This document shows, one piece after another, positions 1-52,642 of a stretch of DNA of 52,642 bases. The notes under the pieces are model-generated. The model was given only the letters and a program-made list of their open reading frames with translations, made no database searches and was not told where the DNA came from. The translations under genes were made by a program, and so were the position numbers. Within the stretch, counting starts at the first letter, position 1. The number at the start of each line of letters is the position of its first letter. The stretch is from contig JBBIQV010000018.1 of assembly GCA_037442105.1 (NCBI GenBank), positions 1 to 52,642 on the forward strand, read 5' to 3'. The DNA is from Nitrospiraceae bacterium. GTDB lineage: Bacteria > Nitrospirota > Nitrospiria > Nitrospirales > Nitrospiraceae.

Positions 1-748
1 CCGCCGCTGATCCATCCAAGGCTAGACGTTGCCCCGGCCTGAGGTCTTTCTTGTGATCCTTGTGCTCGGTTTTCAAGTCGCCCGCGATCCCGAGTACTTC
101 TACGCTGCCCGCCAGCGGGTCGTAATAGGATACCCAAGCCCGGTCGAACGGCAAGATCTGCCCCATTTCCTGAAGAAGGGCTACCACTTTCTCCTGCAGG
201 TCCGGTGTGGCATGGGAGGGGGGAGTGGCGAACAGTTCTGCCGTCGCCGTGCCTCCGGCGACCGGCTCACTGGCGACCAGAGGACGGCTTAAGAGCACAT
301 TCGTATCAAACAGCGACTCGCGATCGAGAGCCTTGGTAATGTCCTCGCTCGCCGTCTCCATCAACGACTTCTCTTTCTTCGCAAAGGTCGCATTCTCTTT
401 ACGCCCCACGATCAAGAATCCGTAGGTGCGCTGCCGGTGGCGCAGAGGAATCCCTAGCAGGGCTTTCGCGCTCGGGGTGATCAACCGGATCCGAAAGGTT
501 TTGGAACCGTCGCCGCTCTCCGGGGATGGGAGCACACTGAGCGCAGTCTGGGAAGAGAGGGTCCGCAAGATCGCCTGGGCGTCCCGTGGCGTAAACCCTC
601 GTACCGCCTGGGCTACTAATGGACCTTGTTCTTGATGGAAGACGGCGGCGAGCGCGGTATCGACCGGTAGTTCGTTCAAGACCGACGTCAGGGTCCGCAG
701 AAGATGCGTTTCTGCCGGAACTTTAGACTGTGGTGAGGTTAGTGTCAT
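1..748 (-). CDS. GAF-like domain signalling protein, N-terminal part (runs off the window start)
   Basis: Not in the ORF track. Manual translation from ATG 748 is open to position 2 (MTLTSPQSKVPAETHLL...ALLGIPLRHRQRTYGFLIVGRKENATFAKKEKSLM...PFDRAWVSYYDP...). The LLGIPL..GFLIVG..F...E pattern is typical of GAF domains. TG-n-TACAAT lies upstream. Confidence 0.7.
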   Translation of the reverse strand, partial: MTLTSPQSKVPAETHLLRTLTSVLNELPVDTALAAVFHQEQGPLVAQAVRGFTPRDAQAILRTLSSQTALSVLPSPESGDGSKTFRIRLITPSAKALLGIPLRHRQRTYGFLIVGRKENATFAKKEKSLMETASEDITKALDRESLFDTNVLLSRPLVASEPVAGGTATAELFATPPSHATPDLQEKVVALLQEMGQILPFDRAWVSYYDPLAGSVEVLGIAGDLKTEHKDHKKDLRPGQRLALDGSAA

Positions 749-824
749 CCGAGTGCGTGTCTGCGGGTGAGCGCATTGTAACACAGTCGGGGCGGGGCAA
801 TTCAAACAAAAGGGTGATGGAGAA

Positions 825-929
825 GACTAGGCGGGAGGGTCAGGAGGTCATGGTGCTCGCGCACCCCGCACTTCAGAAAGTGCTCGGTGGACGCGCGCAG
901 TGATGACCTCCTGACCCTCCCGCCTAGTC
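825..929. repeat. Structured palindromic element, copy 1: perfect 27-bp inverted arms around a conserved 47-nt core
   Basis: Arms GACTAGGCGGGAGGGTCAGGAGGTCAT (825-851) and ATGACCTCCTGACCCTCCCGCCTAGTC (903-929). Core 854-900 is 37/47 identical to 22993-23039. Confidence 0.9.
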
Positions 930-970
930 CTAGAAAAGGTGAGTCAATAAAATACATACAGAGCTTTCGG

Positions 971-1135
971 CTAATCCGGATTCACGATTCGCGGTGGACG
1001 ATCGGGTGAGCGGAACGATTCGAGGTCTGATGGTTCCATTCTCCAGACGTTGAGGACCGTGGTGACCAGGCTGATGAGCAACCCCCCCCCCCCACGCGGA
1101 TGCGCAGAACCCGGCGACCTCGAAGCCGAGCCACT
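971..1135 (-). pseudogene. Remnant C-terminus of a YvlD/4-TMS phage-holin-family membrane protein, frameshifted at a G12 tract
   Basis: WLGFEVAGFCASAWGG, then in a shifted frame after the poly-G (C12 on + at 1082-1093) LLISLVTTVLNVWRMEPSDLESFRSPDRPPRIVNPD*. Resembles the GFxVxGFWxAxxGALxISLV end of that family. No N-terminal part is present. Confidence 0.5.
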
Positions 1136-1177
1136 TGTCGGTTGTATGGAGATGAACGATCGGCATCGGCCCGACAG

Positions 1178-1498
1178 CTACTTCGCGGCTGGTTTCCCGC
1201 CGGCGAATTGGATCTCCGTCGCGGTGATGGTCTCGCCGGTCTTGGTCGTCTCGATCACGACACGGTCGCCCACTTGCGGCAACGAGGGGGAACCTGGTTT
1301 GCCCTTGGCTCGGTAGTGCGTGGTTTCGGTGAGTTGGACGGACACGGTACTGCCCGTCGGCGTTTTGACTTCAACGTGCGTCGCGTCGATGGTTGTGACG
1401 GTTCCGAGGATGTGTTGTCCCGTTCCGTGTGCGGAGGCCGCCGTTGCGATGCCAATGAAAAACAGGGCGATGAGCAGCATTCTGAAGATCGACACCAT
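1178..1498 (-). CDS. Exported small OB-fold protein (DUF5666-like), possibly metal binding
   Basis: AAGGAG RBS before ATG 1498. Signal peptide ends ASA|HGTGQH. GTVTTID...PQVGDRVVIE...ATEIQF pattern. Confidence 0.7.
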   Translation of the reverse strand: MVSIFRMLLIALFFIGIATAASAHGTGQHILGTVTTIDATHVEVKTPTGSTVSVQLTETTHYRAKGKPGSPSLPQVGDRVVIETTKTGETITATEIQFAGGKPAAK

Positions 1499-1517
1499 GA
1501 GCTCCTTTCGTGGCAGG

Positions 1518-2138
1518 TCAGTGATGATGGCCATCGGTGACTGCGGCGCTCGCCGCATCTTCCCCTTGGAGGAACCGATCAAACGCGGCTTCCTCCTCGA
1601 GTTCTTTCTTCGTTTTCGGATTCAGGGATTTCATTTCTTCAAATTCTTCAGGGGTGAGCTGGGGCAGGTGGCGGATGAAGCGCACGAGCTTCCAACTGTC
1701 GAGATCCTTCTCCGGATCGCCCGAGCCCCATGCCGGCATGCCGGTGAACCGGATGCCGTTATGAATGATGAAAAATAGCTCTCCGTCGGACATGGATTGG
1801 GTATCTGCCAAGCGCAGATCAGGGGCTTTCGGGTACACGTTCTCGCCGATCACCGTTTTGCCGCTGCCGTCATTGGCGTGGCAGGTCGCACAGTGATCGG
1901 CGAAATGGGTCCGGGCTTCTCTTAGAATATCAGATGTCAGCGGGACCGGATTGGGTTTGTGGCGCTGTTCGATAGGAATGGCCAGGCGGCGGACTTGGCG
2001 CGCGGCAAAGACCTCCACGGGGTGCGGCTCGGCCTTGGCGCTGAAGCCGGTCTTGAACAACAGATAGCCGATCCAGCCGCCGGCGCCCAGCACCAGGAGC
2101 AGAGCCGCGACCAGCAGTGAGAACAGTGTCTTGCGCAT
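1518..2138 (-). CDS. Membrane-anchored monoheme cytochrome c
   Basis: N-terminal TM helix, CATCH heme motif, SDGELFFIIHNGIRFTGMPAWG, C-terminal DGHHH. Confidence 0.9.
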   Translation of the reverse strand: MRKTLFSLLVAALLLVLGAGGWIGYLLFKTGFSAKAEPHPVEVFAARQVRRLAIPIEQRHKPNPVPLTSDILREARTHFADHCATCHANDGSGKTVIGENVYPKAPDLRLADTQSMSDGELFFIIHNGIRFTGMPAWGSGDPEKDLDSWKLVRFIRHLPQLTPEEFEEMKSLNPKTKKELEEEAAFDRFLQGEDAASAAVTDGHHH

Positions 2139-2502
2139 CGGTGGAGACCGTCGAATCGCTCCCACTATACAAACTCTGCCGGGCGAATGCCACCAGGTTC
2201 GAATGATTCAGGAGCGATTCCGCGGCGCTCGACCTGACCGGAGGCGAGAGCCCAGCGGTTTCGGCACGGTTCTGGCTCGCAACAAATGGAAGTATTTGAG
2301 GAATTATTTTTTCGTAGAGGTATTGACACGCAACTGTATCGGGGCGTAGCGCCCTCAGCTCGAGGCCCGCCAAGCCGCACCCGGCGGGGCATCAGACAGA
2401 GGGGCGCGATGCAGCCTGTCACCGTTCGGCGAATCATCTCCGCGTCCGCGGCCCTCCCGTTGCACTCACTCACTCCTCGATCCCTCACCGCGCTGCTTAG
2501 AC

Positions 2503-2590
2503 AGCGAATAGCGAGTAGCAAACAGCTCATAGCGAATAGCTCAGAGCTACGCGCTGCTCGCTATCGGCTATTCGCTACTCGCTATCCGCT
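2503..2590. repeat. Heptamer-repeat inverted array (AGCNNNY type)
   Basis: AGCGAAT AGCGAGT AGCAAAC AGCTCAT AGCGAAT AGCTCAG / ACGCGCT GCTCGCT ATCGGCT ATTCGCT ACTCGCT ATCCGCT. Confidence 0.85.
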
Positions 2591-2600
2591 GAAGGGCCAA

Positions 2601-2630
2601 GGGGACTGGCTCCGCACGGTGCCTGTCCCC
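2601..2630. repeat. REP-like imperfect palindrome
   Basis: GGGGAC-T-GGC-T-CCG-CA-CGG-T-GCC-T-GTCCCC, with two T.T mismatches. Related copies at 3285-3319 and 3337-3379. Confidence 0.75.
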
Positions 2631-2677
2631 ATTTCTCCATCATTCCTCTTCACCCTCAACAGAAAGGAGTGTGTCTC

Positions 2678-3193
2678 ATGGTAACGCAACTCACGACAAA
2701 ACATCTGACCGGCCTCGTCTCGGCGGCCCTGGTCCTGCCCCTGGCAGGGCTCGTCCTGGCCCCGCTGGCTTTCGGAAAGATTGTATTCAACACCATTGAC
2801 CCGGTCGCCATCGTGACCGACCACGGCCGGCATCTCGTGGTGACGGGGCCGATCGCCTGCACGGAGGGGCAGCAGGCGTTCCTGCGCGTGACGGTGACGC
2901 AGCGGACCACGGGCGCCCTGGCCGAGGGCCGCACCCGCCTCACCTGCACCGGTAACATCCAGCAATGGGAAATCCATGCGTCGATCCAAGGCCAGGAGAC
3001 CTTTCGGGACGAGCCAGCCACAGCGGTTGCACTGGCTCGCACCTTCGACCGTGAGGATTCCCGCGACTGTGGGGAGTCCGACGAGGGGCGCCGCGGCAAC
3101 CATGGCCCAGGGCAGGGCAAGCGCGGCTCCGATTGTCGGGATACCGACGATGCGCACCAGTGGCTGGTCGAGATCCTGCTGGTCAGAGAGTGA
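2678..3193 (+). CDS. Hypothetical exported protein
   Basis: AAGGAG RBS, ATG 2678, hydrophobic signal segment ending AFG, four Cys, beta-rich body. Confidence 0.7.
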   Translation: MVTQLTTKHLTGLVSAALVLPLAGLVLAPLAFGKIVFNTIDPVAIVTDHGRHLVVTGPIACTEGQQAFLRVTVTQRTTGALAEGRTRLTCTGNIQQWEIHASIQGQETFRDEPATAVALARTFDREDSRDCGESDEGRRGNHGPGQGKRGSDCRDTDDAHQWLVEILLVRE

Positions 3194-3258
3194 AGGCACG
3201 CTTACGAACCGGGGGAGGCAGACGGATCGGTCTTGAGGGATTTCGTGGTTTCGGGGGC

Positions 3259-3379
3259 GCCGGGGGCGTGAGCCCCCGGCCCACGGGGACTGGCTCGCCG
3301 CTGCGGCGTGCCTGTCCCCGCTTTCGACGTTCCGAAGGGGACAGGCCCGACGCTTCGCGGAGCAGCGGGCCAGTCCACC
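3259..3379. repeat. Hairpin cluster: GNRA-loop stem plus an inverted pair of REP-like palindromes
   Basis: GCCGGGGGC-GTGA-GCCCCCGGC (3259-3280); GGGGACTGGCTCGCCG-CTG-CGGCGTGCCTGTCCCC (3285-3319); inverted copy GGGGACAGGCCCG...CGGGCCAGTCCACC (3337-3379). Lies between convergent genes. Confidence 0.75.
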
Positions 3380-3383
3380 CGTG

Positions 3384-3773
3384 TTAGGGCAGGCGAATCA
3401 GGCCCTCGATCTGTTTGAGAATGCCGGCTAAGTCTTGAGGTGAGGAGGCCACGATCCGGTCTTCCTCACCCTCGTGCTTGTGATGAGGATAGGTCGGCAG
3501 GTGCCTATCGCGGTGGTGCCGGGTGTTGTCGTACCGAAAGACCAGCTTCCCGGTCTGATCCATATATTGGTAGACATACGTCAGTCGTTCAACGGTGCTC
3601 TCGACGTCGATGAACTCTCGAAAGTGGCGCAAGGAGCCATCGCGAAAGTACATGTTCCCGCGAAGAAACCCTTCGTGGCTGCTTCGCTGGTCGTAGGTCA
3701 GCTCAGAGGATTGGATGAACGGACAGGTGTCGAGGATCTCACGGATGCATTGGAAGTAGGACTCAATTCGCAA
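3384..3773 (-). CDS. Putative toxin, DUF6516/TumE-like family
   Basis: YxYQY...LVFRYDN..HH..LPTYPHHKH motif. Overlaps the upstream small gene in typical TA layout. Confidence 0.7.
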   Translation of the reverse strand: MRIESYFQCIREILDTCPFIQSSELTYDQRSSHEGFLRGNMYFRDGSLRHFREFIDVESTVERLTYVYQYMDQTGKLVFRYDNTRHHRDRHLPTYPHHKHEGEEDRIVASSPQDLAGILKQIEGLIRLP

Positions 3774-4052
3774 TGTGCAGGTTCTGAAGCGTGGCCGCTT
3801 TCTCCCGTAGCCGCTCGATCAGGCGCCATTCCCCTTCCCACTCGACGAAGTCGAGAGTCTCCGGTATCTCGCCGGCCTCGGCGCGCCGCAGAAATTCTTC
3901 GGTCGGCATCCCGTACCGGGCTTCGAAGTCGCGCAACCGTTGTGCTGTGCGCTGAATGCCGGCCTCGACGATTCGCAATTCGTTCTGGATAGCCGACTCG
4001 ACCAACGGCTTTAGTGGATGAGAACCGGAGGAAGTGAGGTTACCTGTGTCAT
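3763..4052 (-). CDS. Cognate antitoxin-like protein (TumA-like) with a probable 1-bp frameshift near the 5' end
   Basis: RLRDFEARYGMPTEEF...LDFVEWEG motif. ATG 4052 (MTQVT) is out of frame with the body by one base. An in-frame TTG start exists at 4005. Confidence 0.6.
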
Positions 4053-4082
4053 TGCAACTCTTGTTCGGCGATACCAGTTCAC

Positions 4083-4111
4083 ATTATGGCAGCGATAGAG
4101 AATACGGTCAA
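4083..4111 (-). promoter_or_regulatory. Sigma70-like promoter of the antitoxin-toxin pair
   Basis: TTGACC-N17-CATAAT with TGn extension. Confidence 0.55.
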
Positions 4112-4139
4112 CCACGCCGTTCCGTCCCGATATCCGCGT

Positions 4140-4286
4140 CTCAACGTCCGGTCGTCCGGCTATTGGTCGGCCTCGACGCGTGCCGATAACCCGTCCCTCG
4201 CGTGGTTCGTGGACTTCCTCAATGGCAACGTGCTCTCCAGCACTAAGAGCCTCACCACCCTCGTCTGGTGTGTGCGCGGTGGGATG
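4140..4286 (+). pseudogene. Isolated C-terminal fragment of a DUF1566/Lcl (C-type lectin fold) domain, resembling a DGR variable region
   Basis: LNVRSSGYWSASTRADNPSLAWFVDFLNGNVLSSTKSLTTLVWCVRGGM matches the YWSxT...AWxVxFxxG...K....VxCVRGG pattern. The rest of the domain is absent. Confidence 0.75.
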
Positions 4287-4389
4287 CATGGAGGTGTTCG
4301 ACTCGGCGTGGACAGGTTGCCCGTGTGCGTATGATGTCGGATTCATGGGAGGAAGGTCTCTGAATGAACTGATGTTCTGGATTCTGCCG

Positions 4390-4734
4390 TTACAGACCGA
4401 GGATGATTCTCACCCGCCGTTCTATCTCTTCGATCACGCTTCCCGGCAGACTGCCGATCTCATGAGAGAATGATTCATTGGCCACGGCGATCAGTTGCCC
4501 CAGCAGCAAGTCACTGTCACGGTCAACGCCCCCTTCCCCCTTGCGAAGACGGAACCGTAGGATGCCGGGGTCTTCCACGAGTTTGCTGGTCGTCGGAATC
4601 ACGATGGTTGAAGGATAGCCGGCCTCATTCACCAGATTAGATTGCACGACCAGGGCAGGGCGAAGCTTTCCAGGTTTGGTGCGCACCCGTGGGTTGAAAT
4701 CCACCACATACAGATGTCCGCGCTTGATCTGCAT
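4390..4734 (-). CDS. mazF: PemK/MazF-family endoribonuclease toxin
   Basis: IKRGHLYVVDFNP...PGKLRPALVVQSN...TIVIPTTS...DSDLLLGQLIAV. Confidence 0.9.
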   Translation of the reverse strand: MQIKRGHLYVVDFNPRVRTKPGKLRPALVVQSNLVNEAGYPSTIVIPTTSKLVEDPGILRFRLRKGEGGVDRDSDLLLGQLIAVANESFSHEIGSLPGSVIEEIERRVRIILGL

Positions 4735-4980
4735 CTACTCTTCCGAGACCCAGCGGCCCACGGCAGCGCGGGAGAGTTCCCGGTGTTCGCGTTTGTCGGC
4801 TGCCGCGCAACGCCGGACGGACTCACGGACCTCGTGGCGTAATCGTTCCTCTGCGGTCTGGTGTTCGAGAGTCTTCAGCGCGGCTCGCAGCACCCCGGCC
4901 TTGGTCGGGATACGGAGTTCCTTCCGCAGCCGTTCGATCTGCTGTTCTTCTTTTTTCGATACCGCGATGGCTCCCATCAT
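4735..4980 (-). CDS. Antitoxin (ribbon-helix-helix-like) cognate to the MazF toxin
   Basis: About 81 aa with AAGGAG RBS, directly abutting the toxin start; TKAGVLRAAL helix. Confidence 0.7.
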   Translation of the reverse strand: MMGAIAVSKKEEQQIERLRKELRIPTKAGVLRAALKTLEHQTAEERLRHEVRESVRRCAAADKREHRELSRAAVGRWVSEE

Positions 4981-4991
4981 CACACTCCTTA

Positions 4992-5037
4992 TATGATTAC
5001 TCATAAATTGTATAAGTGATCGAAGTATCTCTGTCAA
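4992..5037 (-). promoter_or_regulatory. TA promoter with palindromic operator
   Basis: TTGACA followed by TATACAAT, then TATGA-N4-TCATA (4992-5005) just before the RBS. Confidence 0.5.
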
Positions 5038-5246
5038 CGGTCTTGCGGGTGCGTGCGCGGGGGTATGAATGCGGAGGCGTATTGAGGAATCGTGATGCGC
5101 GGGAGAGCGGTGCGCGGCGAAGAGCTAATAGCAAACAGAGGGGGAAGCGGCCAAGGGGGGGATGCCCTCTGGCCGCCGCATGACCATGTTCTGCGGGCTG
5201 AGCGATCGGTTGCAGCCTGACGGCTGAATGCCGGCGCACTGTGCGA

Positions 5247-6062
5247 TCACGACTTCACGCCGGCGGGGAGATGGCCAAGCAGTCGTAAGGCCAGCACTGT
5301 CGTGATGGGAAGATAGATCAACATCCCGGTCATGCCGAGAAGCGCTTCGCCGATCCAAAATGTCATCGCGAGGTTGAACGCCAGCACCCCATAGTAGAGA
5401 CCGACTCCAAGCAAAAGTTGCCGGGTTGTGGAGTTGCCGGTTCTGGTGGGAAGGGGATTCAGGCGGCGATCGAGCGGAAAGTAGATCGAGAGCGAGATGA
5501 GACCGACGACGGCCCAGCCGACGTAGTTGGCCACCGGGACCCCGAAATGAGCCCCAGGATCGGGGTAATAGTAGATCTTGCCGAGGAACCAGCGGTCGCC
5601 CCGCAATGCGACCGGATCGATGACGATATCGATGAACGTGAAGAAGAGGGTCGTGAGGACAACGGTCGGCCAACCGGTGCGCACAGCCAAGGGGAATTGC
5701 AGCCGGATCAGGCCTCGGTTTGCGGGTCCTGAAGCATCGGCGGCCGGCAGAAGAAACGCCAGGGCCAGGCAGTAACTGGCATACAAAAGAAACGAGAACG
5801 AGAGGGAATCCATAAAGGGAATGTTCGAAAGATACAGTTCTTGTCCAACGGTCGAACCGGTGTAGTGGTACCAGCCGAACGGGATGCCGGTGCGCGTGGA
5901 CGAGAACTCGCAGAGGAAGGCGGTCACCCAGGTGATGCCCAGGAAGGAACCGGTCCGCCGCCAGCCGATCAGGCGGCTGGCGGCGAAGAGGCAAGCGGCC
6001 AGGAAGATGAAGACATAGGGACGAAAGAGGATGGTCTTGAGGAACAGAATCGGAATGTCCAT
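5247..6062 (-). CDS. CruF-like membrane protein (carotenoid biosynthesis/DUF422 hydratase family)
   Basis: E..S.RTGIPFGWYHYT, DIVIDPVA, W.Y...G.HFGVPVANYVGW motifs; multiple TM helices. Confidence 0.8.
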   Translation of the reverse strand: MDIPILFLKTILFRPYVFIFLAACLFAASRLIGWRRTGSFLGITWVTAFLCEFSSTRTGIPFGWYHYTGSTVGQELYLSNIPFMDSLSFSFLLYASYCLALAFLLPAADASGPANRGLIRLQFPLAVRTGWPTVVLTTLFFTFIDIVIDPVALRGDRWFLGKIYYYPDPGAHFGVPVANYVGWAVVGLISLSIYFPLDRRLNPLPTRTGNSTTRQLLLGVGLYYGVLAFNLAMTFWIGEALLGMTGMLIYLPITTVLALRLLGHLPAGVKS

Positions 6063-6069
6063 AGGGAAG

Positions 6070-6134
6070 GCCGTCAGCTTTCAGCCATCAGCCGTCAGTC
6101 CTGAGCTGAATGCTGAGAGCCGATGGCCGACCGC
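6070..6134. repeat. Heptamer-repeat inverted array (GCNNTCA type)
   Basis: GCCGTCA GCTTTCA GCCATCA GCCGTCA ... CTGAATG CTGAGAG CCGATGG CCGACCG. Confidence 0.8.
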
Positions 6135-6140
6135 TTTCTG

Positions 6141-7127
6141 CTATGCATACCCGTGCGCGCGGAACCACTTCACGGCTTTTTCGAGCGCGACCTCGACCGG
6201 TGTTTGCGGCAGCCCGAGTTCGTGGATCGCTTTGGAACAGTCGTAGTGCATGTAGTACTTGGCCATCTTCACTCCTTCGAGCGGAATGCGCGGCGTGGAA
6301 TGCGTGATGTAATCGGATATGGCTTGATTGATGTATGCGAGCGGCAGCACAAACCCTCGGGGCAGCTTGACGCGAGGCGCCTTCACGCCGGTAAGCTGAC
6401 TCAGAATATCGAGGACTTCTTTCAGGGTGAGGTTCTTGTTGCCGAGGATGTATCGCTCTCCGATTCGGCCCTTCTGCATCGCGAGTAGGTGACCCGCCGC
6501 CACGTCATCCACGTCGATCAGATTCATCCCCGTTTCGATATAGGCCAGCATCCGGCCCTTCATGAAGTCCACGATAACCTGTCCCGTCGGGGTCGGCTTC
6601 ACATCGCCCTCGCCGACCGGCGCGCTCGGATTCACGATCACCACCGGCAACCCCTCGCGCGCAAGCTTCAGGACCTCCTGCTCGGCAAGATACTTGGACC
6701 GCTTGTAATCCCCCGCCATCTGCGAGAGGGATACCGGCGTCTCTTCGGTGCCCAGTCCGCCGTTCGGCGGCAACCCGATTGCGCCGATCGTACTGCAATA
6801 GACGATGCGTTCAATCCCCGCGTCGCGCGCGGCTTCCAGCACATTCCGTGTGCCGGCCACATTGACGTCGTAGAAGATCGATGGGTCTTTGGCCCACAAA
6901 GCGTAGTGAGCTGCGATGTGGTAGAGATGCCGGCATCCCGCCAGGGCTCGGCGGAGCGAGTCCCTGTCGCGTATATCGCCGTATGCACCGTCCAGCTTGA
7001 ATTGGCTGAGATTGGAGAAGTCGCTGTCGCGCCGGGCCAAGACTCTAACATCCGTACCGGCCGCAACCAACGCCCGCACGACGGCCGCGCCGATAAAGCC
7101 CGTTGCGCCTGTGACGAGAGCCTTCAT
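6141..7127 (-). CDS. hpnA: Hopanoid-associated sugar epimerase / NAD-dependent epimerase-dehydratase
   Basis: TGATGFIG, HIAAHYALW, YKRSK, NPSAPVGEGDVKPTPTG, DVAAGHLLA...GERYILG. Confidence 0.85.
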   Translation of the reverse strand: MKALVTGATGFIGAAVVRALVAAGTDVRVLARRDSDFSNLSQFKLDGAYGDIRDRDSLRRALAGCRHLYHIAAHYALWAKDPSIFYDVNVAGTRNVLEAARDAGIERIVYCSTIGAIGLPPNGGLGTEETPVSLSQMAGDYKRSKYLAEQEVLKLAREGLPVVIVNPSAPVGEGDVKPTPTGQVIVDFMKGRMLAYIETGMNLIDVDDVAAGHLLAMQKGRIGERYILGNKNLTLKEVLDILSQLTGVKAPRVKLPRGFVLPLAYINQAISDYITHSTPRIPLEGVKMAKYYMHYDCSKAIHELGLPQTPVEVALEKAVKWFRAHGYA

Positions 7128-7133
7128 AAGGAC

Positions 7134-7227
7134 GTGATGGGTGATGGGTGATGGGTGATGGGTTGGACTTGAGGGCAGATCATCCGTCTTATCTCACCTC
7201 GTCACTCATCACCGATCACTCATCACG
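7134..7227. repeat. Heptamer-repeat inverted array (GTGATGR type)
   Basis: (GTGATGG)x4 ... TCGTCAC TCATCAC CGATCAC TCATCAC, filling the ispA-hpnA gap. Confidence 0.85.
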
Positions 7228-8118
7228 TCAGTTGCGCCGCGACGTGATATACCGCGCGAGTTCGCGGAGCGGATCGGCGGCGGGACCGAATGATCCCAAC
7301 CGGTTGATCGCGCGGGTCGTGCACTCGTCGGCCAGCTTCCGCGCACCCTCCACGCCATAGAACGTGGGGTACGTTTTCTTGCCACGCTGCGCGTCGGTGT
7401 TCGGATTCTTGCCGAGTTCATCCCGCGTGCCGGTGACATTCAAGACGTCGTCTGCGATTTGAAACGCGAGGCCGATGTCTTCCGCGTAGCCGGTGAGGTC
7501 GTCGAGCTGTTTCGGAGTCGCGCCGGCTGTAATCGCGCCCATGCGCACGGCGGCGCGGATGAGCATGCCGGTCTTGTGCTTGTGAATTGATCGCAGAGTG
7601 GCCAGATCGATGTCTTTGTTCTCTGCCTGAATGTCCAGAACCTGGCCGCCGACCATCCCCATGTTGCCCGAGCCGTAGGCCAGTTCCTGAATCAATTGGA
7701 CTTGCCGTGCTGGATCGCAGCCTTTCATCAAATCGGGCCGGCTGCAAAGTTCAAAGGCCATCGTGAGCAGGGCATCGCCGGCGAGAATCGCCATCGCTTC
7801 GCCATAGACTTTATGGTTCGTAGGCTTGCCGCGGCGGTAATCGTCGTTGTCCATTGCCGGCAGGTCGTCGTGGATGAGCGAATAGGTATGGATGAGTTCA
7901 AGCGAACAGGCGATGGGCATGATGGTCGGCGCAGGGTTCCCAACGGCTTCAGCGGCGGCGATGGCGAGAATAGGCCGTACGCGTTTCCCTCCGGCGAACA
8001 GACTATATCGCATACTTTCATGGAGCGTTGTGGGCGTGGTCTGGACAGCAGGGATGACGGAGTCCAGGAAACGGTCCACTGCCTCGCGCTGCTGCTCGAG
8101 GTACTGTCGAATGTCCAT
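7228..8118 (-). CDS. ispA: Farnesyl/geranylgeranyl diphosphate synthase
   Basis: GGKRVRP, HTYSLIHDDLPAMDNDDYRRG, KTG, FQIADDVL, GKKTYP. Start set at MDIRQYL. Confidence 0.95.
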   Translation of the reverse strand: MDIRQYLEQQREAVDRFLDSVIPAVQTTPTTLHESMRYSLFAGGKRVRPILAIAAAEAVGNPAPTIMPIACSLELIHTYSLIHDDLPAMDNDDYRRGKPTNHKVYGEAMAILAGDALLTMAFELCSRPDLMKGCDPARQVQLIQELAYGSGNMGMVGGQVLDIQAENKDIDLATLRSIHKHKTGMLIRAAVRMGAITAGATPKQLDDLTGYAEDIGLAFQIADDVLNVTGTRDELGKNPNTDAQRGKKTYPTFYGVEGARKLADECTTRAINRLGSFGPAADPLRELARYITSRRN

Positions 8119-8203
8119 GTCCGGTTGAAAGCCGATGTCGAGGTAGAGTTGTTGTGGACGAGAGCGGGCTGGTCGATGGACGCCTCTCTTCAAATCCGCG
8201 CGC

Positions 8204-8232
8204 AGAGTAACAAATGGCTCCTGGGCTGTCAA
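8204..8232 (-). promoter_or_regulatory. Sigma70-like promoter for ispA-hpnA-cruF-like genes
   Basis: TTGACA-N17-TACTCT with TGn extension. Confidence 0.6.
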
Positions 8233-8292
8233 ACAATTGGATTCTCTCTCGCCCCTTGCCTCGTGCCTTGCGCCTTCGCTATACTCCGCCGC

Positions 8293-8586
8293 ATGAGTAT
8301 TCGCAAAGCGGCCGGTGACTGGGAACCAATGCTGCTGGGCATCGAGCCGCGGCATTGCAAGGTCTGCAAGCAAGGGCTCTACCGCAATAAGACGCTCTTC
8401 CGCGGAGGTTGGGCTCGCTGTACCGTCTGCGATGAGTTCGTGCATTACAGTTGTCTCGCCGGCGGGAAAGTGAAGTTCCTGAAAATGCGACCGCGTGTGT
8501 GCAAGTCCTGCTGGGCGGCGCAGGAAGGACAGCCTGCTTCTGCTGCTCCTGCCAAGGACGACGCACCGGCTGCGGTCGGGTCGTGA
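8293..8586 (+). CDS. Small zinc-finger protein with C4HC3 (PHD/RINGv-like) ligand spacing
   Basis: CKVC-x17-CTVC-x4-H-x2-C-x15-CKSC. TTGCCT-N18-TATACT lies 7 nt before ATG 8293; alternative start 8329. Confidence 0.75.
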   Translation: MSIRKAAGDWEPMLLGIEPRHCKVCKQGLYRNKTLFRGGWARCTVCDEFVHYSCLAGGKVKFLKMRPRVCKSCWAAQEGQPASAAPAKDDAPAAVGS

Positions 8587-8927
8587 ATCCCTCGGAACAA
8601 GTTCGGCAGCCGTCGGCTCGCCCAGGCTGGCATCGATTCTTTTCGGATACCCTTCGGCTGGTGTTGGCGCCGGCGATTCTCTGCTCCAGCGGGTTCTTTA
8701 CAGCAAACTTTGTGTTGAGCGGGCGCTATACCTGGCCGCAGACGAGCCGGGTCTTCGTGCTGTCGATTACGACCCTGGTGTTGGCGTACGAATTCGTCTA
8801 TAAGGAGCAACTTGCCCGGTCAGCCAGTCGGGAACGCGCACTCCGAGCCGTAGTCTACTCCTGTGCTATCCCCTACGGCGTTGGTCTATTGATGATGATC
8901 CTGCTGGTACGACTCCTGGGCGAGTAG
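8583..8927 (+). CDS. Small membrane protein (about 3 TM)
   Basis: GTGA overlap with the upstream stop; three hydrophobic segments. Confidence 0.7.
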   Translation: MNPSEQVRQPSARPGWHRFFSDTLRLVLAPAILCSSGFFTANFVLSGRYTWPQTSRVFVLSITTLVLAYEFVYKEQLARSASRERALRAVVYSCAIPYGVGLLMMILLVRLLGE

Positions 8928-9108
8928 GGGCCTGGATGAATAGACAATAACGGGAAGAACTTCTTCATTCCGGCTGTGCTCACGAATCATCACGCCGTAA
9001 ACTCTGTCAGACGGCCTGCCAACGAGATTGAATTTGTCATCCCTCGGCGAGTTGGGTAGACTGCACGACCGGGTGCAATGTTCAACCTTGTCGGACAAGG
9101 AGGTGCCT

Positions 9109-9762
9109 GTGAGACAGACGTGGTGGAGAGTGCTGGTGGGGATGGTTGGCATGGTGGGATTCGTGGCGAGCAGCGGGTGCGCGGGGACTGGAGAATCGTT
9201 CTATCTGGATGTGCAGCCGAAACCGGCAATGGCCCAGTTTGCCAAGGTTGAACCGGTAAAGATCGTCATTGAGCCGTTTGAAGACAGCCGGTCGGAGAAA
9301 GGCCGGGTCGGGCAGAGGACTCATTTATGGGGCGGGGTCAGTTACTACGATGTGGCGGAAGGCAAGCCGGGCGAGGTTGTCGCCCAGGCGTTGGCGGAAA
9401 TGCTCAAGCAGCGTGGCTGGCACGAACGGCCGTGGGACGTAACGCTGGCGCCGGCGGGTGGCGCCGCGGCGAACGACGCGGATGTCGTTATTGGCGGGCA
9501 AGTGCTGGATTGTTCGGCCAACGCCAAGAGCCGGTTCTTCAACACAAAGATCACCACGGAGAGCAGGCTGGTCCTGCGAGTGCGGAACGCCGCGGATCGC
9601 AGTGTCGTGACGCGCAATGTAGAAAGCGCCCGGTCGGATACCGTGTTCTGGTTCGACACGGACGATGTGCAGGCGCTTCTGGCCACGACCATCAAGGACG
9701 GTATCGATCGCTTTATCGCGGACACAAAAATCGAGAATCGTTCGTTGCGGCCTGCTCATTAA
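9109..9762 (+). CDS. Lipoprotein, YajG-like
   Basis: AAGGAGG RBS, lipobox-like SSGC, IEPFEDSR...VG.R, VAQALAEMLKQRGW. Confidence 0.7.
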   Translation: MRQTWWRVLVGMVGMVGFVASSGCAGTGESFYLDVQPKPAMAQFAKVEPVKIVIEPFEDSRSEKGRVGQRTHLWGGVSYYDVAEGKPGEVVAQALAEMLKQRGWHERPWDVTLAPAGGAAANDADVVIGGQVLDCSANAKSRFFNTKITTESRLVLRVRNAADRSVVTRNVESARSDTVFWFDTDDVQALLATTIKDGIDRFIADTKIENRSLRPAH

Positions 9763-9771
9763 CGGCAACGG

Positions 9772-10860
9772 TTGCTCGTGACCGAGAACGGTGAGGTCGT
9801 GCGTGAGCGTCGGTGGGAATCCACGTCTCGGCTGAGCTTTGCGGATGTTCTGGCGGTCGGCGAGCGGTTGGCCGCGCTCGGCCTCACACCGGCTTTCCCG
9901 GCCAAGGACGTTATTTGCTACATCGAGGAATGGGCCGTGGACTCGCCGGAGGATTTCGACCGGCTGGATTCCTGGGCGACCGAAGACGTCACATTGGTCC
10001 ATATCCGCGAAGGCTGGCAGGGGGACTTTTTTCTCCTGGCCGGTGCCTACCACACGGTCTACCGGCGTTACCAGGACGTCGGGACCTACTGCTCGATCAG
10101 CCATCCATGGCGCATTCGTGAGCCGCTCCGCCTCCACCATCCGCGGAGCATGCTGTGGCTGGGCTTCCGCCACGCACACGCGTTCATCCGTATCCGCCTG
10201 CATACCACCGAAGTCATCACCCCCGGTGAAACCAGAGGAGACGCGCAGCGGGCGCAGTGGTTGGATGAACGCCGCACGGCCTTTCTGGAGGCCATCACGT
10301 TATTGGATCTGCCGATCGAAACGGCGGTGGAAAAAGAGTGCCTGGTGTTACGCCCGGCGGACCAATCGGCGCCCTTCTTCTGTTCCTGGCCTGATGCCTT
10401 TGGGCCATGCCAGTTCGAATACAATTCGTCGGATGCCTATGAGTTCCTTGTGCCGGCCAGCAAACTGGCTTCCACGTGCGCCGCAGAGCCCGTCGATGTC
10501 CGTGCGTATTTGACCGGATTTTCCGAAACCGCCCTGGAGGAGTTTCAGGCGATCGAACCGGGCGCCCGCTTGGCCTACCGCTGTTCAGCGCACTGTCCCC
10601 TTGACGATCTCCCTGAAGTATTGGAAGCGATTCAGCCCCAGGGTCGTCTCTACACGACGTTATGCGAATTCCAGACCCAGGAGTTGATTCCCGAGGGTGA
10701 GGATACGTCGGCCATCGTGGGCATCGTCGGCTCGGATCGCGGGTTTCAGATAGAGGTTCGGCTCAATCGCGCGCCGCTTCGTGAAGACCTCATGGCCGGC
10801 TGGATAGAACGTCTGCTCGGTCATCCGGCCGTGTATGCGCCGCTCCCGCCGTTTGTCTGA
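9772..10860 (+). CDS. Hypothetical protein
   Basis: 362-aa ORF filling the gap with protein-like composition; no motif recognised; TTG start uncertain. Confidence 0.7.
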   Translation: MLVTENGEVVRERRWESTSRLSFADVLAVGERLAALGLTPAFPAKDVICYIEEWAVDSPEDFDRLDSWATEDVTLVHIREGWQGDFFLLAGAYHTVYRRYQDVGTYCSISHPWRIREPLRLHHPRSMLWLGFRHAHAFIRIRLHTTEVITPGETRGDAQRAQWLDERRTAFLEAITLLDLPIETAVEKECLVLRPADQSAPFFCSWPDAFGPCQFEYNSSDAYEFLVPASKLASTCAAEPVDVRAYLTGFSETALEEFQAIEPGARLAYRCSAHCPLDDLPEVLEAIQPQGRLYTTLCEFQTQELIPEGEDTSAIVGIVGSDRGFQIEVRLNRAPLREDLMAGWIERLLGHPAVYAPLPPFV

Positions 10861-10866
10861 AACTGA

Positions 10867-10956
10867 CGTCACTCGTCAATGGTCACACGTCAATCGTGAA
10901 GAACGATCATGATCCCGGTCGGATAACGGTCGGCGGTTGACGAATGACGATTGACG
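10867..10956. repeat. Heptamer-repeat inverted array (CGTCANN type)
   Basis: CGTCACT CGTCAAT GGTCACA CGTCAAT ... GTTGACG AATGACG ATTGACG. Confidence 0.8.
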
Positions 10957-11008
10957 GGCCGTGCGCGACGAACCAAGAAGACGGCCGTCGCCCTGCTATA
11001 GTTGTGAG

Positions 11009-12112
11009 ATGGTCTTGCCCGCCAAAATCCAAGCCGCTTTCGCCAATCCGTTCCTGCCGGTCGTGTTCTTCTTCGCCGGCGTCGCCTACGACACGGTCAC
11101 GCTCAGCCGCATCGACCGGCTGCAAGACAACCTGATCCTGCTGCTGTATCTGGTGCTGTTGGGATTTCTGATCGTTCTTGCGGGGCGGGTGGGCAGCACG
11201 GTGACCGAGTCGGTTGAGCTGCCGCCTGGCGCTGCCTCATTCCTCCTCCGCGCCAGACCCTATTATCCGATGGCGATCCAGTTCCTGCTGGGAGGTCTGT
11301 TCAGCGCCTACACGATTTATTACTCCCGCAGCGCCTCGCTGAGTGCGACGGCTGTCTTTTTCGGCCTGCTGGTTGTGTTCCTTGTTGCCAACGAGTTTCT
11401 TAAAGACCGGCTGACCAACGTTCGTCTATTGGTGAGCTTGTACGCACTCGTCTGTTTCGCCTTCTTTACGTTCTTTCTCCCGGTCGTGGTTGGCCGGATG
11501 AATACCCTTGTGTTCCTCACGGGGGCGGTCTTGAGCGGGCTCGTAACGTTGCGGGTGGTCAATCTGATCTACCGAGGGAATGCGGCCTTCTCCCGCCAAG
11601 ACTTGGCCCTGACGGCCACACCGCCTCTGGCGGTGATCGGCGTCTTGGTGGGGTTTTACTTTCTGAACTGGATTCCCCCGGTCCCGCTCTCGCTGCAATT
11701 CGGCGGCATCTACCGTAAGGTCGCTAAAGAGAACGATACGTATCAACTCTCTTTCGAGAAAGGGTCTTGGTATCAAGTCTGGAAGCGATCGGATACCCTG
11801 TTCCCTGCCGACCGACAAGTATTTTGCTTCACCGCGGTCTTCGCGCCGGTCGATCTGAACACCACGATCTATCATGACTGGCAGTACCGGGCGAACGGCA
11901 AGAGGCCGTTTCGCACGGCCGATCGCCTGCCCATTAAGATTTCAGGCGGACGTGAAGGAGGCTATCGAGCCTACACCGTCAAGCAAGGCCTGGATGCCGG
12001 CGAGTGGAGAGTGGACGTGCAAACGGAGGACGGCCGCATCCTCGGACGGGTGAATTTTCGGGTGGAAAAACAAGCTGAGGCTCAGCCGGCGTTGAAAACC
12101 ATCAGCTACTGA
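11009..12112 (+). CDS. DUF2914-domain membrane protein
   Basis: About 8 TM helices, WIPPVPL, FTAVFAP...IYHDW...ISGGREGGYR.Y..K...GEWRVDVQTEDGRILGR. Confidence 0.85.
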   Translation: MVLPAKIQAAFANPFLPVVFFFAGVAYDTVTLSRIDRLQDNLILLLYLVLLGFLIVLAGRVGSTVTESVELPPGAASFLLRARPYYPMAIQFLLGGLFSAYTIYYSRSASLSATAVFFGLLVVFLVANEFLKDRLTNVRLLVSLYALVCFAFFTFFLPVVVGRMNTLVFLTGAVLSGLVTLRVVNLIYRGNAAFSRQDLALTATPPLAVIGVLVGFYFLNWIPPVPLSLQFGGIYRKVAKENDTYQLSFEKGSWYQVWKRSDTLFPADRQVFCFTAVFAPVDLNTTIYHDWQYRANGKRPFRTADRLPIKISGGREGGYRAYTVKQGLDAGEWRVDVQTEDGRILGRVNFRVEKQAEAQPALKTISY

Positions 12113-12129
12113 CCGAAATACAGGCCACC

Positions 12130-12312
12130 CTACTTCTTTTCTCGCTTCGTCGTGTGCTGAAAGACGCACTTCGGACAGGTGTAATGGATGAATAGGCCGC
12201 CGCCGACGAGGCGTTTTTTCATCGGCACCTTGCACCAGGTGCAGAGCCGGTCGGGAAGTTCATTTGTCTGAGGAGTCTGCGGGGATAAAGCGGGCGATGG
12301 TGCGTCGGTCAT
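12130..12312 (-). CDS. Small zinc-ribbon protein
   Basis: CTWC...CPKC. TTGACA-N18-GAGAAT lies 7 nt upstream of the ATG. Confidence 0.65.
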   Translation of the reverse strand: MTDAPSPALSPQTPQTNELPDRLCTWCKVPMKKRLVGGGLFIHYTCPKCVFQHTTKREKK

Positions 12313-12452
12313 GGCCGGTATTCTCGCTAACGGTCTGAGAATTTGTCAACGAAAGTTTGGGCGAAAGTCTAGACATCGCGGCGTGGCTGCCGTATAGTGC
12401 GATTCATGCGTCCACTCACTCTTCACCTTTCACAGAAAGGTCACCACGCTCT

Positions 12453-12899
12453 ATGCAGAACTCCAGCAGCACTGCGTCCACCGACGATATCTCATCTCAC
12501 CAACCCAGGCCCTCCCATGCCGCCGTGCATCCTGATGCGGTTGGAGCAGGGAAAGCCTGGGGCCTTCTAACCTCGCTCGATCTCCACGATTGTCGTCCTG
12601 ACAGCATCCGCGATCCGAAGCAGATTGAAGCCTATGTGGTGCAACTCTGCGACGTGATCGGGATGAAGCGTTACGGCGAGTGCCAGATCGTGCATTTCGG
12701 TGAAGGGCGCGTGGCAGGCTACAGCATGGTGCAACTGATCGAGACATCCTTGATCAGCGGGCACTTCGCCAACGAGACGAACAGCGCCTACATCGACATC
12801 TTCAGTTGCAAAGGGTACGATCCGGCGGTCGTCGAGTCCTTTTCGAAGCAGTTCTTCGGCGCCAGGCGGAGCAGCCAGTCCGCGTTGCTGCGGTACTGA
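12453..12899 (+). CDS. speD: S-adenosylmethionine decarboxylase-family pyruvoyl proenzyme
   Basis: DLHDC...IGMK...HFG...GYSMVQLIETSLISGH...AYIDIFSCK.YD. Upstream TAGACA-N17-TATAGT. Confidence 0.8.
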   Translation: MQNSSSTASTDDISSHQPRPSHAAVHPDAVGAGKAWGLLTSLDLHDCRPDSIRDPKQIEAYVVQLCDVIGMKRYGECQIVHFGEGRVAGYSMVQLIETSLISGHFANETNSAYIDIFSCKGYDPAVVESFSKQFFGARRSSQSALLRY

Positions 12900-12977
12900 C
12901 GGAAGGAATTGCGCCTGTCGGCAGGCAGGTCGGTCCCCGGCAGTCAGCCGGTCCTCTGCGTTTCCCCTTGAGGTTCC

Positions 12978-13319
12978 ATGGCATCCAAGACGGTGAAGGA
13001 GTTCTTTGACCTGCTTCCCGGCAAATTGGATGTGGAGGCAGCAGAAGAATTCACGGCAGTGTATCAGTTCGATCTGAGCGAGCCTCAGGGAGGGCAGTAC
13101 TATGTGCAGATTCAGGATGGCGCCTGTCGGGTCCAACAGGGCACGCATCCCGAGCCGCACGTAATCCTGTCGATGTCGGGGGAAGACTGTCTCGGGGTGC
13201 TCACAGGGCGGTTGCCGGGGGCGTCAATCGCCATGTCCGGGCGACTGCGGATCAGCGGCGATATCGGGTTGGCCCTGCAGTTGCAGGCTCTCTTTCCGGT
13301 ACTGCGCTCGCTCTATTAA
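12978..13319 (+). CDS. SCP2 sterol/lipid-binding domain protein
   Basis: AVYQFDLSEPQGGQYYV.I.DG.C.V..G...P...A.SGRLRISGDIGLA. Confidence 0.85.
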   Translation: MASKTVKEFFDLLPGKLDVEAAEEFTAVYQFDLSEPQGGQYYVQIQDGACRVQQGTHPEPHVILSMSGEDCLGVLTGRLPGASIAMSGRLRISGDIGLALQLQALFPVLRSLY

Positions 13320-16300
13320 CCCGGAGCTTGCATCTCCTGCAGGTTCGGATCGAATTTCCTCGGGAATTTCTCTTCCAAAAGCAAATAGACGGTCGGCACC
13401 AAGAACAACGTCAAGACAGTGGACACGCTGAGGCCGCCGACGACCGCCCGCGCGAGAGGCGCGTTGGTCTCGCCTCCGGTGCCGAACCCGATAGCCATCG
13501 GTAGCAGGCCCAGGACGGTAGCCAGCGAGGTCATCAGAATAGGGCGGAGTCTGGTCCGTGCTGCGACGATGACGGCGTCGCGCAGCGCGGCGCCGCGGCG
13601 CCGCAACACATTCGTATAGTCCACCAGCAGCACGCCGTTTGAGACGACGATGCCGAGCATCATGATGATGCCCATCAGCGAGGTGGTCGAAAGCGTCGTG
13701 CCGGTCAGGAACAGGATGACGATCACGCCGGGAAAGCCCATCGGGACCGAGAACATGATGATGAAGGGATCGACCAGAGATTTGAACTGCGCCGCCATGA
13801 CCATGTAGACGAGCACCAGCGCCAGGATACTCGCGAAGAGCAAGCCTTCGAAGGTTTCGCGTTGCTGCTGGATTTGGCCGGCGAGCCGGATGCTGAACCC
13901 GGGCGGGAGTTGCAGGTTTGCGAAGGCCGATTCCAGATCGCTCGCGATGGAGCCCAGGTCGCGGTTGACCGGATTCGCCGTGATGTGGATGACGCGCTGG
14001 AAGTATTTGCGGTCGATCTTGACCGGCCCCGCACCGAGCTTGAGCGAAGCGACGTTCTTCAAAAGGACCGGCTCGCCGGTTTTGGTGGTGAGTAGGATGT
14101 TTTCAAGGTCCGTCAGGTCCTTCCGGTGTTCCTCCGCCAGCCACGCGCTGATGTAGTATTCGTTCCCGTTCTGCGGATCGGTGAAGATGATCGGGTCCGT
14201 CTGGCCGTTGCCGTTGAGCGAGAAGAGCACGGCGTTGGCCACGTCGGTTTCGCTGATGCCGAGCAACGCCGCCTTTTCCCGATCCACCACCACGTTGACC
14301 TCGGGGTAATTCTCTTCCCGGCTCACTTCGATGTCGGCGATTCCCGTCGTCTGATGCATGATGGCTTCGACCTGGCGGATGACCTCGCGGGCCTTTTCGA
14401 AATCGTAGCCATAGATTTCCACATCCACCGCTTTCTGAGAGCCGAAGCTGGTGACCCGTTTTACCAGCCCGCCTGGATCGAAGAACATCGCGACGCCTGG
14501 AAATAGTTTGAGGATTGTGGGACGCACATCGTTCATGATCTGAATCTGGTTCCTGGTCCGCTGATCCGGGGGCCGGAGATAGACCTGGATGACCGATGTG
14601 TGAGGGCCGGTGTTGGGGTTGAAGAGCGAGGATCGGCCCTGGGCGAGGACGCCGGTACTGGACACGATCGTTTCGATTTCATACGGGGGGATATTCTCGC
14701 GCAGCACTCGTTCCACCTCCGCCACCTGCTGCTCGGTTTTCTCGACCCGTTGGCCGACCGGCGCGCGGAGGACGATCCGGAATTGGCTTTCGTCCGAGAC
14801 GGGTAGAAATTCCGTGCCGATCAAGGGGAACAGAGCCAGCGAGCTCAGGAAGATTCCGACAATGGCGGCGATCAACAGGCGCCGGTGTGCCAAGGCCCAC
14901 CGCAGGCTCTGCTCATAACCTTGGTCCAGCGCCTCATACCGGGCCCGGCTCCAGTCCATGACTCGCACGAACCACCTCGGCATCGACCGGTGCGCCTCCC
15001 GTTCCGGCTTCAGAAACTTGTAGCAGAGGGCGGGCGTGACCGTGCGAGAGACGAAGAACGAGGTAAAGAGGGCGATGGCGATCGTGAGGGTGAGGGGAAT
15101 CAGCAGAAGTCGCGCGATGCCCACCACGAAGAAGATGGGCAGAAAGACCACGACGGTCGTGACGGTCGAGGCGAAGATCGGCATGGCCACTTCGCGGGCG
15201 GCGTTGAGAATGGCTTCCCAGCGGTTGGCTTCCTTGTTGAGGTGGCGCTGGATGTTTTCCAGCTCGACGATGGAATCGTCCACCAGCCGGCCGATGCCGA
15301 GCGCGAGCCCGCCGAGCGTAAACACATTCAACGTCTGGCCGGTGAAATAGAGGACGATAAAAGTCACTAAGATGGAAAGCGGGATTGCCACGGAAATGAT
15401 GAGGGTGCTGGTCAGGTTCCGGAGGAAGATGAGAATCACCGCTGCTGCCAACAACGACCCGTGGAGCGCTTGCTCGACCAGGTTTTGAATAGACTGGCGG
15501 ATGTAGAGCGACTGATCGAAAGAAATGCCGAGCTGGACTCCCGGAGGGATGCCGATCATCTTCGGCAGCGCTTTCCGCAAGGCGTCCACGACTTCCACGG
15601 TGTTGGCGATCGGCTGCTTGTTCACGCGGAGGTAGACGGACCGTTGGCTATCCGTACGGACGATGTTCGTCTGAATGTCGGAGGAGTCGGTCACGGTGCC
15701 GAGGTCGCGGACACGCACAGGATTGCCTTGCTGGTTCAGTTTCACGATGACGTCGGCGATCGGCTCCACCGTTTTGAACTGGTTGTTGGTGAAGACGTTG
15801 TAGTCCAGGTTCCCGGCCTTGATGTCGCCTGAGGGTAGGATAAGGTTCGACGCCTTGACCGATTTGACTACGTCCAGGATCGAGAGCCCGCGTGCCTGGA
15901 GCAAGGCCGGATCGAGGTTGACGTTGATCTGGCGGATCTTGCCGCCCTCGACCGTGGCCGCGGCGACGTTGGCGATCTGCTCGATCTGCGGCGCGATGGT
16001 GTTGAAGGCCAGGTCGTAGAGCGCCCGCTCGTCCAGGTCGCCGCCCGACACGGTCACGAAGGCGACGGGAATGTTGGACACGTCGAACTTGACGATAAAG
16101 GGCTGGAGGATGCCGGGCGGCAGACTGTTCAGGATTTGGGTGATGCGCTGCATCACCTCCATCTGGCCGACGTTGATGTCCGCGCCCCAGTTGAACCAGA
16201 TTTGCACCGCCCCGATGCCCTGTTTTGAGAAGGACTCGACGTGCTCCACGTTCGACGCGGAGCTGACGGCCTTCTCGATCGGATAGACGACGCTCTGTTC

Positions 16301-16477
16301 GATGTCGAGGGGCGGGGCGCCCTTATAGATGACGCCGACAAAGGCGACCGGCACTTGAATTTGCGGGAAGAGATCGACCGGCAGGCGCTGCAGCGAGGTG
16401 ACTCCCAGGACCACCATGGCCAGGGAGAGCATGAGGATGCCGATGCGATTGCGCAGGGCCAGGAGCGTCAGCCACAT
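13316..16477 (-). CDS. RND efflux permease (AcrB/AcrD/AcrF family)
   Basis: 1053 aa; LPVDLFP, LNVFTLGGLALGIGRLVDDSIVELENI, RLRPILMTSLAT. Confidence 0.95.
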   Translation of the reverse strand: MWLTLLALRNRIGILMLSLAMVVLGVTSLQRLPVDLFPQIQVPVAFVGVIYKGAPPLDIEQSVVYPIEKAVSSASNVEHVESFSKQGIGAVQIWFNWGADINVGQMEVMQRITQILNSLPPGILQPFIVKFDVSNIPVAFVTVSGGDLDERALYDLAFNTIAPQIEQIANVAAATVEGGKIRQINVNLDPALLQARGLSILDVVKSVKASNLILPSGDIKAGNLDYNVFTNNQFKTVEPIADVIVKLNQQGNPVRVRDLGTVTDSSDIQTNIVRTDSQRSVYLRVNKQPIANTVEVVDALRKALPKMIGIPPGVQLGISFDQSLYIRQSIQNLVEQALHGSLLAAAVILIFLRNLTSTLIISVAIPLSILVTFIVLYFTGQTLNVFTLGGLALGIGRLVDDSIVELENIQRHLNKEANRWEAILNAAREVAMPIFASTVTTVVVFLPIFFVVGIARLLLIPLTLTIAIALFTSFFVSRTVTPALCYKFLKPEREAHRSMPRWFVRVMDWSRARYEALDQGYEQSLRWALAHRRLLIAAIVGIFLSSLALFPLIGTEFLPVSDESQFRIVLRAPVGQRVEKTEQQVAEVERVLRENIPPYEIETIVSSTGVLAQGRSSLFNPNTGPHTSVIQVYLRPPDQRTRNQIQIMNDVRPTILKLFPGVAMFFDPGGLVKRVTSFGSQKAVDVEIYGYDFEKAREVIRQVEAIMHQTTGIADIEVSREENYPEVNVVVDREKAALLGISETDVANAVLFSLNGNGQTDPIIFTDPQNGNEYYISAWLAEEHRKDLTDLENILLTTKTGEPVLLKNVASLKLGAGPVKIDRKYFQRVIHITANPVNRDLGSIASDLESAFANLQLPPGFSIRLAGQIQQQRETFEGLLFASILALVLVYMVMAAQFKSLVDPFIIMFSVPMGFPGVIVILFLTGTTLSTTSLMGIIMMLGIVVSNGVLLVDYTNVLRRRGAALRDAVIVAARTRLRPILMTSLATVLGLLPMAIGFGTGGETNAPLARAVVGGLSVSTVLTLFLVPTVYLLLEEKFPRKFDPNLQEMQAPG

Positions 16478-16490
16478 AACTTGAAAAGCG

Positions 16491-16581
16491 GTGATGAGTG
16501 ACGAGTGATGAGTGATCGGTTATGTGACGATGGCCGCCTCTCCAATCCCCAACCCATCACTCATCACCCATCACGCATCAC
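16491..16581. repeat. Heptamer-repeat inverted array (GTGATGR type) overlapping the MFP stop
   Basis: GTGATGA GTGACGA GTGATGA GTGATCG ... CCATCAC TCATCAC CCATCAC GCATCAC. Confidence 0.85.
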
Positions 16582-17754
16582 CGCATTCAGCGGTTGGATC
16601 TGCACGGGCGTGCCTTCATGGACCAGATCTTTGCCGGACACGATGACCTGCTCGTCTCCCGCAAGTCCCTTCGTGACTTCGATCCGGTTCTCGACGCGGC
16701 TGCCCACTTCGACCGGGACTTGGTGTGCCTTACCGTCGCGCACGACATACACGTATTGCAGGTCTTCCAACCGGCTCAGGGCATCGAGCGGAACCTGGAT
16801 GGCATTGGGATGTTTGGCTACGAGGACTTCCACCCGCGCGAACATACCCCCCTTCAGGAAGTGGTCCGGGTTGGGCAGGTCAACCTCCACCGTCATGGTG
16901 CGCGTGGCGCGATTCAGGGCTTGGACGACGCGGGTCACCTGGCCGTCAAACACACGGTCGGGATAGGCCTCGGCTCGGATTTCCGCTCGCTGCCCGATCT
17001 TCACCAGCGGCACGTCTTTTTCGACCACTTCGATGAGCGTACGCACGGTTTCAATGTCGTGCAAGCTGAGGATGCCCCGTGAGAACGTAGAAGTGCTGGC
17101 GGTCGCCCCGCTGACATAGGCGCCGGGGTCCAGGTTTCGTTCGGCGATATAGCCGGCGAACGGAGCGCGAATGTACGAGTAGGCCAGATTGGTCTCAGCC
17201 TGGGCCAGCGCCACCTCCATCTGCTTCACCTGGGCGTGCAACGAGTCCCACTGCGCGGTGGCGGCGTCGTAGTTGACCTGGGCATTGTCGAGGTCTTGCT
17301 GCGAGACGAACTGGTCCTTAATCAGCGCCTGCATGCGATCCAGCGTCAGCTTGGCGTTCCGGACGTTCGCATCTTGCTGGGCGACCTTCGCGCGCGCTGC
17401 GGCCAGGTTGGCCTTCGCCTGGTTGACCGCGTGGACGTAGTCGGTATGGTCGATCTCGACGAGCAGTTGGTTGGCCGCTGCCCAGTCGCCCTTGTCCACG
17501 TGGAGCTTGGAGATGTAGCCATCGACGCGGGAAAACAGAGTGACCTGCTGGTTGGGGGTGATGTCGGCTGTGTAAGCGAGCCGGACATCGAGGTCCTGGC
17601 GGAGCGGTGCCATCGTCCCCACGGTGATGATCCGCCCTTTGCGTCCATCGTTCTTGGCCCCGTTGCTCGATAGGCGGAACATGACGAGCGCTACCACGGC
17701 GAAGAAAATGATCACGCCGAGGACGACAATGGGATGACGAGTCACGCTGCTCAT
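16564..17754 (-). CDS. RND periplasmic adaptor (membrane fusion protein)
   Basis: N-terminal TM, SRVDGYI...VDKGD, coiled coil, IRAPFAGYI, LKGGMFARV. Confidence 0.95.
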   Translation of the reverse strand: MSSVTRHPIVVLGVIIFFAVVALVMFRLSSNGAKNDGRKGRIITVGTMAPLRQDLDVRLAYTADITPNQQVTLFSRVDGYISKLHVDKGDWAAANQLLVEIDHTDYVHAVNQAKANLAAARAKVAQQDANVRNAKLTLDRMQALIKDQFVSQQDLDNAQVNYDAATAQWDSLHAQVKQMEVALAQAETNLAYSYIRAPFAGYIAERNLDPGAYVSGATASTSTFSRGILSLHDIETVRTLIEVVEKDVPLVKIGQRAEIRAEAYPDRVFDGQVTRVVQALNRATRTMTVEVDLPNPDHFLKGGMFARVEVLVAKHPNAIQVPLDALSRLEDLQYVYVVRDGKAHQVPVEVGSRVENRIEVTKGLAGDEQVIVSGKDLVHEGTPVQIQPLNAVMRDG

Positions 17755-17809
17755 GGCAATGATTTGCTGCCCCTAGCGCGCATTATTCATGACGGTTCGT
17801 CGCGAAATC

Positions 17810-17887
17810 AGCGAATAGCCAGTAGCGCATAGCTCAAGAGGGCTTCCTTGTCGCCGGCTGTTCGCTGCTCGCTGTTCGCTACTAGCT
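17810..17887. repeat. Heptamer-repeat inverted array (AGCNNNY type)
   Basis: AGCGAAT AGCCAGT AGCGCAT AGCTCAA ... GTTCGCT GCTCGCT GTTCGCT ACTAGCT. Confidence 0.8.
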
Positions 17888-17917
17888 GCTCATTTTGGGC
17901 GATTGCAGCAGAAGTGC

Positions 17918-18562
17918 TCATGAATCATGCGCGCTTGTGCGCGGCGACTGAGTTGCTCGCAGGCCGCCGAGAAACAAGCTGACGTATTCTGTGACGGTGT
18001 CGGCATGATTTCGGTGCATCGGCAAGCCGAAAATGTCGTGCAGCAGCCGGTGGTGGACAATGACGCCGAAGAACGCTCTGGCCGCCAGCAATGGGTCCAC
18101 GACGCGGAAGGCGCCATCCTCGATGCGCCGGCTGATATAGCCGGCAAGCAGGTCATAGAAGATACGGTACTGCCGCCGGAAAAACATGTCGGACATTTCG
18201 TGCCCTTCCAGCGCGCTGAACAGCAGCAGGCGGAGCAGGGTGGGATCGGCGCCCTTGCGGATGCGATAGCTGGCGAGCAGGGTGAACAGCCGCTCGTCGT
18301 CCCTTTTCTTCGCCGCTTCTTCGACGGCCTCAAGCAGCTCCGAGAACTGCGCCTTCTCCGCCAGGATCGCGCTGTACAACGCTCGCTTGGTCGGAAAGTG
18401 TTTGAACAGCAGTGCCTCGCTGACGCCGGCGGTCTTGGCGATCTCTTTCGTCGTCGTTCCGCTGAAACCTTTGGCGGCGAACAGCGAAGCAGCGGTAGCG
18501 ATGATGCTCGCCTGCCGCTCGTGAGCTGACGTGCGATTGCCGTTCGATTTCTTGGTCTTCAT
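17918..18562 (-). CDS. TetR/AcrR family regulator
   Basis: LFAAKGFSGTTTKEIAKTAGVSEALLFKHFPTKRALY. Confidence 0.95.
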   Translation of the reverse strand: MKTKKSNGNRTSAHERQASIIATAASLFAAKGFSGTTTKEIAKTAGVSEALLFKHFPTKRALYSAILAEKAQFSELLEAVEEAAKKRDDERLFTLLASYRIRKGADPTLLRLLLFSALEGHEMSDMFFRRQYRIFYDLLAGYISRRIEDGAFRVVDPLLAARAFFGVIVHHRLLHDIFGLPMHRNHADTVTEYVSLFLGGLRATQSPRTSAHDS

Positions 18563-18564
18563 AA

Positions 18565-18603
18565 ATCGGTAAGTGAGTAGTTACTTACCAATCTAAATGT
18601 CAA
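18565..18603 (-). promoter_or_regulatory. Probable TetR operator overlapping its promoter
   Basis: ATCGGTAAGTGA-GTAG-TTACTTACCAAT (10/12 inverted match) directly upstream of the ATG; -35 TTGACA at 18603-18598. Confidence 0.7.
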
Positions 18604-18812
18604 GCTACCATAAGGAAGTTGCGACGGACAAGCTTTTGGAAGGATCCTCTTGGGGCTCCGCGCACCCGTCTCGCGCGGAGTCTTGGCGGTTTCGTCACGA
18701 GCCGTCACGAATAATGTGGGCAAAGTGCTTCGAAAGAGTCCACTTGTGGGGGGGCGTTGCTTGACGCTTCGACGGCGCTTATGCCTCGCTTGTGGGCAAA
18801 GACAAAAAGGAA

Positions 18813-20492
18813 TTACTGCCGGATCTTGGCCCAGGCTTTCTGGTATTCCTCGAAAGAGTCGACTTCCATCCAGCCCTTGAAGATCGGCACGCAATTTACG
18901 TGGTGGCCTCGGTCGATCAATTCCTGGACCATATCGGTGAAGGACGCCTTGAGGATGCCGCCGGACTCGTGGAAGCCTTGCGTCTTGAATTTCTCCAGCG
19001 AGGCCTTGTAGCAGTCCGTCAGGGCCTTGATTCCCTTCTCGGAAAACATGGCCATGCCGATAAATTCGCCGTGGGCCTGTTCGTAGGGGAGGTGCCGGCC
19101 GATTTTGAGGATGCGATTCTCCTGCTCCGGCATCACGAAACGCGAGAGGTAGCTTCTTCCGGGCGGCTCTTGCAGCGTGACCAGGTCGGGGTTGATCGCG
19201 GCGGCGTGCCCCTGCTGGTGCTGCTGGTCATACCAGGCGAGATCGACGACCATCGCGATGTCTGCCGGACTCTTGAGCAGTTTTTCGAGCACCGCAGTCT
19301 CGAAGATGATGTCGCCGTACAGCATGATCGTCCGGCCCCTCATCTCGTTCTCCGCGCAGAAGAGCGAGTGCAGTTCGCCGGTCTCTTCGTACCGGTCGTT
19401 GTCGTAGTAGCGGATGTTGGGAAGGGCGATCGCCTCCTTCTTATACCCGCGCACGAGGGCGATGTCCTTGATGTTGCATTCGTTGAGGGCGGCGACTTGC
19501 CGTTCCAGGATGGTCTTGCCCTTGATGTCCAGTAAACACTTGGGCTTGTCTTCGATCAGCGGCAACAGTTGTTTCTCGAATCCTGCTGCCGCAATGATCG
19601 CCGTGATCTTCTCGCCGCCCACCGGCAGGAAACGTTTCTCGTCTTCCTCCATCTGCGGCACGCCGACGACCTCATACACTTCCTTGAGCTTGACGATCTG
19701 ATCGTTCACCGAGCCCGGCCTCGTGTCCTTTTTGATGACGGCCAAGGCGTCGCGCATGGCCCGGATGCTGGCGCGCACCATCTGATTGGCATAGATCACG
19801 ATCTTGAAGCCGGCGTCCTCCAATTCCGCCGCCGTTACTCCGTCGAAGATCGTGGGGACGACGACCAAGGGCACGCGGCCGGACCAGGCTTTGGCCACGG
19901 TTTTCAATTCATCGAATGTCGGGGATTTCGAGTGGATCAGCACGGCATCCGCACCGGCTTCCGCATAGGCCTCCGCGCGCTTGAGCGCCTCCTCTTGACC
20001 CCAGCCCGCAATCAAGGCTTCCGTTCTGGCGATGACGGCGAAATCGGTAATGGTCTGCGCCGCCTTCGCGGCCTTGATCTTCCCGCAATGTTCTTCGATG
20101 GGGATCAACTCGCGGCGGACACCCGCATAGAAGCTGCAACGCTTCGGGTACACATTGTCTTCGATGCAGATGGCGGCCACGCCGGCTCGTTCCCGGTCGT
20201 TGACGGTGCGCATGACGTTCAGCGCGTTGCCATAACCGGTGTCGCAATCGGCGATGATGGGGATCGTGATCGCCTCGGCCATCCGGCGCTCGACGCCCAA
20301 CTGTTCGCTGGAGTCGATGAAGCTCGCGTCGGGAATGCACTTGAGTGAAGCGGAAATCGCAAACCCGCTGGCCCAGATTGCGTCGAAGCCGGCGAGCTGG
20401 ATGAGTTTCGCGCTCAACGCGTCATGGGCACCGACGGCCTTAATGATGCCGGGGCGGCGGAGCAGTTCGCGTAACTTGGTGGCTGCATGCAT
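18813..20492 (-). CDS. pepM: Phosphoenolpyruvate mutase-like enzyme fused to a C-terminal nucleotidyltransferase-like domain
   Basis: GAHDALSA, WASGF, DCDTGYGN, IEDNVYPKRCSF, ARTEALIAG, GADAVLIHS, VVVPT, VIYANQ; then AIIAAAG...DKPKCLL...GYKKE...YGDIIFE...W.EVDS. Context of decarboxylase and AEP transaminase genes. Catalytic motif is non-canonical. Confidence 0.8.
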   Translation of the reverse strand: MHAATKLRELLRRPGIIKAVGAHDALSAKLIQLAGFDAIWASGFAISASLKCIPDASFIDSSEQLGVERRMAEAITIPIIADCDTGYGNALNVMRTVNDRERAGVAAICIEDNVYPKRCSFYAGVRRELIPIEEHCGKIKAAKAAQTITDFAVIARTEALIAGWGQEEALKRAEAYAEAGADAVLIHSKSPTFDELKTVAKAWSGRVPLVVVPTIFDGVTAAELEDAGFKIVIYANQMVRASIRAMRDALAVIKKDTRPGSVNDQIVKLKEVYEVVGVPQMEEDEKRFLPVGGEKITAIIAAAGFEKQLLPLIEDKPKCLLDIKGKTILERQVAALNECNIKDIALVRGYKKEAIALPNIRYYDNDRYEETGELHSLFCAENEMRGRTIMLYGDIIFETAVLEKLLKSPADIAMVVDLAWYDQQHQQGHAAAINPDLVTLQEPPGRSYLSRFVMPEQENRILKIGRHLPYEQAHGEFIGMAMFSEKGIKALTDCYKASLEKFKTQGFHESGGILKASFTDMVQELIDRGHHVNCVPIFKGWMEVDSFEEYQKAWAKIRQ

Positions 20493-20573
20493 GGCATGCG
20501 CATCATGCGAAAGCCGCCGCGCGCTTGTCAACGAAAAGTTTCTCGTTCTCGTCACGCGGAGATGGCGAGCCGC

Positions 20574-21107
20574 TCAGTACACGGTATCGGAGGCGCCTTC
20601 ATTGAATTTGGGGGAGAGTGTCTGACTTTCGAAGAAAATGATGCCTTGGTCCGTCCGAGCCTCGTAGCGCAGGTTGATTTCGGTCTCGGTCCCTCGCCAG
20701 TTAAAAAACTTCACCGCTCCACCGGCAATTTGGCCGGGCGTCTTGTCCAGCGGTCCATATTTGGTTTGGAAATAGTCGATGATCTGCTTGTGGGTGTCCG
20801 TGCCGTGATAGCGAATCGTGACCCTGCCGAACTGCCCATCGACGGTGAGGAACCGCATGGAGTCCACCTTCGCGGAACCAAGCGGAGGCGGTCCCTGTTT
20901 GAGTTCGTATCCCTTCACGCGAGGGCTGTCTTCCACTAGGGCGAAGTCGGCCGTCTCGGAGAAGGCCGCACCCCAAGGGATACCCTCGAAGCCTTTTGGA
21001 TCATTCTCCATCGGCGTGGCGGAGGTGAGAGATGCAGGAAGCGAGCACAGGGCACCTGCCGCAATGATGGGAAGGAGGAGGAACCGTCGTGAGGATGTCC
21101 AGTGCAT
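20574..21107 (-). CDS. Hypothetical exported protein (paralog of the neighbour)
   Basis: Signal peptide; DPKGFEGIPWGA, GQFGRVTIRY, FNWRGTETEINL. Confidence 0.8.
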   Translation of the reverse strand: MHWTSSRRFLLLPIIAAGALCSLPASLTSATPMENDPKGFEGIPWGAAFSETADFALVEDSPRVKGYELKQGPPPLGSAKVDSMRFLTVDGQFGRVTIRYHGTDTHKQIIDYFQTKYGPLDKTPGQIAGGAVKFFNWRGTETEINLRYEARTDQGIIFFESQTLSPKFNEGASDTVY

Positions 21108-21108
21108 C

Positions 21109-21621
21109 TTACTCCGCTGAGTCTGTTATGTAGTCATTGAACCGTGGCGCGAGGGTACGGCTGTTGAAGAATACGAAGCCGCGCTCGCTATACGCATCGT
21201 AGGTCAAATTGATCTCGGTGTCTGTGCCCTGCCAGTTGAATTGCTGATTCAACCCGCGCACGGTTTGGCCCGGCACCCGTTCCTGCACGCCGAAGTTGCG
21301 CTCGAGGTAGGTCAGGACCTGGTGATGGGTTTTCTCGCCGCGATACCGAATTGTGACACGCGCGAACTGCCCGTTCACCGTCGAAAACAGAATACTGTCC
21401 ATCTCCATCTCAGCGAACTGCGGCGACTTGTTCTTTAATTGATACTCGTCGATGTGTGGCCCGGCGCGCGTCACAGTCAAGTTCTGGTGGTTGACGAGCG
21501 ATGCACCCCACGGGATGTTCTGGAACCCCTTGGGATCGGCGATCATGGTCTCGGCGTCCGTCGGCAAGGCGATGGCGAGCAAAATGTAGAGGCCAATGGC
21601 GGAGGGAACAATCGTTCGCAT
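21109..21621 (-). CDS. Hypothetical exported protein (paralog of the neighbour)
   Basis: AAGGAGAGG RBS, signal peptide; DPKGFQNIPWGA, GQFARVTIRY, FNWQGTDTEINL. Confidence 0.8.
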   Translation of the reverse strand: MRTIVPSAIGLYILLAIALPTDAETMIADPKGFQNIPWGASLVNHQNLTVTRAGPHIDEYQLKNKSPQFAEMEMDSILFSTVNGQFARVTIRYRGEKTHHQVLTYLERNFGVQERVPGQTVRGLNQQFNWQGTDTEINLTYDAYSERGFVFFNSRTLAPRFNDYITDSAE

Positions 21622-21687
21622 TTTCCGCCTCTCCTTGTGCCTGCACGGTAACATGGCCGCCGCATCGAGGCAACTGCCGTCCTTTTG

Positions 21688-21716
21688 TTGAGAATGCTCT
21701 GGTGCTTGGCTATAAT
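21688..21716 (+). promoter_or_regulatory. Sigma70 promoter of the decarboxylase-to-flippase operon
   Basis: TTGAGA-N17-TATAAT. Confidence 0.75.
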
Positions 21717-21738
21717 GCGCTTCGCTTTTTCCGACGAG

Positions 21739-21798
21739 AGCGAACAGCTAATAGCGAATAGCTGGGAGCTACCGGCTGTTCGTGGCTCACTGTTCGCT
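21739..21798. repeat. Heptamer-repeat inverted array in the operon 5' UTR
   Basis: AGCGAAC AGCTAAT AGCGAAT AGCTGGG AGCT ACCGGCT ... GTTCGCT. Confidence 0.75.
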
Positions 21799-21813
21799 TG
21801 GAGCTATGACTTC

Positions 21814-22311
21814 ATGATTGAAAGCGATGCGTTCGTGCAGGCGCTCCAGGACATGGGCGTCAACTTCTTCACCGGCGTCCCGGACTCCATCTTAGGCGGC
21901 ATCATCGCCGAACTGATGGAGCGACGGCTCTACACGCCTGCCGTGCGGGAGGATGAAGCGGTCGGGATGGCGGCCGGTGCCTACATGGCCGGGAAGGTGC
22001 CTGTTGTGCTCATGCAGAACTCCGGGCTCGGCACTTCGCTCAACGTCCTGATTTCTCTGAACCTGATCTATCAGCAGCCCTGTATCCTGATCGTGTCCTG
22101 GCGGGGGTTCCAAGGCAAGGATGCTCCGGAACATCTCGTGATGGGCCAGACGATGACGCAGCTTCTCGATACGATGCGGATTCCCCATCGAACGCTTTCC
22201 GAGAAGACCGCGGTCGAAGATCTCAAGTGGGTGGGCGAGACGTTTATGAAACAGCGGATTCCGGTCGCATTGTTGATCCAGAAAGGTGTCGTGAAGGGGT
22301 TGCACCCGTGA
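21814..22311 (+). CDS. Phosphonopyruvate (or sulfopyruvate) decarboxylase, alpha subunit
   Basis: FFTGVPDS, REDEAVGMAAG, MQNSGLG, WRG...DAPEH..MG. Confidence 0.9.
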   Translation: MIESDAFVQALQDMGVNFFTGVPDSILGGIIAELMERRLYTPAVREDEAVGMAAGAYMAGKVPVVLMQNSGLGTSLNVLISLNLIYQQPCILIVSWRGFQGKDAPEHLVMGQTMTQLLDTMRIPHRTLSEKTAVEDLKWVGETFMKQRIPVALLIQKGVVKGLHP

Positions 22312-22318
22312 CGCTGCG

Positions 22319-22378
22319 AGCCAATAGCGAACAGCGAACAGCGAATAGCTCAGAGCTACTCGCTACCCACTATCCGCT
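22319..22378. repeat. Heptamer-repeat inverted array between the decarboxylase subunits
   Basis: AGCCAAT AGCGAAC AGCGAAC AGCGAAT AGCTCAG AGCT ACTCGCT ACCCACT ATCCGCT. Confidence 0.85.
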
Positions 22379-22387
22379 GGGCAGAAT

Positions 22388-22966
22388 ATGAGACCCGAGG
22401 AAGGGACCATGCAGAGCCGGGCGCAGGCGATGGCGGCGGTGCTCCAGCTCTTGACCGATCAGCCGGTCATCATTTGCAACGGCTTTCCCTCGCGTGAAGC
22501 ATACAAGATTGCCGATCGCCCGACGCACTTCTATATGATCGGGTCGATGGGAGTGGCGGCGGCCATCGGGCTGGGGGTGGCGCTCTCGAAACCCGACAAG
22601 AAGGTGGTGGTCTTCGACGGCGACGGGAACGTCCTGATGGGGATGGGCACGTTGGCGACCGTGGGAGCGATGAAGCCCAAGAACTTCATCCATCTCGTGT
22701 TCGACAATGAAGTCTACGGCAGCACGGGCAATCAGCCGACGATCTCCAACGTGGTTCGTCTCGAACAAGTCGCCAAGGCGGCCGGGTACGTCAATGTGGA
22801 GCGGGTGCGGGAGCGCGAAGATGTGGTGTATGAGTTCAAAGACATACTCAAGAAGGACGGACCGAGCATGCTGCTCATCAAAGTCAATGAGCTGGCCGAG
22901 GATGTGGGCCGGGTGATGCTGGAGCCGCCGGAGATTACGAAACGTTTTATGAAAGCGATCGAGTAA
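22388..22966 (+). CDS. Phosphonopyruvate (or sulfopyruvate) decarboxylase, ThDP-binding beta subunit
   Basis: NGFPSRE, FYMIGSMG, DGDGNVLMG...DNEVYGSTGNQ. Confidence 0.9.
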   Translation: MRPEEGTMQSRAQAMAAVLQLLTDQPVIICNGFPSREAYKIADRPTHFYMIGSMGVAAAIGLGVALSKPDKKVVVFDGDGNVLMGMGTLATVGAMKPKNFIHLVFDNEVYGSTGNQPTISNVVRLEQVAKAAGYVNVERVREREDVVYEFKDILKKDGPSMLLIKVNELAEDVGRVMLEPPEITKRFMKAIE

Positions 22967-22967
22967 G

Positions 22968-23064
22968 GAAGGCAGGGACTGGACTGTTCCTATGCTCCCG
23001 GAGCCCGCACCTCGGAAGGTGCTCGCTCGACGGCCGCAGGGGGAACAGTCCAGTCCCTGCCTTC
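22968..23064. repeat. Structured palindromic element, copy 2: perfect 23-bp inverted arms around the conserved core
   Basis: Arms GAAGGCAGGGACTGGACTGTTCC and GGAACAGTCCAGTCCCTGCCTTC. Core 22993-23039 is homologous to 854-900. Confidence 0.9.
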
Positions 23065-23108
23065 GCGGCCTGTCCAGCATCAGAGAGTGAGAGAGTGAGG
23101 GGGGAAAG

Positions 23109-24203
23109 ATGATTCTGTTGAACCCCGGTCCGGTGAACGTGAGCGAACGGGTGCGGCAGGCGCTGTACCGGCCCGATATCTGCCACCGCGAGTCCGAGTT
23201 CGCGGAGCTGCTGCACGGGATTCAACGGAAGCTGCTGAAAGCGTTCGTCCCCGGCGCGGAGTCCGAGTATGTGGCGGTGGTCTTGGCCGGCTCCGGAACG
23301 GCGGCGGTGGAAGCTTCGATCATGTCCGCGCTGCCGCCCGGCAAGCGCATGACCGTGATCAACAACGGTGTCTATGGCGAGCGCATGGCCGCGATGATCG
23401 GGTTGCATCGTCTGGGCGTGGCGGAGATGAAACTGGAGTGGGGAACCAGGCCGGATCCGGAAAAGCTCCGGCTGACCCTGAGGCAGCATCCGGAAGTGCA
23501 TGCGGTCGCGATGGTGCATCACGAGACGACCACCGGTCTGATCAATCCGGTCAAAGAGATCGCGGAGGTAGTGGATAGCCAGAACCGCGTATTCGTTCTG
23601 GATTCCGTCAGCGGCCTGGGCGGCGAAGCGGTCGATGTGGCGGGGCCGCATATCTACATGGTGGCCGGGACGGCGGGCAAGTGTATCCAAGGATTCCCTG
23701 GCGTATCCTTCGTATTGGTCCGCAAGGGTTTCGTCGAACGAATGAAGACCTATCCCAAACGGTCGATCTACCTCCATCTCACCCATTACATCGATGATCA
23801 GGGGAACGGCACAATTCCCTTCACCCCTGCCGTGCAGCTCTGCTATGCCTTCGATGAGGCGTTGAACGAGCTGCTGGAAGAGGGAGTGGCAAATCGCCAA
23901 CTGCGTTACAGGAAAGCGGCAACGTTGATCCGCCAACGGATGAGCGCGATGGGACTGAAGGCAGTGCTGGCGCCGGAGTTGCAGTCCAACACCATCACCT
24001 CCTACTACTTGCCTGCCGGTCTGAGCTATCAGACGGTGCATGATCGGCTGAAAGAACAGGGGTACGTGATCTACGCAGGACAAGGACAACTCGAGCAGAA
24101 AATCTTTCGGGTAGCGAACATGGGGGCGCTGACCGAACCACAGATCCATGGATTTTTGCAAGCCTTTGAACAGGTCCTCGAACGTGCGGCTGTCCGGACA
24201 TGA
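23109..24203 (+). CDS. phnW: 2-aminoethylphosphonate aminotransferase (PhnW/AepZ-like, class V PLP)
   Basis: LLNPGPV, DICHRESEF, GSGTAAVE, NGVYGERM, HHETTTGLINP, AGKCIQGFPG, PFTPAVQ, GYVIYAGQG, FRVANMG. Confidence 0.9.
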   Translation: MILLNPGPVNVSERVRQALYRPDICHRESEFAELLHGIQRKLLKAFVPGAESEYVAVVLAGSGTAAVEASIMSALPPGKRMTVINNGVYGERMAAMIGLHRLGVAEMKLEWGTRPDPEKLRLTLRQHPEVHAVAMVHHETTTGLINPVKEIAEVVDSQNRVFVLDSVSGLGGEAVDVAGPHIYMVAGTAGKCIQGFPGVSFVLVRKGFVERMKTYPKRSIYLHLTHYIDDQGNGTIPFTPAVQLCYAFDEALNELLEEGVANRQLRYRKAATLIRQRMSAMGLKAVLAPELQSNTITSYYLPAGLSYQTVHDRLKEQGYVIYAGQGQLEQKIFRVANMGALTEPQIHGFLQAFEQVLERAAVRT

Positions 24204-24919
24204 AGGCCGTCATCCTTGCGGCCGGAGTGGGAAAGCGACTCTGGCCGATCACGCAACACAAGCCCAAATGCCTGATCGAGTTCGAGGGGCGCTCGTTGCT
24301 CCACCGGTACTTGGAGAGCTTGGCGAGCCTCGGAGTGAGGCGGGCGACCATCGTCGTCGGGTACAAGCAGGAGATGATTCGCGCGGCGGTGGACGGGAAT
24401 TCTTACGGGGTCTCGGTCGAGTACTTAGTGAACGATCGGTTTCACCGCGGCAGCATCTCTTCCTTATGGATCGCGCGGACATCGTTGGATGACGACGTGA
24501 TCATTATGGACGCTGATGTGCTGTTCCACCGGGAGATCCTGCGTCGCCTGGTCCACTCGTCCTCGCCTAATTGTCTCTTGATGGACGAAACGGTCAAACA
24601 ACGGGGCGAAGAGTGCATGGTGGTGGTGCAAGGCGGGCGCGTGATTGCGCTGACGAAAAAGATGCCGGCGCGGTATGATTATGCCGGAGAAGGAGTCGGG
24701 TTCCTGCGTGTCCGGCACGCGGACGCGCCGGCGGTGATCAACTCACTCAAAGGCTACGTCGATCGCGAGATTTGGGATATGGAATATGAAGACGGCTTGC
24801 TGGAATTCTTCGGTCAGGTGAAAGTGGGGCACGAGAAGATCGGCGGCCTGCCCTGGACGGAGATCGATTTTCCAGAAGACGTCGCGCGCGCGGAGCGCGA
24901 CATTCTGCCGAAACTGTAG
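24200..24919 (+). CDS. LicC/PntC-like (phosphonate) cytidylyltransferase
   Basis: AVILAAGVGKRL...KPKCL, VVGYK, DADVLF, GEGVG, YED, WTEIDFPED. Confidence 0.9.
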   Translation: MKAVILAAGVGKRLWPITQHKPKCLIEFEGRSLLHRYLESLASLGVRRATIVVGYKQEMIRAAVDGNSYGVSVEYLVNDRFHRGSISSLWIARTSLDDDVIIMDADVLFHREILRRLVHSSSPNCLLMDETVKQRGEECMVVVQGGRVIALTKKMPARYDYAGEGVGFLRVRHADAPAVINSLKGYVDREIWDMEYEDGLLEFFGQVKVGHEKIGGLPWTEIDFPEDVARAERDILPKL

Positions 24920-24933
24920 CAACGGGAGAAAAA

Positions 24934-25030
24934 CGTCATCCGTCACACGTCATCCGTCATTCGTGAGAGAAAACTCCGGGTCTTCCCATTGCCGAATTCC
25001 GATTGACGGTTGACCAATGACGATTGACGG
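24934..25030. repeat. Heptamer-repeat inverted array (CGTCANN type)
   Basis: CGTCATC CGTCACA CGTCATC CGTCATT ... ATTGACG GTTGACC AATGACG ATTGACG. Confidence 0.85.
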
Positions 25031-25039
25031 TATTTCAAG

Positions 25040-26497
25040 ATGAGCGAGAGCGTCGTACAGAAACAGACGGACCTTCAGGGCTTGAGCACGGCGATTCTGT
25101 TGCCGTCGGCCGGGTTGTTCACGGGGTGCGGCAGGGAGGGTGTGACCAGTGTCGGCCCGCTGACGAAAGTCGGCGGAGTCAGTCTCTTCCAGCGGGCGGT
25201 CTTGACCCTGCAACGAGCCGGCATCCGCCAGCTCATCGTCCTGGCAGGTCCCGAAGCCGAGGCGCTGAAGCAGGTCCTGAGGAAAGGGGCGCGCGTGACG
25301 ATCCCCGTGCGGTGGATGCCGATCCGGGAATTCCCGCTGGAAGACCAGCGTACGTGGGAGGCGTTGGCGGCAGAGGCGCAGGGCTTCTGTCTGATCACGA
25401 GCGTCAAGGCGGTGTTTTCGCGCGGCTTGATCGAGCATCTCCGTCAGACGGTTGAAGACGGCTGTGCCATTGTGGTCACCTGTCGGGGTGAGGGAGGAGC
25501 GCAACCGATGGGACGGCGCAACCCCGCCGTACAGTTAGATGGGGACCGGCTGGTTGCGTTCCACAACCAGACCGGGCACGAGGCAAGTCAGGTTGCTGCC
25601 GATCTTGTGGTCTTACCGGCCGGGATAATGGGTGCGACAAGCCGGGGTGGTGGGGGAGAAATCACAGGCTCGATGCCGATCTGGAAGTGGTTACAGCAGG
25701 CTGCCGGTGAGGGACGGGTTCGAGCGGTCTCGACAACGACAGACCCGGCACGGTGGTACGGCGATGTGCAGGATATAACCGATGTAAAGCCGGCCGAACG
25801 CCGGCTTTTTCAATCACTCAAGGGAGAGTTCGAGGGGTTCGTCGACCGCTACTTCAACCGCAAAGTCTCGCGGCTGTTCACGAAGGCGTTTCTCCTGCTC
25901 GGGTTCTCGCCGAATGCGATTACGATCGTGGCGACCGTGGTCGGCTTGCTGGCGGCGGTGGGCTTCGGCTTCGGGACCTACACGGCTGGTATCGCGGCCG
26001 CGTTGCTGTTCCAGTTGGCGGCGATCATCGATTGTTGCGATGGCGAGGTTGCGCGTCTCACCTTCACGGAATCTCCGTTCGGCGCATGGCTCGACATCGC
26101 CATGGATAACATCGTCCACATGGCTATCTTTGCCGGCATTGCCGTTGGTGCCTGTCTCCGCATAGCCGGCAGTGACGATGCCTGGATTCCGCTCGTCTTG
26201 GGTGCGGCCGCAATTCTGGGCAACGGACTATCCTTCGTGTTGGTCAACCAAGCGCAGAAGATCAAGAACGAGCGCGGATGGAAGACACCCGTGCAGGCGG
26301 CTTGGTCGGATTTTATGCTCAAGAACGTCGCCAGCCGGGACTTTTCAGTCGTGGTGTTGCTCTTTGCTCTGTTCGATAGGCTGGAGTGGTTCCTCTGGAT
26401 GGCGGCCATCGGGTCTGCGGTCTTTTCGGTGATCATGCTCTGGGTTATTCGGCCCTCCGCGGTCACCCATACGAATCCCTTGCAGGGCGGTTCGTAG
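25040..26497 (+). CDS. CDP-alcohol phosphatidyltransferase with a degenerate N-terminal nucleotidyltransferase-like domain
   Basis: PNAIT, DCCDGEVAR...SPFGAWLDIAMD signature; N-terminal PLTKVGGVSLFQRAVLTLQRAGI. Confidence 0.9.
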   Translation: MSESVVQKQTDLQGLSTAILLPSAGLFTGCGREGVTSVGPLTKVGGVSLFQRAVLTLQRAGIRQLIVLAGPEAEALKQVLRKGARVTIPVRWMPIREFPLEDQRTWEALAAEAQGFCLITSVKAVFSRGLIEHLRQTVEDGCAIVVTCRGEGGAQPMGRRNPAVQLDGDRLVAFHNQTGHEASQVAADLVVLPAGIMGATSRGGGGEITGSMPIWKWLQQAAGEGRVRAVSTTTDPARWYGDVQDITDVKPAERRLFQSLKGEFEGFVDRYFNRKVSRLFTKAFLLLGFSPNAITIVATVVGLLAAVGFGFGTYTAGIAAALLFQLAAIIDCCDGEVARLTFTESPFGAWLDIAMDNIVHMAIFAGIAVGACLRIAGSDDAWIPLVLGAAAILGNGLSFVLVNQAQKIKNERGWKTPVQAAWSDFMLKNVASRDFSVVVLLFALFDRLEWFLWMAAIGSAVFSVIMLWVIRPSAVTHTNPLQGGS

Positions 26498-26503
26498 ATC
26501 AGC

Positions 26504-27505
26504 GTGCTCAGACTCTTCCTACTCCTCCTCGGTTTCCTCGCTCTTCTTCTCCTCGTTTGGCATATCGGTCCAGGGAGCATCTACGACGCCGCGGCGCAGC
26601 TTGGGCCGCTCGCGCTCCTCATCATTCTGATTCCTTCCGTCATGATGTATACCATCGAGGCCTACGGCTGGAAGGTCACGTTGGGGCCATCGGCGAAGGC
26701 GATTCCATTTTGGCGCTTGCTGGCGATCCGGACCGCCGGCGAAGTGGTGAACATGACGACGCCGACTGCGTATATGGGCGGGGAACCGCTGAAGGCCTAT
26801 CTGCTCAAGAAGCACAATGTCCCGATGGTGGAGGGGTTGGCCTCGGTCGTGATCGCGAAAACGACCATGACGATTGCCGAAGTCTTGTTCATTCTGCTCG
26901 GCATCGCGCTCGGATTTTGGGTGCTCGGCGCCAACGGTTCGTCCGGTCAAACCGCCGTGGCGGCCTTGTTGAGCGTCGGCCTTCTGCTGTTCGGGACGAT
27001 GGCCTTTGTGTTTGTGCAGCGGCGAGGCTTGTTCACATGGCTGCTCGAAGTGCTGCGCAAAATAGGAATCAAGATCGCCTACCTCGAATCCCGGGAGGAG
27101 AAACTCCGGTCGCTGGACCACACAATCTTGAATTTCTACACACACAACCGGCCGGCCTTCTATTCGTCCACCGGCCTGTTCTTCTTAGGTTGGTTGGCTG
27201 AAGCGCTGGAGGTGTACGTCATTATTCATTATCTCGGTGGACCGGCGAACGCTCTGTCCGCCATTTCCGTCGGGGCCCTCTCCGTCTTCATCAAAGGTGG
27301 AACGTTCTTCATTCCCGGCAGCCTCGGTGCCCAGGATGGCGGGAACCTCTTGCTGCTCACCACATTCGGCTACAGCGAGGTAACGGGGATTACGTTTGCG
27401 TTGCTGCGGCGGTTCCGCGAATTAGTCTGGATCGGGCTGGGGCTGCTGTGCCTGGTCTGTATCGGTGGACGCTCGGCGGCGGTCCAGGAAAATCAGGCAA
27501 GGTAG
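26504..27505 (+). CDS. Lysylphosphatidylglycerol-synthase TM / flippase-like membrane protein
   Basis: NMTTPTAYMGGEPLK, FIPGSLGAQDGG, ALLRRFRE; about 8 TM helices. Confidence 0.85.
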   Translation: MLRLFLLLLGFLALLLLVWHIGPGSIYDAAAQLGPLALLIILIPSVMMYTIEAYGWKVTLGPSAKAIPFWRLLAIRTAGEVVNMTTPTAYMGGEPLKAYLLKKHNVPMVEGLASVVIAKTTMTIAEVLFILLGIALGFWVLGANGSSGQTAVAALLSVGLLLFGTMAFVFVQRRGLFTWLLEVLRKIGIKIAYLESREEKLRSLDHTILNFYTHNRPAFYSSTGLFFLGWLAEALEVYVIIHYLGGPANALSAISVGALSVFIKGGTFFIPGSLGAQDGGNLLLLTTFGYSEVTGITFALLRRFRELVWIGLGLLCLVCIGGRSAAVQENQAR

Positions 27506-27537
27506 AGCGACCTCGCAGCAAACCGTGCCTCTCGCCG

Positions 27538-28563
27538 TCAGTAGCGAATCAGTCTCTTGATCAGCCATTTTGCTCTGCCAAGAAACCCGCTGGGGACGCG
27601 TTCATAAAAATTCCGCATCCAGGCATGGGCTTTCAGCTCTTGGAGAAGTTCTGTACGGAGTCTTCGGTTGTCTGAAAACCCACAGTTCTCCGTAGCATGC
27701 TGTTGAGACCGCATTCCTGCCAGAACCGTGCTTACGGCAGGATGTGCGAGACAAAACCTCAGCGCCAACTCCGGTAACGTGCGCGCTTCGGTGCCCAGCA
27801 GCTTCTGGAGCGAATTGATGCGGGAGACCAACTGGGTCTTGCGTTCACCGGCGAAGTAAGAGCTGCGAAAATCGCCCGATGGGAAGGCAGAGGCGGTGGT
27901 AATGGACCCCGTTAACCCTCCTTCGTCAAAGGGGCAGCGTACCAGTACCCCGACCTTGTGCTCCAGGCAGGCAGGGAAGAGGGCTTCGGCGGGGGACTGG
28001 TCGAAAATGTTGTAGATCACTTGGACGGTATCAATCAGGCCGCTGTTGACCAATCGAAGCGCCGATTCGGGCGCGTGGTGTCTGAGTGAAACCCCGACCC
28101 AGCGGATCTTTCCGGCTTCTTTCAGTTTCCTGAGGGCTTCAAACCAACCGTCCTCTTCGATCCACGTGTCCCGCCAGAAATGCAACTGCTGCAGATCGAT
28201 GCAATCACGCTTCAGGTTCCTCAAGCTGCGCTCGGTGCAGGCTACGATGTGCTCAGGGGGAAACGCCTGTTCCGCGCTGACCCATCGAGTGGGAAATGTT
28301 GTGTGGAGCGGTGGGATCTTCGTGGCGACAAAAACGCGCTCGCGGCGCGCTCGGACCACTTGCCCGATCAGGGCCTCGCTATGACCATCGCCGTAGGCGA
28401 GCGCCGTATCAATGATGTTGACCCCGGCATCGATCGCAGTATGGAGTGCGGACAGGGACTCCTCGTCGCGTGCGCCACCCCAGTCACTGCCGCCGATTCC
28501 CCAGGCCCCGAACCCGACCTCAGAAATCGTGACACCCGTTTTCCCTAGAGCGCGATAGCGCAT
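27538..28563 (-). CDS. Aldo/keto reductase
   Basis: MRYRALGKTG..ISEVGFGAWGIGG, DTALAYGDGHSE, ATK, SLRNL..DCIDLQQLH. Confidence 0.95.
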   Translation of the reverse strand: MRYRALGKTGVTISEVGFGAWGIGGSDWGGARDEESLSALHTAIDAGVNIIDTALAYGDGHSEALIGQVVRARRERVFVATKIPPLHTTFPTRWVSAEQAFPPEHIVACTERSLRNLKRDCIDLQQLHFWRDTWIEEDGWFEALRKLKEAGKIRWVGVSLRHHAPESALRLVNSGLIDTVQVIYNIFDQSPAEALFPACLEHKVGVLVRCPFDEGGLTGSITTASAFPSGDFRSSYFAGERKTQLVSRINSLQKLLGTEARTLPELALRFCLAHPAVSTVLAGMRSQQHATENCGFSDNRRLRTELLQELKAHAWMRNFYERVPSGFLGRAKWLIKRLIRY

Positions 28564-29144
28564 CGAATGACCCCTTCTTCTGTATGTTCTGTACGCAACG
28601 CAATCCCCCTCACGGTGTTTTTTCATAGGCGTGTGTTTTTGTAAAGAGCGGCGACCGCTTACCTGTTTCCATTCGCGTTGACTTGGTCGCGTGGCCGGAA
28701 CTGCCTTGCCTGTCGTTCAAACAACTACATGAAATTCATCCTTAATACTACCTCCCTTGGTGGATTGTACTGGTTGATGCCGGATGCTAGCGTTTGCATC
28801 AGAATGGGTGAGGTTGTGCATCAATGTTGCCGGGGGGAGATCAGGAGGATTTTATGAATCGGTTGGGTTTACGTTGCGGCAGGCCATTTGAATTGGAGAA
28901 TGCCTATCTATCTATCTATCTATCGTCTTCCAACTCGCTCGCGTCGTTTCTGTAGTGTAGCCGGAACTGAAGCGATGTCCGATACCCAACAGCCATTCAG
29001 ATACCCGGACGCGCGTGCCAAGCCGGCAGAAGGAGACCGCGCTCCACCTTTTGTCAAGTTCAACATGGGTAGGAAATGAACGATCTCAACTGAGTTCCCT
29101 TTCTGTGGCCGACGGAGGAGGGAAAGGTGGAGAAGGAGTTTCCC

Positions 29145-31640
29145 ATGTCCATATACTTACCATCAAATGCATCAAAGCGGCGGCTGAGGGAAGCCCAAAA
29201 CGCGCGGAATAATCGCGCGGAGATCGTCAAAGCGCTCTCTCACGGCCAGATCACGCGACGAGATCTCTTTAAGTGGGGACTGTTCACGACTGCAGGGCTT
29301 TTGCTCAACAAGAACGGGTTGAGCCCCTATGCCAAGAGCGCCTTTGCCGGCGAGCCGACGGGCGTCCCGCCGACGCCGATCGACGGCGCCTTTCCATTGA
29401 CGCAGCCGCTGCCGCGGCTCCACTTAGAAACACCGCTACCCCTGACGAAGATCGTGATGCCGAACGGCGAATGGGAAGCCCGGTGGCCGTCCGGCGTGCT
29501 GCCTAATCAGCCGCTCAACGCAAAGCGGCTTTCTTGGCACACGGACTTCAGCAATCACCCGGCGGGCAACACGCCGGCGAATCCGTACATCAACCCCATC
29601 ACGCACCGGGGGCCGATCGAAGGCCGTCCTCCCGGGGAGTGGTTCGGACACCAGCGCTGGAAAGAGTTTTTCCCTCAGGTGGGGTACCTCATGTCGCTCG
29701 GACCGTGCGCGCCGGGCACCAAGTTCCACCCGGCCTGGCCGGACCAACAAGCCAACCGAGTCTGGTCCTTCTATGAAGGAGGATTTGGAGGCGCGAGCCA
29801 CTTGCCGCCTCCACTGTTAAAAGGCCGGTATGGGGAGCCCATCCTCATGCGGATCCATAACAGTTGCCCGGTGGACCGGACCGCGAACGGCGGCTTCGGC
29901 CGCAATGAGATGTCGACGCACTTCCATAATGCCCACAATGGAGCTGAAAGCGACGGTGCCTCCAACGCCTATCACTTCCCCGGGACCTTCTACGATTACC
30001 ACTGGGGGACGACGTTGGCGCGGCACGACCAAATCAATCGGAGCGCGACGGATCGTCGGGCGTCCGGACCAGACGGCCGCGGCGGCCTGATCCAGGTGCC
30101 CGGGGATTTCCGCGAGCTGCAAGGGACCATGTGGTTCCACGACCACCGGTTCTTCTTCACTTCCGAGAACGTCTACAAGGGCATGGCGGCAATGATCAAC
30201 TATTACAGCGGGCCGGATCGCGGGAACGAGGTGCTGACCGACGGCGTGAATCTCCGTCTCCCCAGCGGCAGCCTGCTGGATTGGGGCAATCTCGATTTCG
30301 ACGTGAACCTCTTGATCGCCGATATGGCGACTGATCCAAGCGGCCAGTATTTCTTCGATATCTTCACCACCGACGGGTTCATCGGTGATCGGCTGCACGT
30401 CAACTTCGCCTGGCAGCCATACATGGAAGTGTTGCCGCGCAAATATCGCTTCCGGACCATAAACGCGTCCATGTCACGGTTCCTTCAGTTGGCCCTCGCC
30501 GATCAGAATGGGAGACCTGTCCCGTTCCAGTTCATTGCCAATGACGGCAACTTCGTGGTCCGTCCCCTCTTGCTCACCCAACTCGACCAGCAGGGCACGG
30601 CGGAGCGGTACGACATCGTCGTCGATTTCTCCAGGTTCAAAATCGGGGACAAGGTCACGCTGGTGAATCTGCTGCAGCAAACGGACGGGCGCAAGCCCGA
30701 CAAGGCCTTGTCACTGGCGCAGGCGCTCGCAAGAAATTCACCGGATACCGCCGTCGGCCCGGTCATGGAATTCCGGATCGTCGGCGCGGTCGAGAGCGTG
30801 GATGTGCCTGGCTACATCCACTACGCGAGCAGTCAGGATCTGAGTCAGGTTCCGCCGACGCTGACCGAGCAGATTCCGATCGTCGCCCCGGTCCGAACGA
30901 GGCACGTCGAGTTTGTGAGGGGCGGCGGGGACTCAACAAACACTCCCACGGGGACCTGTATCCCTGAGTGCGGCGGTCGGGAATCGTTCCCCTGGTCGAT
31001 CAAGGTGAACGGGGAGTCCGCGCACTCCCTCAACGCCAATCGCATCTCTCTGTTGATCCCGAAGCCGGGAGAAGTCGAGCATTGGACCTATCAGAACGGT
31101 GGCGGAGGCTGGGACCATCCGATCCACCTCCACTTTGAGGAAGGCATGACCATGAACCGGGGCAACGAGCCGATCCCGGCGACGGAGCGCCTGGTCCGAA
31201 AGGATATCTGGCGGCTGCGGCCGAGCGGGCGGGTCCAATTCCAGGTGCGGTTCGGGGAGTACGGCGGCGCCTATGTGAACCATTGCCATAATACCGTTCA
31301 CGAAGACTTCGCCATGTTGCTGCGATACCAGGTCCTCACGGACAGGAACAATCCGAATGATTCAGATGTGCATGTGGAGATCATTCCGACGCCGATTCCC
31401 TCCCCCGATGGCGTGACCTTTATGACCCCGGAGGTATTGGCAGAAGGGAATCCGGCCGGAAACTCGGTGTCGATCGCGCAGACGAACGGCGGGGTCGTCG
31501 GCACCGGTGGGACTGGGAGCACGTCCGGCACCACCACCACGACCGGATCTAGCGGGAGCGGGACTGGAGGAACGACCGGCACGACCACGACCAGCAGCAG
31601 CGGGAGCGGGTCTGGCAGATCCGGAAGGAGGAGGAGATAA
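29145..31640 (+). CDS. Large Tat-exported multicopper oxidase (McoA/MnxG/CotA-like)
   Basis: AAGGAG RBS, TRRDLFK Tat motif; Cu motifs THFHNAH, WFHDH, HPIHLH, HCHNTVHEDFAM; Gly/Thr/Ser tail. Confidence 0.92.
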   Translation: MSIYLPSNASKRRLREAQNARNNRAEIVKALSHGQITRRDLFKWGLFTTAGLLLNKNGLSPYAKSAFAGEPTGVPPTPIDGAFPLTQPLPRLHLETPLPLTKIVMPNGEWEARWPSGVLPNQPLNAKRLSWHTDFSNHPAGNTPANPYINPITHRGPIEGRPPGEWFGHQRWKEFFPQVGYLMSLGPCAPGTKFHPAWPDQQANRVWSFYEGGFGGASHLPPPLLKGRYGEPILMRIHNSCPVDRTANGGFGRNEMSTHFHNAHNGAESDGASNAYHFPGTFYDYHWGTTLARHDQINRSATDRRASGPDGRGGLIQVPGDFRELQGTMWFHDHRFFFTSENVYKGMAAMINYYSGPDRGNEVLTDGVNLRLPSGSLLDWGNLDFDVNLLIADMATDPSGQYFFDIFTTDGFIGDRLHVNFAWQPYMEVLPRKYRFRTINASMSRFLQLALADQNGRPVPFQFIANDGNFVVRPLLLTQLDQQGTAERYDIVVDFSRFKIGDKVTLVNLLQQTDGRKPDKALSLAQALARNSPDTAVGPVMEFRIVGAVESVDVPGYIHYASSQDLSQVPPTLTEQIPIVAPVRTRHVEFVRGGGDSTNTPTGTCIPECGGRESFPWSIKVNGESAHSLNANRISLLIPKPGEVEHWTYQNGGGGWDHPIHLHFEEGMTMNRGNEPIPATERLVRKDIWRLRPSGRVQFQVRFGEYGGAYVNHCHNTVHEDFAMLLRYQVLTDRNNPNDSDVHVEIIPTPIPSPDGVTFMTPEVLAEGNPAGNSVSIAQTNGGVVGTGGTGSTSGTTTTTGSSGSGTGGTTGTTTTSSSGSGSGRSGRRRR

Positions 31641-31726
31641 CATCAGGTGCAGAAGCTCGGAGGCCGCCTTTAGAAGGACGGTCTCCGGGCTTGGGCGGAC
31701 CGGTCGCGAGAAAGAGGGGGCGCGCC

Positions 31727-32692
31727 ATGGGCAAGACTCGATGGGGGAGTGTCGCAGTCCTCGTGATCGTCACGTGGGCGCTGCTGGGGCTGCTTGGAGA
31801 CACCATGGTCTCCGCCGCAACCTGGGGAGAGAGCTACTTCCCGAACGTGCCCCTCGTGACCCAGGAGGGGGAGACTGTCCATTTCTATGACGACCTGATC
31901 AAGGGCAAAATCGTCCTGATCAACTTCATCTACGCCGGTTGCAAAGAAGTCTGTCCCCTGGTGACGGCGAGAATGGCGCAGGTCCAAAAATCGTTAGGCG
32001 ATCGAGTCGGGCGCGACATATTTTTCTATTCAATCACGTTGGACCCGGCCCATGACACACCGGAAGTGCTCAAGAAACACGCAGCGGCCTTTCACGCAGG
32101 ACCGGGATGGCTGTTTCTGACGGGGAAGCCGGAAGACATCGAGCAGGTGCGCTACAAGCTTGGGGAGCGGAGCAACCGCTTGGCCGACCACAGGAATGAC
32201 GCGATGGCGGGCAACGGGGCAACCGGCGATTGGGAGCGCACCTCCCTGTTCCAAGACGTGGCTCTGGTCGCCAAGGTGGTGCTGGAGATGGACCCGCAGT
32301 GGCGAGCCCAGCGGGTCCGCAGGCCGGGGACGACTTCTACAAATGTCGCGCCCGTGCGTTCGGTGGGACAGACGGGACAAGCCCTCTTCGTGAAGCTCTG
32401 CGCTTCATGCCACACGATCGGGAAGGGGGACCTCGTGGGCCCTGACCTCCAGGGCGTGACGGTTCGCCGGGAACGCGCCTGGCTCTCTCAGTTCATGCAG
32501 AGGCCCGACGTGATGCGGGCGAATCAAGACCCCGTTGCCGTAGCCCTTTCCGCCAAGTATGAGGGGGTCAGGATGCCCAATCTAGGGTTGTCGGAGACCG
32601 ACGTGGGCGACCTGTTGGTCTATCTGGACAGGCAGAGCCAACGTCTGGGCGTCTCAACCAAGCCGGCGACGCCTCCACACGCCGCCCACTAG
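31727..32692 (+). CDS. SCO1/SenC copper chaperone fused to cytochrome c
   Basis: Signal peptide, FIYAGCKEVCP, SITLDPAHDTPE, WLFLTG; CASCH...GPDL...MPNL. Confidence 0.92.
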   Translation: MGKTRWGSVAVLVIVTWALLGLLGDTMVSAATWGESYFPNVPLVTQEGETVHFYDDLIKGKIVLINFIYAGCKEVCPLVTARMAQVQKSLGDRVGRDIFFYSITLDPAHDTPEVLKKHAAAFHAGPGWLFLTGKPEDIEQVRYKLGERSNRLADHRNDAMAGNGATGDWERTSLFQDVALVAKVVLEMDPQWRAQRVRRPGTTSTNVAPVRSVGQTGQALFVKLCASCHTIGKGDLVGPDLQGVTVRRERAWLSQFMQRPDVMRANQDPVAVALSAKYEGVRMPNLGLSETDVGDLLVYLDRQSQRLGVSTKPATPPHAAH

Positions 32693-32739
32693 CCCGCACG
32701 AGCTCTCCTCCAACAGGTGCCCTCATCGTGGCGTTCCCA

Positions 32740-32768
32740 TTTACAGGTCAGGATCGCCTTGTTACGAT
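32740..32768 (+). promoter_or_regulatory. Sigma70 promoter of cstA (probably leaderless)
   Basis: TTTACA-N17-TACGAT with TGn, 7 nt before ATG 32776. Confidence 0.6.
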
Positions 32769-32775
32769 ACCGTGC

Positions 32776-34770
32776 ATGAAATTGGTCTTGCAGGTGTTGT
32801 GGGGCTCGCTCGCGGCTTTGGGCGCAGTGGCGTTGGGTTTTGTCACCGGCGTTTTCAATCCCGCTGAAAAGGTGAACGGCCTTTGGCTCGTCGTCGCGGC
32901 CGGCTGCATCTATGTCTTGGCGTTTCGATTCTATGGGCGGTGGTTGGCCCGTCAGGTTGTCGAGTTGAATGACCAGCGTGTGACGCCGGCTGTCCGGTTG
33001 AATGACGGCGTCAATTTCCACCCCACGAACAAGTATGTGCTGTTCGGTCATCATTTCGCGGCCATTGCGGGCGCCGGACCGCTGCTCGGCCCGGTGTTGG
33101 CGGCGCAATTCGGCTATCTTCCCGGCTTTCTCTGGCTGGTCATCGGAGCAGTGCTCGCCGGTGCGGTGCAGGATTTCATCATCCTTGTGGCCTCGATGCG
33201 GCGGAACGGTCGTTCGTTGCCGGAGATCGCGCGTGATGAGTTGGGAGTTGTCACCGGAACGGCGACGGCTGTGGCGGTGTTCTTCATCGTCGTCGTGGCG
33301 CTGGCCGGCCTCGGCTTTGCGGTCGTCAACGCGCTCTACCGGAATGCCTGGGGTACCTTCACGATTGCGATGACGATACCCATCGGTTTCTTGATGGGTT
33401 TCTATCTCCAGAAGTTCCGGCCTAGCCGGGTGGCCGAAGTCTCCCTGCTGGGGGTGGTGTTGCTGGTCGCGTCCGTGATTTTCGGGCGGGTGGTGGCCCA
33501 GTCATCGCTTGCAGGATGGTTTGAGTTCGATCGCCCCACGTTGGTCTGGCTGTTGGCCGGGTACGGGTTTCTTGCGTCGGTGCTGCCTGGGTGGATGTTG
33601 CTGGTGCCACGTGGCTACCTCTCCACCTTTATGAAGCTCGGAGTGGTGGCGTTGCTGGGATTCGGCGTGATGCTGATGGCGCCGGCGATTGAGATGCCGC
33701 GCGTCACGATCTTTGCGCACGGCGGTGGGCCGATCATCCCGGGCACGCTCTTCCCGTTTCTCTTCATCACCATTGCGTGCGGCGCTGTTTCCGGCTTTCA
33801 CTCGCTGGTGTCCTCCGGCACCACGCCGAAGATGATCGAGCGGGAGTCTCACGCACCGGTGGGGTATGGCGCGATGTTGTTAGAGAGTTTTGTTGGCGTG
33901 ATGGCGCTGATTGCGGCCTCGGTGTTGATTCCCGGTGATTATCTGGCGATCAACACCATGCTTGCCCCCGATGCACTTGCTGCGACGGGATTCCCCGTGT
34001 CGAGAATCCAGGACCTCTCTCAACTGGTCGAGGTGGATGTGGCTGGTCGGCCAGGCGGAGCCGTCTCGTTGGCGGTCGGTATGGCGTCGATTTTCGCGGC
34101 GCTGCCCGGCATGGCAGGGCTGATGGCCTATTGGTATCAATTCGCGCTGGTGTTCGAGGCGCTGTTCATCCTGACGACGATTGATACCGGTACACGGGTG
34201 GCGCGCTACCTGGTTCAAGAGATGGGTGGACGTCTGTATCCTCCGCTTCGAGGGTTCAACTGGTGGCCTGGCGTGTTGGCGAGCAGCGGGTTGGTCGTCG
34301 GGGCTTGGGGGTATTTGATTGGGACCGGGAGCATTTCGACCATCTGGCCCATGTTTGGGGCTGCCAATCAGTTGCTCGGCACCTTGGCTCTTTGCATTGG
34401 GACGACGGTGCTTATTAAGATGCGGAAGTCGCAATTTCTATGGATCACGGCTCTCCCGATGCTGTTTGTGGGGGTGGTCACGCTGACCGGTTCGTATGAG
34501 ATGTTTGGATTATTTGTCACCGGAGCGGCGGCCGCCGGCGGCGGTGGGCAAGCCTTTGCTCTGTATCTCGATGCGGTGCTGGTCGCGGTGGTGGCCTTGC
34601 TGGCGATGATCGTCTTGGTCGATAGTGTGTCGCAATGGTACGGGTACGTGATTCTGAAGCGCCCGTTCACGAGCAGCGAAGTGGCGGCGTTGCCGGGCGG
34701 CGGATCGGCTGCGCGGATGCATCCGACGGCGAGTGACGGGATTCACCTTCCATACAGCGGATGTTGTTGA
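32776..34770 (+). CDS. cstA: Carbon starvation protein A (pyruvate/peptide transporter family)
   Basis: TPAVRLNDG, LFGHHFAAIAGAGPLLGP, FITIACGAVSGFHSL, TTIDTGTRVAR, IWPMFGAANQLL. Confidence 0.95.
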   Translation: MKLVLQVLWGSLAALGAVALGFVTGVFNPAEKVNGLWLVVAAGCIYVLAFRFYGRWLARQVVELNDQRVTPAVRLNDGVNFHPTNKYVLFGHHFAAIAGAGPLLGPVLAAQFGYLPGFLWLVIGAVLAGAVQDFIILVASMRRNGRSLPEIARDELGVVTGTATAVAVFFIVVVALAGLGFAVVNALYRNAWGTFTIAMTIPIGFLMGFYLQKFRPSRVAEVSLLGVVLLVASVIFGRVVAQSSLAGWFEFDRPTLVWLLAGYGFLASVLPGWMLLVPRGYLSTFMKLGVVALLGFGVMLMAPAIEMPRVTIFAHGGGPIIPGTLFPFLFITIACGAVSGFHSLVSSGTTPKMIERESHAPVGYGAMLLESFVGVMALIAASVLIPGDYLAINTMLAPDALAATGFPVSRIQDLSQLVEVDVAGRPGGAVSLAVGMASIFAALPGMAGLMAYWYQFALVFEALFILTTIDTGTRVARYLVQEMGGRLYPPLRGFNWWPGVLASSGLVVGAWGYLIGTGSISTIWPMFGAANQLLGTLALCIGTTVLIKMRKSQFLWITALPMLFVGVVTLTGSYEMFGLFVTGAAAAGGGGQAFALYLDAVLVAVVALLAMIVLVDSVSQWYGYVILKRPFTSSEVAALPGGGSAARMHPTASDGIHLPYSGCC

Positions 34771-34782
34771 GAGGAGGAAATC

Positions 34783-35280
34783 GTGGCTGATCAGTTTTCT
34801 TTTGATGTTGTCTCGCAAGTGGATATGCAGGAAATGAAGAACGTTGTGGATCAGACGCTCAAGGAGATCCGGCAGCGGTTCGATTTCAAGGACTCCAAGA
34901 CCGAGCTGACGCTGAAAGAGAAGGAGAAGGAACTGATCGTTGTCTCCGATGATGAGTATAAGCTGAGAGCGGTGCTGGATATCGCGAAGAATAAATGCGT
35001 GAAGCGCAACGTGTCGCTGAAAGCCTTGACGTACGGGAAGGTGGAGGAGGCGCTCGGTGGAACGGTCCGGCAGGTGATCAAAATCCAGAGCGGCATTTCA
35101 GCGGACAAGGCGAAGGAGATCACCAAAGAGGTCCGGGACTCGAAGCTGAAGGTACAGACCCAGATTCAGGGCGAGCAGGTTCGGATCTTGAGCAAGAGCA
35201 AAGACGAGCTCCAGTCGGCGATCGCATTTCTGAAGCAGAGGGACTTTGGGATTGATTTGCAGTTCGTGAACTTCCGGTAG
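34783..35280 (+). CDS. yajQ: YajQ family nucleotide/c-di-GMP-binding protein
   Basis: SFDVVS.VD.QE..N.VDQ..KEI.QRFDFK...QIQGEQVR...K.KDELQ...LQFVNFR; GAGGAGG RBS. Confidence 0.95.
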   Translation: MADQFSFDVVSQVDMQEMKNVVDQTLKEIRQRFDFKDSKTELTLKEKEKELIVVSDDEYKLRAVLDIAKNKCVKRNVSLKALTYGKVEEALGGTVRQVIKIQSGISADKAKEITKEVRDSKLKVQTQIQGEQVRILSKSKDELQSAIAFLKQRDFGIDLQFVNFR

Positions 35281-36387
35281 ATGACCGGGCCTCAGGCGCC
35301 AATGTCCCCCGTCTCTTCGGGCGTTGCCTTCGTGCTTTGTCGCGGTGCGGACAGGCTAATCAGGCCGTTCCTCTCGCTGTGTCTGCTGGCGGTCAGTCTC
35401 GTCGCCGGGACCGGGTGTAACCGCAGCGATCCCATCGTCGTCATTGCCCTCCATCCCACCAATCCGAATATTCTCTACGTGGCGACGAATGACTACATCT
35501 ACAAAACGCGGGATGGGGGCGAAACCTGGCACAACCTCTCGAAGGGCATGAGCCACTCGCGCGTGATTTCGATGGCCATTGATCCGGTTTATCCGGCTAC
35601 GGTGTATGCCGGCACGAAGGGGGATGCGGTCTATAAGAGCTACGACGGTGGGCAGCGGTGGACTTCGCAGCGGACAGGGCTCGACGATGTCACGATCTCG
35701 TCGGTCGTGAATCAGTTTGTGTTTGATCCGGCGGACAACAACCACCTGTTTGTGGCGACAACTATGGGTGTCTTCGAAACGATCAACGGCGCCGAGGCTT
35801 GGACGAAGCGGATGGATGGGATGAAAGAGGTGCTGATGGTGGTGACCCTCTGTCTCGATCCGACACATACAGCCATCATGTATGCCGGGACGAGCGGCGG
35901 GGTTTACAAGTCTGTCGATCATGCCGGGCACTGGGAGAAAGTCAATACCGGCTTAGTGCCGCCCGAGATGGTGAAAAGCTCCAGGGCATTGGGCGTGACG
36001 GCGATTCAGGTGGATGCCCACGAGCCCGACACGGTCTATGCCGCCACGTTGAGCGGTCTGTACAAATCCACCGATGCGGCGAAGTCGTGGAGGCGAATCG
36101 GGCAGTCTCTCCAGGATCAGATGATTATCGCGATGGTGCTGGACCGGGCGCGGCGCGGCGTAATCTATCTAGCCGGCCGGGATGGGATTCATCGCAGTGA
36201 GGATGGCGGTTCAACGTGGAAGGCGCTGAACGCCGGCTTGGCCACGCTCAATGTGCGCTCGTTAGCGCAGAGCTCGATTGATCCGAAACTCTTCTACGCG
36301 GGCACGAACGGGAGCGGGCTGTATCGCAGCATCGATGGGGGAGAAACCTGGGTGGCCTTGCGGCCGGTGAAGCCGGTTGAGCCGTGA
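35281..36387 (+). CDS. BNR/Asp-box repeat beta-propeller lipoprotein
   Basis: Repeated Y(K/R)S.DGG..W boxes; lipobox-like GTGC; start uncertain. Confidence 0.85.
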   Translation: MTGPQAPMSPVSSGVAFVLCRGADRLIRPFLSLCLLAVSLVAGTGCNRSDPIVVIALHPTNPNILYVATNDYIYKTRDGGETWHNLSKGMSHSRVISMAIDPVYPATVYAGTKGDAVYKSYDGGQRWTSQRTGLDDVTISSVVNQFVFDPADNNHLFVATTMGVFETINGAEAWTKRMDGMKEVLMVVTLCLDPTHTAIMYAGTSGGVYKSVDHAGHWEKVNTGLVPPEMVKSSRALGVTAIQVDAHEPDTVYAATLSGLYKSTDAAKSWRRIGQSLQDQMIIAMVLDRARRGVIYLAGRDGIHRSEDGGSTWKALNAGLATLNVRSLAQSSIDPKLFYAGTNGSGLYRSIDGGETWVALRPVKPVEP

Positions 36388-36420
36388 TCAATCTATGAGA
36401 GGGCAAAGAGGTGCCGGTGC

Positions 36421-37455
36421 TCATGGCTGCGCCGTGCCCCGATTTTGAAGAGATGAACCGGTTGTTGAACTGCCGAGTGTGGAGCCCAGCGTCGAATCCT
36501 GCAGACTCGACCCGACCGTTGATGAGCCGAGGCTTGAACCGACGGTCGAGTCACTCAGGCTTGATCCTACGGTTGACTGTTGAAGTGATGATCCGACGCT
36601 CGAAGACTCGCGGTTGAATTCCGATTCTCCAATCGCCGCGCCGGCTCGGCCTGTGCCTCCGACTCCGAACCCCACCGATCCGGTCGCCCCGATCTCCGCG
36701 CCGGTCTTCCCCGCCGCGCCGATATCGCGGCCCGTTGTTCCTCCACCTCCAATGCGCGGACCTGCCGCCGGCGTTTTCCCAATCTCAGCTCCTGTGCCGG
36801 GGGTCATGCCGATGTCGGTCCCGGTTTTCGGACCGGACGGAGTTTTTGTGCCACGGATGTCTCGTTGAATCGTTTCTTCCATTTCTTGGATCGCCAGGGT
36901 TTCTCGCCCCGCCTGTTCGTAGTTCAGCGTGTCGCGCCTGCCTTGAGCGTCCCGCATCTGCTCGTGCTGAATCCGGAGCTTCTTGAGGTTATTTCTCGCC
37001 TGAACGACCGGTGTGATGAGCTGTGAGACCGTCATTCCTCGTTGGTACATGTACCGCTGGACGAACCCCGTCTCTTGCATTGCATTAACGAGGTGAACCG
37101 CTCGCTCTTCAAGTTCATTCAACTGTTCCTCGGTCTCCAACCGACTTGCACAACATTCGACAAATTGGTTGTATGCTCGGAGAAACTGGGAGACCTCGCT
37201 TTGAACGCCATCGAGTTGAATCGCCTCCCTCTGCTTCACGTCGCCATTCTGCCCTTCAGGTTTCTCTTGCTTCTCGACCAACGGCGTGCAGCCTTGGGCC
37301 GGCGTGGCTGAGTATTGCTGGTCTGGAGGACGGCTGGGGCACCAATAGACGGTGCCTAAATCATTGCCATCTGCGCTTGCCGTGACGGGGAAAATTCCTG
37401 TGCCGAGGATGGTGATCATCAATGTCAGGGCGGCTATCGGAGTCCAGGATTTCAT
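36421..37455 (-). CDS. Exported protein with C-terminal Gly- and Ser-rich tandem repeats
   Basis: Signal peptide ending ASA, coiled-coil middle, 10-aa G..IG repeats, then 9-aa STVGSSL repeats. Confidence 0.8.
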   Translation of the reverse strand: MKSWTPIAALTLMITILGTGIFPVTASADGNDLGTVYWCPSRPPDQQYSATPAQGCTPLVEKQEKPEGQNGDVKQREAIQLDGVQSEVSQFLRAYNQFVECCASRLETEEQLNELEERAVHLVNAMQETGFVQRYMYQRGMTVSQLITPVVQARNNLKKLRIQHEQMRDAQGRRDTLNYEQAGRETLAIQEMEETIQRDIRGTKTPSGPKTGTDIGMTPGTGAEIGKTPAAGPRIGGGGTTGRDIGAAGKTGAEIGATGSVGFGVGGTGRAGAAIGESEFNRESSSVGSSLQQSTVGSSLSDSTVGSSLGSSTVGSSLQDSTLGSTLGSSTTGSSLQNRGTAQP

Positions 37456-37689
37456 GCCTTCATTGTTCCCGCTAGCATCCTGAAATGTCAACCGAACGGC
37501 TTTTTCCAGCAGCCTGCGGTTGCGCCGCACCAAAGGCGATCTGCGAGCTCAGGGAAAACTTTCTCACCTTACAGCGGCGTGGTGGGTTCGTTGAGAGCTT
37601 CAGAATGGCTAATCAAGTGGGAAAATTCTATTTCTGAAGGCGCAGGAGACGTTGACGAGCAATCAAGTCCTAAGTCCATGAAATTTTTA

Positions 37690-37763
37690 TTGACAACTTA
37701 TTAATGGCGAGTATACTGCGCCGCGAAGTGGGTAGAAGTGGGAGAAGATGGAGCTAGAGTGGA
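37690..37763 (+). promoter_or_regulatory. dcw promoter with MraZ-box-like direct repeats
   Basis: TTGACA-N16-TATACT (37690-37717); GAAGTGGG repeated with 10-bp period (GTGGG at 37728 and 37738) plus degenerate ATGGA and GTGGA. Confidence 0.75.
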
Positions 37764-38679
37764 TCGAAAAATATCCGGCCACATGCCAGTCATGGCTGGC
37801 GAAATTGTTTCGTGGTTCTTATGCCGACCGGGGGGGGTGTACGTAGATTGCACGGTTGGGTATGGAGGACTTGGTCTCGAGATAATAGCCCGCAGTGAGC
37901 CGGGAGGTGTCTTTATTGGAATTGACCAAGATGCAGAGGCGGTCCATGCGGCGCGCGAGCGGCTCGCTGGTTTCCAATGCGAGGTCCACGTGATCAAGGG
38001 TAATTTCCGTGAATTGCAAAATCATGTTCGCGGTCTTGGTATCGAGAAGGTAGACGGAGTCGTCTTCGATCTCGGGGTGTCGTCGCCTCAGTTTGACCGG
38101 CCTGAGAGGGGCTTTAGTTTCACGGCGAGCGGGCCTTTAGATATGCGAATGGATCAAAGCGCAAAGCTGTGCGCGGCGGACCTTGTCAATGGTCTTTCAG
38201 AGGCTGAGCTGGCGGACTTGATCCATAGATACGGAGAGGAGCGTTACTCTCGCCGGATCGCACGTGCCATAGTGCGTGCCCGGCAGATTTCTCCACTGCG
38301 CACCACGCGCGATCTGGTCTCGGCTATCGAGCGGGCTGTTCCTGCGGTTTACCGACACGGGAGGATTCACTGTGCCACGAGGACCTTTCAGGCCTTGCGA
38401 ATTGCCGTGAATCAGGAGTTGGATGCATTGGAGCCGGCGCTTCGGCAAGCCGCGAATCTGCTTAGGCCGGGTGGGCGTATGTGCGTTCTTTCGTTTCATT
38501 CTCTGGAAGACAGGATCGTGAAGCATACATTCCGTGCATTGTCTAAGGAGCCGGGGGCGACACTGTCGGTCTTGACGAAGAGACCGCAAGTACCTTCGGA
38601 AGAGGAGTGCCGCCGAAATCCGCGGGCACGCAGTGCAAAGTTGCGGGTGGCCGAGCGTCTAGGGGGGATCGCACCATGA
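37759..38679 (+). CDS. rsmH: 16S rRNA m4C1402 methyltransferase
   Basis: HMPVM, DCTVGYGG, DLGVSSPQFD..ERGFSF, PLDMRMD, ATRTFQALRIAVN, SFHSLEDRIVK, NPRARSAKLR. Confidence 0.97.
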   Translation: MDRKISGHMPVMAGEIVSWFLCRPGGVYVDCTVGYGGLGLEIIARSEPGGVFIGIDQDAEAVHAARERLAGFQCEVHVIKGNFRELQNHVRGLGIEKVDGVVFDLGVSSPQFDRPERGFSFTASGPLDMRMDQSAKLCAADLVNGLSEAELADLIHRYGEERYSRRIARAIVRARQISPLRTTRDLVSAIERAVPAVYRHGRIHCATRTFQALRIAVNQELDALEPALRQAANLLRPGGRMCVLSFHSLEDRIVKHTFRALSKEPGATLSVLTKRPQVPSEEECRRNPRARSAKLRVAERLGGIAP

Positions 38680-39011
38680 GATTAGCGGCCGTGCTGATCG
38701 GGCTCTCGTTAGTGCTCGCATTTGTGTGGGAGCGCGTTGACGTGGTGCGTGTCGGGTATCAGGTCGAACGGCTGAAGGCGCAAAAAATATCACTCGAGCG
38801 TGAGCGAGACGAGTTGCAAGTGAAATTGTCGGCGCTCACGTCGCCCGAACGAATCGCCAAGGTGGCGACGGAAAAGTTGGGCATGATTCCTCCCGAGCGG
38901 GGGCAGATTGTTCTGGTCCATCGGGAATCTGAGGGACCGGCACGAACGGTTCCTGAAGGTGCGGAGCTGAAGCTTGCTAAAAACATGATCAAGTTGGGGG
39001 GGCGCGAGTAA
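38676..39011 (+). CDS. ftsL: Cell division protein FtsL
   Basis: TM plus leucine zipper, LTSPERIAKVA..KLGM..P; sits between rsmH and ftsI. Confidence 0.88.
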   Translation: MRLAAVLIGLSLVLAFVWERVDVVRVGYQVERLKAQKISLERERDELQVKLSALTSPERIAKVATEKLGMIPPERGQIVLVHRESEGPARTVPEGAELKLAKNMIKLGGRE

Positions 39012-40723
39012 TGCGGTTTCCCTATCGAGGGCGTCGCATTGTCATGGGCTTCGTCCTCGCACTCGGTTTCAGCGCGGTGTTGGTGAGGTTGTTCAATCTT
39101 CACGTCCTTCAGGCCGCCGAGCTGACAGTGAAGGCTGACCGCCAGCATCAGAAGACTGTGGCGATCGAGGGAGCCAGGGGCACGATCTACGATCGACACG
39201 GCAAGGTGCTCGCCATCAATATGGAGGTGCCGTCGGTCTTCGGAGTTCCCACATCTTTAGACAATCCCGCCCGTGCGGCACGGTATCTCTCGCCGGTGTT
39301 GCAGGTACGGGCCGACGAGATTGAAAGGAAATTGAGGCAGGACCGCAGTTTCGTCTGGTTGGCGCGCAAGGTCGATCCGGAACAGGGGCGACGGCTCGAT
39401 CACATGCCTCTGGAGGGCATCGGTATGGTGATGGAAGGACGGCGCTTCTATCCCAAGGGGCCGCTGCTGTCGCATGTGTTAGGGTTTGCCGGGATCGATG
39501 GGCAGGGACTGGAAGGCATCGAGCGTCGCTACGAAGCTTCTCTTCATGGAGAGAAGCAGGTCGTCGTATTGCAGCGTGACGCCCTCGGCAGAACGGTGTT
39601 CCCCAAAGGCCTCAGAGAGCAGACTCCGGCACCAGGGCATAGTCTGACTCTGACCATTGACGAAGTTATTCAGTATGTCGCGGAAAAAGAATTAGAGGAC
39701 GCGGTCAATCGTGCCCATGCAAAAGCTGGGACGATCATCGTCATGGATCCGCAGACGGGAGCCATCTTGGCGATGGCGGTAAGCCCCCGCTTTGATCCGA
39801 ATGCTGTCGGCGCCCTAACTCCAGACCGTTGGCGGAATCGCGCATTGACGGATGCCTACGAACCCGGATCGACAATGAAAGTGATTGTCGCGGCAGCGGC
39901 TCTGGAAGAAAAGATTATGACTCCAGGAAGCACGGTTTTCGGTGAAAACGGTCAGATGCGGGTCGCTAACACAGTGATCCATGACCATGAGCGTGCCGGC
40001 TGGATGACCTTTGCGCAGGTGATTCAGAAATCCAGCAACATTGGCGCTGCCAAAACTGGAATGGCACTGGGAGAGGAGAGGTTCTACCGGTACCTGCAAG
40101 CGTTCGGCTTTGGACAACGGACGGAAATCGATCTCCCGGGGGAGGTCGCCGGGCTGCTCAAGCATCCACGTGAATGGGGGCGGCGTTCCGTTGCATCGAT
40201 TGCGATGGGACAAGAAATCGGGGTCACGCCGTTGCAAATGGTGGTGGCGGTGTCCGCCATCGCCAACGGCGGGGTCCTACTCAGGCCATACGTGGCGGTT
40301 GAGGTCCGCGATGCGAAGGGACAGCTCGTTGCAGAGACGTCGTCGCAGGTGCGCCGCAGGGTGATCTCGCCGGAAACCGCGCGGACGCTCACAGGAATTC
40401 TGGAAGGGGTCGTCACGCACGGTACCGGCACGCGTGCGGCTATTCATGGGTATCGCGTGGCGGGGAAGACCGGCACCGCGCAAAAGATTGATCCTAGAAC
40501 GGGGACTTACTCGCCCACGCAATTCGTCGGCTCCTTCGTCGGGTTTGTGCCAGCGCATAATCCGCGGCTCGCGATGATTGTGGTCATTGACGAACCCCAG
40601 GGAGAAGCCTGGGGCGGGACGATTGCGGCGCCAGTCTTTCGGAAAGTCGGAGAGCAGGTCTTGCCGTATCTCGGCATCTCGTCCGAGGAGCCGGTCAGCC
40701 TCGCGCTGGCGGCCAAACTGTGA
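39011..40723 (+). CDS. ftsI: Penicillin-binding protein 3 (septal transpeptidase)
   Basis: RGTIYDR, EPGSTMK, SSN, KTGTAQK. Confidence 0.95.
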   Translation: MRFPYRGRRIVMGFVLALGFSAVLVRLFNLHVLQAAELTVKADRQHQKTVAIEGARGTIYDRHGKVLAINMEVPSVFGVPTSLDNPARAARYLSPVLQVRADEIERKLRQDRSFVWLARKVDPEQGRRLDHMPLEGIGMVMEGRRFYPKGPLLSHVLGFAGIDGQGLEGIERRYEASLHGEKQVVVLQRDALGRTVFPKGLREQTPAPGHSLTLTIDEVIQYVAEKELEDAVNRAHAKAGTIIVMDPQTGAILAMAVSPRFDPNAVGALTPDRWRNRALTDAYEPGSTMKVIVAAAALEEKIMTPGSTVFGENGQMRVANTVIHDHERAGWMTFAQVIQKSSNIGAAKTGMALGEERFYRYLQAFGFGQRTEIDLPGEVAGLLKHPREWGRRSVASIAMGQEIGVTPLQMVVAVSAIANGGVLLRPYVAVEVRDAKGQLVAETSSQVRRRVISPETARTLTGILEGVVTHGTGTRAAIHGYRVAGKTGTAQKIDPRTGTYSPTQFVGSFVGFVPAHNPRLAMIVVIDEPQGEAWGGTIAAPVFRKVGEQVLPYLGISSEEPVSLALAAKL

Positions 40724-40748
40724 CGCTCTCGGGATATTGTTGCGCTGT

Positions 40749-42254
40749 ATGACGTTGGCCGAACTGATTGAGGCACCGGACGAGCAACTTTCCGTGATCG
40801 AGCGTTGCGGCGATCTTGGTGTCACGATTACCGATGTGACGGATGATTCGCGTCAGGTCGGGCCGGGAAGCCTGTTCGTAGCGGTCAAAGGGGAACGGGT
40901 TGATGGACATGACTACGTGCAGGCTGCGCTTAGAGCAGGAGCGAGCGCAGTGGTGATCCAGGATGCAGTATCGACCGGGCCCACTCCACTGGTCCGCGTG
41001 GCTGACTCGCGACGGGCGCTAGGAGTGTTGGGAAGTCTCTTTCATCACAGCCCGTCCTCGCGTCTCCGCATGGTGGGGGTGACCGGCACAAATGGGAAGA
41101 CGACTACGACCTATGTGTGTAAGGCCTTGTTGGAGGCGGTCGGGAAACGAGTCGGGCTGATCGGAACCGTTGCTTACCAGATCGGGGCGCGCACGATCCC
41201 AGCTTCTCACACAACGCCGGGCGCGATCGATCTCCAACAGTTACTGTCTCAGATGGTGGGGGCCGGTCTCGATGCGGCGGTGATGGAAGTGTCCTCACAC
41301 GCAATGGCGCTCGACCGCACGACCGGATGTGAATTCGACGTGGCCGTCTTCACCAATCTTACGCAGGATCATCTCGACTTCCACAAGGACATGGAAGACT
41401 ATTTCCAAGCCAAATTGCGGCTGTTCACCGGGTTGACCGCGGCCGGCAAGAAGAAACAGAAGCGCGCCATCGTCAATCTGGACGATCCGCGAGGAGCCAA
41501 AGTCGTAGACGCCTGCTCCGTACCGGTGTGGACCTATGCGTTGCGCGGCCAGGCGGATCTGAAGGCAGAGCACGTGCAGTTGTCGCTGGCGGGGACGACC
41601 TTCACAGCCGTCACACCTGCAGGGCAGTGTGTGATAGAAAGCCGGCTGGTAGGAGAGCACAATGTCTATAACTTGCTGGCTGCAATGGGTGTCGCGTTGC
41701 ATGAAGGGGTGCCCCTCGATCAGATCCGGGCCGGGATCACTCAAGTGCGGAATGTCCCCGGCCGCTTTGAGCGAGTGGAGGCGGGACAGGAATTCACCGT
41801 CATCGTAGACTATGCGCATACCGAGGACGCGCTTGTCCGACTCTTGACCGCTGCTCAGACTTTGAAGACAGGCCGGATCATTACTGTGTTCGGCTGCGGG
41901 GGGGACCGGGATCGGGGGAAGCGACCTAAAATGGGACGTGCCGCCGTGCAGTATAGTGATGTGGTCGTGCTGACATCGGACAATCCGCGGACGGAGGAGC
42001 CTCTGGCCATCCTTCGAGAGGTGGAAGTGGGGGTTCGTGAGGCTCTGGGACAGAAACCGTCCGTACAGTACCGCATGATTGCCGACCGGCGCCAGGCGAT
42101 TGAGGCGGCGGTACGCGAAGCCAGGCCCGGCGACATGATTCTCATTGCGGGCAAAGGGCATGAAGATTATCAGATCATCGGCACGACGAAGCACCACTTC
42201 GACGATCGGGAAGTCGCGCAGGCGGCCATTCAGCAGATGAGAGGGCAGAGGTAG
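40749..42254 (+). CDS. murE: UDP-MurNAc-dipeptide:meso-DAP ligase
   Basis: GVTGTNGKTT, MEVSSH, DYAH, DNPR, AGKGHE. Confidence 0.97.
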   Translation: MTLAELIEAPDEQLSVIERCGDLGVTITDVTDDSRQVGPGSLFVAVKGERVDGHDYVQAALRAGASAVVIQDAVSTGPTPLVRVADSRRALGVLGSLFHHSPSSRLRMVGVTGTNGKTTTTYVCKALLEAVGKRVGLIGTVAYQIGARTIPASHTTPGAIDLQQLLSQMVGAGLDAAVMEVSSHAMALDRTTGCEFDVAVFTNLTQDHLDFHKDMEDYFQAKLRLFTGLTAAGKKKQKRAIVNLDDPRGAKVVDACSVPVWTYALRGQADLKAEHVQLSLAGTTFTAVTPAGQCVIESRLVGEHNVYNLLAAMGVALHEGVPLDQIRAGITQVRNVPGRFERVEAGQEFTVIVDYAHTEDALVRLLTAAQTLKTGRIITVFGCGGDRDRGKRPKMGRAAVQYSDVVVLTSDNPRTEEPLAILREVEVGVREALGQKPSVQYRMIADRRQAIEAAVREARPGDMILIAGKGHEDYQIIGTTKHHFDDREVAQAAIQQMRGQR

Positions 42255-42296
42255 AGACGAAGCGTGGGCATAGTAGCGTTAAGCACGGGACACCTG

Positions 42297-43754
42297 ATGG
42301 CGTTGTTCACCGTCGAAGAAATGCTGGAAGTGATCAGCGCCACGGTGTTGGCCGGGCGCACGCCGACCTGGCTGAAGAAGCGCATCAAGAGGGTCTGCAC
42401 GGATTCACGGGTCGTTCGTCCTGGCGATCTTTTTGTTGCCTTGCAGGGTGACCGGTTTGACGGCCATGACTACGTGGCGGCGGCGCTCTCGCGCGGGGCG
42501 GTGGGCGCGCTCGTCCGCGACCGGTTTCAGCTCCCTCACGCCAAGCCCGCGGGGCCGCGCAGCTCACGCAAAAGCGCGGAGGCCTTTCTTCTCGGTGTCC
42601 AAGATACCTTGCTCGCCTATCAGCAATTGGCGTCGCACCATCGGAGTCGGTTCGACATTCCGGTGGTTGCTGTCACCGGCAGCAATGGGAAGACGACGAC
42701 CAAAGAAATGGTGGCGTCCGTGTTGGAGCATCGCTGGACCGTGCTCAAGACCGAGGGGAACCTCAATAACAGGATCGGCGTGCCACAGACCCTCTTCAAC
42801 TTGACCTCGCGCCATGAGGCTGCCGTCATCGAGATGGGCGTGGACAACTTGGGCCAAACGACGCGTCTCTGTGAGATTGCGCGGCCGACGATCGGCATTA
42901 TCACGAACATCGGGCCGGATCATCTGGAGTTCTTCGGAAGCATGGAAGCGTCGGCGCAGGCCAAGGGAGAAATGCTCGATCTGATGCCCGCGGATGGAGT
43001 TGCGGTTCTGAACGCTGACGATCGCTACTTCGACTATCTCGCTGCTCGAGCACGTTGCCGTGTCGTGTCATTCGGGCTGTCGCCCAACGCCGATGTCTGC
43101 GCCGTCAACCTGCGTCGGGAGGATCGGCAAGGGGCCACATTCGGATTGGCACTGCCCGGAAGGGCCAAGCCTACAACGGTCCGTCTGAAGGTACATGGAA
43201 ATCATAACATCACCAACGCACTTGCGGCGGCCGCGGTCGGCTCGGTGATGGGTCTGAGTGGTGTAGGGATTGCCGAGGGGTTGGCGCGCTTCCGGCCCGC
43301 GTCGATGCGTTCCCAAGTGACCGTATGGCGGGGGATTCGCCTCATCAACGATTGCTACAATGCCAATCCGGCATCGATGAAGGCCGCGATTCAGTTGCTC
43401 AAGCAACTCGGTGGATCCAACCGAACGATTGCCGTGTTGGGGGACATGCTGGAGCTCGGCCCCGAGGCGCAGAACATGCATAACGAGGTTGGAGCATACC
43501 TCGTTATGCAGGGCATCACGTACCTCGTCGCGGTGGGGGACTTAGGCCGGCACATCGGAGAAGGTGCGCGACGGGCAGGCATGGCTGCTGGTCAGATCAT
43601 CGATGTGCCCGATGCGGCCGCGGCGGGCCAGGTGCTGAAGACACTGACACAAAAGGGCGATGTGATCCTGGTGAAGGGGTCGCGCGGCATGAGGATGGAG
43701 CAAGTCGTGGAGGCGCTGACGGGAACCAAGCGAGTTGCGAGCAAAGCCTCCTGA
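42297..43754 (+). CDS. murF: UDP-MurNAc-tripeptide:D-Ala-D-Ala ligase
   Basis: TGSNGKTTTKE, NLNNRIGVP, NDCYNANP.SM, LGDMLELG, VKGSRG. Confidence 0.97.
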   Translation: MALFTVEEMLEVISATVLAGRTPTWLKKRIKRVCTDSRVVRPGDLFVALQGDRFDGHDYVAAALSRGAVGALVRDRFQLPHAKPAGPRSSRKSAEAFLLGVQDTLLAYQQLASHHRSRFDIPVVAVTGSNGKTTTKEMVASVLEHRWTVLKTEGNLNNRIGVPQTLFNLTSRHEAAVIEMGVDNLGQTTRLCEIARPTIGIITNIGPDHLEFFGSMEASAQAKGEMLDLMPADGVAVLNADDRYFDYLAARARCRVVSFGLSPNADVCAVNLRREDRQGATFGLALPGRAKPTTVRLKVHGNHNITNALAAAAVGSVMGLSGVGIAEGLARFRPASMRSQVTVWRGIRLINDCYNANPASMKAAIQLLKQLGGSNRTIAVLGDMLELGPEAQNMHNEVGAYLVMQGITYLVAVGDLGRHIGEGARRAGMAAGQIIDVPDAAAAGQVLKTLTQKGDVILVKGSRGMRMEQVVEALTGTKRVASKAS

Positions 43755-43827
43755 CGGGAGCATGACGAACAACCGGGGCGGTCTGATCGGCTAGCTCCCT
43801 TACCTGCAAAAGCAAAGCGGACTCGGA

Positions 43828-44904
43828 ATGCTCTATAACTGGCTGTACCCACTCCACACAGAATTCTCGTTCCTCAATGTCTTCCGCTATCTCAGTTTCC
43901 GCATCATCTATGCCGCGGTGACGGCGTTTCTCATCGCGTTCGTCCTCGCGCCGTGGCTGATCCGGAAACTGCAAGAAATCAAACTCGGTCAGCAGGTCCG
44001 TGATGATGGCCCCAAGCGGCATCTGGCCAAGAGCGGCACCCCAACCATGGGGGGGATCCTAATCTTGTTCGCCGTTCTGCTCTCGACGTTGCTCTGGGCC
44101 GATATCACCAACCGGTACGTTTGGCTGGTGATATCGGCGACGGTCGGCTTTGGCGCGATCGGCTTCGCCGATGACTACTTGAAGTTCGTCAAGGCGCAAT
44201 CGAAGGGCCTCTCGGCGTCCAAAAAGTTTGTGGCACAAATCGCCGTGGCGCTCGCGATCAGCCTGTTTCTCTATCTGATGCCGCATTACAGCACCAAGCT
44301 CAGCGTTCCTTTCTTCAAGTATTTTACGCCGGACCTGGGCTGGTTTTATGTGATCTTTGCGGTGCTGGTGATCGTCGGGAGTTCCAACGCGGTGAACCTG
44401 ACCGACGGGTTGGATGGGTTGGCTATCGGGCCGGTCATGATCGCTTCGCTGGCATATACGATCGTGGCCTATGTGACGGGCAATCGAATCATGGCCGAGT
44501 ACCTTTTGATTCCGTACATCGAAGGGTCGGGCGAGATCGCCGTGTTCACGGGAGCCATCCTGGGATCGAGTCTCGGATTTCTCTGGTTCAATACGTACCC
44601 CGCATCGGTGTTTATGGGGGATGTGGGCTCGCTTCCGCTGGGCGCGGCCTTGGGCACCGTGGCGGTCATCAGCAAGAACGAATTATTGCTCCTGCTTGTG
44701 GGTGGCGTCTTTGTCATAGAAGCGGTCTCGGTGATCTTTCAGGTCCTGTCGTTCAAGTCGCGAGGGAAACGCATTTTCCTCATGGCTCCGATTCACCATC
44801 ACTTCGAGATGAAAGGATGGGAAGAACCGAAAGTGGTCGTGCGTCTCTGGATTATCGCGATTCTCCTCGCGCTCTTGAGCTTGAGCACGTTGAAGCTACG
44901 GTGA
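43828..44904 (+). CDS. mraY: Phospho-MurNAc-pentapeptide transferase
   Basis: [37 protein letters not shown]. Confidence 0.98.
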
Positions 44905-44908
44905 TGGC

Positions 44909-46327
44909 GTGGTGGGGTTGGCCGACGTGAATCTTGCGGGCGCATGTGTGACGGTCGTTGGGGCGGCGAGAAGCGGCGTGGCGGCGGCGCGTCTGCTTCG
45001 GGCAGCCGGCGCGCTGGTCACGGTGGCCGATCGGAAAACCAAAGACGAACTGGTAAGCGTGTTGTCCATCTTGGACGGGGAACGAATCCCGGCCGCCGTC
45101 GGTCCCGCATACGAGACGGCGTTAGAAAAGTCCGATCTTATCGTGATCAGCCCCGGCGTGCCGTATCGTCTTGAGGCGCTCGAACGGGCGCGGCGCCGCG
45201 GGGTGACGGTGATCGGTGAATTGGAGCTGGCATCGCGGTTTCTCAAGGCGCCGATCCTGGCGGTCACGGGCACGAACGGCAAGAGCACGACGGTCACCTT
45301 GATCGGACGGTTTCTCCATGAAAGCGGCAAATACGCGTTTGTGGGAGGCAACCTCGGAACCGCGCTGAGCGAAGCGGCGCTGACGGTCTATCGAGCCGGG
45401 CAGGGAGGAGGCGGCGAGGGTGGACCCTACGATGCGCTGGTGGTGGAAGTGTCCAGTTTCCAATTGGAGACGATCGCGCAGTTCCGTCCCTGGATCGCGG
45501 CGGTGTTGAATATCACGGTGGACCACATGGATCGCTACGACAGTGTCGAGGAGTACGTGGCCGCGAAAGCCAGGATGTTCGAGAACCAGGCGGCAGGCGA
45601 TTACTCGCTCGTCAATCTGGACGACGAGCGGGTCTCTGCACTGGCGGCGAAGAGTCGTGCCACAGTACTGGGATTCAGCCGCCTGAGGGCGGTCGGCGGC
45701 GAGGTGGCCGGCGGAACCTGGTTGGAAGGGGATCGCCTTGTGACGACGGTCACCGGTCGGCAACAAGAGATTTGTCGGAGAAGCGAGTTGCGGCTGCTCG
45801 GCATGCACAATGTGGAGAACGCCATGGCTGCGGCGACCTTTGCGCTGCTCAGCGGATGCCCGCTGGACGCGATCCGGCGCGTGCTGGCGACCTTCCCGGG
45901 GATCGAGCATGCCTTGGAAGTGGTGCGCGATCGGAACGGGGTGCGATTCGTCAACGATTCCAAAGGGACCAATGTCGATGCCACGCTGAAGGCGCTGGAG
46001 AGCATCGACCAGCCGATCTGGCTGATCGCCGGCGGCTACGACAAGGGCGCCGACTTCGCTCGGCTCGTCCCGTCCATTCGGCAGCGGGTCAAGCGCGTGG
46101 TCTTGATCGGTGCGGCGGCTCCGCGGATTCACGCGGTGCTGAGAGAATTCGATCGGATCGCCCATGCGGGTACGTTGCGAGATGCAGTCGAGTTGGCTGC
46201 GCGGGAGGCGGCGCCCGGAGATGTCGTTCTGCTCTCGCCCGCCTGTGCGAGCTTCGATATGTTCGTGGACTATCAGGATCGGGGCCGGCAGTTTAAGCAG
46301 CTCGTGAACGAGCTGCCGGATTCATGA
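44909..46327 (+). CDS. murD: UDP-MurNAc-L-Ala:D-Glu ligase
   Basis: [40 protein letters not shown]. Confidence 0.97.
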
Positions 46328-46335
46328 GTCATGAC

Positions 46336-46424
46336 AGCGCTCAGCGATGAGCCGTCAGCGTGAGAATGGAACGATGCGGCTGTCTCGGGTTGCGCTGAAG
46401 GCCGAACGCTGATGGCTGACGGCT
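46336..46424. repeat. Heptamer-repeat inverted array between murD and ftsW
   Basis: AGCGCTC AGCGATG AGCCGTC AGCGTGA ... CTGAAGG CCGAACG CTGATGG CTGACGG. Confidence 0.75.
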
Positions 46425-46445
46425 TTCCTGAAACGAGGCGTATGG

Positions 46446-47645
46446 ATGTCGCAGAAGACTGCGGGCACATTGGCGCTGCCCTGGCCGACATCGGGCCAGC
46501 GGTCGCACAAGCGGGTGGCGATGGATCACACCTTGCTGGTCATCACGATGGTCCTTGCTCTGGTGGGACTGGTGATGGTATTCAGCGCCAGCGCCGTCGT
46601 GGCCGGCAATCGGTTTCACGATCCGGGTTATTTCCTCAAGCGACAATTAGCCTGGCTCGCCTTCGGCTTTCTGCTGCTTCACCTCATGTCGCGCGTCGAC
46701 TACACATATTGGCGCACCATCGCCATTCCCATTCTAGGATTGACCTTCGTGTTGCTGGTCATGGTTCTGATCCCCTCCCTGGGCGTCGCGGCGAAAGGAG
46801 CGCGCCGGTGGTTGCGGATGGGCCCGATTTCCGTTCAACCAGCAGAGATGGTCAAGCTTGTCGCCGTGATCTATCTGGCCGCCTACCTCACCAAAAAGGG
46901 GGACAAGATTGCGGACTTCCCGACCGGTTTTGTGCCTCCACTGGTCGTGGTGGGGCTCTTGAGCGGGTTGGTGCTGCTCGAACCGGACCTCGGCACAGTG
47001 GTCGTGATGGGCGTCGTCATGGTTGGGATGTTGTTCCTGGGGGGCGCACGGCTTTCGCATCTTTTCGGGCTGGCGCTCTGTGCCGTGCCGGTCGTGCTGG
47101 CGTTGGTGTTGGGATCGAGCTACCGCCGCCAACGGCTCCTCACCTTTCTTGCGCCGTGGAAGGACGCAGCCGACGCCGGTTTTCAGGTCACGCAGTCCTT
47201 TCTGGCATTCGGCAGCGGCGGCGCGTTCGGAGTCGGGTTGGGCGAGGGCAAGCAGAAACTGTTCTTTCTGCCGGAGGCGCATACCGATTTTGTCTTGGCC
47301 CTTGTCGGCGAAGAGCTAGGACTGGTCGGCACCGCCGGCATCATCCTGTTATTTGCCGTTTTCGTGGTGAAAGGATTTCGGATCGCCGCTCGGGCTCGCA
47401 CGCCGTTCGGCCGACATCTCGCGACCGGCATCACGCTGCTGATCGGTCTGCAAGCGCTGATCAATGCGGGCGTGGTGACGGGCTTGCTGCCGACCAAAGG
47501 ACTGACACTGCCGTTCGTGAGTTATGGCGGCTCCTCGCTCGTGGTGAGCATGGCGGCAGTGGGGATGCTGCTCAGCATTTCGCGGGATCGACAGGCGGGA
47601 CGGGCCGGTAGCGGACGGGGCGGAGATGCCGGGTCAGGCGGCTGA
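46446..47645 (+). CDS. ftsW: SEDS peptidoglycan polymerase FtsW
   Basis: MVFSAS, GARRWL, QPAEMVK, EPDLGT, LPEAHTDF, LPTKGLTLPFVSYGGSS. Confidence 0.97.
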   Translation: MSQKTAGTLALPWPTSGQRSHKRVAMDHTLLVITMVLALVGLVMVFSASAVVAGNRFHDPGYFLKRQLAWLAFGFLLLHLMSRVDYTYWRTIAIPILGLTFVLLVMVLIPSLGVAAKGARRWLRMGPISVQPAEMVKLVAVIYLAAYLTKKGDKIADFPTGFVPPLVVVGLLSGLVLLEPDLGTVVVMGVVMVGMLFLGGARLSHLFGLALCAVPVVLALVLGSSYRRQRLLTFLAPWKDAADAGFQVTQSFLAFGSGGAFGVGLGEGKQKLFFLPEAHTDFVLALVGEELGLVGTAGIILLFAVFVVKGFRIAARARTPFGRHLATGITLLIGLQALINAGVVTGLLPTKGLTLPFVSYGGSSLVVSMAAVGMLLSISRDRQAGRAGSGRGGDAGSGG

Positions 47646-48772
47646 TGAACATCGTGATTGCAGCAGGGGGAACGGGGGGGCACCTCTATCCCGCTATTGC
47701 GCTGGCGCGGGAGTTTCTCAAGCGGGACCCGTCGACGCGGGTGGTGTTTCTCGGCACGGCGCGCGGGATCGAGTCCAAAGTGCTCGCTCACGAGGGGTTC
47801 GAGTTGAAGTTGATTGGCGCCAAGCCGGTGATGGGACGTGGAATCCGAGAAGCGATCACGGCGTTGATCGGCTTGCCGGTTGTGATCGTCCAGGCGATTC
47901 GCCTCCTCAGGTCGAAGCGGGCGGACCTCGTGATCGGTGTCGGGGGGTACACCAGTCCGGCGGTGGTGTTGGCCGCCTTTCTGCTGCGCATTTCACGCGT
48001 CATCGTCGAGCCGAATGCCTGCCCAGGCATGGCGAACATAGCGGTCGGCCCGTTCGCGCAGCGCGTCTTCGTCGCCTTCGATTCTGCAGCGGGTGCGTTC
48101 CGTTGGTCCGAAACCCGCGTGGTGGGCACCCCGGTGCGCCAAGCGTTTCTGGAGCCGGAGAGCAAGGCGGCCGGTTCGCCGACCGAGCGAGGTGGAAAAC
48201 GACTTCTCGTGTTCGGCGGCAGTCAGGGTGCGAAGGCGATCAATACGGCCATGATTGAAGCGTTACCGGAGCTGCGCGACCTGAGAGATATGCTGCTGGT
48301 GACACACCAGACAGGCGAGGCGGACCATGTGCGGGTCAAGGCCGCCTACGATGCGGCGGGGTTCCGCGCTGATGTGGTGCCATTCATTTACGACATGCCG
48401 CGGGTCTTGCGCGCCGCCGACGTGATCCTGTCGCGATCCGGTGCGATGACGGTCGCGGAAGTCACGGCCAGTGGAAAGCCGGCGATCCTTATCCCATTGC
48501 CGCAGGCCATCTACAACCACCAGGCGAAGAATGCGGAAGTCATGGAGGCGGCGGGTGCCGCGGTGGTGATTCCGCAGTCCGATTTGACCGGTCCCGGGCT
48601 TGCACAGGTGATCCGATCCATTCTAGGGGATGCGGAGCGGTTGCGGGCGATGAGTCAACGAAGCATGGCGATGCGACGGATCGATTCAGCCGAGGTCATC
48701 GTGCGCGAATGTTATGCGCTTACGGGAGGGCGGAATGGGACCAACGGCGCTGCTGGAAGGGCGAGAGCGTAA
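47645..48772 (+). CDS. murG: Lipid II GlcNAc transferase
   Basis: [36 protein letters not shown]. Confidence 0.97.
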
Positions 48773-48839
48773 TGGCATTGACCAGGCTCCTCAACGTGGC
48801 GATGGGATCAAGTCGGGTAATGGGCTGAGGCGCACCTCG

Positions 48840-50240
48840 ATGTTTCGCAAGACGCAGCATATCCATCTGGTCGGCATCGGCGGAGCGGGCATGAGCGGTA
48901 TTGCCGAGGTGTTGCTCACGCTCGGCTACAAAGTCAGCGGGTCCGATCTTCATCAGTCCGATACGACGAAGCGGCTGGAGGAACTCGGAGGGAGGATTTT
49001 CATCGGCCATCAGGAATCCAATGTGGGCGAGGCGCAAGTCGTGGTGATCTCGTCGGCCGTGTCGCCGGCGAATCCCGAAGTGGTGACGGCGAAGGCCAAG
49101 CAGATCCCGGTGATCCCGCGCGCCGAGATGCTGGCCGAGTTGATGCGGTTGAAGTACGGCGTCGCGATCGCCGGAGCTCATGGGAAGACCACGACCACAT
49201 CCATGGTGGCCAGCGTCCTCGCGCAAGGCGGGCTGGATCCGACGATGGTGATCGGCGGGAAGGTGAACGCACTGGGGAGCCACGCGCGGCTCGGCCGCGG
49301 CGATCTCCTGGTAGCCGAAGCGGACGAGAGCGACGGCTCCTTCTTGCGGTTGGCGCCGACCATCGTGGCCGTCACCAACATCGACCGGGAGCACCTCGAA
49401 CATTACGGCACTATGGAGTGCCTGAACGAGAGCTTTCTGGAGTTCATCAACAAGGTGCCTTTCTACGGATTAGCCGTGCTCTGCGCGGACGACGAACGGC
49501 TCCGCAACCTGCTCCCGCGAATCGTCAAGCGATACCAAACCTATGGATTGCGGGAGCGAGACGGTGCGGCGCCGGATTTTCGCGCCGCCGAAATCGGTCT
49601 GAAGGAATGGGGATCGGAGTTTCGCGCCTATTTCCGCGGCAAGAATCTCGGCCCTTTCCGCTTGGCGATCCCCGGCGTCCACAACGTGTCCAACGCCCTC
49701 GTGGCGATCGCAATCGGGATGGAACTCGATGTGCCGCTCGACCTGATCCGGAAGGGGCTCGCATCGTTCACGGGAGTCGAGCGACGCTTCCAACTTCGGG
49801 GAGAAAAGGGCGGAGTCATGGTGGTGGATGATTACGGCCATCACCCGACGGAGATTCGGGCCACGCTCGCTGCGGCCAAGCAGGGATGGGATCGCCGGCT
49901 GGTCGTCCTGTTCCAGCCTCATCGCTACACCCGATCGCGGGATTTGATCGCGGAGTTTACCCATGCGTTTGATCAGGCCGATCTGTTGTACATGACGGAG
50001 ATTTATGCGGCCGGCGAAGCGCCGATTCCGGGCGTGTCGGGGGCGAAACTGGCTGAATCGGTGCGGGCTACCGGGCATCAGGGAGTGACGTTCGTGGAGC
50101 GGAAGGAAACACTGCCCGATTGCGTGTTGCCGGCGCTCAAGCCGGGCGACCTCGTGATCACCTTGGGAGCGGGGGATATCTGGAAAGCGGGGGTGGGGCT
50201 GTTGGAGCGGCTTCCCGCCTCGGCATCGCCGTCGTCATGA
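48840..50240 (+). CDS. murC: UDP-MurNAc:L-Ala ligase
   Basis: [46 protein letters not shown]. Confidence 0.98.
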
Positions 50241-51187
50241 GCAAGAAGGTCCTGCGCCGTCGATCGGTGGCGCAAAGCCGGAAGCCGATCGCAGCCAAGG
50301 ATCTACGGGAGGTTGTCGCCGGCCTGCGAGGGAAGGTGACCTTCAATGCGCCGCTTCGGGACCACACATCTTTTCGGATTGGGGGGCCGGCGGACGTACT
50401 TGCGGAGCCGGCCGATGTGGAGGATGTGTGTCGGCTGGTCCGACAGGCCTATGCAGCCGGGGTCCGGGTTTTTGTGCTCGGCGGCACCAACCTTCTTGTT
50501 AGAGACCGTGGTATCCGTGGAGTGGTCGTGAGTCTGGCCAAGCTCAGGGCGATAAAGGAAGAACCCGGACATGTTCTGTATGCGGAGGGAGGCGTCGGGA
50601 TGCCCACGTTGATCGGCCATGCGATCCGACGGTCCCTTTCCGGCCTCGAGTGGGCGGCTGGTATTCCGGGGACGGTGGCCGGGTGCGTGGTGATGAATGC
50701 GGGAACCAGGCTGGGCGAGATGAGCAGTGCCGTCAAAGCTGTTCGAATCGTGACCACTACCGGACGTGTCGTAGAGCGTCCCGCATCAGCCATCGCCTTT
50801 GCCTATCGGCGCGCGCGTCTGCCGCGCGGCGTCGTGGTGGGAGTGTGGTTGCAACTGAAGCCAGGCGTGCGGGAAGCGATTAAAGGAGTGGTGAAGGACT
50901 ATCTCAAGTATCGGAAGGACACGCAACCGCTCACCATGCCGAGCGCCGGCTGTGTCTTCAAGAATCCGCCGAAGGATTCTGCCGGACGGCTGATCGAGAA
51001 GGCCGGACTCAAGGGGGCGTGCGTAGGAGATGCGCAGGTGTCGGAAAAGCACGCCAACTTCATCGTGAATCGCGGGGAGGCTCGTGCGGCGGATGTGGTG
51101 GCGTTGATCAGGAAAGTCAGACGTGAAGTGGAGCGACGCACCGGGGCCACGCTCGAGCTGGAATTGAAAATTGTCGGGCAAGCGTGA
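50237..51187 (+). CDS. murB: UDP-N-acetylenolpyruvoylglucosamine reductase
   Basis: [24 protein letters not shown]...[20 protein letters not shown]. Confidence 0.97.
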
Positions 51188-51193
51188 AAGAGG

Positions 51194-51279
51194 GTGATGA
51201 GTGAAGCGTGATGAGTGAAGGGTGGCAAGCGATAAGACGGATGGTTCCAACTCGTCACTCATCACCCATCACCCATCAC
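51194..51279. repeat. Heptamer-repeat inverted array between murB and ddl
   Basis: GTGATGA GTGAAGC GTGATGA GTGAAGG ... TCGTCAC TCATCAC CCATCAC CCATCAC. Confidence 0.8.
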
Positions 51280-51290
51280 GGGGAAAGACG

Positions 51291-52244
51291 ATGCCACTAA
51301 CGAGAGCGCGCGTCGGGGTCTTGATGGGTGGTGAGTCGGCCGAACGGGACATCTCCCTGAAGACCGGCCGGGCGGTTCATCAGGCCTTGCTACGTCGCGG
51401 CTACAACGCGGTGGCCATCGATGTCGGCCCTTCGCTCACTCGGGAGCTGGCGGATCAAAAGATAGAAATCGCCTTTCTCGCGTTGCACGGTCCGGGCGGA
51501 GAGGATGGCTCCATCCAGGGGTTCCTCGAGTCGATTAAGATGCCGTATACGGGTTCCGGGATCCTGGCGAGCGCGGTGGCCATGCATAAGGTGACGGCCA
51601 AGTCGCTGCTTAGGGCGGAGGGGATTCCGGTGCCGGCCGGCACGGTCGTCCATCGGGGAGAGAGTTCGACGGCCAACCGAGTCCTTCGGTCCGCCAAGTT
51701 GAAGCTGCCGGTCGTCGTGAAGCCGGCGACGCAAGGTTCATCGATCGGCGTCACCATCGTGCGAGAACCATCACGGTGGAAGGAGGCATTGCAACTGGCC
51801 CACCGGTACGAGCGTGAGGCGGTGGTCGAAGCCTATGTGCCGGGTCACGAGGTGACGGTGTCCATTCTGGGCGGATCGGACGGGAGGTTGCTTGCGTTGC
51901 CTGCCGTGGAGATCGTCGCGCCGGGCGGCTTCTACAATTTCAGTGCGAAGTATGAAAAGGGCAAGACACAGTACTTGTGTCCGGCGCCGCTGTCCGCAAC
52001 GATCGCGCGCCGGATTCGGGATCTGGCGATCACGGCCTATCGTGTAGTGGGGTGCGACGGGGCGGTTCGAGTGGATTTCCGGATCACGCCGCGATGGCGT
52101 CCCTATGTGTTGGAGATCAATACGGTTCCTGGCATGACGGAAACCAGCCTCCTGCCGATGGCGGCGGCGAAGGCCGGCATCGATTACGAGTCACTGACGG
52201 AACGGATTCTCGAATCCGCCCTCCGCAGAGCGAACCGGATGTAA
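51291..52244 (+). CDS. ddl: D-alanine--D-alanine ligase
   Basis: GGESAERDISL, LHGPGGEDG, GSSIGV, FYNFSAKY, EINTVPGMTETSLLP. Confidence 0.97.
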   Translation: MPLTRARVGVLMGGESAERDISLKTGRAVHQALLRRGYNAVAIDVGPSLTRELADQKIEIAFLALHGPGGEDGSIQGFLESIKMPYTGSGILASAVAMHKVTAKSLLRAEGIPVPAGTVVHRGESSTANRVLRSAKLKLPVVVKPATQGSSIGVTIVREPSRWKEALQLAHRYEREAVVEAYVPGHEVTVSILGGSDGRLLALPAVEIVAPGGFYNFSAKYEKGKTQYLCPAPLSATIARRIRDLAITAYRVVGCDGAVRVDFRITPRWRPYVLEINTVPGMTETSLLPMAAAKAGIDYESLTERILESALRRANRM

Positions 52245-52275
52245 CCGGATGTTGGGAGAGAATTAGGAGCAGCGA

Positions 52276-52642
52276 ATGAAGCCATCGCGAGAGCGGCGTA
52301 AGGAAATGCCGAAGGGACCGAAGCCGAACCAACGCAAGCAGTCGAACTGGGCTCGGGTTGCGCCTCACCGACATAGCCGCTCCGACCGATGGTGGAGTCG
52401 TCTCAGGAAAGGCATGCGAGTTACGGCGTGGCTCGCACTGTTCGGCGTAGGAACGGCGGGTGTGTTGATGGCGGCGCGGGAGGCCGGGCCGCTCGTTAAA
52501 AGCTGGTTCGAGGTGCGCGAGGTGATCGTGCAGGGGCTGCAGCATGTAACACGCCAGGAGATCATTGATCAATTAGCCCTGTCGCGCGAGGCGACGTTGT
52601 TCTCTGTCGTGCCGGATCAGTTAGGGCAGCAAGTGGCTCGTC
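52276..52642 (+). CDS. ftsQ: Cell division protein FtsQ/DivIB, N-terminal part (runs off the window end)
   Basis: Not in the ORF track. AGGAG RBS, basic N-terminus, TM helix, POTRA-like FEVREVIVQGLQHVTRQEII; follows ddl. Confidence 0.85.
   Translation, partial: MKPSRERRKEMPKGPKPNQRKQSNWARVAPHRHSRSDRWWSRLRKGMRVTAWLALFGVGTAGVLMAAREAGPLVKSWFEVREVIVQGLQHVTRQEIIDQLALSREATLFSVVPDQLGQQVAR

Follow-up and report, generated by a model that had tools for sequence, protein, structure and literature searches.

A hairpin repeat of Nitrospiraceae with a conserved core, variable arms and a fold favored on the template strand

A hairpin repeat of about 100 bases that is real, undescribed and restricted to Nitrospiraceae is present in two copies in the stretch of DNA analyzed here (the window; 52,642 nt), which is contig C18 of the source genome G000 (2.81 Mb, 87% complete). 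With moderate confidence it can be explained as a dispersed, gene-less repeat that turns over behind stop codons, probably through movement of its folded template strand by a putative structure-specific nuclease or recombinase. This explanation builds on observed copy number, family restriction, covariation, position, turnover, nesting and strand bias. Among the points that count against it, no mobilizing enzyme was found in the searches described below, and the orientation of the copies follows transcription, which a role in mRNA would explain more directly.

Architecture, copies and distribution

In copy 1 a G-rich left arm of 27 nt (825–851, forward strand, as are all element coordinates given here) and its perfect complement, the right arm (903–929), enclose a 51-nt gap that holds a conserved core hairpin of 46 nt (854–899). 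Copy 2 has the same layout, with perfectly complementary arms of 23 nt (22968–22990 and 23042–23064), again a 51-nt gap, and a conserved 46-nt core (22993–23038). The original prediction had taken the core as 47 nt, but its final G is variable. Over these 47 nt the copies are mismatched at exactly 10 positions (6, 9, 11, 19, 22, 26, 34, 36, 41 and 42), and the four compensatory pairs that had been proposed are all present (6–41, 9–36, 11–34 and 19–26). The assignment of the two remaining differences to loops holds only in part, as position 42 is unpaired in copy 2 and pairs with position 5 in copy 1. Folding z-scores are −8 to −12 for the whole elements and weak, −0.8 to −3.6, for the 51-nt cores alone.

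Copy 2 begins 1 nt past the TAA stop (22964–22966) of a gene for a thiamine-pyrophosphate enzyme C-terminal domain (22388–22966, forward strand) and lies sense to the operon; its right arm is followed by a purine-rich spacer that reaches the start codon of a class-V aminotransferase gene (23109–24203, forward strand). Neither host gene is part of the element. An assembly artefact is ruled out, since contigs from three other sequencing runs span copy 1 and the sister species (genome G001) has copy 2 at the same site. In the DNA contigs of the sequencing runs the left arm of copy 1 shows one single change in two runs, and no excision joint was seen for this copy.

What had been described as a two-copy element occurs about 50 times in the genome. 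When G000 was scanned with a covariance model derived from 72 copies, 54 matches were full-length and one was partial; one of the 54 (on contig C34) and the partial match were excluded from later counts. Profile scans gave 53 left–right pairings, and the gap lengths of perfect inverted repeats peak at 49–52 nt, where the gaps hold the same core. The exact pattern was found in 18 of 24 and 20 of 28 Nitrospiraceae genomes, and in none of 16 and none of 172 genomes outside the family, the 172 being other Nitrospirota. With 28 candidates scored per genome, the covariance model was matched in 16 of 18 Nitrospiraceae versus 0 of 132 other genomes. A GTDB search returned at least 129 stretches; 79 of the 80 named matches listed were from Nitrospirota and one was from an unnamed bacterium. 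By pattern, copy number ranges from 0 to 86 per genome. N. defluvii is among the carriers (L159). A Mu-like phage record carries two copies, behind AAA-ATPase and GemA genes; beyond this one real record the viral contigs gave five chance matches, and the plasmids searched gave no real match. Rfam returned nothing at gathering score in the window, and the weak matches were to generic models of long-hairpin miRNAs that score far under the threshold. No description of the hairpin family was found among the listed results of the literature searches. PMC6006769 and PMC12306157 each contain one mention of Nitrospira; the genus is absent from the main texts of two preprints of 2026 that deal with intergenic elements and whose supplements could list the family.

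The complete unit consists of a G-rich left arm of about 20–28 nt ending in pyrimidines, two unpaired nucleotides, a core of 44–48 nt, three or four unpaired nucleotides (often GTN), a C-rich right arm and a purine-rich tail. From its foot upward, the core is made up of paired TGC/GCA, a T.C mismatch, 4 bp, a bulge in the 3′ half (GA, in some copies AA), 4 bp, a CC/TC loop that contains C.T, an upper stem and an apical loop. Variants carry apical inserts of 25–65 nt or an additional hairpin that replaces the bulge. The GA bulge, thought to be invariant, is indeed GA in 83 of 85 copies retrieved with profiles built from GA copies, but is AA in several others. The proposed fixed apical loop CRGA did not hold across the family, where NNGA and GATRARNNT types occur.

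The larger alignment bears out strong covariation. In 72 distinct sequences 94.4% of the core cells are paired, and double changes occur at 9 of the 15 core pairs, with 126 double-change cells versus 38 after shuffling and only two one-sided G.U changes in 1080 core cells. Shuffled and slid controls were far from the core signal. The apparent invariance of core columns is inflated because most loci were collected with the exact core pattern. The predicted selection for a fold of a single strand in which certain unpaired bases are fixed is supported, and so are the covariation and the status of the element as a family.

The arms behave differently from the core. At outer arm positions no base exceeds about 70%, and 120 of 268 arms are singletons. 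Perfect arms were found in 13 of 38 copies in G000 and 13 of 54 in G001 (26 of 92 together), and in 1 of 162 elsewhere. Outside this genus arms occur in shared families at unrelated loci, so arms travel with the unit. In 10 of the 120 copies for which an upstream gene was called, the stem extends at least 6 nt into called coding sequence. At guaA, atpD and further loci the right arm is complementary to C-terminal codons of the host gene: at guaA to the W-E-stop codons common to both sister genomes, and at atpD to the K-V-stop end, which is present in element-free genomes too. Such complementarity to conserved host codons suggests local fold-back copying, which quasi-palindrome correction by template switching, as outlined in PMC8794818, would fit; alternatively, insertion may have been guided by short homology. 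The same correction process could account for the perfect arms, the clustered double changes and the stems that reach host codons. However, it is a mutational process and not an element, and it leaves the retained core mismatches and the spread of the repeat unaccounted for. The earlier idea that perfect, locus-specific arms reflect templated copying thus survives for some copying, but arms are mostly carried in shared families, and arms that are both perfect and unique are found mainly in this genus. Perfect unrelated arms are likely a genus-level feature that arises from template switching.

Two other roles of the arms were considered. As guides to other loci they gave only scattered raw 14-mer matches. 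As duplicated target DNA in general they were rejected, since arms form families and the empty sites (L227 and L243, among the loci listed) resemble the downstream spacer, not the left arm. The left arm of copy 1 (825–838) is an exact 14-nt match to the arm of another copy at G000:C21:26677-26702; the G001 orthologue of that copy differs in the 14-nt stretch, and the match may reflect chance or inter-locus transfer.

Genomic position, turnover and nesting

Positions were derived with a rough purpose-made gene caller. By this measure 39 of the 53 copies in G000 lie in sense orientation between co-directional genes and 4 in antisense, 7 lie between divergent genes, 1 between convergent genes and 2 at contig ends. 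Copy 2 has the typical placement; copy 1, antisense to both of its flanking genes, belongs to the minority of four. Where a sense gene lies upstream, the element starts no more than 17 nt past the stop in 35 of 42 copies, and the sense post-stop bias recurs in other genomes. The neighbors (58, of 36 copies) are housekeeping genes such as secA, gatB/eno, fusA/tuf, rplW/rplB, guaA, ribBA/ribH, ftsK/lolA, purC/S/Q, sucC/D and cysD/N/H. The atpD-atpC, purC-purS and ftsK-lolA junctions are occupied in many genera.

This placement would fit a host-selected mRNA element, in which a long stem behind the stop would stabilize polycistronic mRNA, divide it into segments or adjust Rho termination, with the core as a protein-binding site. 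We regard this as unlikely, even though several observations speak for it: the excess of 39 sense over 4 antisense copies at co-directional junctions, the closeness to stops, the occupation of fusA-tuf, rplW-rplB, atpD-atpC, sucC-sucD and purC-purS, and the frequent presence of another long hairpin at orthologous sites. E. coli REPs, which act as 3′-UTR stabilizers and partial terminators according to bioRxiv 10.64898/2026.03.23.713779, provide a precedent. Against an mRNA element speak the single copy between convergent genes and the dispensability of the sites described below, and spread, nesting and phage copies would be left unexplained.

Judged by codon skew as a proxy, the reading direction of 39 of 50 copies is that of the leading strand, versus a background of 61%. 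For lagging-strand genes six copies are sense and two antisense. Replication alone was rejected as the cause of orientation, being weaker than transcription, but a leading-strand excess remains (31/36 vs 503/826).

Comparison of filled and empty orthologous sites, which had been suggested as a check, revealed both gain and loss. At the copy 2 junction 4 of 30 orthologues carry the element, with different arms and a different core in a second genus; by eye, most junctions without it contain hairpins of tandem heptamers, and in two the spacer is short. At atpD-atpC the element is present in 14 of 30 genomes, with differing arms, and 6 of 30 have almost no spacer. Of the 55 copies in G001, 18 have a counterpart core at the corresponding site in G000, 26 have no core of 44–52 nt there and 11 could not be placed. 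The left arms at the 18 shared sites are near-identical in 8 cases, unlike in 9 and intermediate in 1, and one G000 site was matched twice. Seven shared loci that were scored showed 6 double compensatory changes, from two loci, versus 7 single changes.

Nested and tandem arrays are common. Two nested cases have an 8-nt apex repeat at both junctions and others show it in part. When L226 is compared with contig C23 of G000, a newer unit occupies the place of the older left half, and the older right half and arm remain. Copy 1 has the same history in G001 (L331), where a diverged version of the right arm persists, together with the right half, behind a newer nested copy that has replaced the older left half. 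An excised circle or a clean pre-insertion site was not seen.

A MITE moved by a DDE transposase of the IS5/IS630 type, in which the arms would be the terminal inverted repeats and the stop codon the target, is another explanation, and we think it quite improbable. Other MITE-like families with fixed terminal repeats do occur in the genome, arm families are shared in other genera, and direct repeats of 2 nt occur at the ends of the stem slightly above chance (26 vs 16 of 241, the true ends being uncertain). The ends are, however, the least conserved part of the element, an excess of 3–8-nt target duplications was not found at these uncertain ends, and DDE transposition gives no reason for strand-specific wobbles or fixed internal mismatches. 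ERIC, Correia and MITE palindromic repeats share with the element a length of about 100–150 nt, the lack of genes, hairpin formation, a position near stops and nested insertions; they differ from it in their conserved terminal inverted repeats, where the arms of the element vary, and no fixed target duplication was found for the element.

Several other structures were noticed. Long intergenic hairpins with tandem-heptamer arms lie in the window at 2502–2591, 7131–7229, 16485–16587, 17809–17887, 21732–21805, 22319–22378 and 51185–51280; they occupy the same post-stop niche and substitute for the studied element at orthologous sites, without strand bias. MITE-like elements of at least three families are found on contigs C1, C2, C3, C8, C10, C14, C15, C20, C33, C34 and others of G000; their terminal repeats are fixed (with ends of the CTAG type in two families) and their internal hairpins can be exchanged. 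Inside such MITE-like elements the studied element occurs as well, as does its bulge-replacing module. Tandem paralogues of a lipoprotein-like gene of 147 aa, without Pfam match, are each followed by the element (L107, L108, L185 and L207). At L067 1650–3300 (G000:C35:30150-31780) genes for a Phd/YefM antitoxin and a ParE-family toxin are enclosed by two direct copies whose arms are related; more copies and a DUF6883 gene follow, in a cassette-like arrangement.

The folded strand and the search for a mobilizing enzyme

The original prediction left open whether RNA or DNA folds. Mismatches in 106 dereplicated arms (one per cluster), read on the mRNA strand, are A.C or C.A in 108 cases versus G.T or T.G in 31, counts that are not independent, as arm families share mismatches and shared ancestry inflates them. 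The excess was repeated in one further set (63:11) and in other genomes (81:11), and a control of 79 other intergenic hairpins of G000 gave 50:58. Since A.C on the mRNA strand corresponds to G.T on the template strand, the excess speaks for a folded single strand of DNA and not for an mRNA motif. The template strand is the more stable DNA fold in 106 of 111 cores, partly because the core mismatches are fixed; these read G.A on the template strand. The usual mutation biases of transcription and replication predict the opposite skew for a coding strand on the leading side, and an mRNA stem should show the reverse mismatch skew. The wobbles kept on the opposite strand and the near absence of one-sided G.U changes in the core argue against the mRNA element. 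Of the two options the fold is placed on the strand opposite the mRNA, in DNA, which speaks against RNA processing or stability as the main constraint.

A similar skew toward G:T pairs and unpaired purines is described for the recombinogenic bottom strand of attC sites (PMC5027507), and strand-specific recognition of bulged single-stranded DNA hairpins for TnpA-REP (PMC8266576). Solo attC-type sites recombined by the integron integrase IntI are nevertheless a very improbable explanation and are largely refuted. Like attC, the element is a structure-conserved, sequence-variable hairpin with extrahelical bases right after a stop, and its bottom strand lies on the inferred leading-strand template in the 39 of 50 copies mentioned above, as for sedentary integrons in PMC5371416. 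The toxin–antitoxin pair between direct copies would also fit, as would an intI gene at 1.1–1.4 kb from one copy in G000 and G001. However, R boxes (RYYYAAC/GTTRRRY) were found in 0 of 268 copies, intI was absent from searches of G018, G004, G015 and G020, no cassette arrays linked to intI contain the element, the flanking genes are core housekeeping genes, the center is conserved in sequence, and attC-like sites of conventional form were seen, by eye, to the opposite side of these integrases. Integron integrases occur in G000, G001 and G002 (L257, L258, L261, L265 and L266), with attC-like sites downstream in the same orientation (by eye).

A RAYT or an IS200/IS605 TnpA gene flanked by the element, as had been anticipated, was not found. 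A Y1 match is present in 72 of 121 Nitrospiraceae genomes, with three Y1/RAYT genes each in G000 and G001, but within ±1.5 kb of Y1 loci model R1 detected the element in 0 of 36 cases (the 30 best of about 160 family matches plus 6 from G000 and G001). In G018, which is 99% complete and has 56 copies, no Y1 match was obtained. The Y1 genes of G000 are flanked by other inverted repeats. Two Y1/HUH genes (L001 and L002) are flanked by GGGGACAG- and GGGGTCA-type inverted repeats, and these flanks match the TIRYT description in PMC6006769.

Transcription into mRNA, reverse transcription into a template-strand cDNA hairpin and reinsertion would account for the sense orientation, the template-strand folding and the copied host gene ends; still, we consider such a retro-type route improbable. 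The favored strand is that of a cDNA, orientation tracks transcription on lagging-strand genes as well, and the variable yet paired outer arms would resemble the a1/a2 arms of retrons. Compared with the retron layout, the element has no adjacent reverse transcriptase, no msr-like second domain beside an msd and no fixed branching G, the left spacer being TG, CG or CT. Reverse transcriptase genes were not matched in three high-copy genomes or beside copies, and the three such loci that were found lack the element. UG27 reverse transcriptases, which template cDNA hairpins from sequence-diverse units according to bioRxiv 10.64898/2026.09.22.753630, could serve as a precedent.

Each of Y1, IntI, reverse transcriptase and IS110 is missing from at least one near-complete high-copy genome (five high-copy genomes were compared for reverse transcriptase and IS110). 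A search for Y2 gave no matches, with the positive controls likewise blank. No gene was found as cargo between left and right halves in 362 loci, and these loci contain one Y1 match, at a locus that also has an IS110 fragment, and two integrase matches. The enzyme may have been lost, may be unrecognized or may be host-encoded.

Relation to REP elements and a possible mechanism

The element works most like a REP/REPIN or an attC site, that is, as what would be a folded single-stranded DNA substrate with functional unpaired bases, and is a member of neither. It shares with REP, BIME and REPIN sequences and their RAYTs the nature of a high-copy, lineage-restricted, extragenic imperfect palindrome just past stops with conserved stem mismatches, as well as mosaic tandem arrays with linkers and patchy presence at orthologous sites. 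In contrast to REPINs its architecture is inverted, with a conserved center and variable arms, and it is locked to the direction of transcription, favors a fold on the template strand and is rare between convergent genes. The GTAG/GTGG foot located 0–2 nt 5′ of the hairpin, by which REPs are defined in PMC6006769, was found at the core foot in 0 of 268 copies on either strand; at the whole hairpin it occurs in 17 of 241 on the top and 1 of 241 on the bottom strand, and 3′ of the core in 65 of 268. The suggestion of a REP/REPIN-like substrate for an HUH transposase is retained for the behavior, and not for the Y1 enzyme and the foot. The element is an undescribed REP/REPIN-like variant, for which we infer a mechanism.

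In the proposed mechanism the moving enzyme would read the shape of the core and its fixed unpaired bases on the template strand, namely the G.A mismatches and the 2-nt pyrimidine bulge. With a shape-reading enzyme, paired positions and outer arms would be free to vary while they pair. Earlier copies could be favored targets, in which case old sites would be refreshed and no host function would be needed to keep the core uniform. As DNA is replicated, template switching by fold-back might perfect and extend the arms, most visibly in this genus. The sense position behind stops may result from targeting, or from purging of insertions that disturb operon expression, and any effect on mRNA stability would be secondary. 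The junctions that are occupied in many genera could also be explained by host selection on old insertions.

A more specific proposal, which seems rather unlikely, is a self-homing single-stranded DNA element of a new class. Here a structure-specific enzyme, possibly host-encoded, would read the folded template strand by shape and insert it at stops and at the tips of older copies, and the right arm would be written by fold-back copying of adjacent host DNA. If true, this would amount to an attC-like, sequence-tolerant recombination site that is dispersed genome-wide without an integron, RAYT or transposase.

For the spread of REP-type repeats the element provides an unusually clear test case in which shape is kept and sequence is not, the constrained strand is opposite the mRNA and none of the usual enzymes accompanies it. 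Should an enzyme be found, a structure-specific system of single-stranded DNA recombination would join IntI/attC and TnpA/REP, and might be put to use as a recombination site that tolerates sequence variation. Should there be none, the element would be a strong natural case of template switching that produces compensatory changes without RNA selection, and would call for caution in covariation-based RNA discovery.

Two features of the window border copy 1. A promoter-like TTGAAT...TACAAT (775–805, minus strand) lies upstream of a GAF-domain gene, 20 nt from copy 1, and is conserved in relatives as judged by eye. On the other side a small hydrophobic-protein gene is reduced to its 3′ end (971–1140, minus strand), with a C12 run at the break; it is intact in five relatives, where the protein ends in PPRIVNPD or similar.

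What the first reader, a model, noticed from the sequence alone, without database searches (positions are those of the whole stretch)
18813..27505. Complete-looking phosphonolipid pathway (PEP to AEP to CMP-AEP to membrane lipid) in divergent operons
Seen: PepM-like-NTase fusion, split ThDP decarboxylase, PhnW-like transaminase, LicC/PntC-like cytidylyltransferase, CDP-alcohol phosphotransferase and a flippase-like protein, with three NTase-like domains in total, two of them degenerate. Established: PepM, Ppd and AEP transaminase make 2-aminoethylphosphonate, and PntC activates it with CTP. Inference: the CDP-alcohol transferase attaches AEP to a lipid alcohol (diacylglycerol, or speculatively a hopanoid polyol), giving a C-P lipid. 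I know of no chemical characterisation of such a lipid in this lineage.
Basis: partly seen in the sequence, partly recalled or inferred. Interest (0 to 1): 0.7.

Follow-up and report, generated by a model that had tools for sequence, protein, structure and literature searches.

The report
Nitrifier phosphonolipid pathway, atypical PEP mutase
These genes from a Nitrospira-family bacterium likely build a carbon-phosphorus (aminoethylphosphonate) head group and likely attach it to a membrane lipid; such pathways were already predicted in other bacteria, but here the first enzyme lacks the signature used to recognise it, and relatives have repeatedly swapped it for the standard enzyme, which suggests it does the same job.

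Summary
Observation confirmed. The genes are real, and all six operon genes lie beside the mutase in 49/49 related loci with enough flank. The cluster matches the predicted 'Group 1' phosphonolipid type, whose product was uncharacterised as of 2022.

The mutase loop reads EDNVYPKRCS, not EDKxxxxxNS. Comparative genomics still points to PEP mutase activity:
- All 114 sampled genomes of the order have the decarboxylase beta subunit; 24 carry this mutase type, 87 a canonical one, none both, 3 neither.
- The canonical type replaced it at least 7 times.
- All 5 genomes with no mutase found lost the transaminase's catalytic lysine; 87/87 others keep it.

The head group is therefore probably hydroxy-AEP; on diacylglycerol this would be an exact isomer of phosphatidylethanolamine and easy to overlook. 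The acceptor is unproven: DAG likelier, a hopanoid possible.

The scan found this cluster and odd motif before on other genomes. New variant of a known kind.

The parts
18813..20492 (-). Non-canonical PEP-mutase-like domain (aa 1-291, loop EDNVYPKRCS) fused to a degenerate PntC-like nucleotidyltransferase domain (559 aa)
20502..20531 (-). Sigma-70-like promoter match (TTGACA-18-CATGAT) just upstream of the mutase ATG; consensus match only
   Evidence: 4 sites found in the region, 2.9 expected by chance
20574..21107 (-). Unknown protein with one N-terminal hydrophobic segment; 42% identical to its neighbour; kept in genomes that lost the mutase
21109..21654 (-). Unknown protein, paralogue of the previous one; no Pfam family; nearest Atlas clusters are unnamed, commonest taxon Nitrospirota
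21688..21716 (+). Sigma-70-like promoter match (TTGAGA-17-TATAAT, 11/12) upstream of the plus-strand operon; consensus match only
21814..22311 (+). ThDP decarboxylase alpha (PYR) subunit, GVPDS/DAPEH type; closest solved structure is RhiE, the split phosphonopyruvate decarboxylase
22388..22966 (+). ThDP decarboxylase beta (PP) subunit
23109..24203 (+). Class V PLP transaminase of the AEP-transaminase subfamily found in a Group 1 cluster; PLP lysine K191 intact
24200..24919 (+). Stand-alone PntC/LicC-like cytidylyltransferase with the PntC catalytic residues
25040..26497 (+). CDP-alcohol phosphotransferase (full signature, about 6 hydrophobic segments) with a degenerate NTase-like N-domain, AF2299-like architecture
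26504..27505 (+). LPG-synthase-TM / HpnL-like, flippase-like membrane protein

Best explanation
The locus likely makes a phosphonolipid: the atypical mutase likely turns PEP into phosphonopyruvate, the two-subunit decarboxylase and the transaminase would give 2-aminoethylphosphonate (AEP), the stand-alone cytidylyltransferase is predicted to form CMP-AEP, and the CDP-alcohol phosphotransferase likely transfers the head group to diacylglycerol. An unlinked 2OG-Fe(II) oxygenase (G000:C2:117046-117795) probably hydroxylates the head group, and the HpnL-like protein probably flips the product. Shown: genes, motifs, synteny, and the distribution and decay patterns. Inferred: every activity. My odds are about 0.88 that it is a phosphonate pathway, about 0.72 that the product is a lipid, and about 0.5 for this whole DAG version. 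The two degenerate NTase domains are probably not the working cytidylyltransferase.
For: MUTASE: nearest solved protein is a Streptomyces PEP mutase by sequence (E 1e-81) and by fold (TM 0.96). D58, D85, D87, E114, R159, H190 and S123 (catalytic roles per PMC7916636) are conserved, as are PepM-type rather than lyase-type columns. DISPLACEMENT: in 114 genomes of the order, 24 non-canonical, 87 canonical, 0 both, 3 neither, with the decarboxylase beta subunit in 114/114; at least 7 separate switches on the operon tree. In G009, G011, G018 and G319 the gene is missing from its syntenic slot while the operon is intact, and a canonical pepM sits elsewhere. 14 of 19 canonical loci fetched have no Ppd hit in the stretch. 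CO-DECAY: 5/5 mutase-less genomes lost the transaminase lysine against 0/87 others. G022, G094 and G272 also lack the NTase, CDP-AP and oxygenase orthologues. G102 and G135, which have a fused Ppd beside their canonical pepM, have a decayed alpha subunit. FUSION: P0124 joins an EDN..RCS mutase to a 43%-identical alpha subunit. NTASE: equivalents of Tde-PntC R15, K25, K153 and E196 in 84/84. CLUSTER TYPE: every enzyme gene has a homologue in the Mycetohabitans Group 1-type cluster, and its oxygenase is 47% identical to the C2 gene, which has an HxD..H triad. PRECEDENT: a bacterial CDP-base:DAG transferase exists in Treponema denticola (PMC8590670).
Against: The mutase replaces N122 with Cys and the motif's Lys with Asn; most authors attribute the mutase/hydrolase difference to N122. 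No curated equivalog cut-off is met, and the beta subunit scores higher for ComE (199) than for Ppd (189). G032 carries both mutase types, its canonical copy in a separate cluster with an Fe-alcohol dehydrogenase. The decarboxylase genes persist as open frames in mutase-less genomes, which is unexplained. The CDP-AP's closest solved relatives are AF2299 and IPCT/DIPPS, not DAG-specific enzymes. The oxygenase was found in only 6/36 genomes of genus g25, 0/14 of f3 and 0/3 of f4, and its co-loss in the own family is one event. Kin are not independent, and most canonical calls rest on a DNA motif match (19 loci read as ORFs). No chemistry and no expression data.
Confidence: 0.5

Rival explanations
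1. Same phosphonate chemistry, but the CDP-alcohol transferase puts AEP or hydroxy-AEP on a bacteriohopanepolyol or another isoprenoid alcohol.
For: The best NCBIfam match of the membrane protein is HpnL. hpnA and an FPP synthase lie 10-12 kb from the mutase in the window and 2-5 kb from it in family f3. f3 and f4 operons hold a 325-aa squalene-cyclase-barrel-like gene between the NTase and the CDP-AP. The Mycetohabitans cluster is followed by dxs and hpnN. shc is in 149/151 genomes.
Against: shc is also in the mutase-less genomes, so its distribution does not discriminate. HpnL function is unknown (PMC12324291). The squalene-cyclase-like gene was not found in the own genome. I know of no CDP-alcohol transferase acting on a hopanoid (recalled).
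Confidence: 0.2
2. Same phosphonate chemistry, but the acceptor is a soluble polyol or a lipid-linked glycan, giving a DIP-like solute or a surface phosphonoglycan.
For: The closest solved CDP-APs are AF2299 and IPCT/DIPPS, and the top NCBIfam match is the bifunctional DIP synthase, far below cut-off. The characterised PntCs come from clusters predicted to tailor cell surfaces (Rice 2019).
Against: No glycosyltransferase or polysaccharide gene in the conserved unit. The flippase-like membrane gene follows the CDP-AP in the operon and is missing with it from the loci of G022, G094 and G272.
Confidence: 0.13
3. No C-P bond is made: the decarboxylase acts on sulfopyruvate (giving taurine) or phosphohydroxypyruvate (giving phosphoethanolamine), and the Cys-loop enzyme is a lyase or hydrolase.
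For: The loop KRCS resembles the lyase KRCGH, and N122 is absent as in PPH. The beta subunit scores best for ComE. Decarboxylase ORFs persist without any mutase. In trees the lyase outgroup attaches near this clade, with weak support.
Against: It does not explain the mutual exclusion with canonical PepM or the loss of the transaminase lysine when no mutase is present. ComA was found in 1/5 and cysteate synthase above cut-off in 0/5 genomes tested, neither in the own 87%-complete genome. The alpha subunit has the RhiE-type DAxEH, not the PVACQ of the Roseobacteraceae ComD proteins. The genome already has Psd-PssA for PE. PPH forms a separate clade with support 99.
Confidence: 0.08

Closest known systems
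'Group 1 phosphonolipid' clusters (Yu et al. 2013, as cited) = 'Burkholderiales_CDP-OH' families (Li & Horsman 2022, 10.1101/2021.04.07.438883)
   Same: Ppm fused to a PntC-like domain, Ppd, AEP transaminase, a second PntC, a CDP-alcohol transferase and an LPG-synthase-TM protein. Homologues of all are in the Mycetohabitans example (24-42% identity), and an oxygenase homologue is in the genome. Product uncharacterised there too, as of that paper.
   Different: The mutase lacks EDKX5NS and lies on a different tree branch from the Mycetohabitans Ppm. Ppd is split. The CDP-AP carries an extra degenerate NTase domain. The mutase is transcribed divergently, the oxygenase is unlinked, and two unknown genes are interposed.
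PEP mutase (Mytilus 1PYM/1M1B, Streptomyces 5UNC; TIGR02320)
   Same: Fold (TM 0.94-0.96), metal-binding acids, R159, H190, S123 and the loop Lys.
   Different: The motif Lys is Asn and N122 is Cys; 279.7 bits against a cut-off of 319.55.
RhiEF, heteromeric phosphonopyruvate decarboxylase (PDB 9IZ3/9IZ4)
   Same: Two-gene PYR/PP split; the alpha subunit's best PDB match (E 6e-31); shared DAxEH motif.
   Different: RhiEF serves rhizocticin peptide synthesis; GVPC there, GVPDS here.
PntC (Treponema denticola 6PD1; Rice et al. 2019, PMC6697681)
   Same: Best PDB match of the stand-alone NTase (E 4e-13); R15, K25, K153, E196 and the metal-ligand acids are kept.
   Different: E104 is Asp as in LicC, so AEP versus a bulkier head group is not settled by sequence; not fused to the transaminase.
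AF2299 and IPCT/DIPPS CDP-alcohol phosphotransferases (4O6M, 4MND)
   Same: NTase-like N-domain plus a CDP-AP domain with the full signature.
   Different: Distant (E 4e-16, match mostly limited to the signature region); acceptor cannot be inferred.

Membership tests
PEP mutase (Ppm/PepM) | EDKX5NS loop motif | tested here: not met
   EDNVYPKRCS; ED[NS]xxPKRCS in all 99 distinct orthologous domains
PEP mutase (Ppm/PepM) | TIGR02320 curated cut-off | tested here: not met
   279.7 vs 319.55 bits; a canonical-motif protein, P0164, also falls short at 280.3
PEP mutase (Ppm/PepM) | Catalytic D58, D85, D87, E114, R159, H190, S123 | tested here: met
   roles from PMC7916636
PEP mutase (Ppm/PepM) | Fold closer to PepM than to the lyases | tested here: met
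   model pLDDT 89.6; TM 0.96 to 5UNC, 0.93 to PPH, 0.86-0.89 to lyases; does not separate PepM from PPH well
PEP mutase (Ppm/PepM) | PEP/phosphonopyruvate interconversion | not testable with these tools
   indirect only: mutual exclusion and repeated displacement by canonical PepM
Phosphonopyruvate hydrolase (PPH/PalA) | Thr at the N122 position, Arg188, TIGR02321 cut-off, PPH clade | tested here: not met
   Cys; HSK rather than HSR; 255.7 vs 374.4 bits; outside the PPH clade of support 99
PrpB/ICL/CPEP mutase lyases | K[KR]CGH loop and lyase-type Glu/Asn columns | tested here: not met
   KRCSF; H187 and V212-P213-T214 as in PepM; a separate KKCGH paralogue exists in the genome
Group 1 / Burkholderiales_CDP-OH cluster | ppm with the canonical motif (entry criterion of the survey) | tested here: not met
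Group 1 / Burkholderiales_CDP-OH cluster | Ppd, AEPT, two PntCs (one Ppm-fused), two phospholipid-associated genes | tested here: met
Group 1 / Burkholderiales_CDP-OH cluster | 2OG-Fe(II) oxygenase inside the cluster | tested here: not met
   not in the locus; 47%-identical homologue on contig C2
PntC cytidylyltransferase (stand-alone gene) | R15, K25, K153, E196 | tested here: met
   84/84 orthologues
PntC cytidylyltransferase (stand-alone gene) | E104 amine pocket and preference for AEP over phosphocholine | tested here: inconclusive
   Asp in 84/84, as in LicC; activity untested
PntC cytidylyltransferase (mutase-fused domain) | GxGxR with R15 | tested here: not met
   GF[ED]xxL in 96/96; canonical Ppm fusions examined read ASxGxxL instead
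Sulfopyruvate decarboxylase ComDE | TIGR03845/TIGR03846 cut-offs, ComD-type motifs, a sulfopyruvate source | tested here: not met
   117 vs 147.95 and 199.2 vs 221.5 bits; motifs differ from Leisingera/Sulfitobacter ComD; ComA 1/5, cysteate synthase 0/5
CDP-alcohol phosphotransferase | DxxDGxxAR...GxxxDxxxD signature | tested here: met
   73/73 orthologues
HpnL (TIGR03476) | curated cut-off | tested here: not met
   152.9 vs 195.65 bits; TIGR00374 flippase-like domain is met

The most novel reading that the evidence does not exclude
Nearly all Nitrospirales make a phosphonate-headed hopanoid (hydroxy-AEP or AEP joined to a bacteriohopanepolyol), a lipid class I found no report of. It is started by an ancient Cys-loop PEP mutase that bridges the isocitrate-lyase-type lyases and canonical PEP mutases and that motif-based censuses discard.
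Probability: 0.17. Interest if true: 0.85.

Novelty: new variant of a known kind. Interest (0 to 1): 0.55.

Why it matters
(1) It makes a testable case that C-P bond formation does not need the EDKX5NS motif. 23 of the 150 best 50%-identity clusters have a Cys-Ser loop and many others lack the motif Lys, so phosphonate censuses probably undercount. (2) The operon's marker gene is in every Nitrospirales genome sampled (114/114), which makes widespread nitrifiers candidate phosphonate producers; my searches found no paper saying so. (3) The product of Group 1 clusters had not been characterised (Li & Horsman 2022). If the head group is hydroxy-AEP on DAG, it has the same formula as PE (both head groups C2H8NO4P, by arithmetic), which would explain why routine lipidomics missed it and tells exactly how to look. 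Tempering: the cluster type is already predicted, 87/114 genomes use an ordinary PepM, and nothing is shown chemically.

Tried and rejected
- One search used a mis-framed alpha subunit; its dcA identities are void and were redone.
- The loose canonical pattern gives chance hits (controls ring). G339's only hit is not a PepM loop and was dropped, giving 52 rather than 53 in f1. Matches outside the order were not counted.
- G293 missed both patterns but has an EDS..RCS variant.
- An early idea that one decarboxylase match per genome means no fused Ppd was rejected: G135 and G102 have one below the E cut used.
- shc distribution is uninformative on the acceptor.
- No RNA holder was listed; this is no evidence either way.
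- The two unknown genes gave no Pfam or named Atlas family; they persist after mutase loss, so I do not count them as pathway enzymes.
- The oxygenase has no PDB sequence match. It hits HalD/BesD models weakly but has HxD, so a halogenase was rejected.
- The deep placement of the Cys-loop clade next to the lyases is weakly supported, and Cys loops need 4 changes on the tree, 2 forced; not claimed.
- No complex prediction was run. Sphingolipid (ceramide) synthesis in the genome was not tested.
- Paper searches returned no listing that describes a Nitrospira phosphonate pathway or the EDN..RCS loop; the library is open-access only.
Full report
OBSERVATION. The window comes from a Nitrospiraceae genome (closest named relatives; own assembly 87% complete). 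Between 18813 and 27505 lie, on the minus strand, a PEP-mutase-like/NTase fusion and two unknown paralogues. On the plus strand are the alpha and beta subunits of a ThDP decarboxylase, a class V transaminase, an NTase, an NTase-like/CDP-alcohol phosphotransferase fusion and an HpnL-like membrane protein. The mutase most likely starts at 20492. All six operon genes occur in the same order beside the mutase in 49 of 49 loci with at least 7 kb of upstream flank, out of 80 fetched. Of the three NTase-like domains only the stand-alone one is intact: equivalents of Tde-PntC R15, K25, K153 and E196 in 84/84 orthologues, with Asp at E104. The mutase-fused domain lacks the Arg in 96/96 but keeps an invariant Lys and Asp residues, so it is conserved rather than decaying. 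Canonical Ppm fusions examined also deviate there.

THE PROBLEM WITH STEP ONE. The mutase loop is EDNVYPKRCS. Two surveys keep only EDKX5NS proteins (Rice 2019, passages; Li & Horsman, passages). A third tolerates two missing residues if a Ppd passing the trusted cut-off lies within 5 kb (Acker et al., passages); the split subunits here score 130 and 189 against 312.5, so they would probably still be missed. The loop is ED[NS]xxPKRCS in all 99 distinct orthologous domains. The replaced N122 is the residue most authors use to separate the mutase from phosphonopyruvate hydrolase (PMC7916636, passages). All other catalytic residues named there are kept, the nearest structure is a PEP mutase by sequence and by fold, and the protein lies outside the PPH clade. 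Sequence alone therefore leaves the activity open.

NATURAL EXPERIMENTS. In 114 genomes of the order (at least 90% complete, excluding the own), the beta subunit is in 114. The Cys-loop mutase is in 24 (23 by pattern, plus G293). A canonical EDKxFPKTNS is in 87 (after dropping one chance hit), both in 0 and neither in 3. One genome outside this set, G032, has both, its canonical copy in a separate cluster. On a tree of the operon proteins (59 rows) the Cys-loop state is at the root and the canonical state arises 8 times, 7 forced by strongly supported branches. In G009, G011, G018 and G319 the mutase is missing from its slot while the operon is intact. 14 of 19 canonical loci read have no Ppd in the stretch (two lie near contig ends, and three of the five with Ppd were picked for that reason), so the operon's decarboxylase is their likely partner. 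Where no mutase was found (G022, G094, G272; also G014 at 76% and G038 at 94% completeness; two lineages), the transaminase has lost its PLP lysine in 5/5, against 0/87 elsewhere. G022, G094 and G272 also lack the NTase and CDP-AP orthologues. In G102 and G135, which have a fused Ppd beside a canonical pepM, the alpha subunit has decayed (12 and 17 changes at invariant columns, median 0); the alpha subunits of the other three such genomes were not read. An unrelated protein, P0124, fuses a Cys-loop mutase to an alpha subunit 43% identical to ours. Together these indicate that the operon consumes the product of a PEP mutase and that the Cys-loop enzyme supplies it. Against: decarboxylase frames persist without a mutase, and kin are not independent.

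DECARBOXYLASE AND TRANSAMINASE. The alpha subunit's best PDB match is RhiE of the characterised split phosphonopyruvate decarboxylase (review passages), sharing DAxEH; Roseobacteraceae ComD proteins differ. The beta subunit scores slightly better for ComE than for Ppd. No sulfopyruvate source was found in the own genome: ComA in 1 of 5 genomes tested, cysteate synthase above cut-off in 0 of 5. The transaminase is closest to AEP transaminases and shares subfamily motifs with the one beside a canonical pepM in Mycetohabitans (40% identity).

A MISSING MEMBER. The Group 1 core has seven genes including a 2OG-Fe(II) oxygenase and is predicted to give a 1-hydroxy phosphonate (Li & Horsman, section 12 read whole). 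The window has none, but G000:C2:117046-117795 is 47% identical to the Mycetohabitans oxygenase (E 7e-65) and has an HxD..H triad. It is in 64 of 67 genomes of the family and missing exactly in G022, G094 and G272; it is in 35/66 of f2, 0/14 of f3 and 0/3 of f4. I infer optional hydroxylation, probable in this genome; the co-loss is a single event. Hydroxy-AEP and phosphoethanolamine are isomers, so the DAG lipid would be isobaric with PE, which this genome can make through Psd-PssA.

ACCEPTOR. The CDP-AP signature is intact in 73/73, but its nearest structures (AF2299, IPCT/DIPPS) do not fix the acceptor. DAG has bacterial precedent (T. denticola; PMC8590670 passage). Hopanoid hints are real: the HpnL match, hpnA and FPP synthase nearby, a squalene-cyclase-barrel-like gene inside f3/f4 operons, and hpnN beside the Mycetohabitans cluster. 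But shc is near-universal (149/151) and HpnL has no known function (PMC12324291 passages). That the HpnL model's curators mention AEP-lipid clusters is recalled, not from a call. I put DAG at 0.5, hopanoid 0.2, solute or glycan 0.13, non-phosphonate 0.08.

KNOWN VERSUS NEW. It works like a Group 1 / Burkholderiales_CDP-OH cluster but fails that family's entry motif and lacks the in-cluster oxygenase. Cys-Ser loops occur in 23 of the 150 best 50%-identity clusters (89 canonical, 30 other, 1 PPH-like, 7 unread), so the variant is not confined to this clade. Searches found no paper on it. Yu et al. 2013 was seen only as cited; the nitrifier hopanoid survey of Elling et al. 2022 was not seen (recalled); no supplements were read, and those of Li & Horsman or Rice could list Nitrospira canonical pepM entries. 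Papers and 113 other than those named were seen as listings only; PMC10579370 passages mention hopanoid genes and no phosphonate. The scan noted this cluster and the odd motif on other genomes; I had the motif before looking. A word search for the displacement and oxygenase results returned nothing.

VERDICT. Real, conserved, most likely an AEP or hydroxy-AEP lipid pathway. New variant of a known kind; interest 0.55.

Noticed in passing
G000:C2:117046-117795 (+), L199:9047-9796: 2OG-Fe(II) oxygenase, 47% identical to the oxygenase in the Mycetohabitans Group 1-type cluster, unlinked (after a lolA-like gene); in 64/67 family genomes and absent from the three mutase-less ones.
   Followed up: yes
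L137, L138, L154, L155 (G022, G014, G094, G272): A clade that keeps open decarboxylase alpha/beta and transaminase frames at 66-79% identity although the transaminase has lost its PLP lysine and the mutase, NTase and CDP-AP are gone: slow decay or a new non-catalytic role.
   Followed up: partly
L125:17342-18328, L148:7572-8549, L150:12064-13041: A 325-aa protein resembling one barrel of squalene-hopene cyclase sits between the NTase and the CDP-AP in families f3 and f4; not found in the own genome.
   Followed up: partly
window 5247-8445 (-): FPP synthase-like, hpnA (above TIGR03466 cut-off) and CruF-like genes in a row; within 2-5 kb of the mutase in family f3.
   Followed up: partly
window 20574-21654 (-): Two 42%-identical unknown proteins with an N-terminal hydrophobic segment; 779 homologues, no Pfam; one travels with the mutase in family f2 (L163, L165, L166).
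   Followed up: partly
P0124, P0164, P0168, P0176 and others: Mutase-family fusions to a decarboxylase alpha subunit or an acyl-CoA-ligase-like domain, and many non-canonical loops (EDN..RNS, EDN..HS, ED..SS).
   Followed up: partly
window 13316-18562 (-): TetR, HlyD-like and AcrB-like efflux genes, syntenic downstream of the mutase in most family loci and kept after pathway loss.
   Followed up: no
window 29127-32692 (+): Large multicopper oxidase-like protein with a Gly/Ser/Thr tail, followed by an SCO1-cytochrome c fusion.
   Followed up: no
window 4390-4734 (-): PemK/MazF-like toxin-antitoxin gene.
   Followed up: no
window 37738-52244 (+): Ordinary division and cell-wall cluster (rsmH to ddl).
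   Followed up: no
L125:4099-4833, L127:14069-14830: A second short CDP-alcohol phosphotransferase between the mutase and the isoprenoid genes in some f3 genomes.
   Followed up: partly
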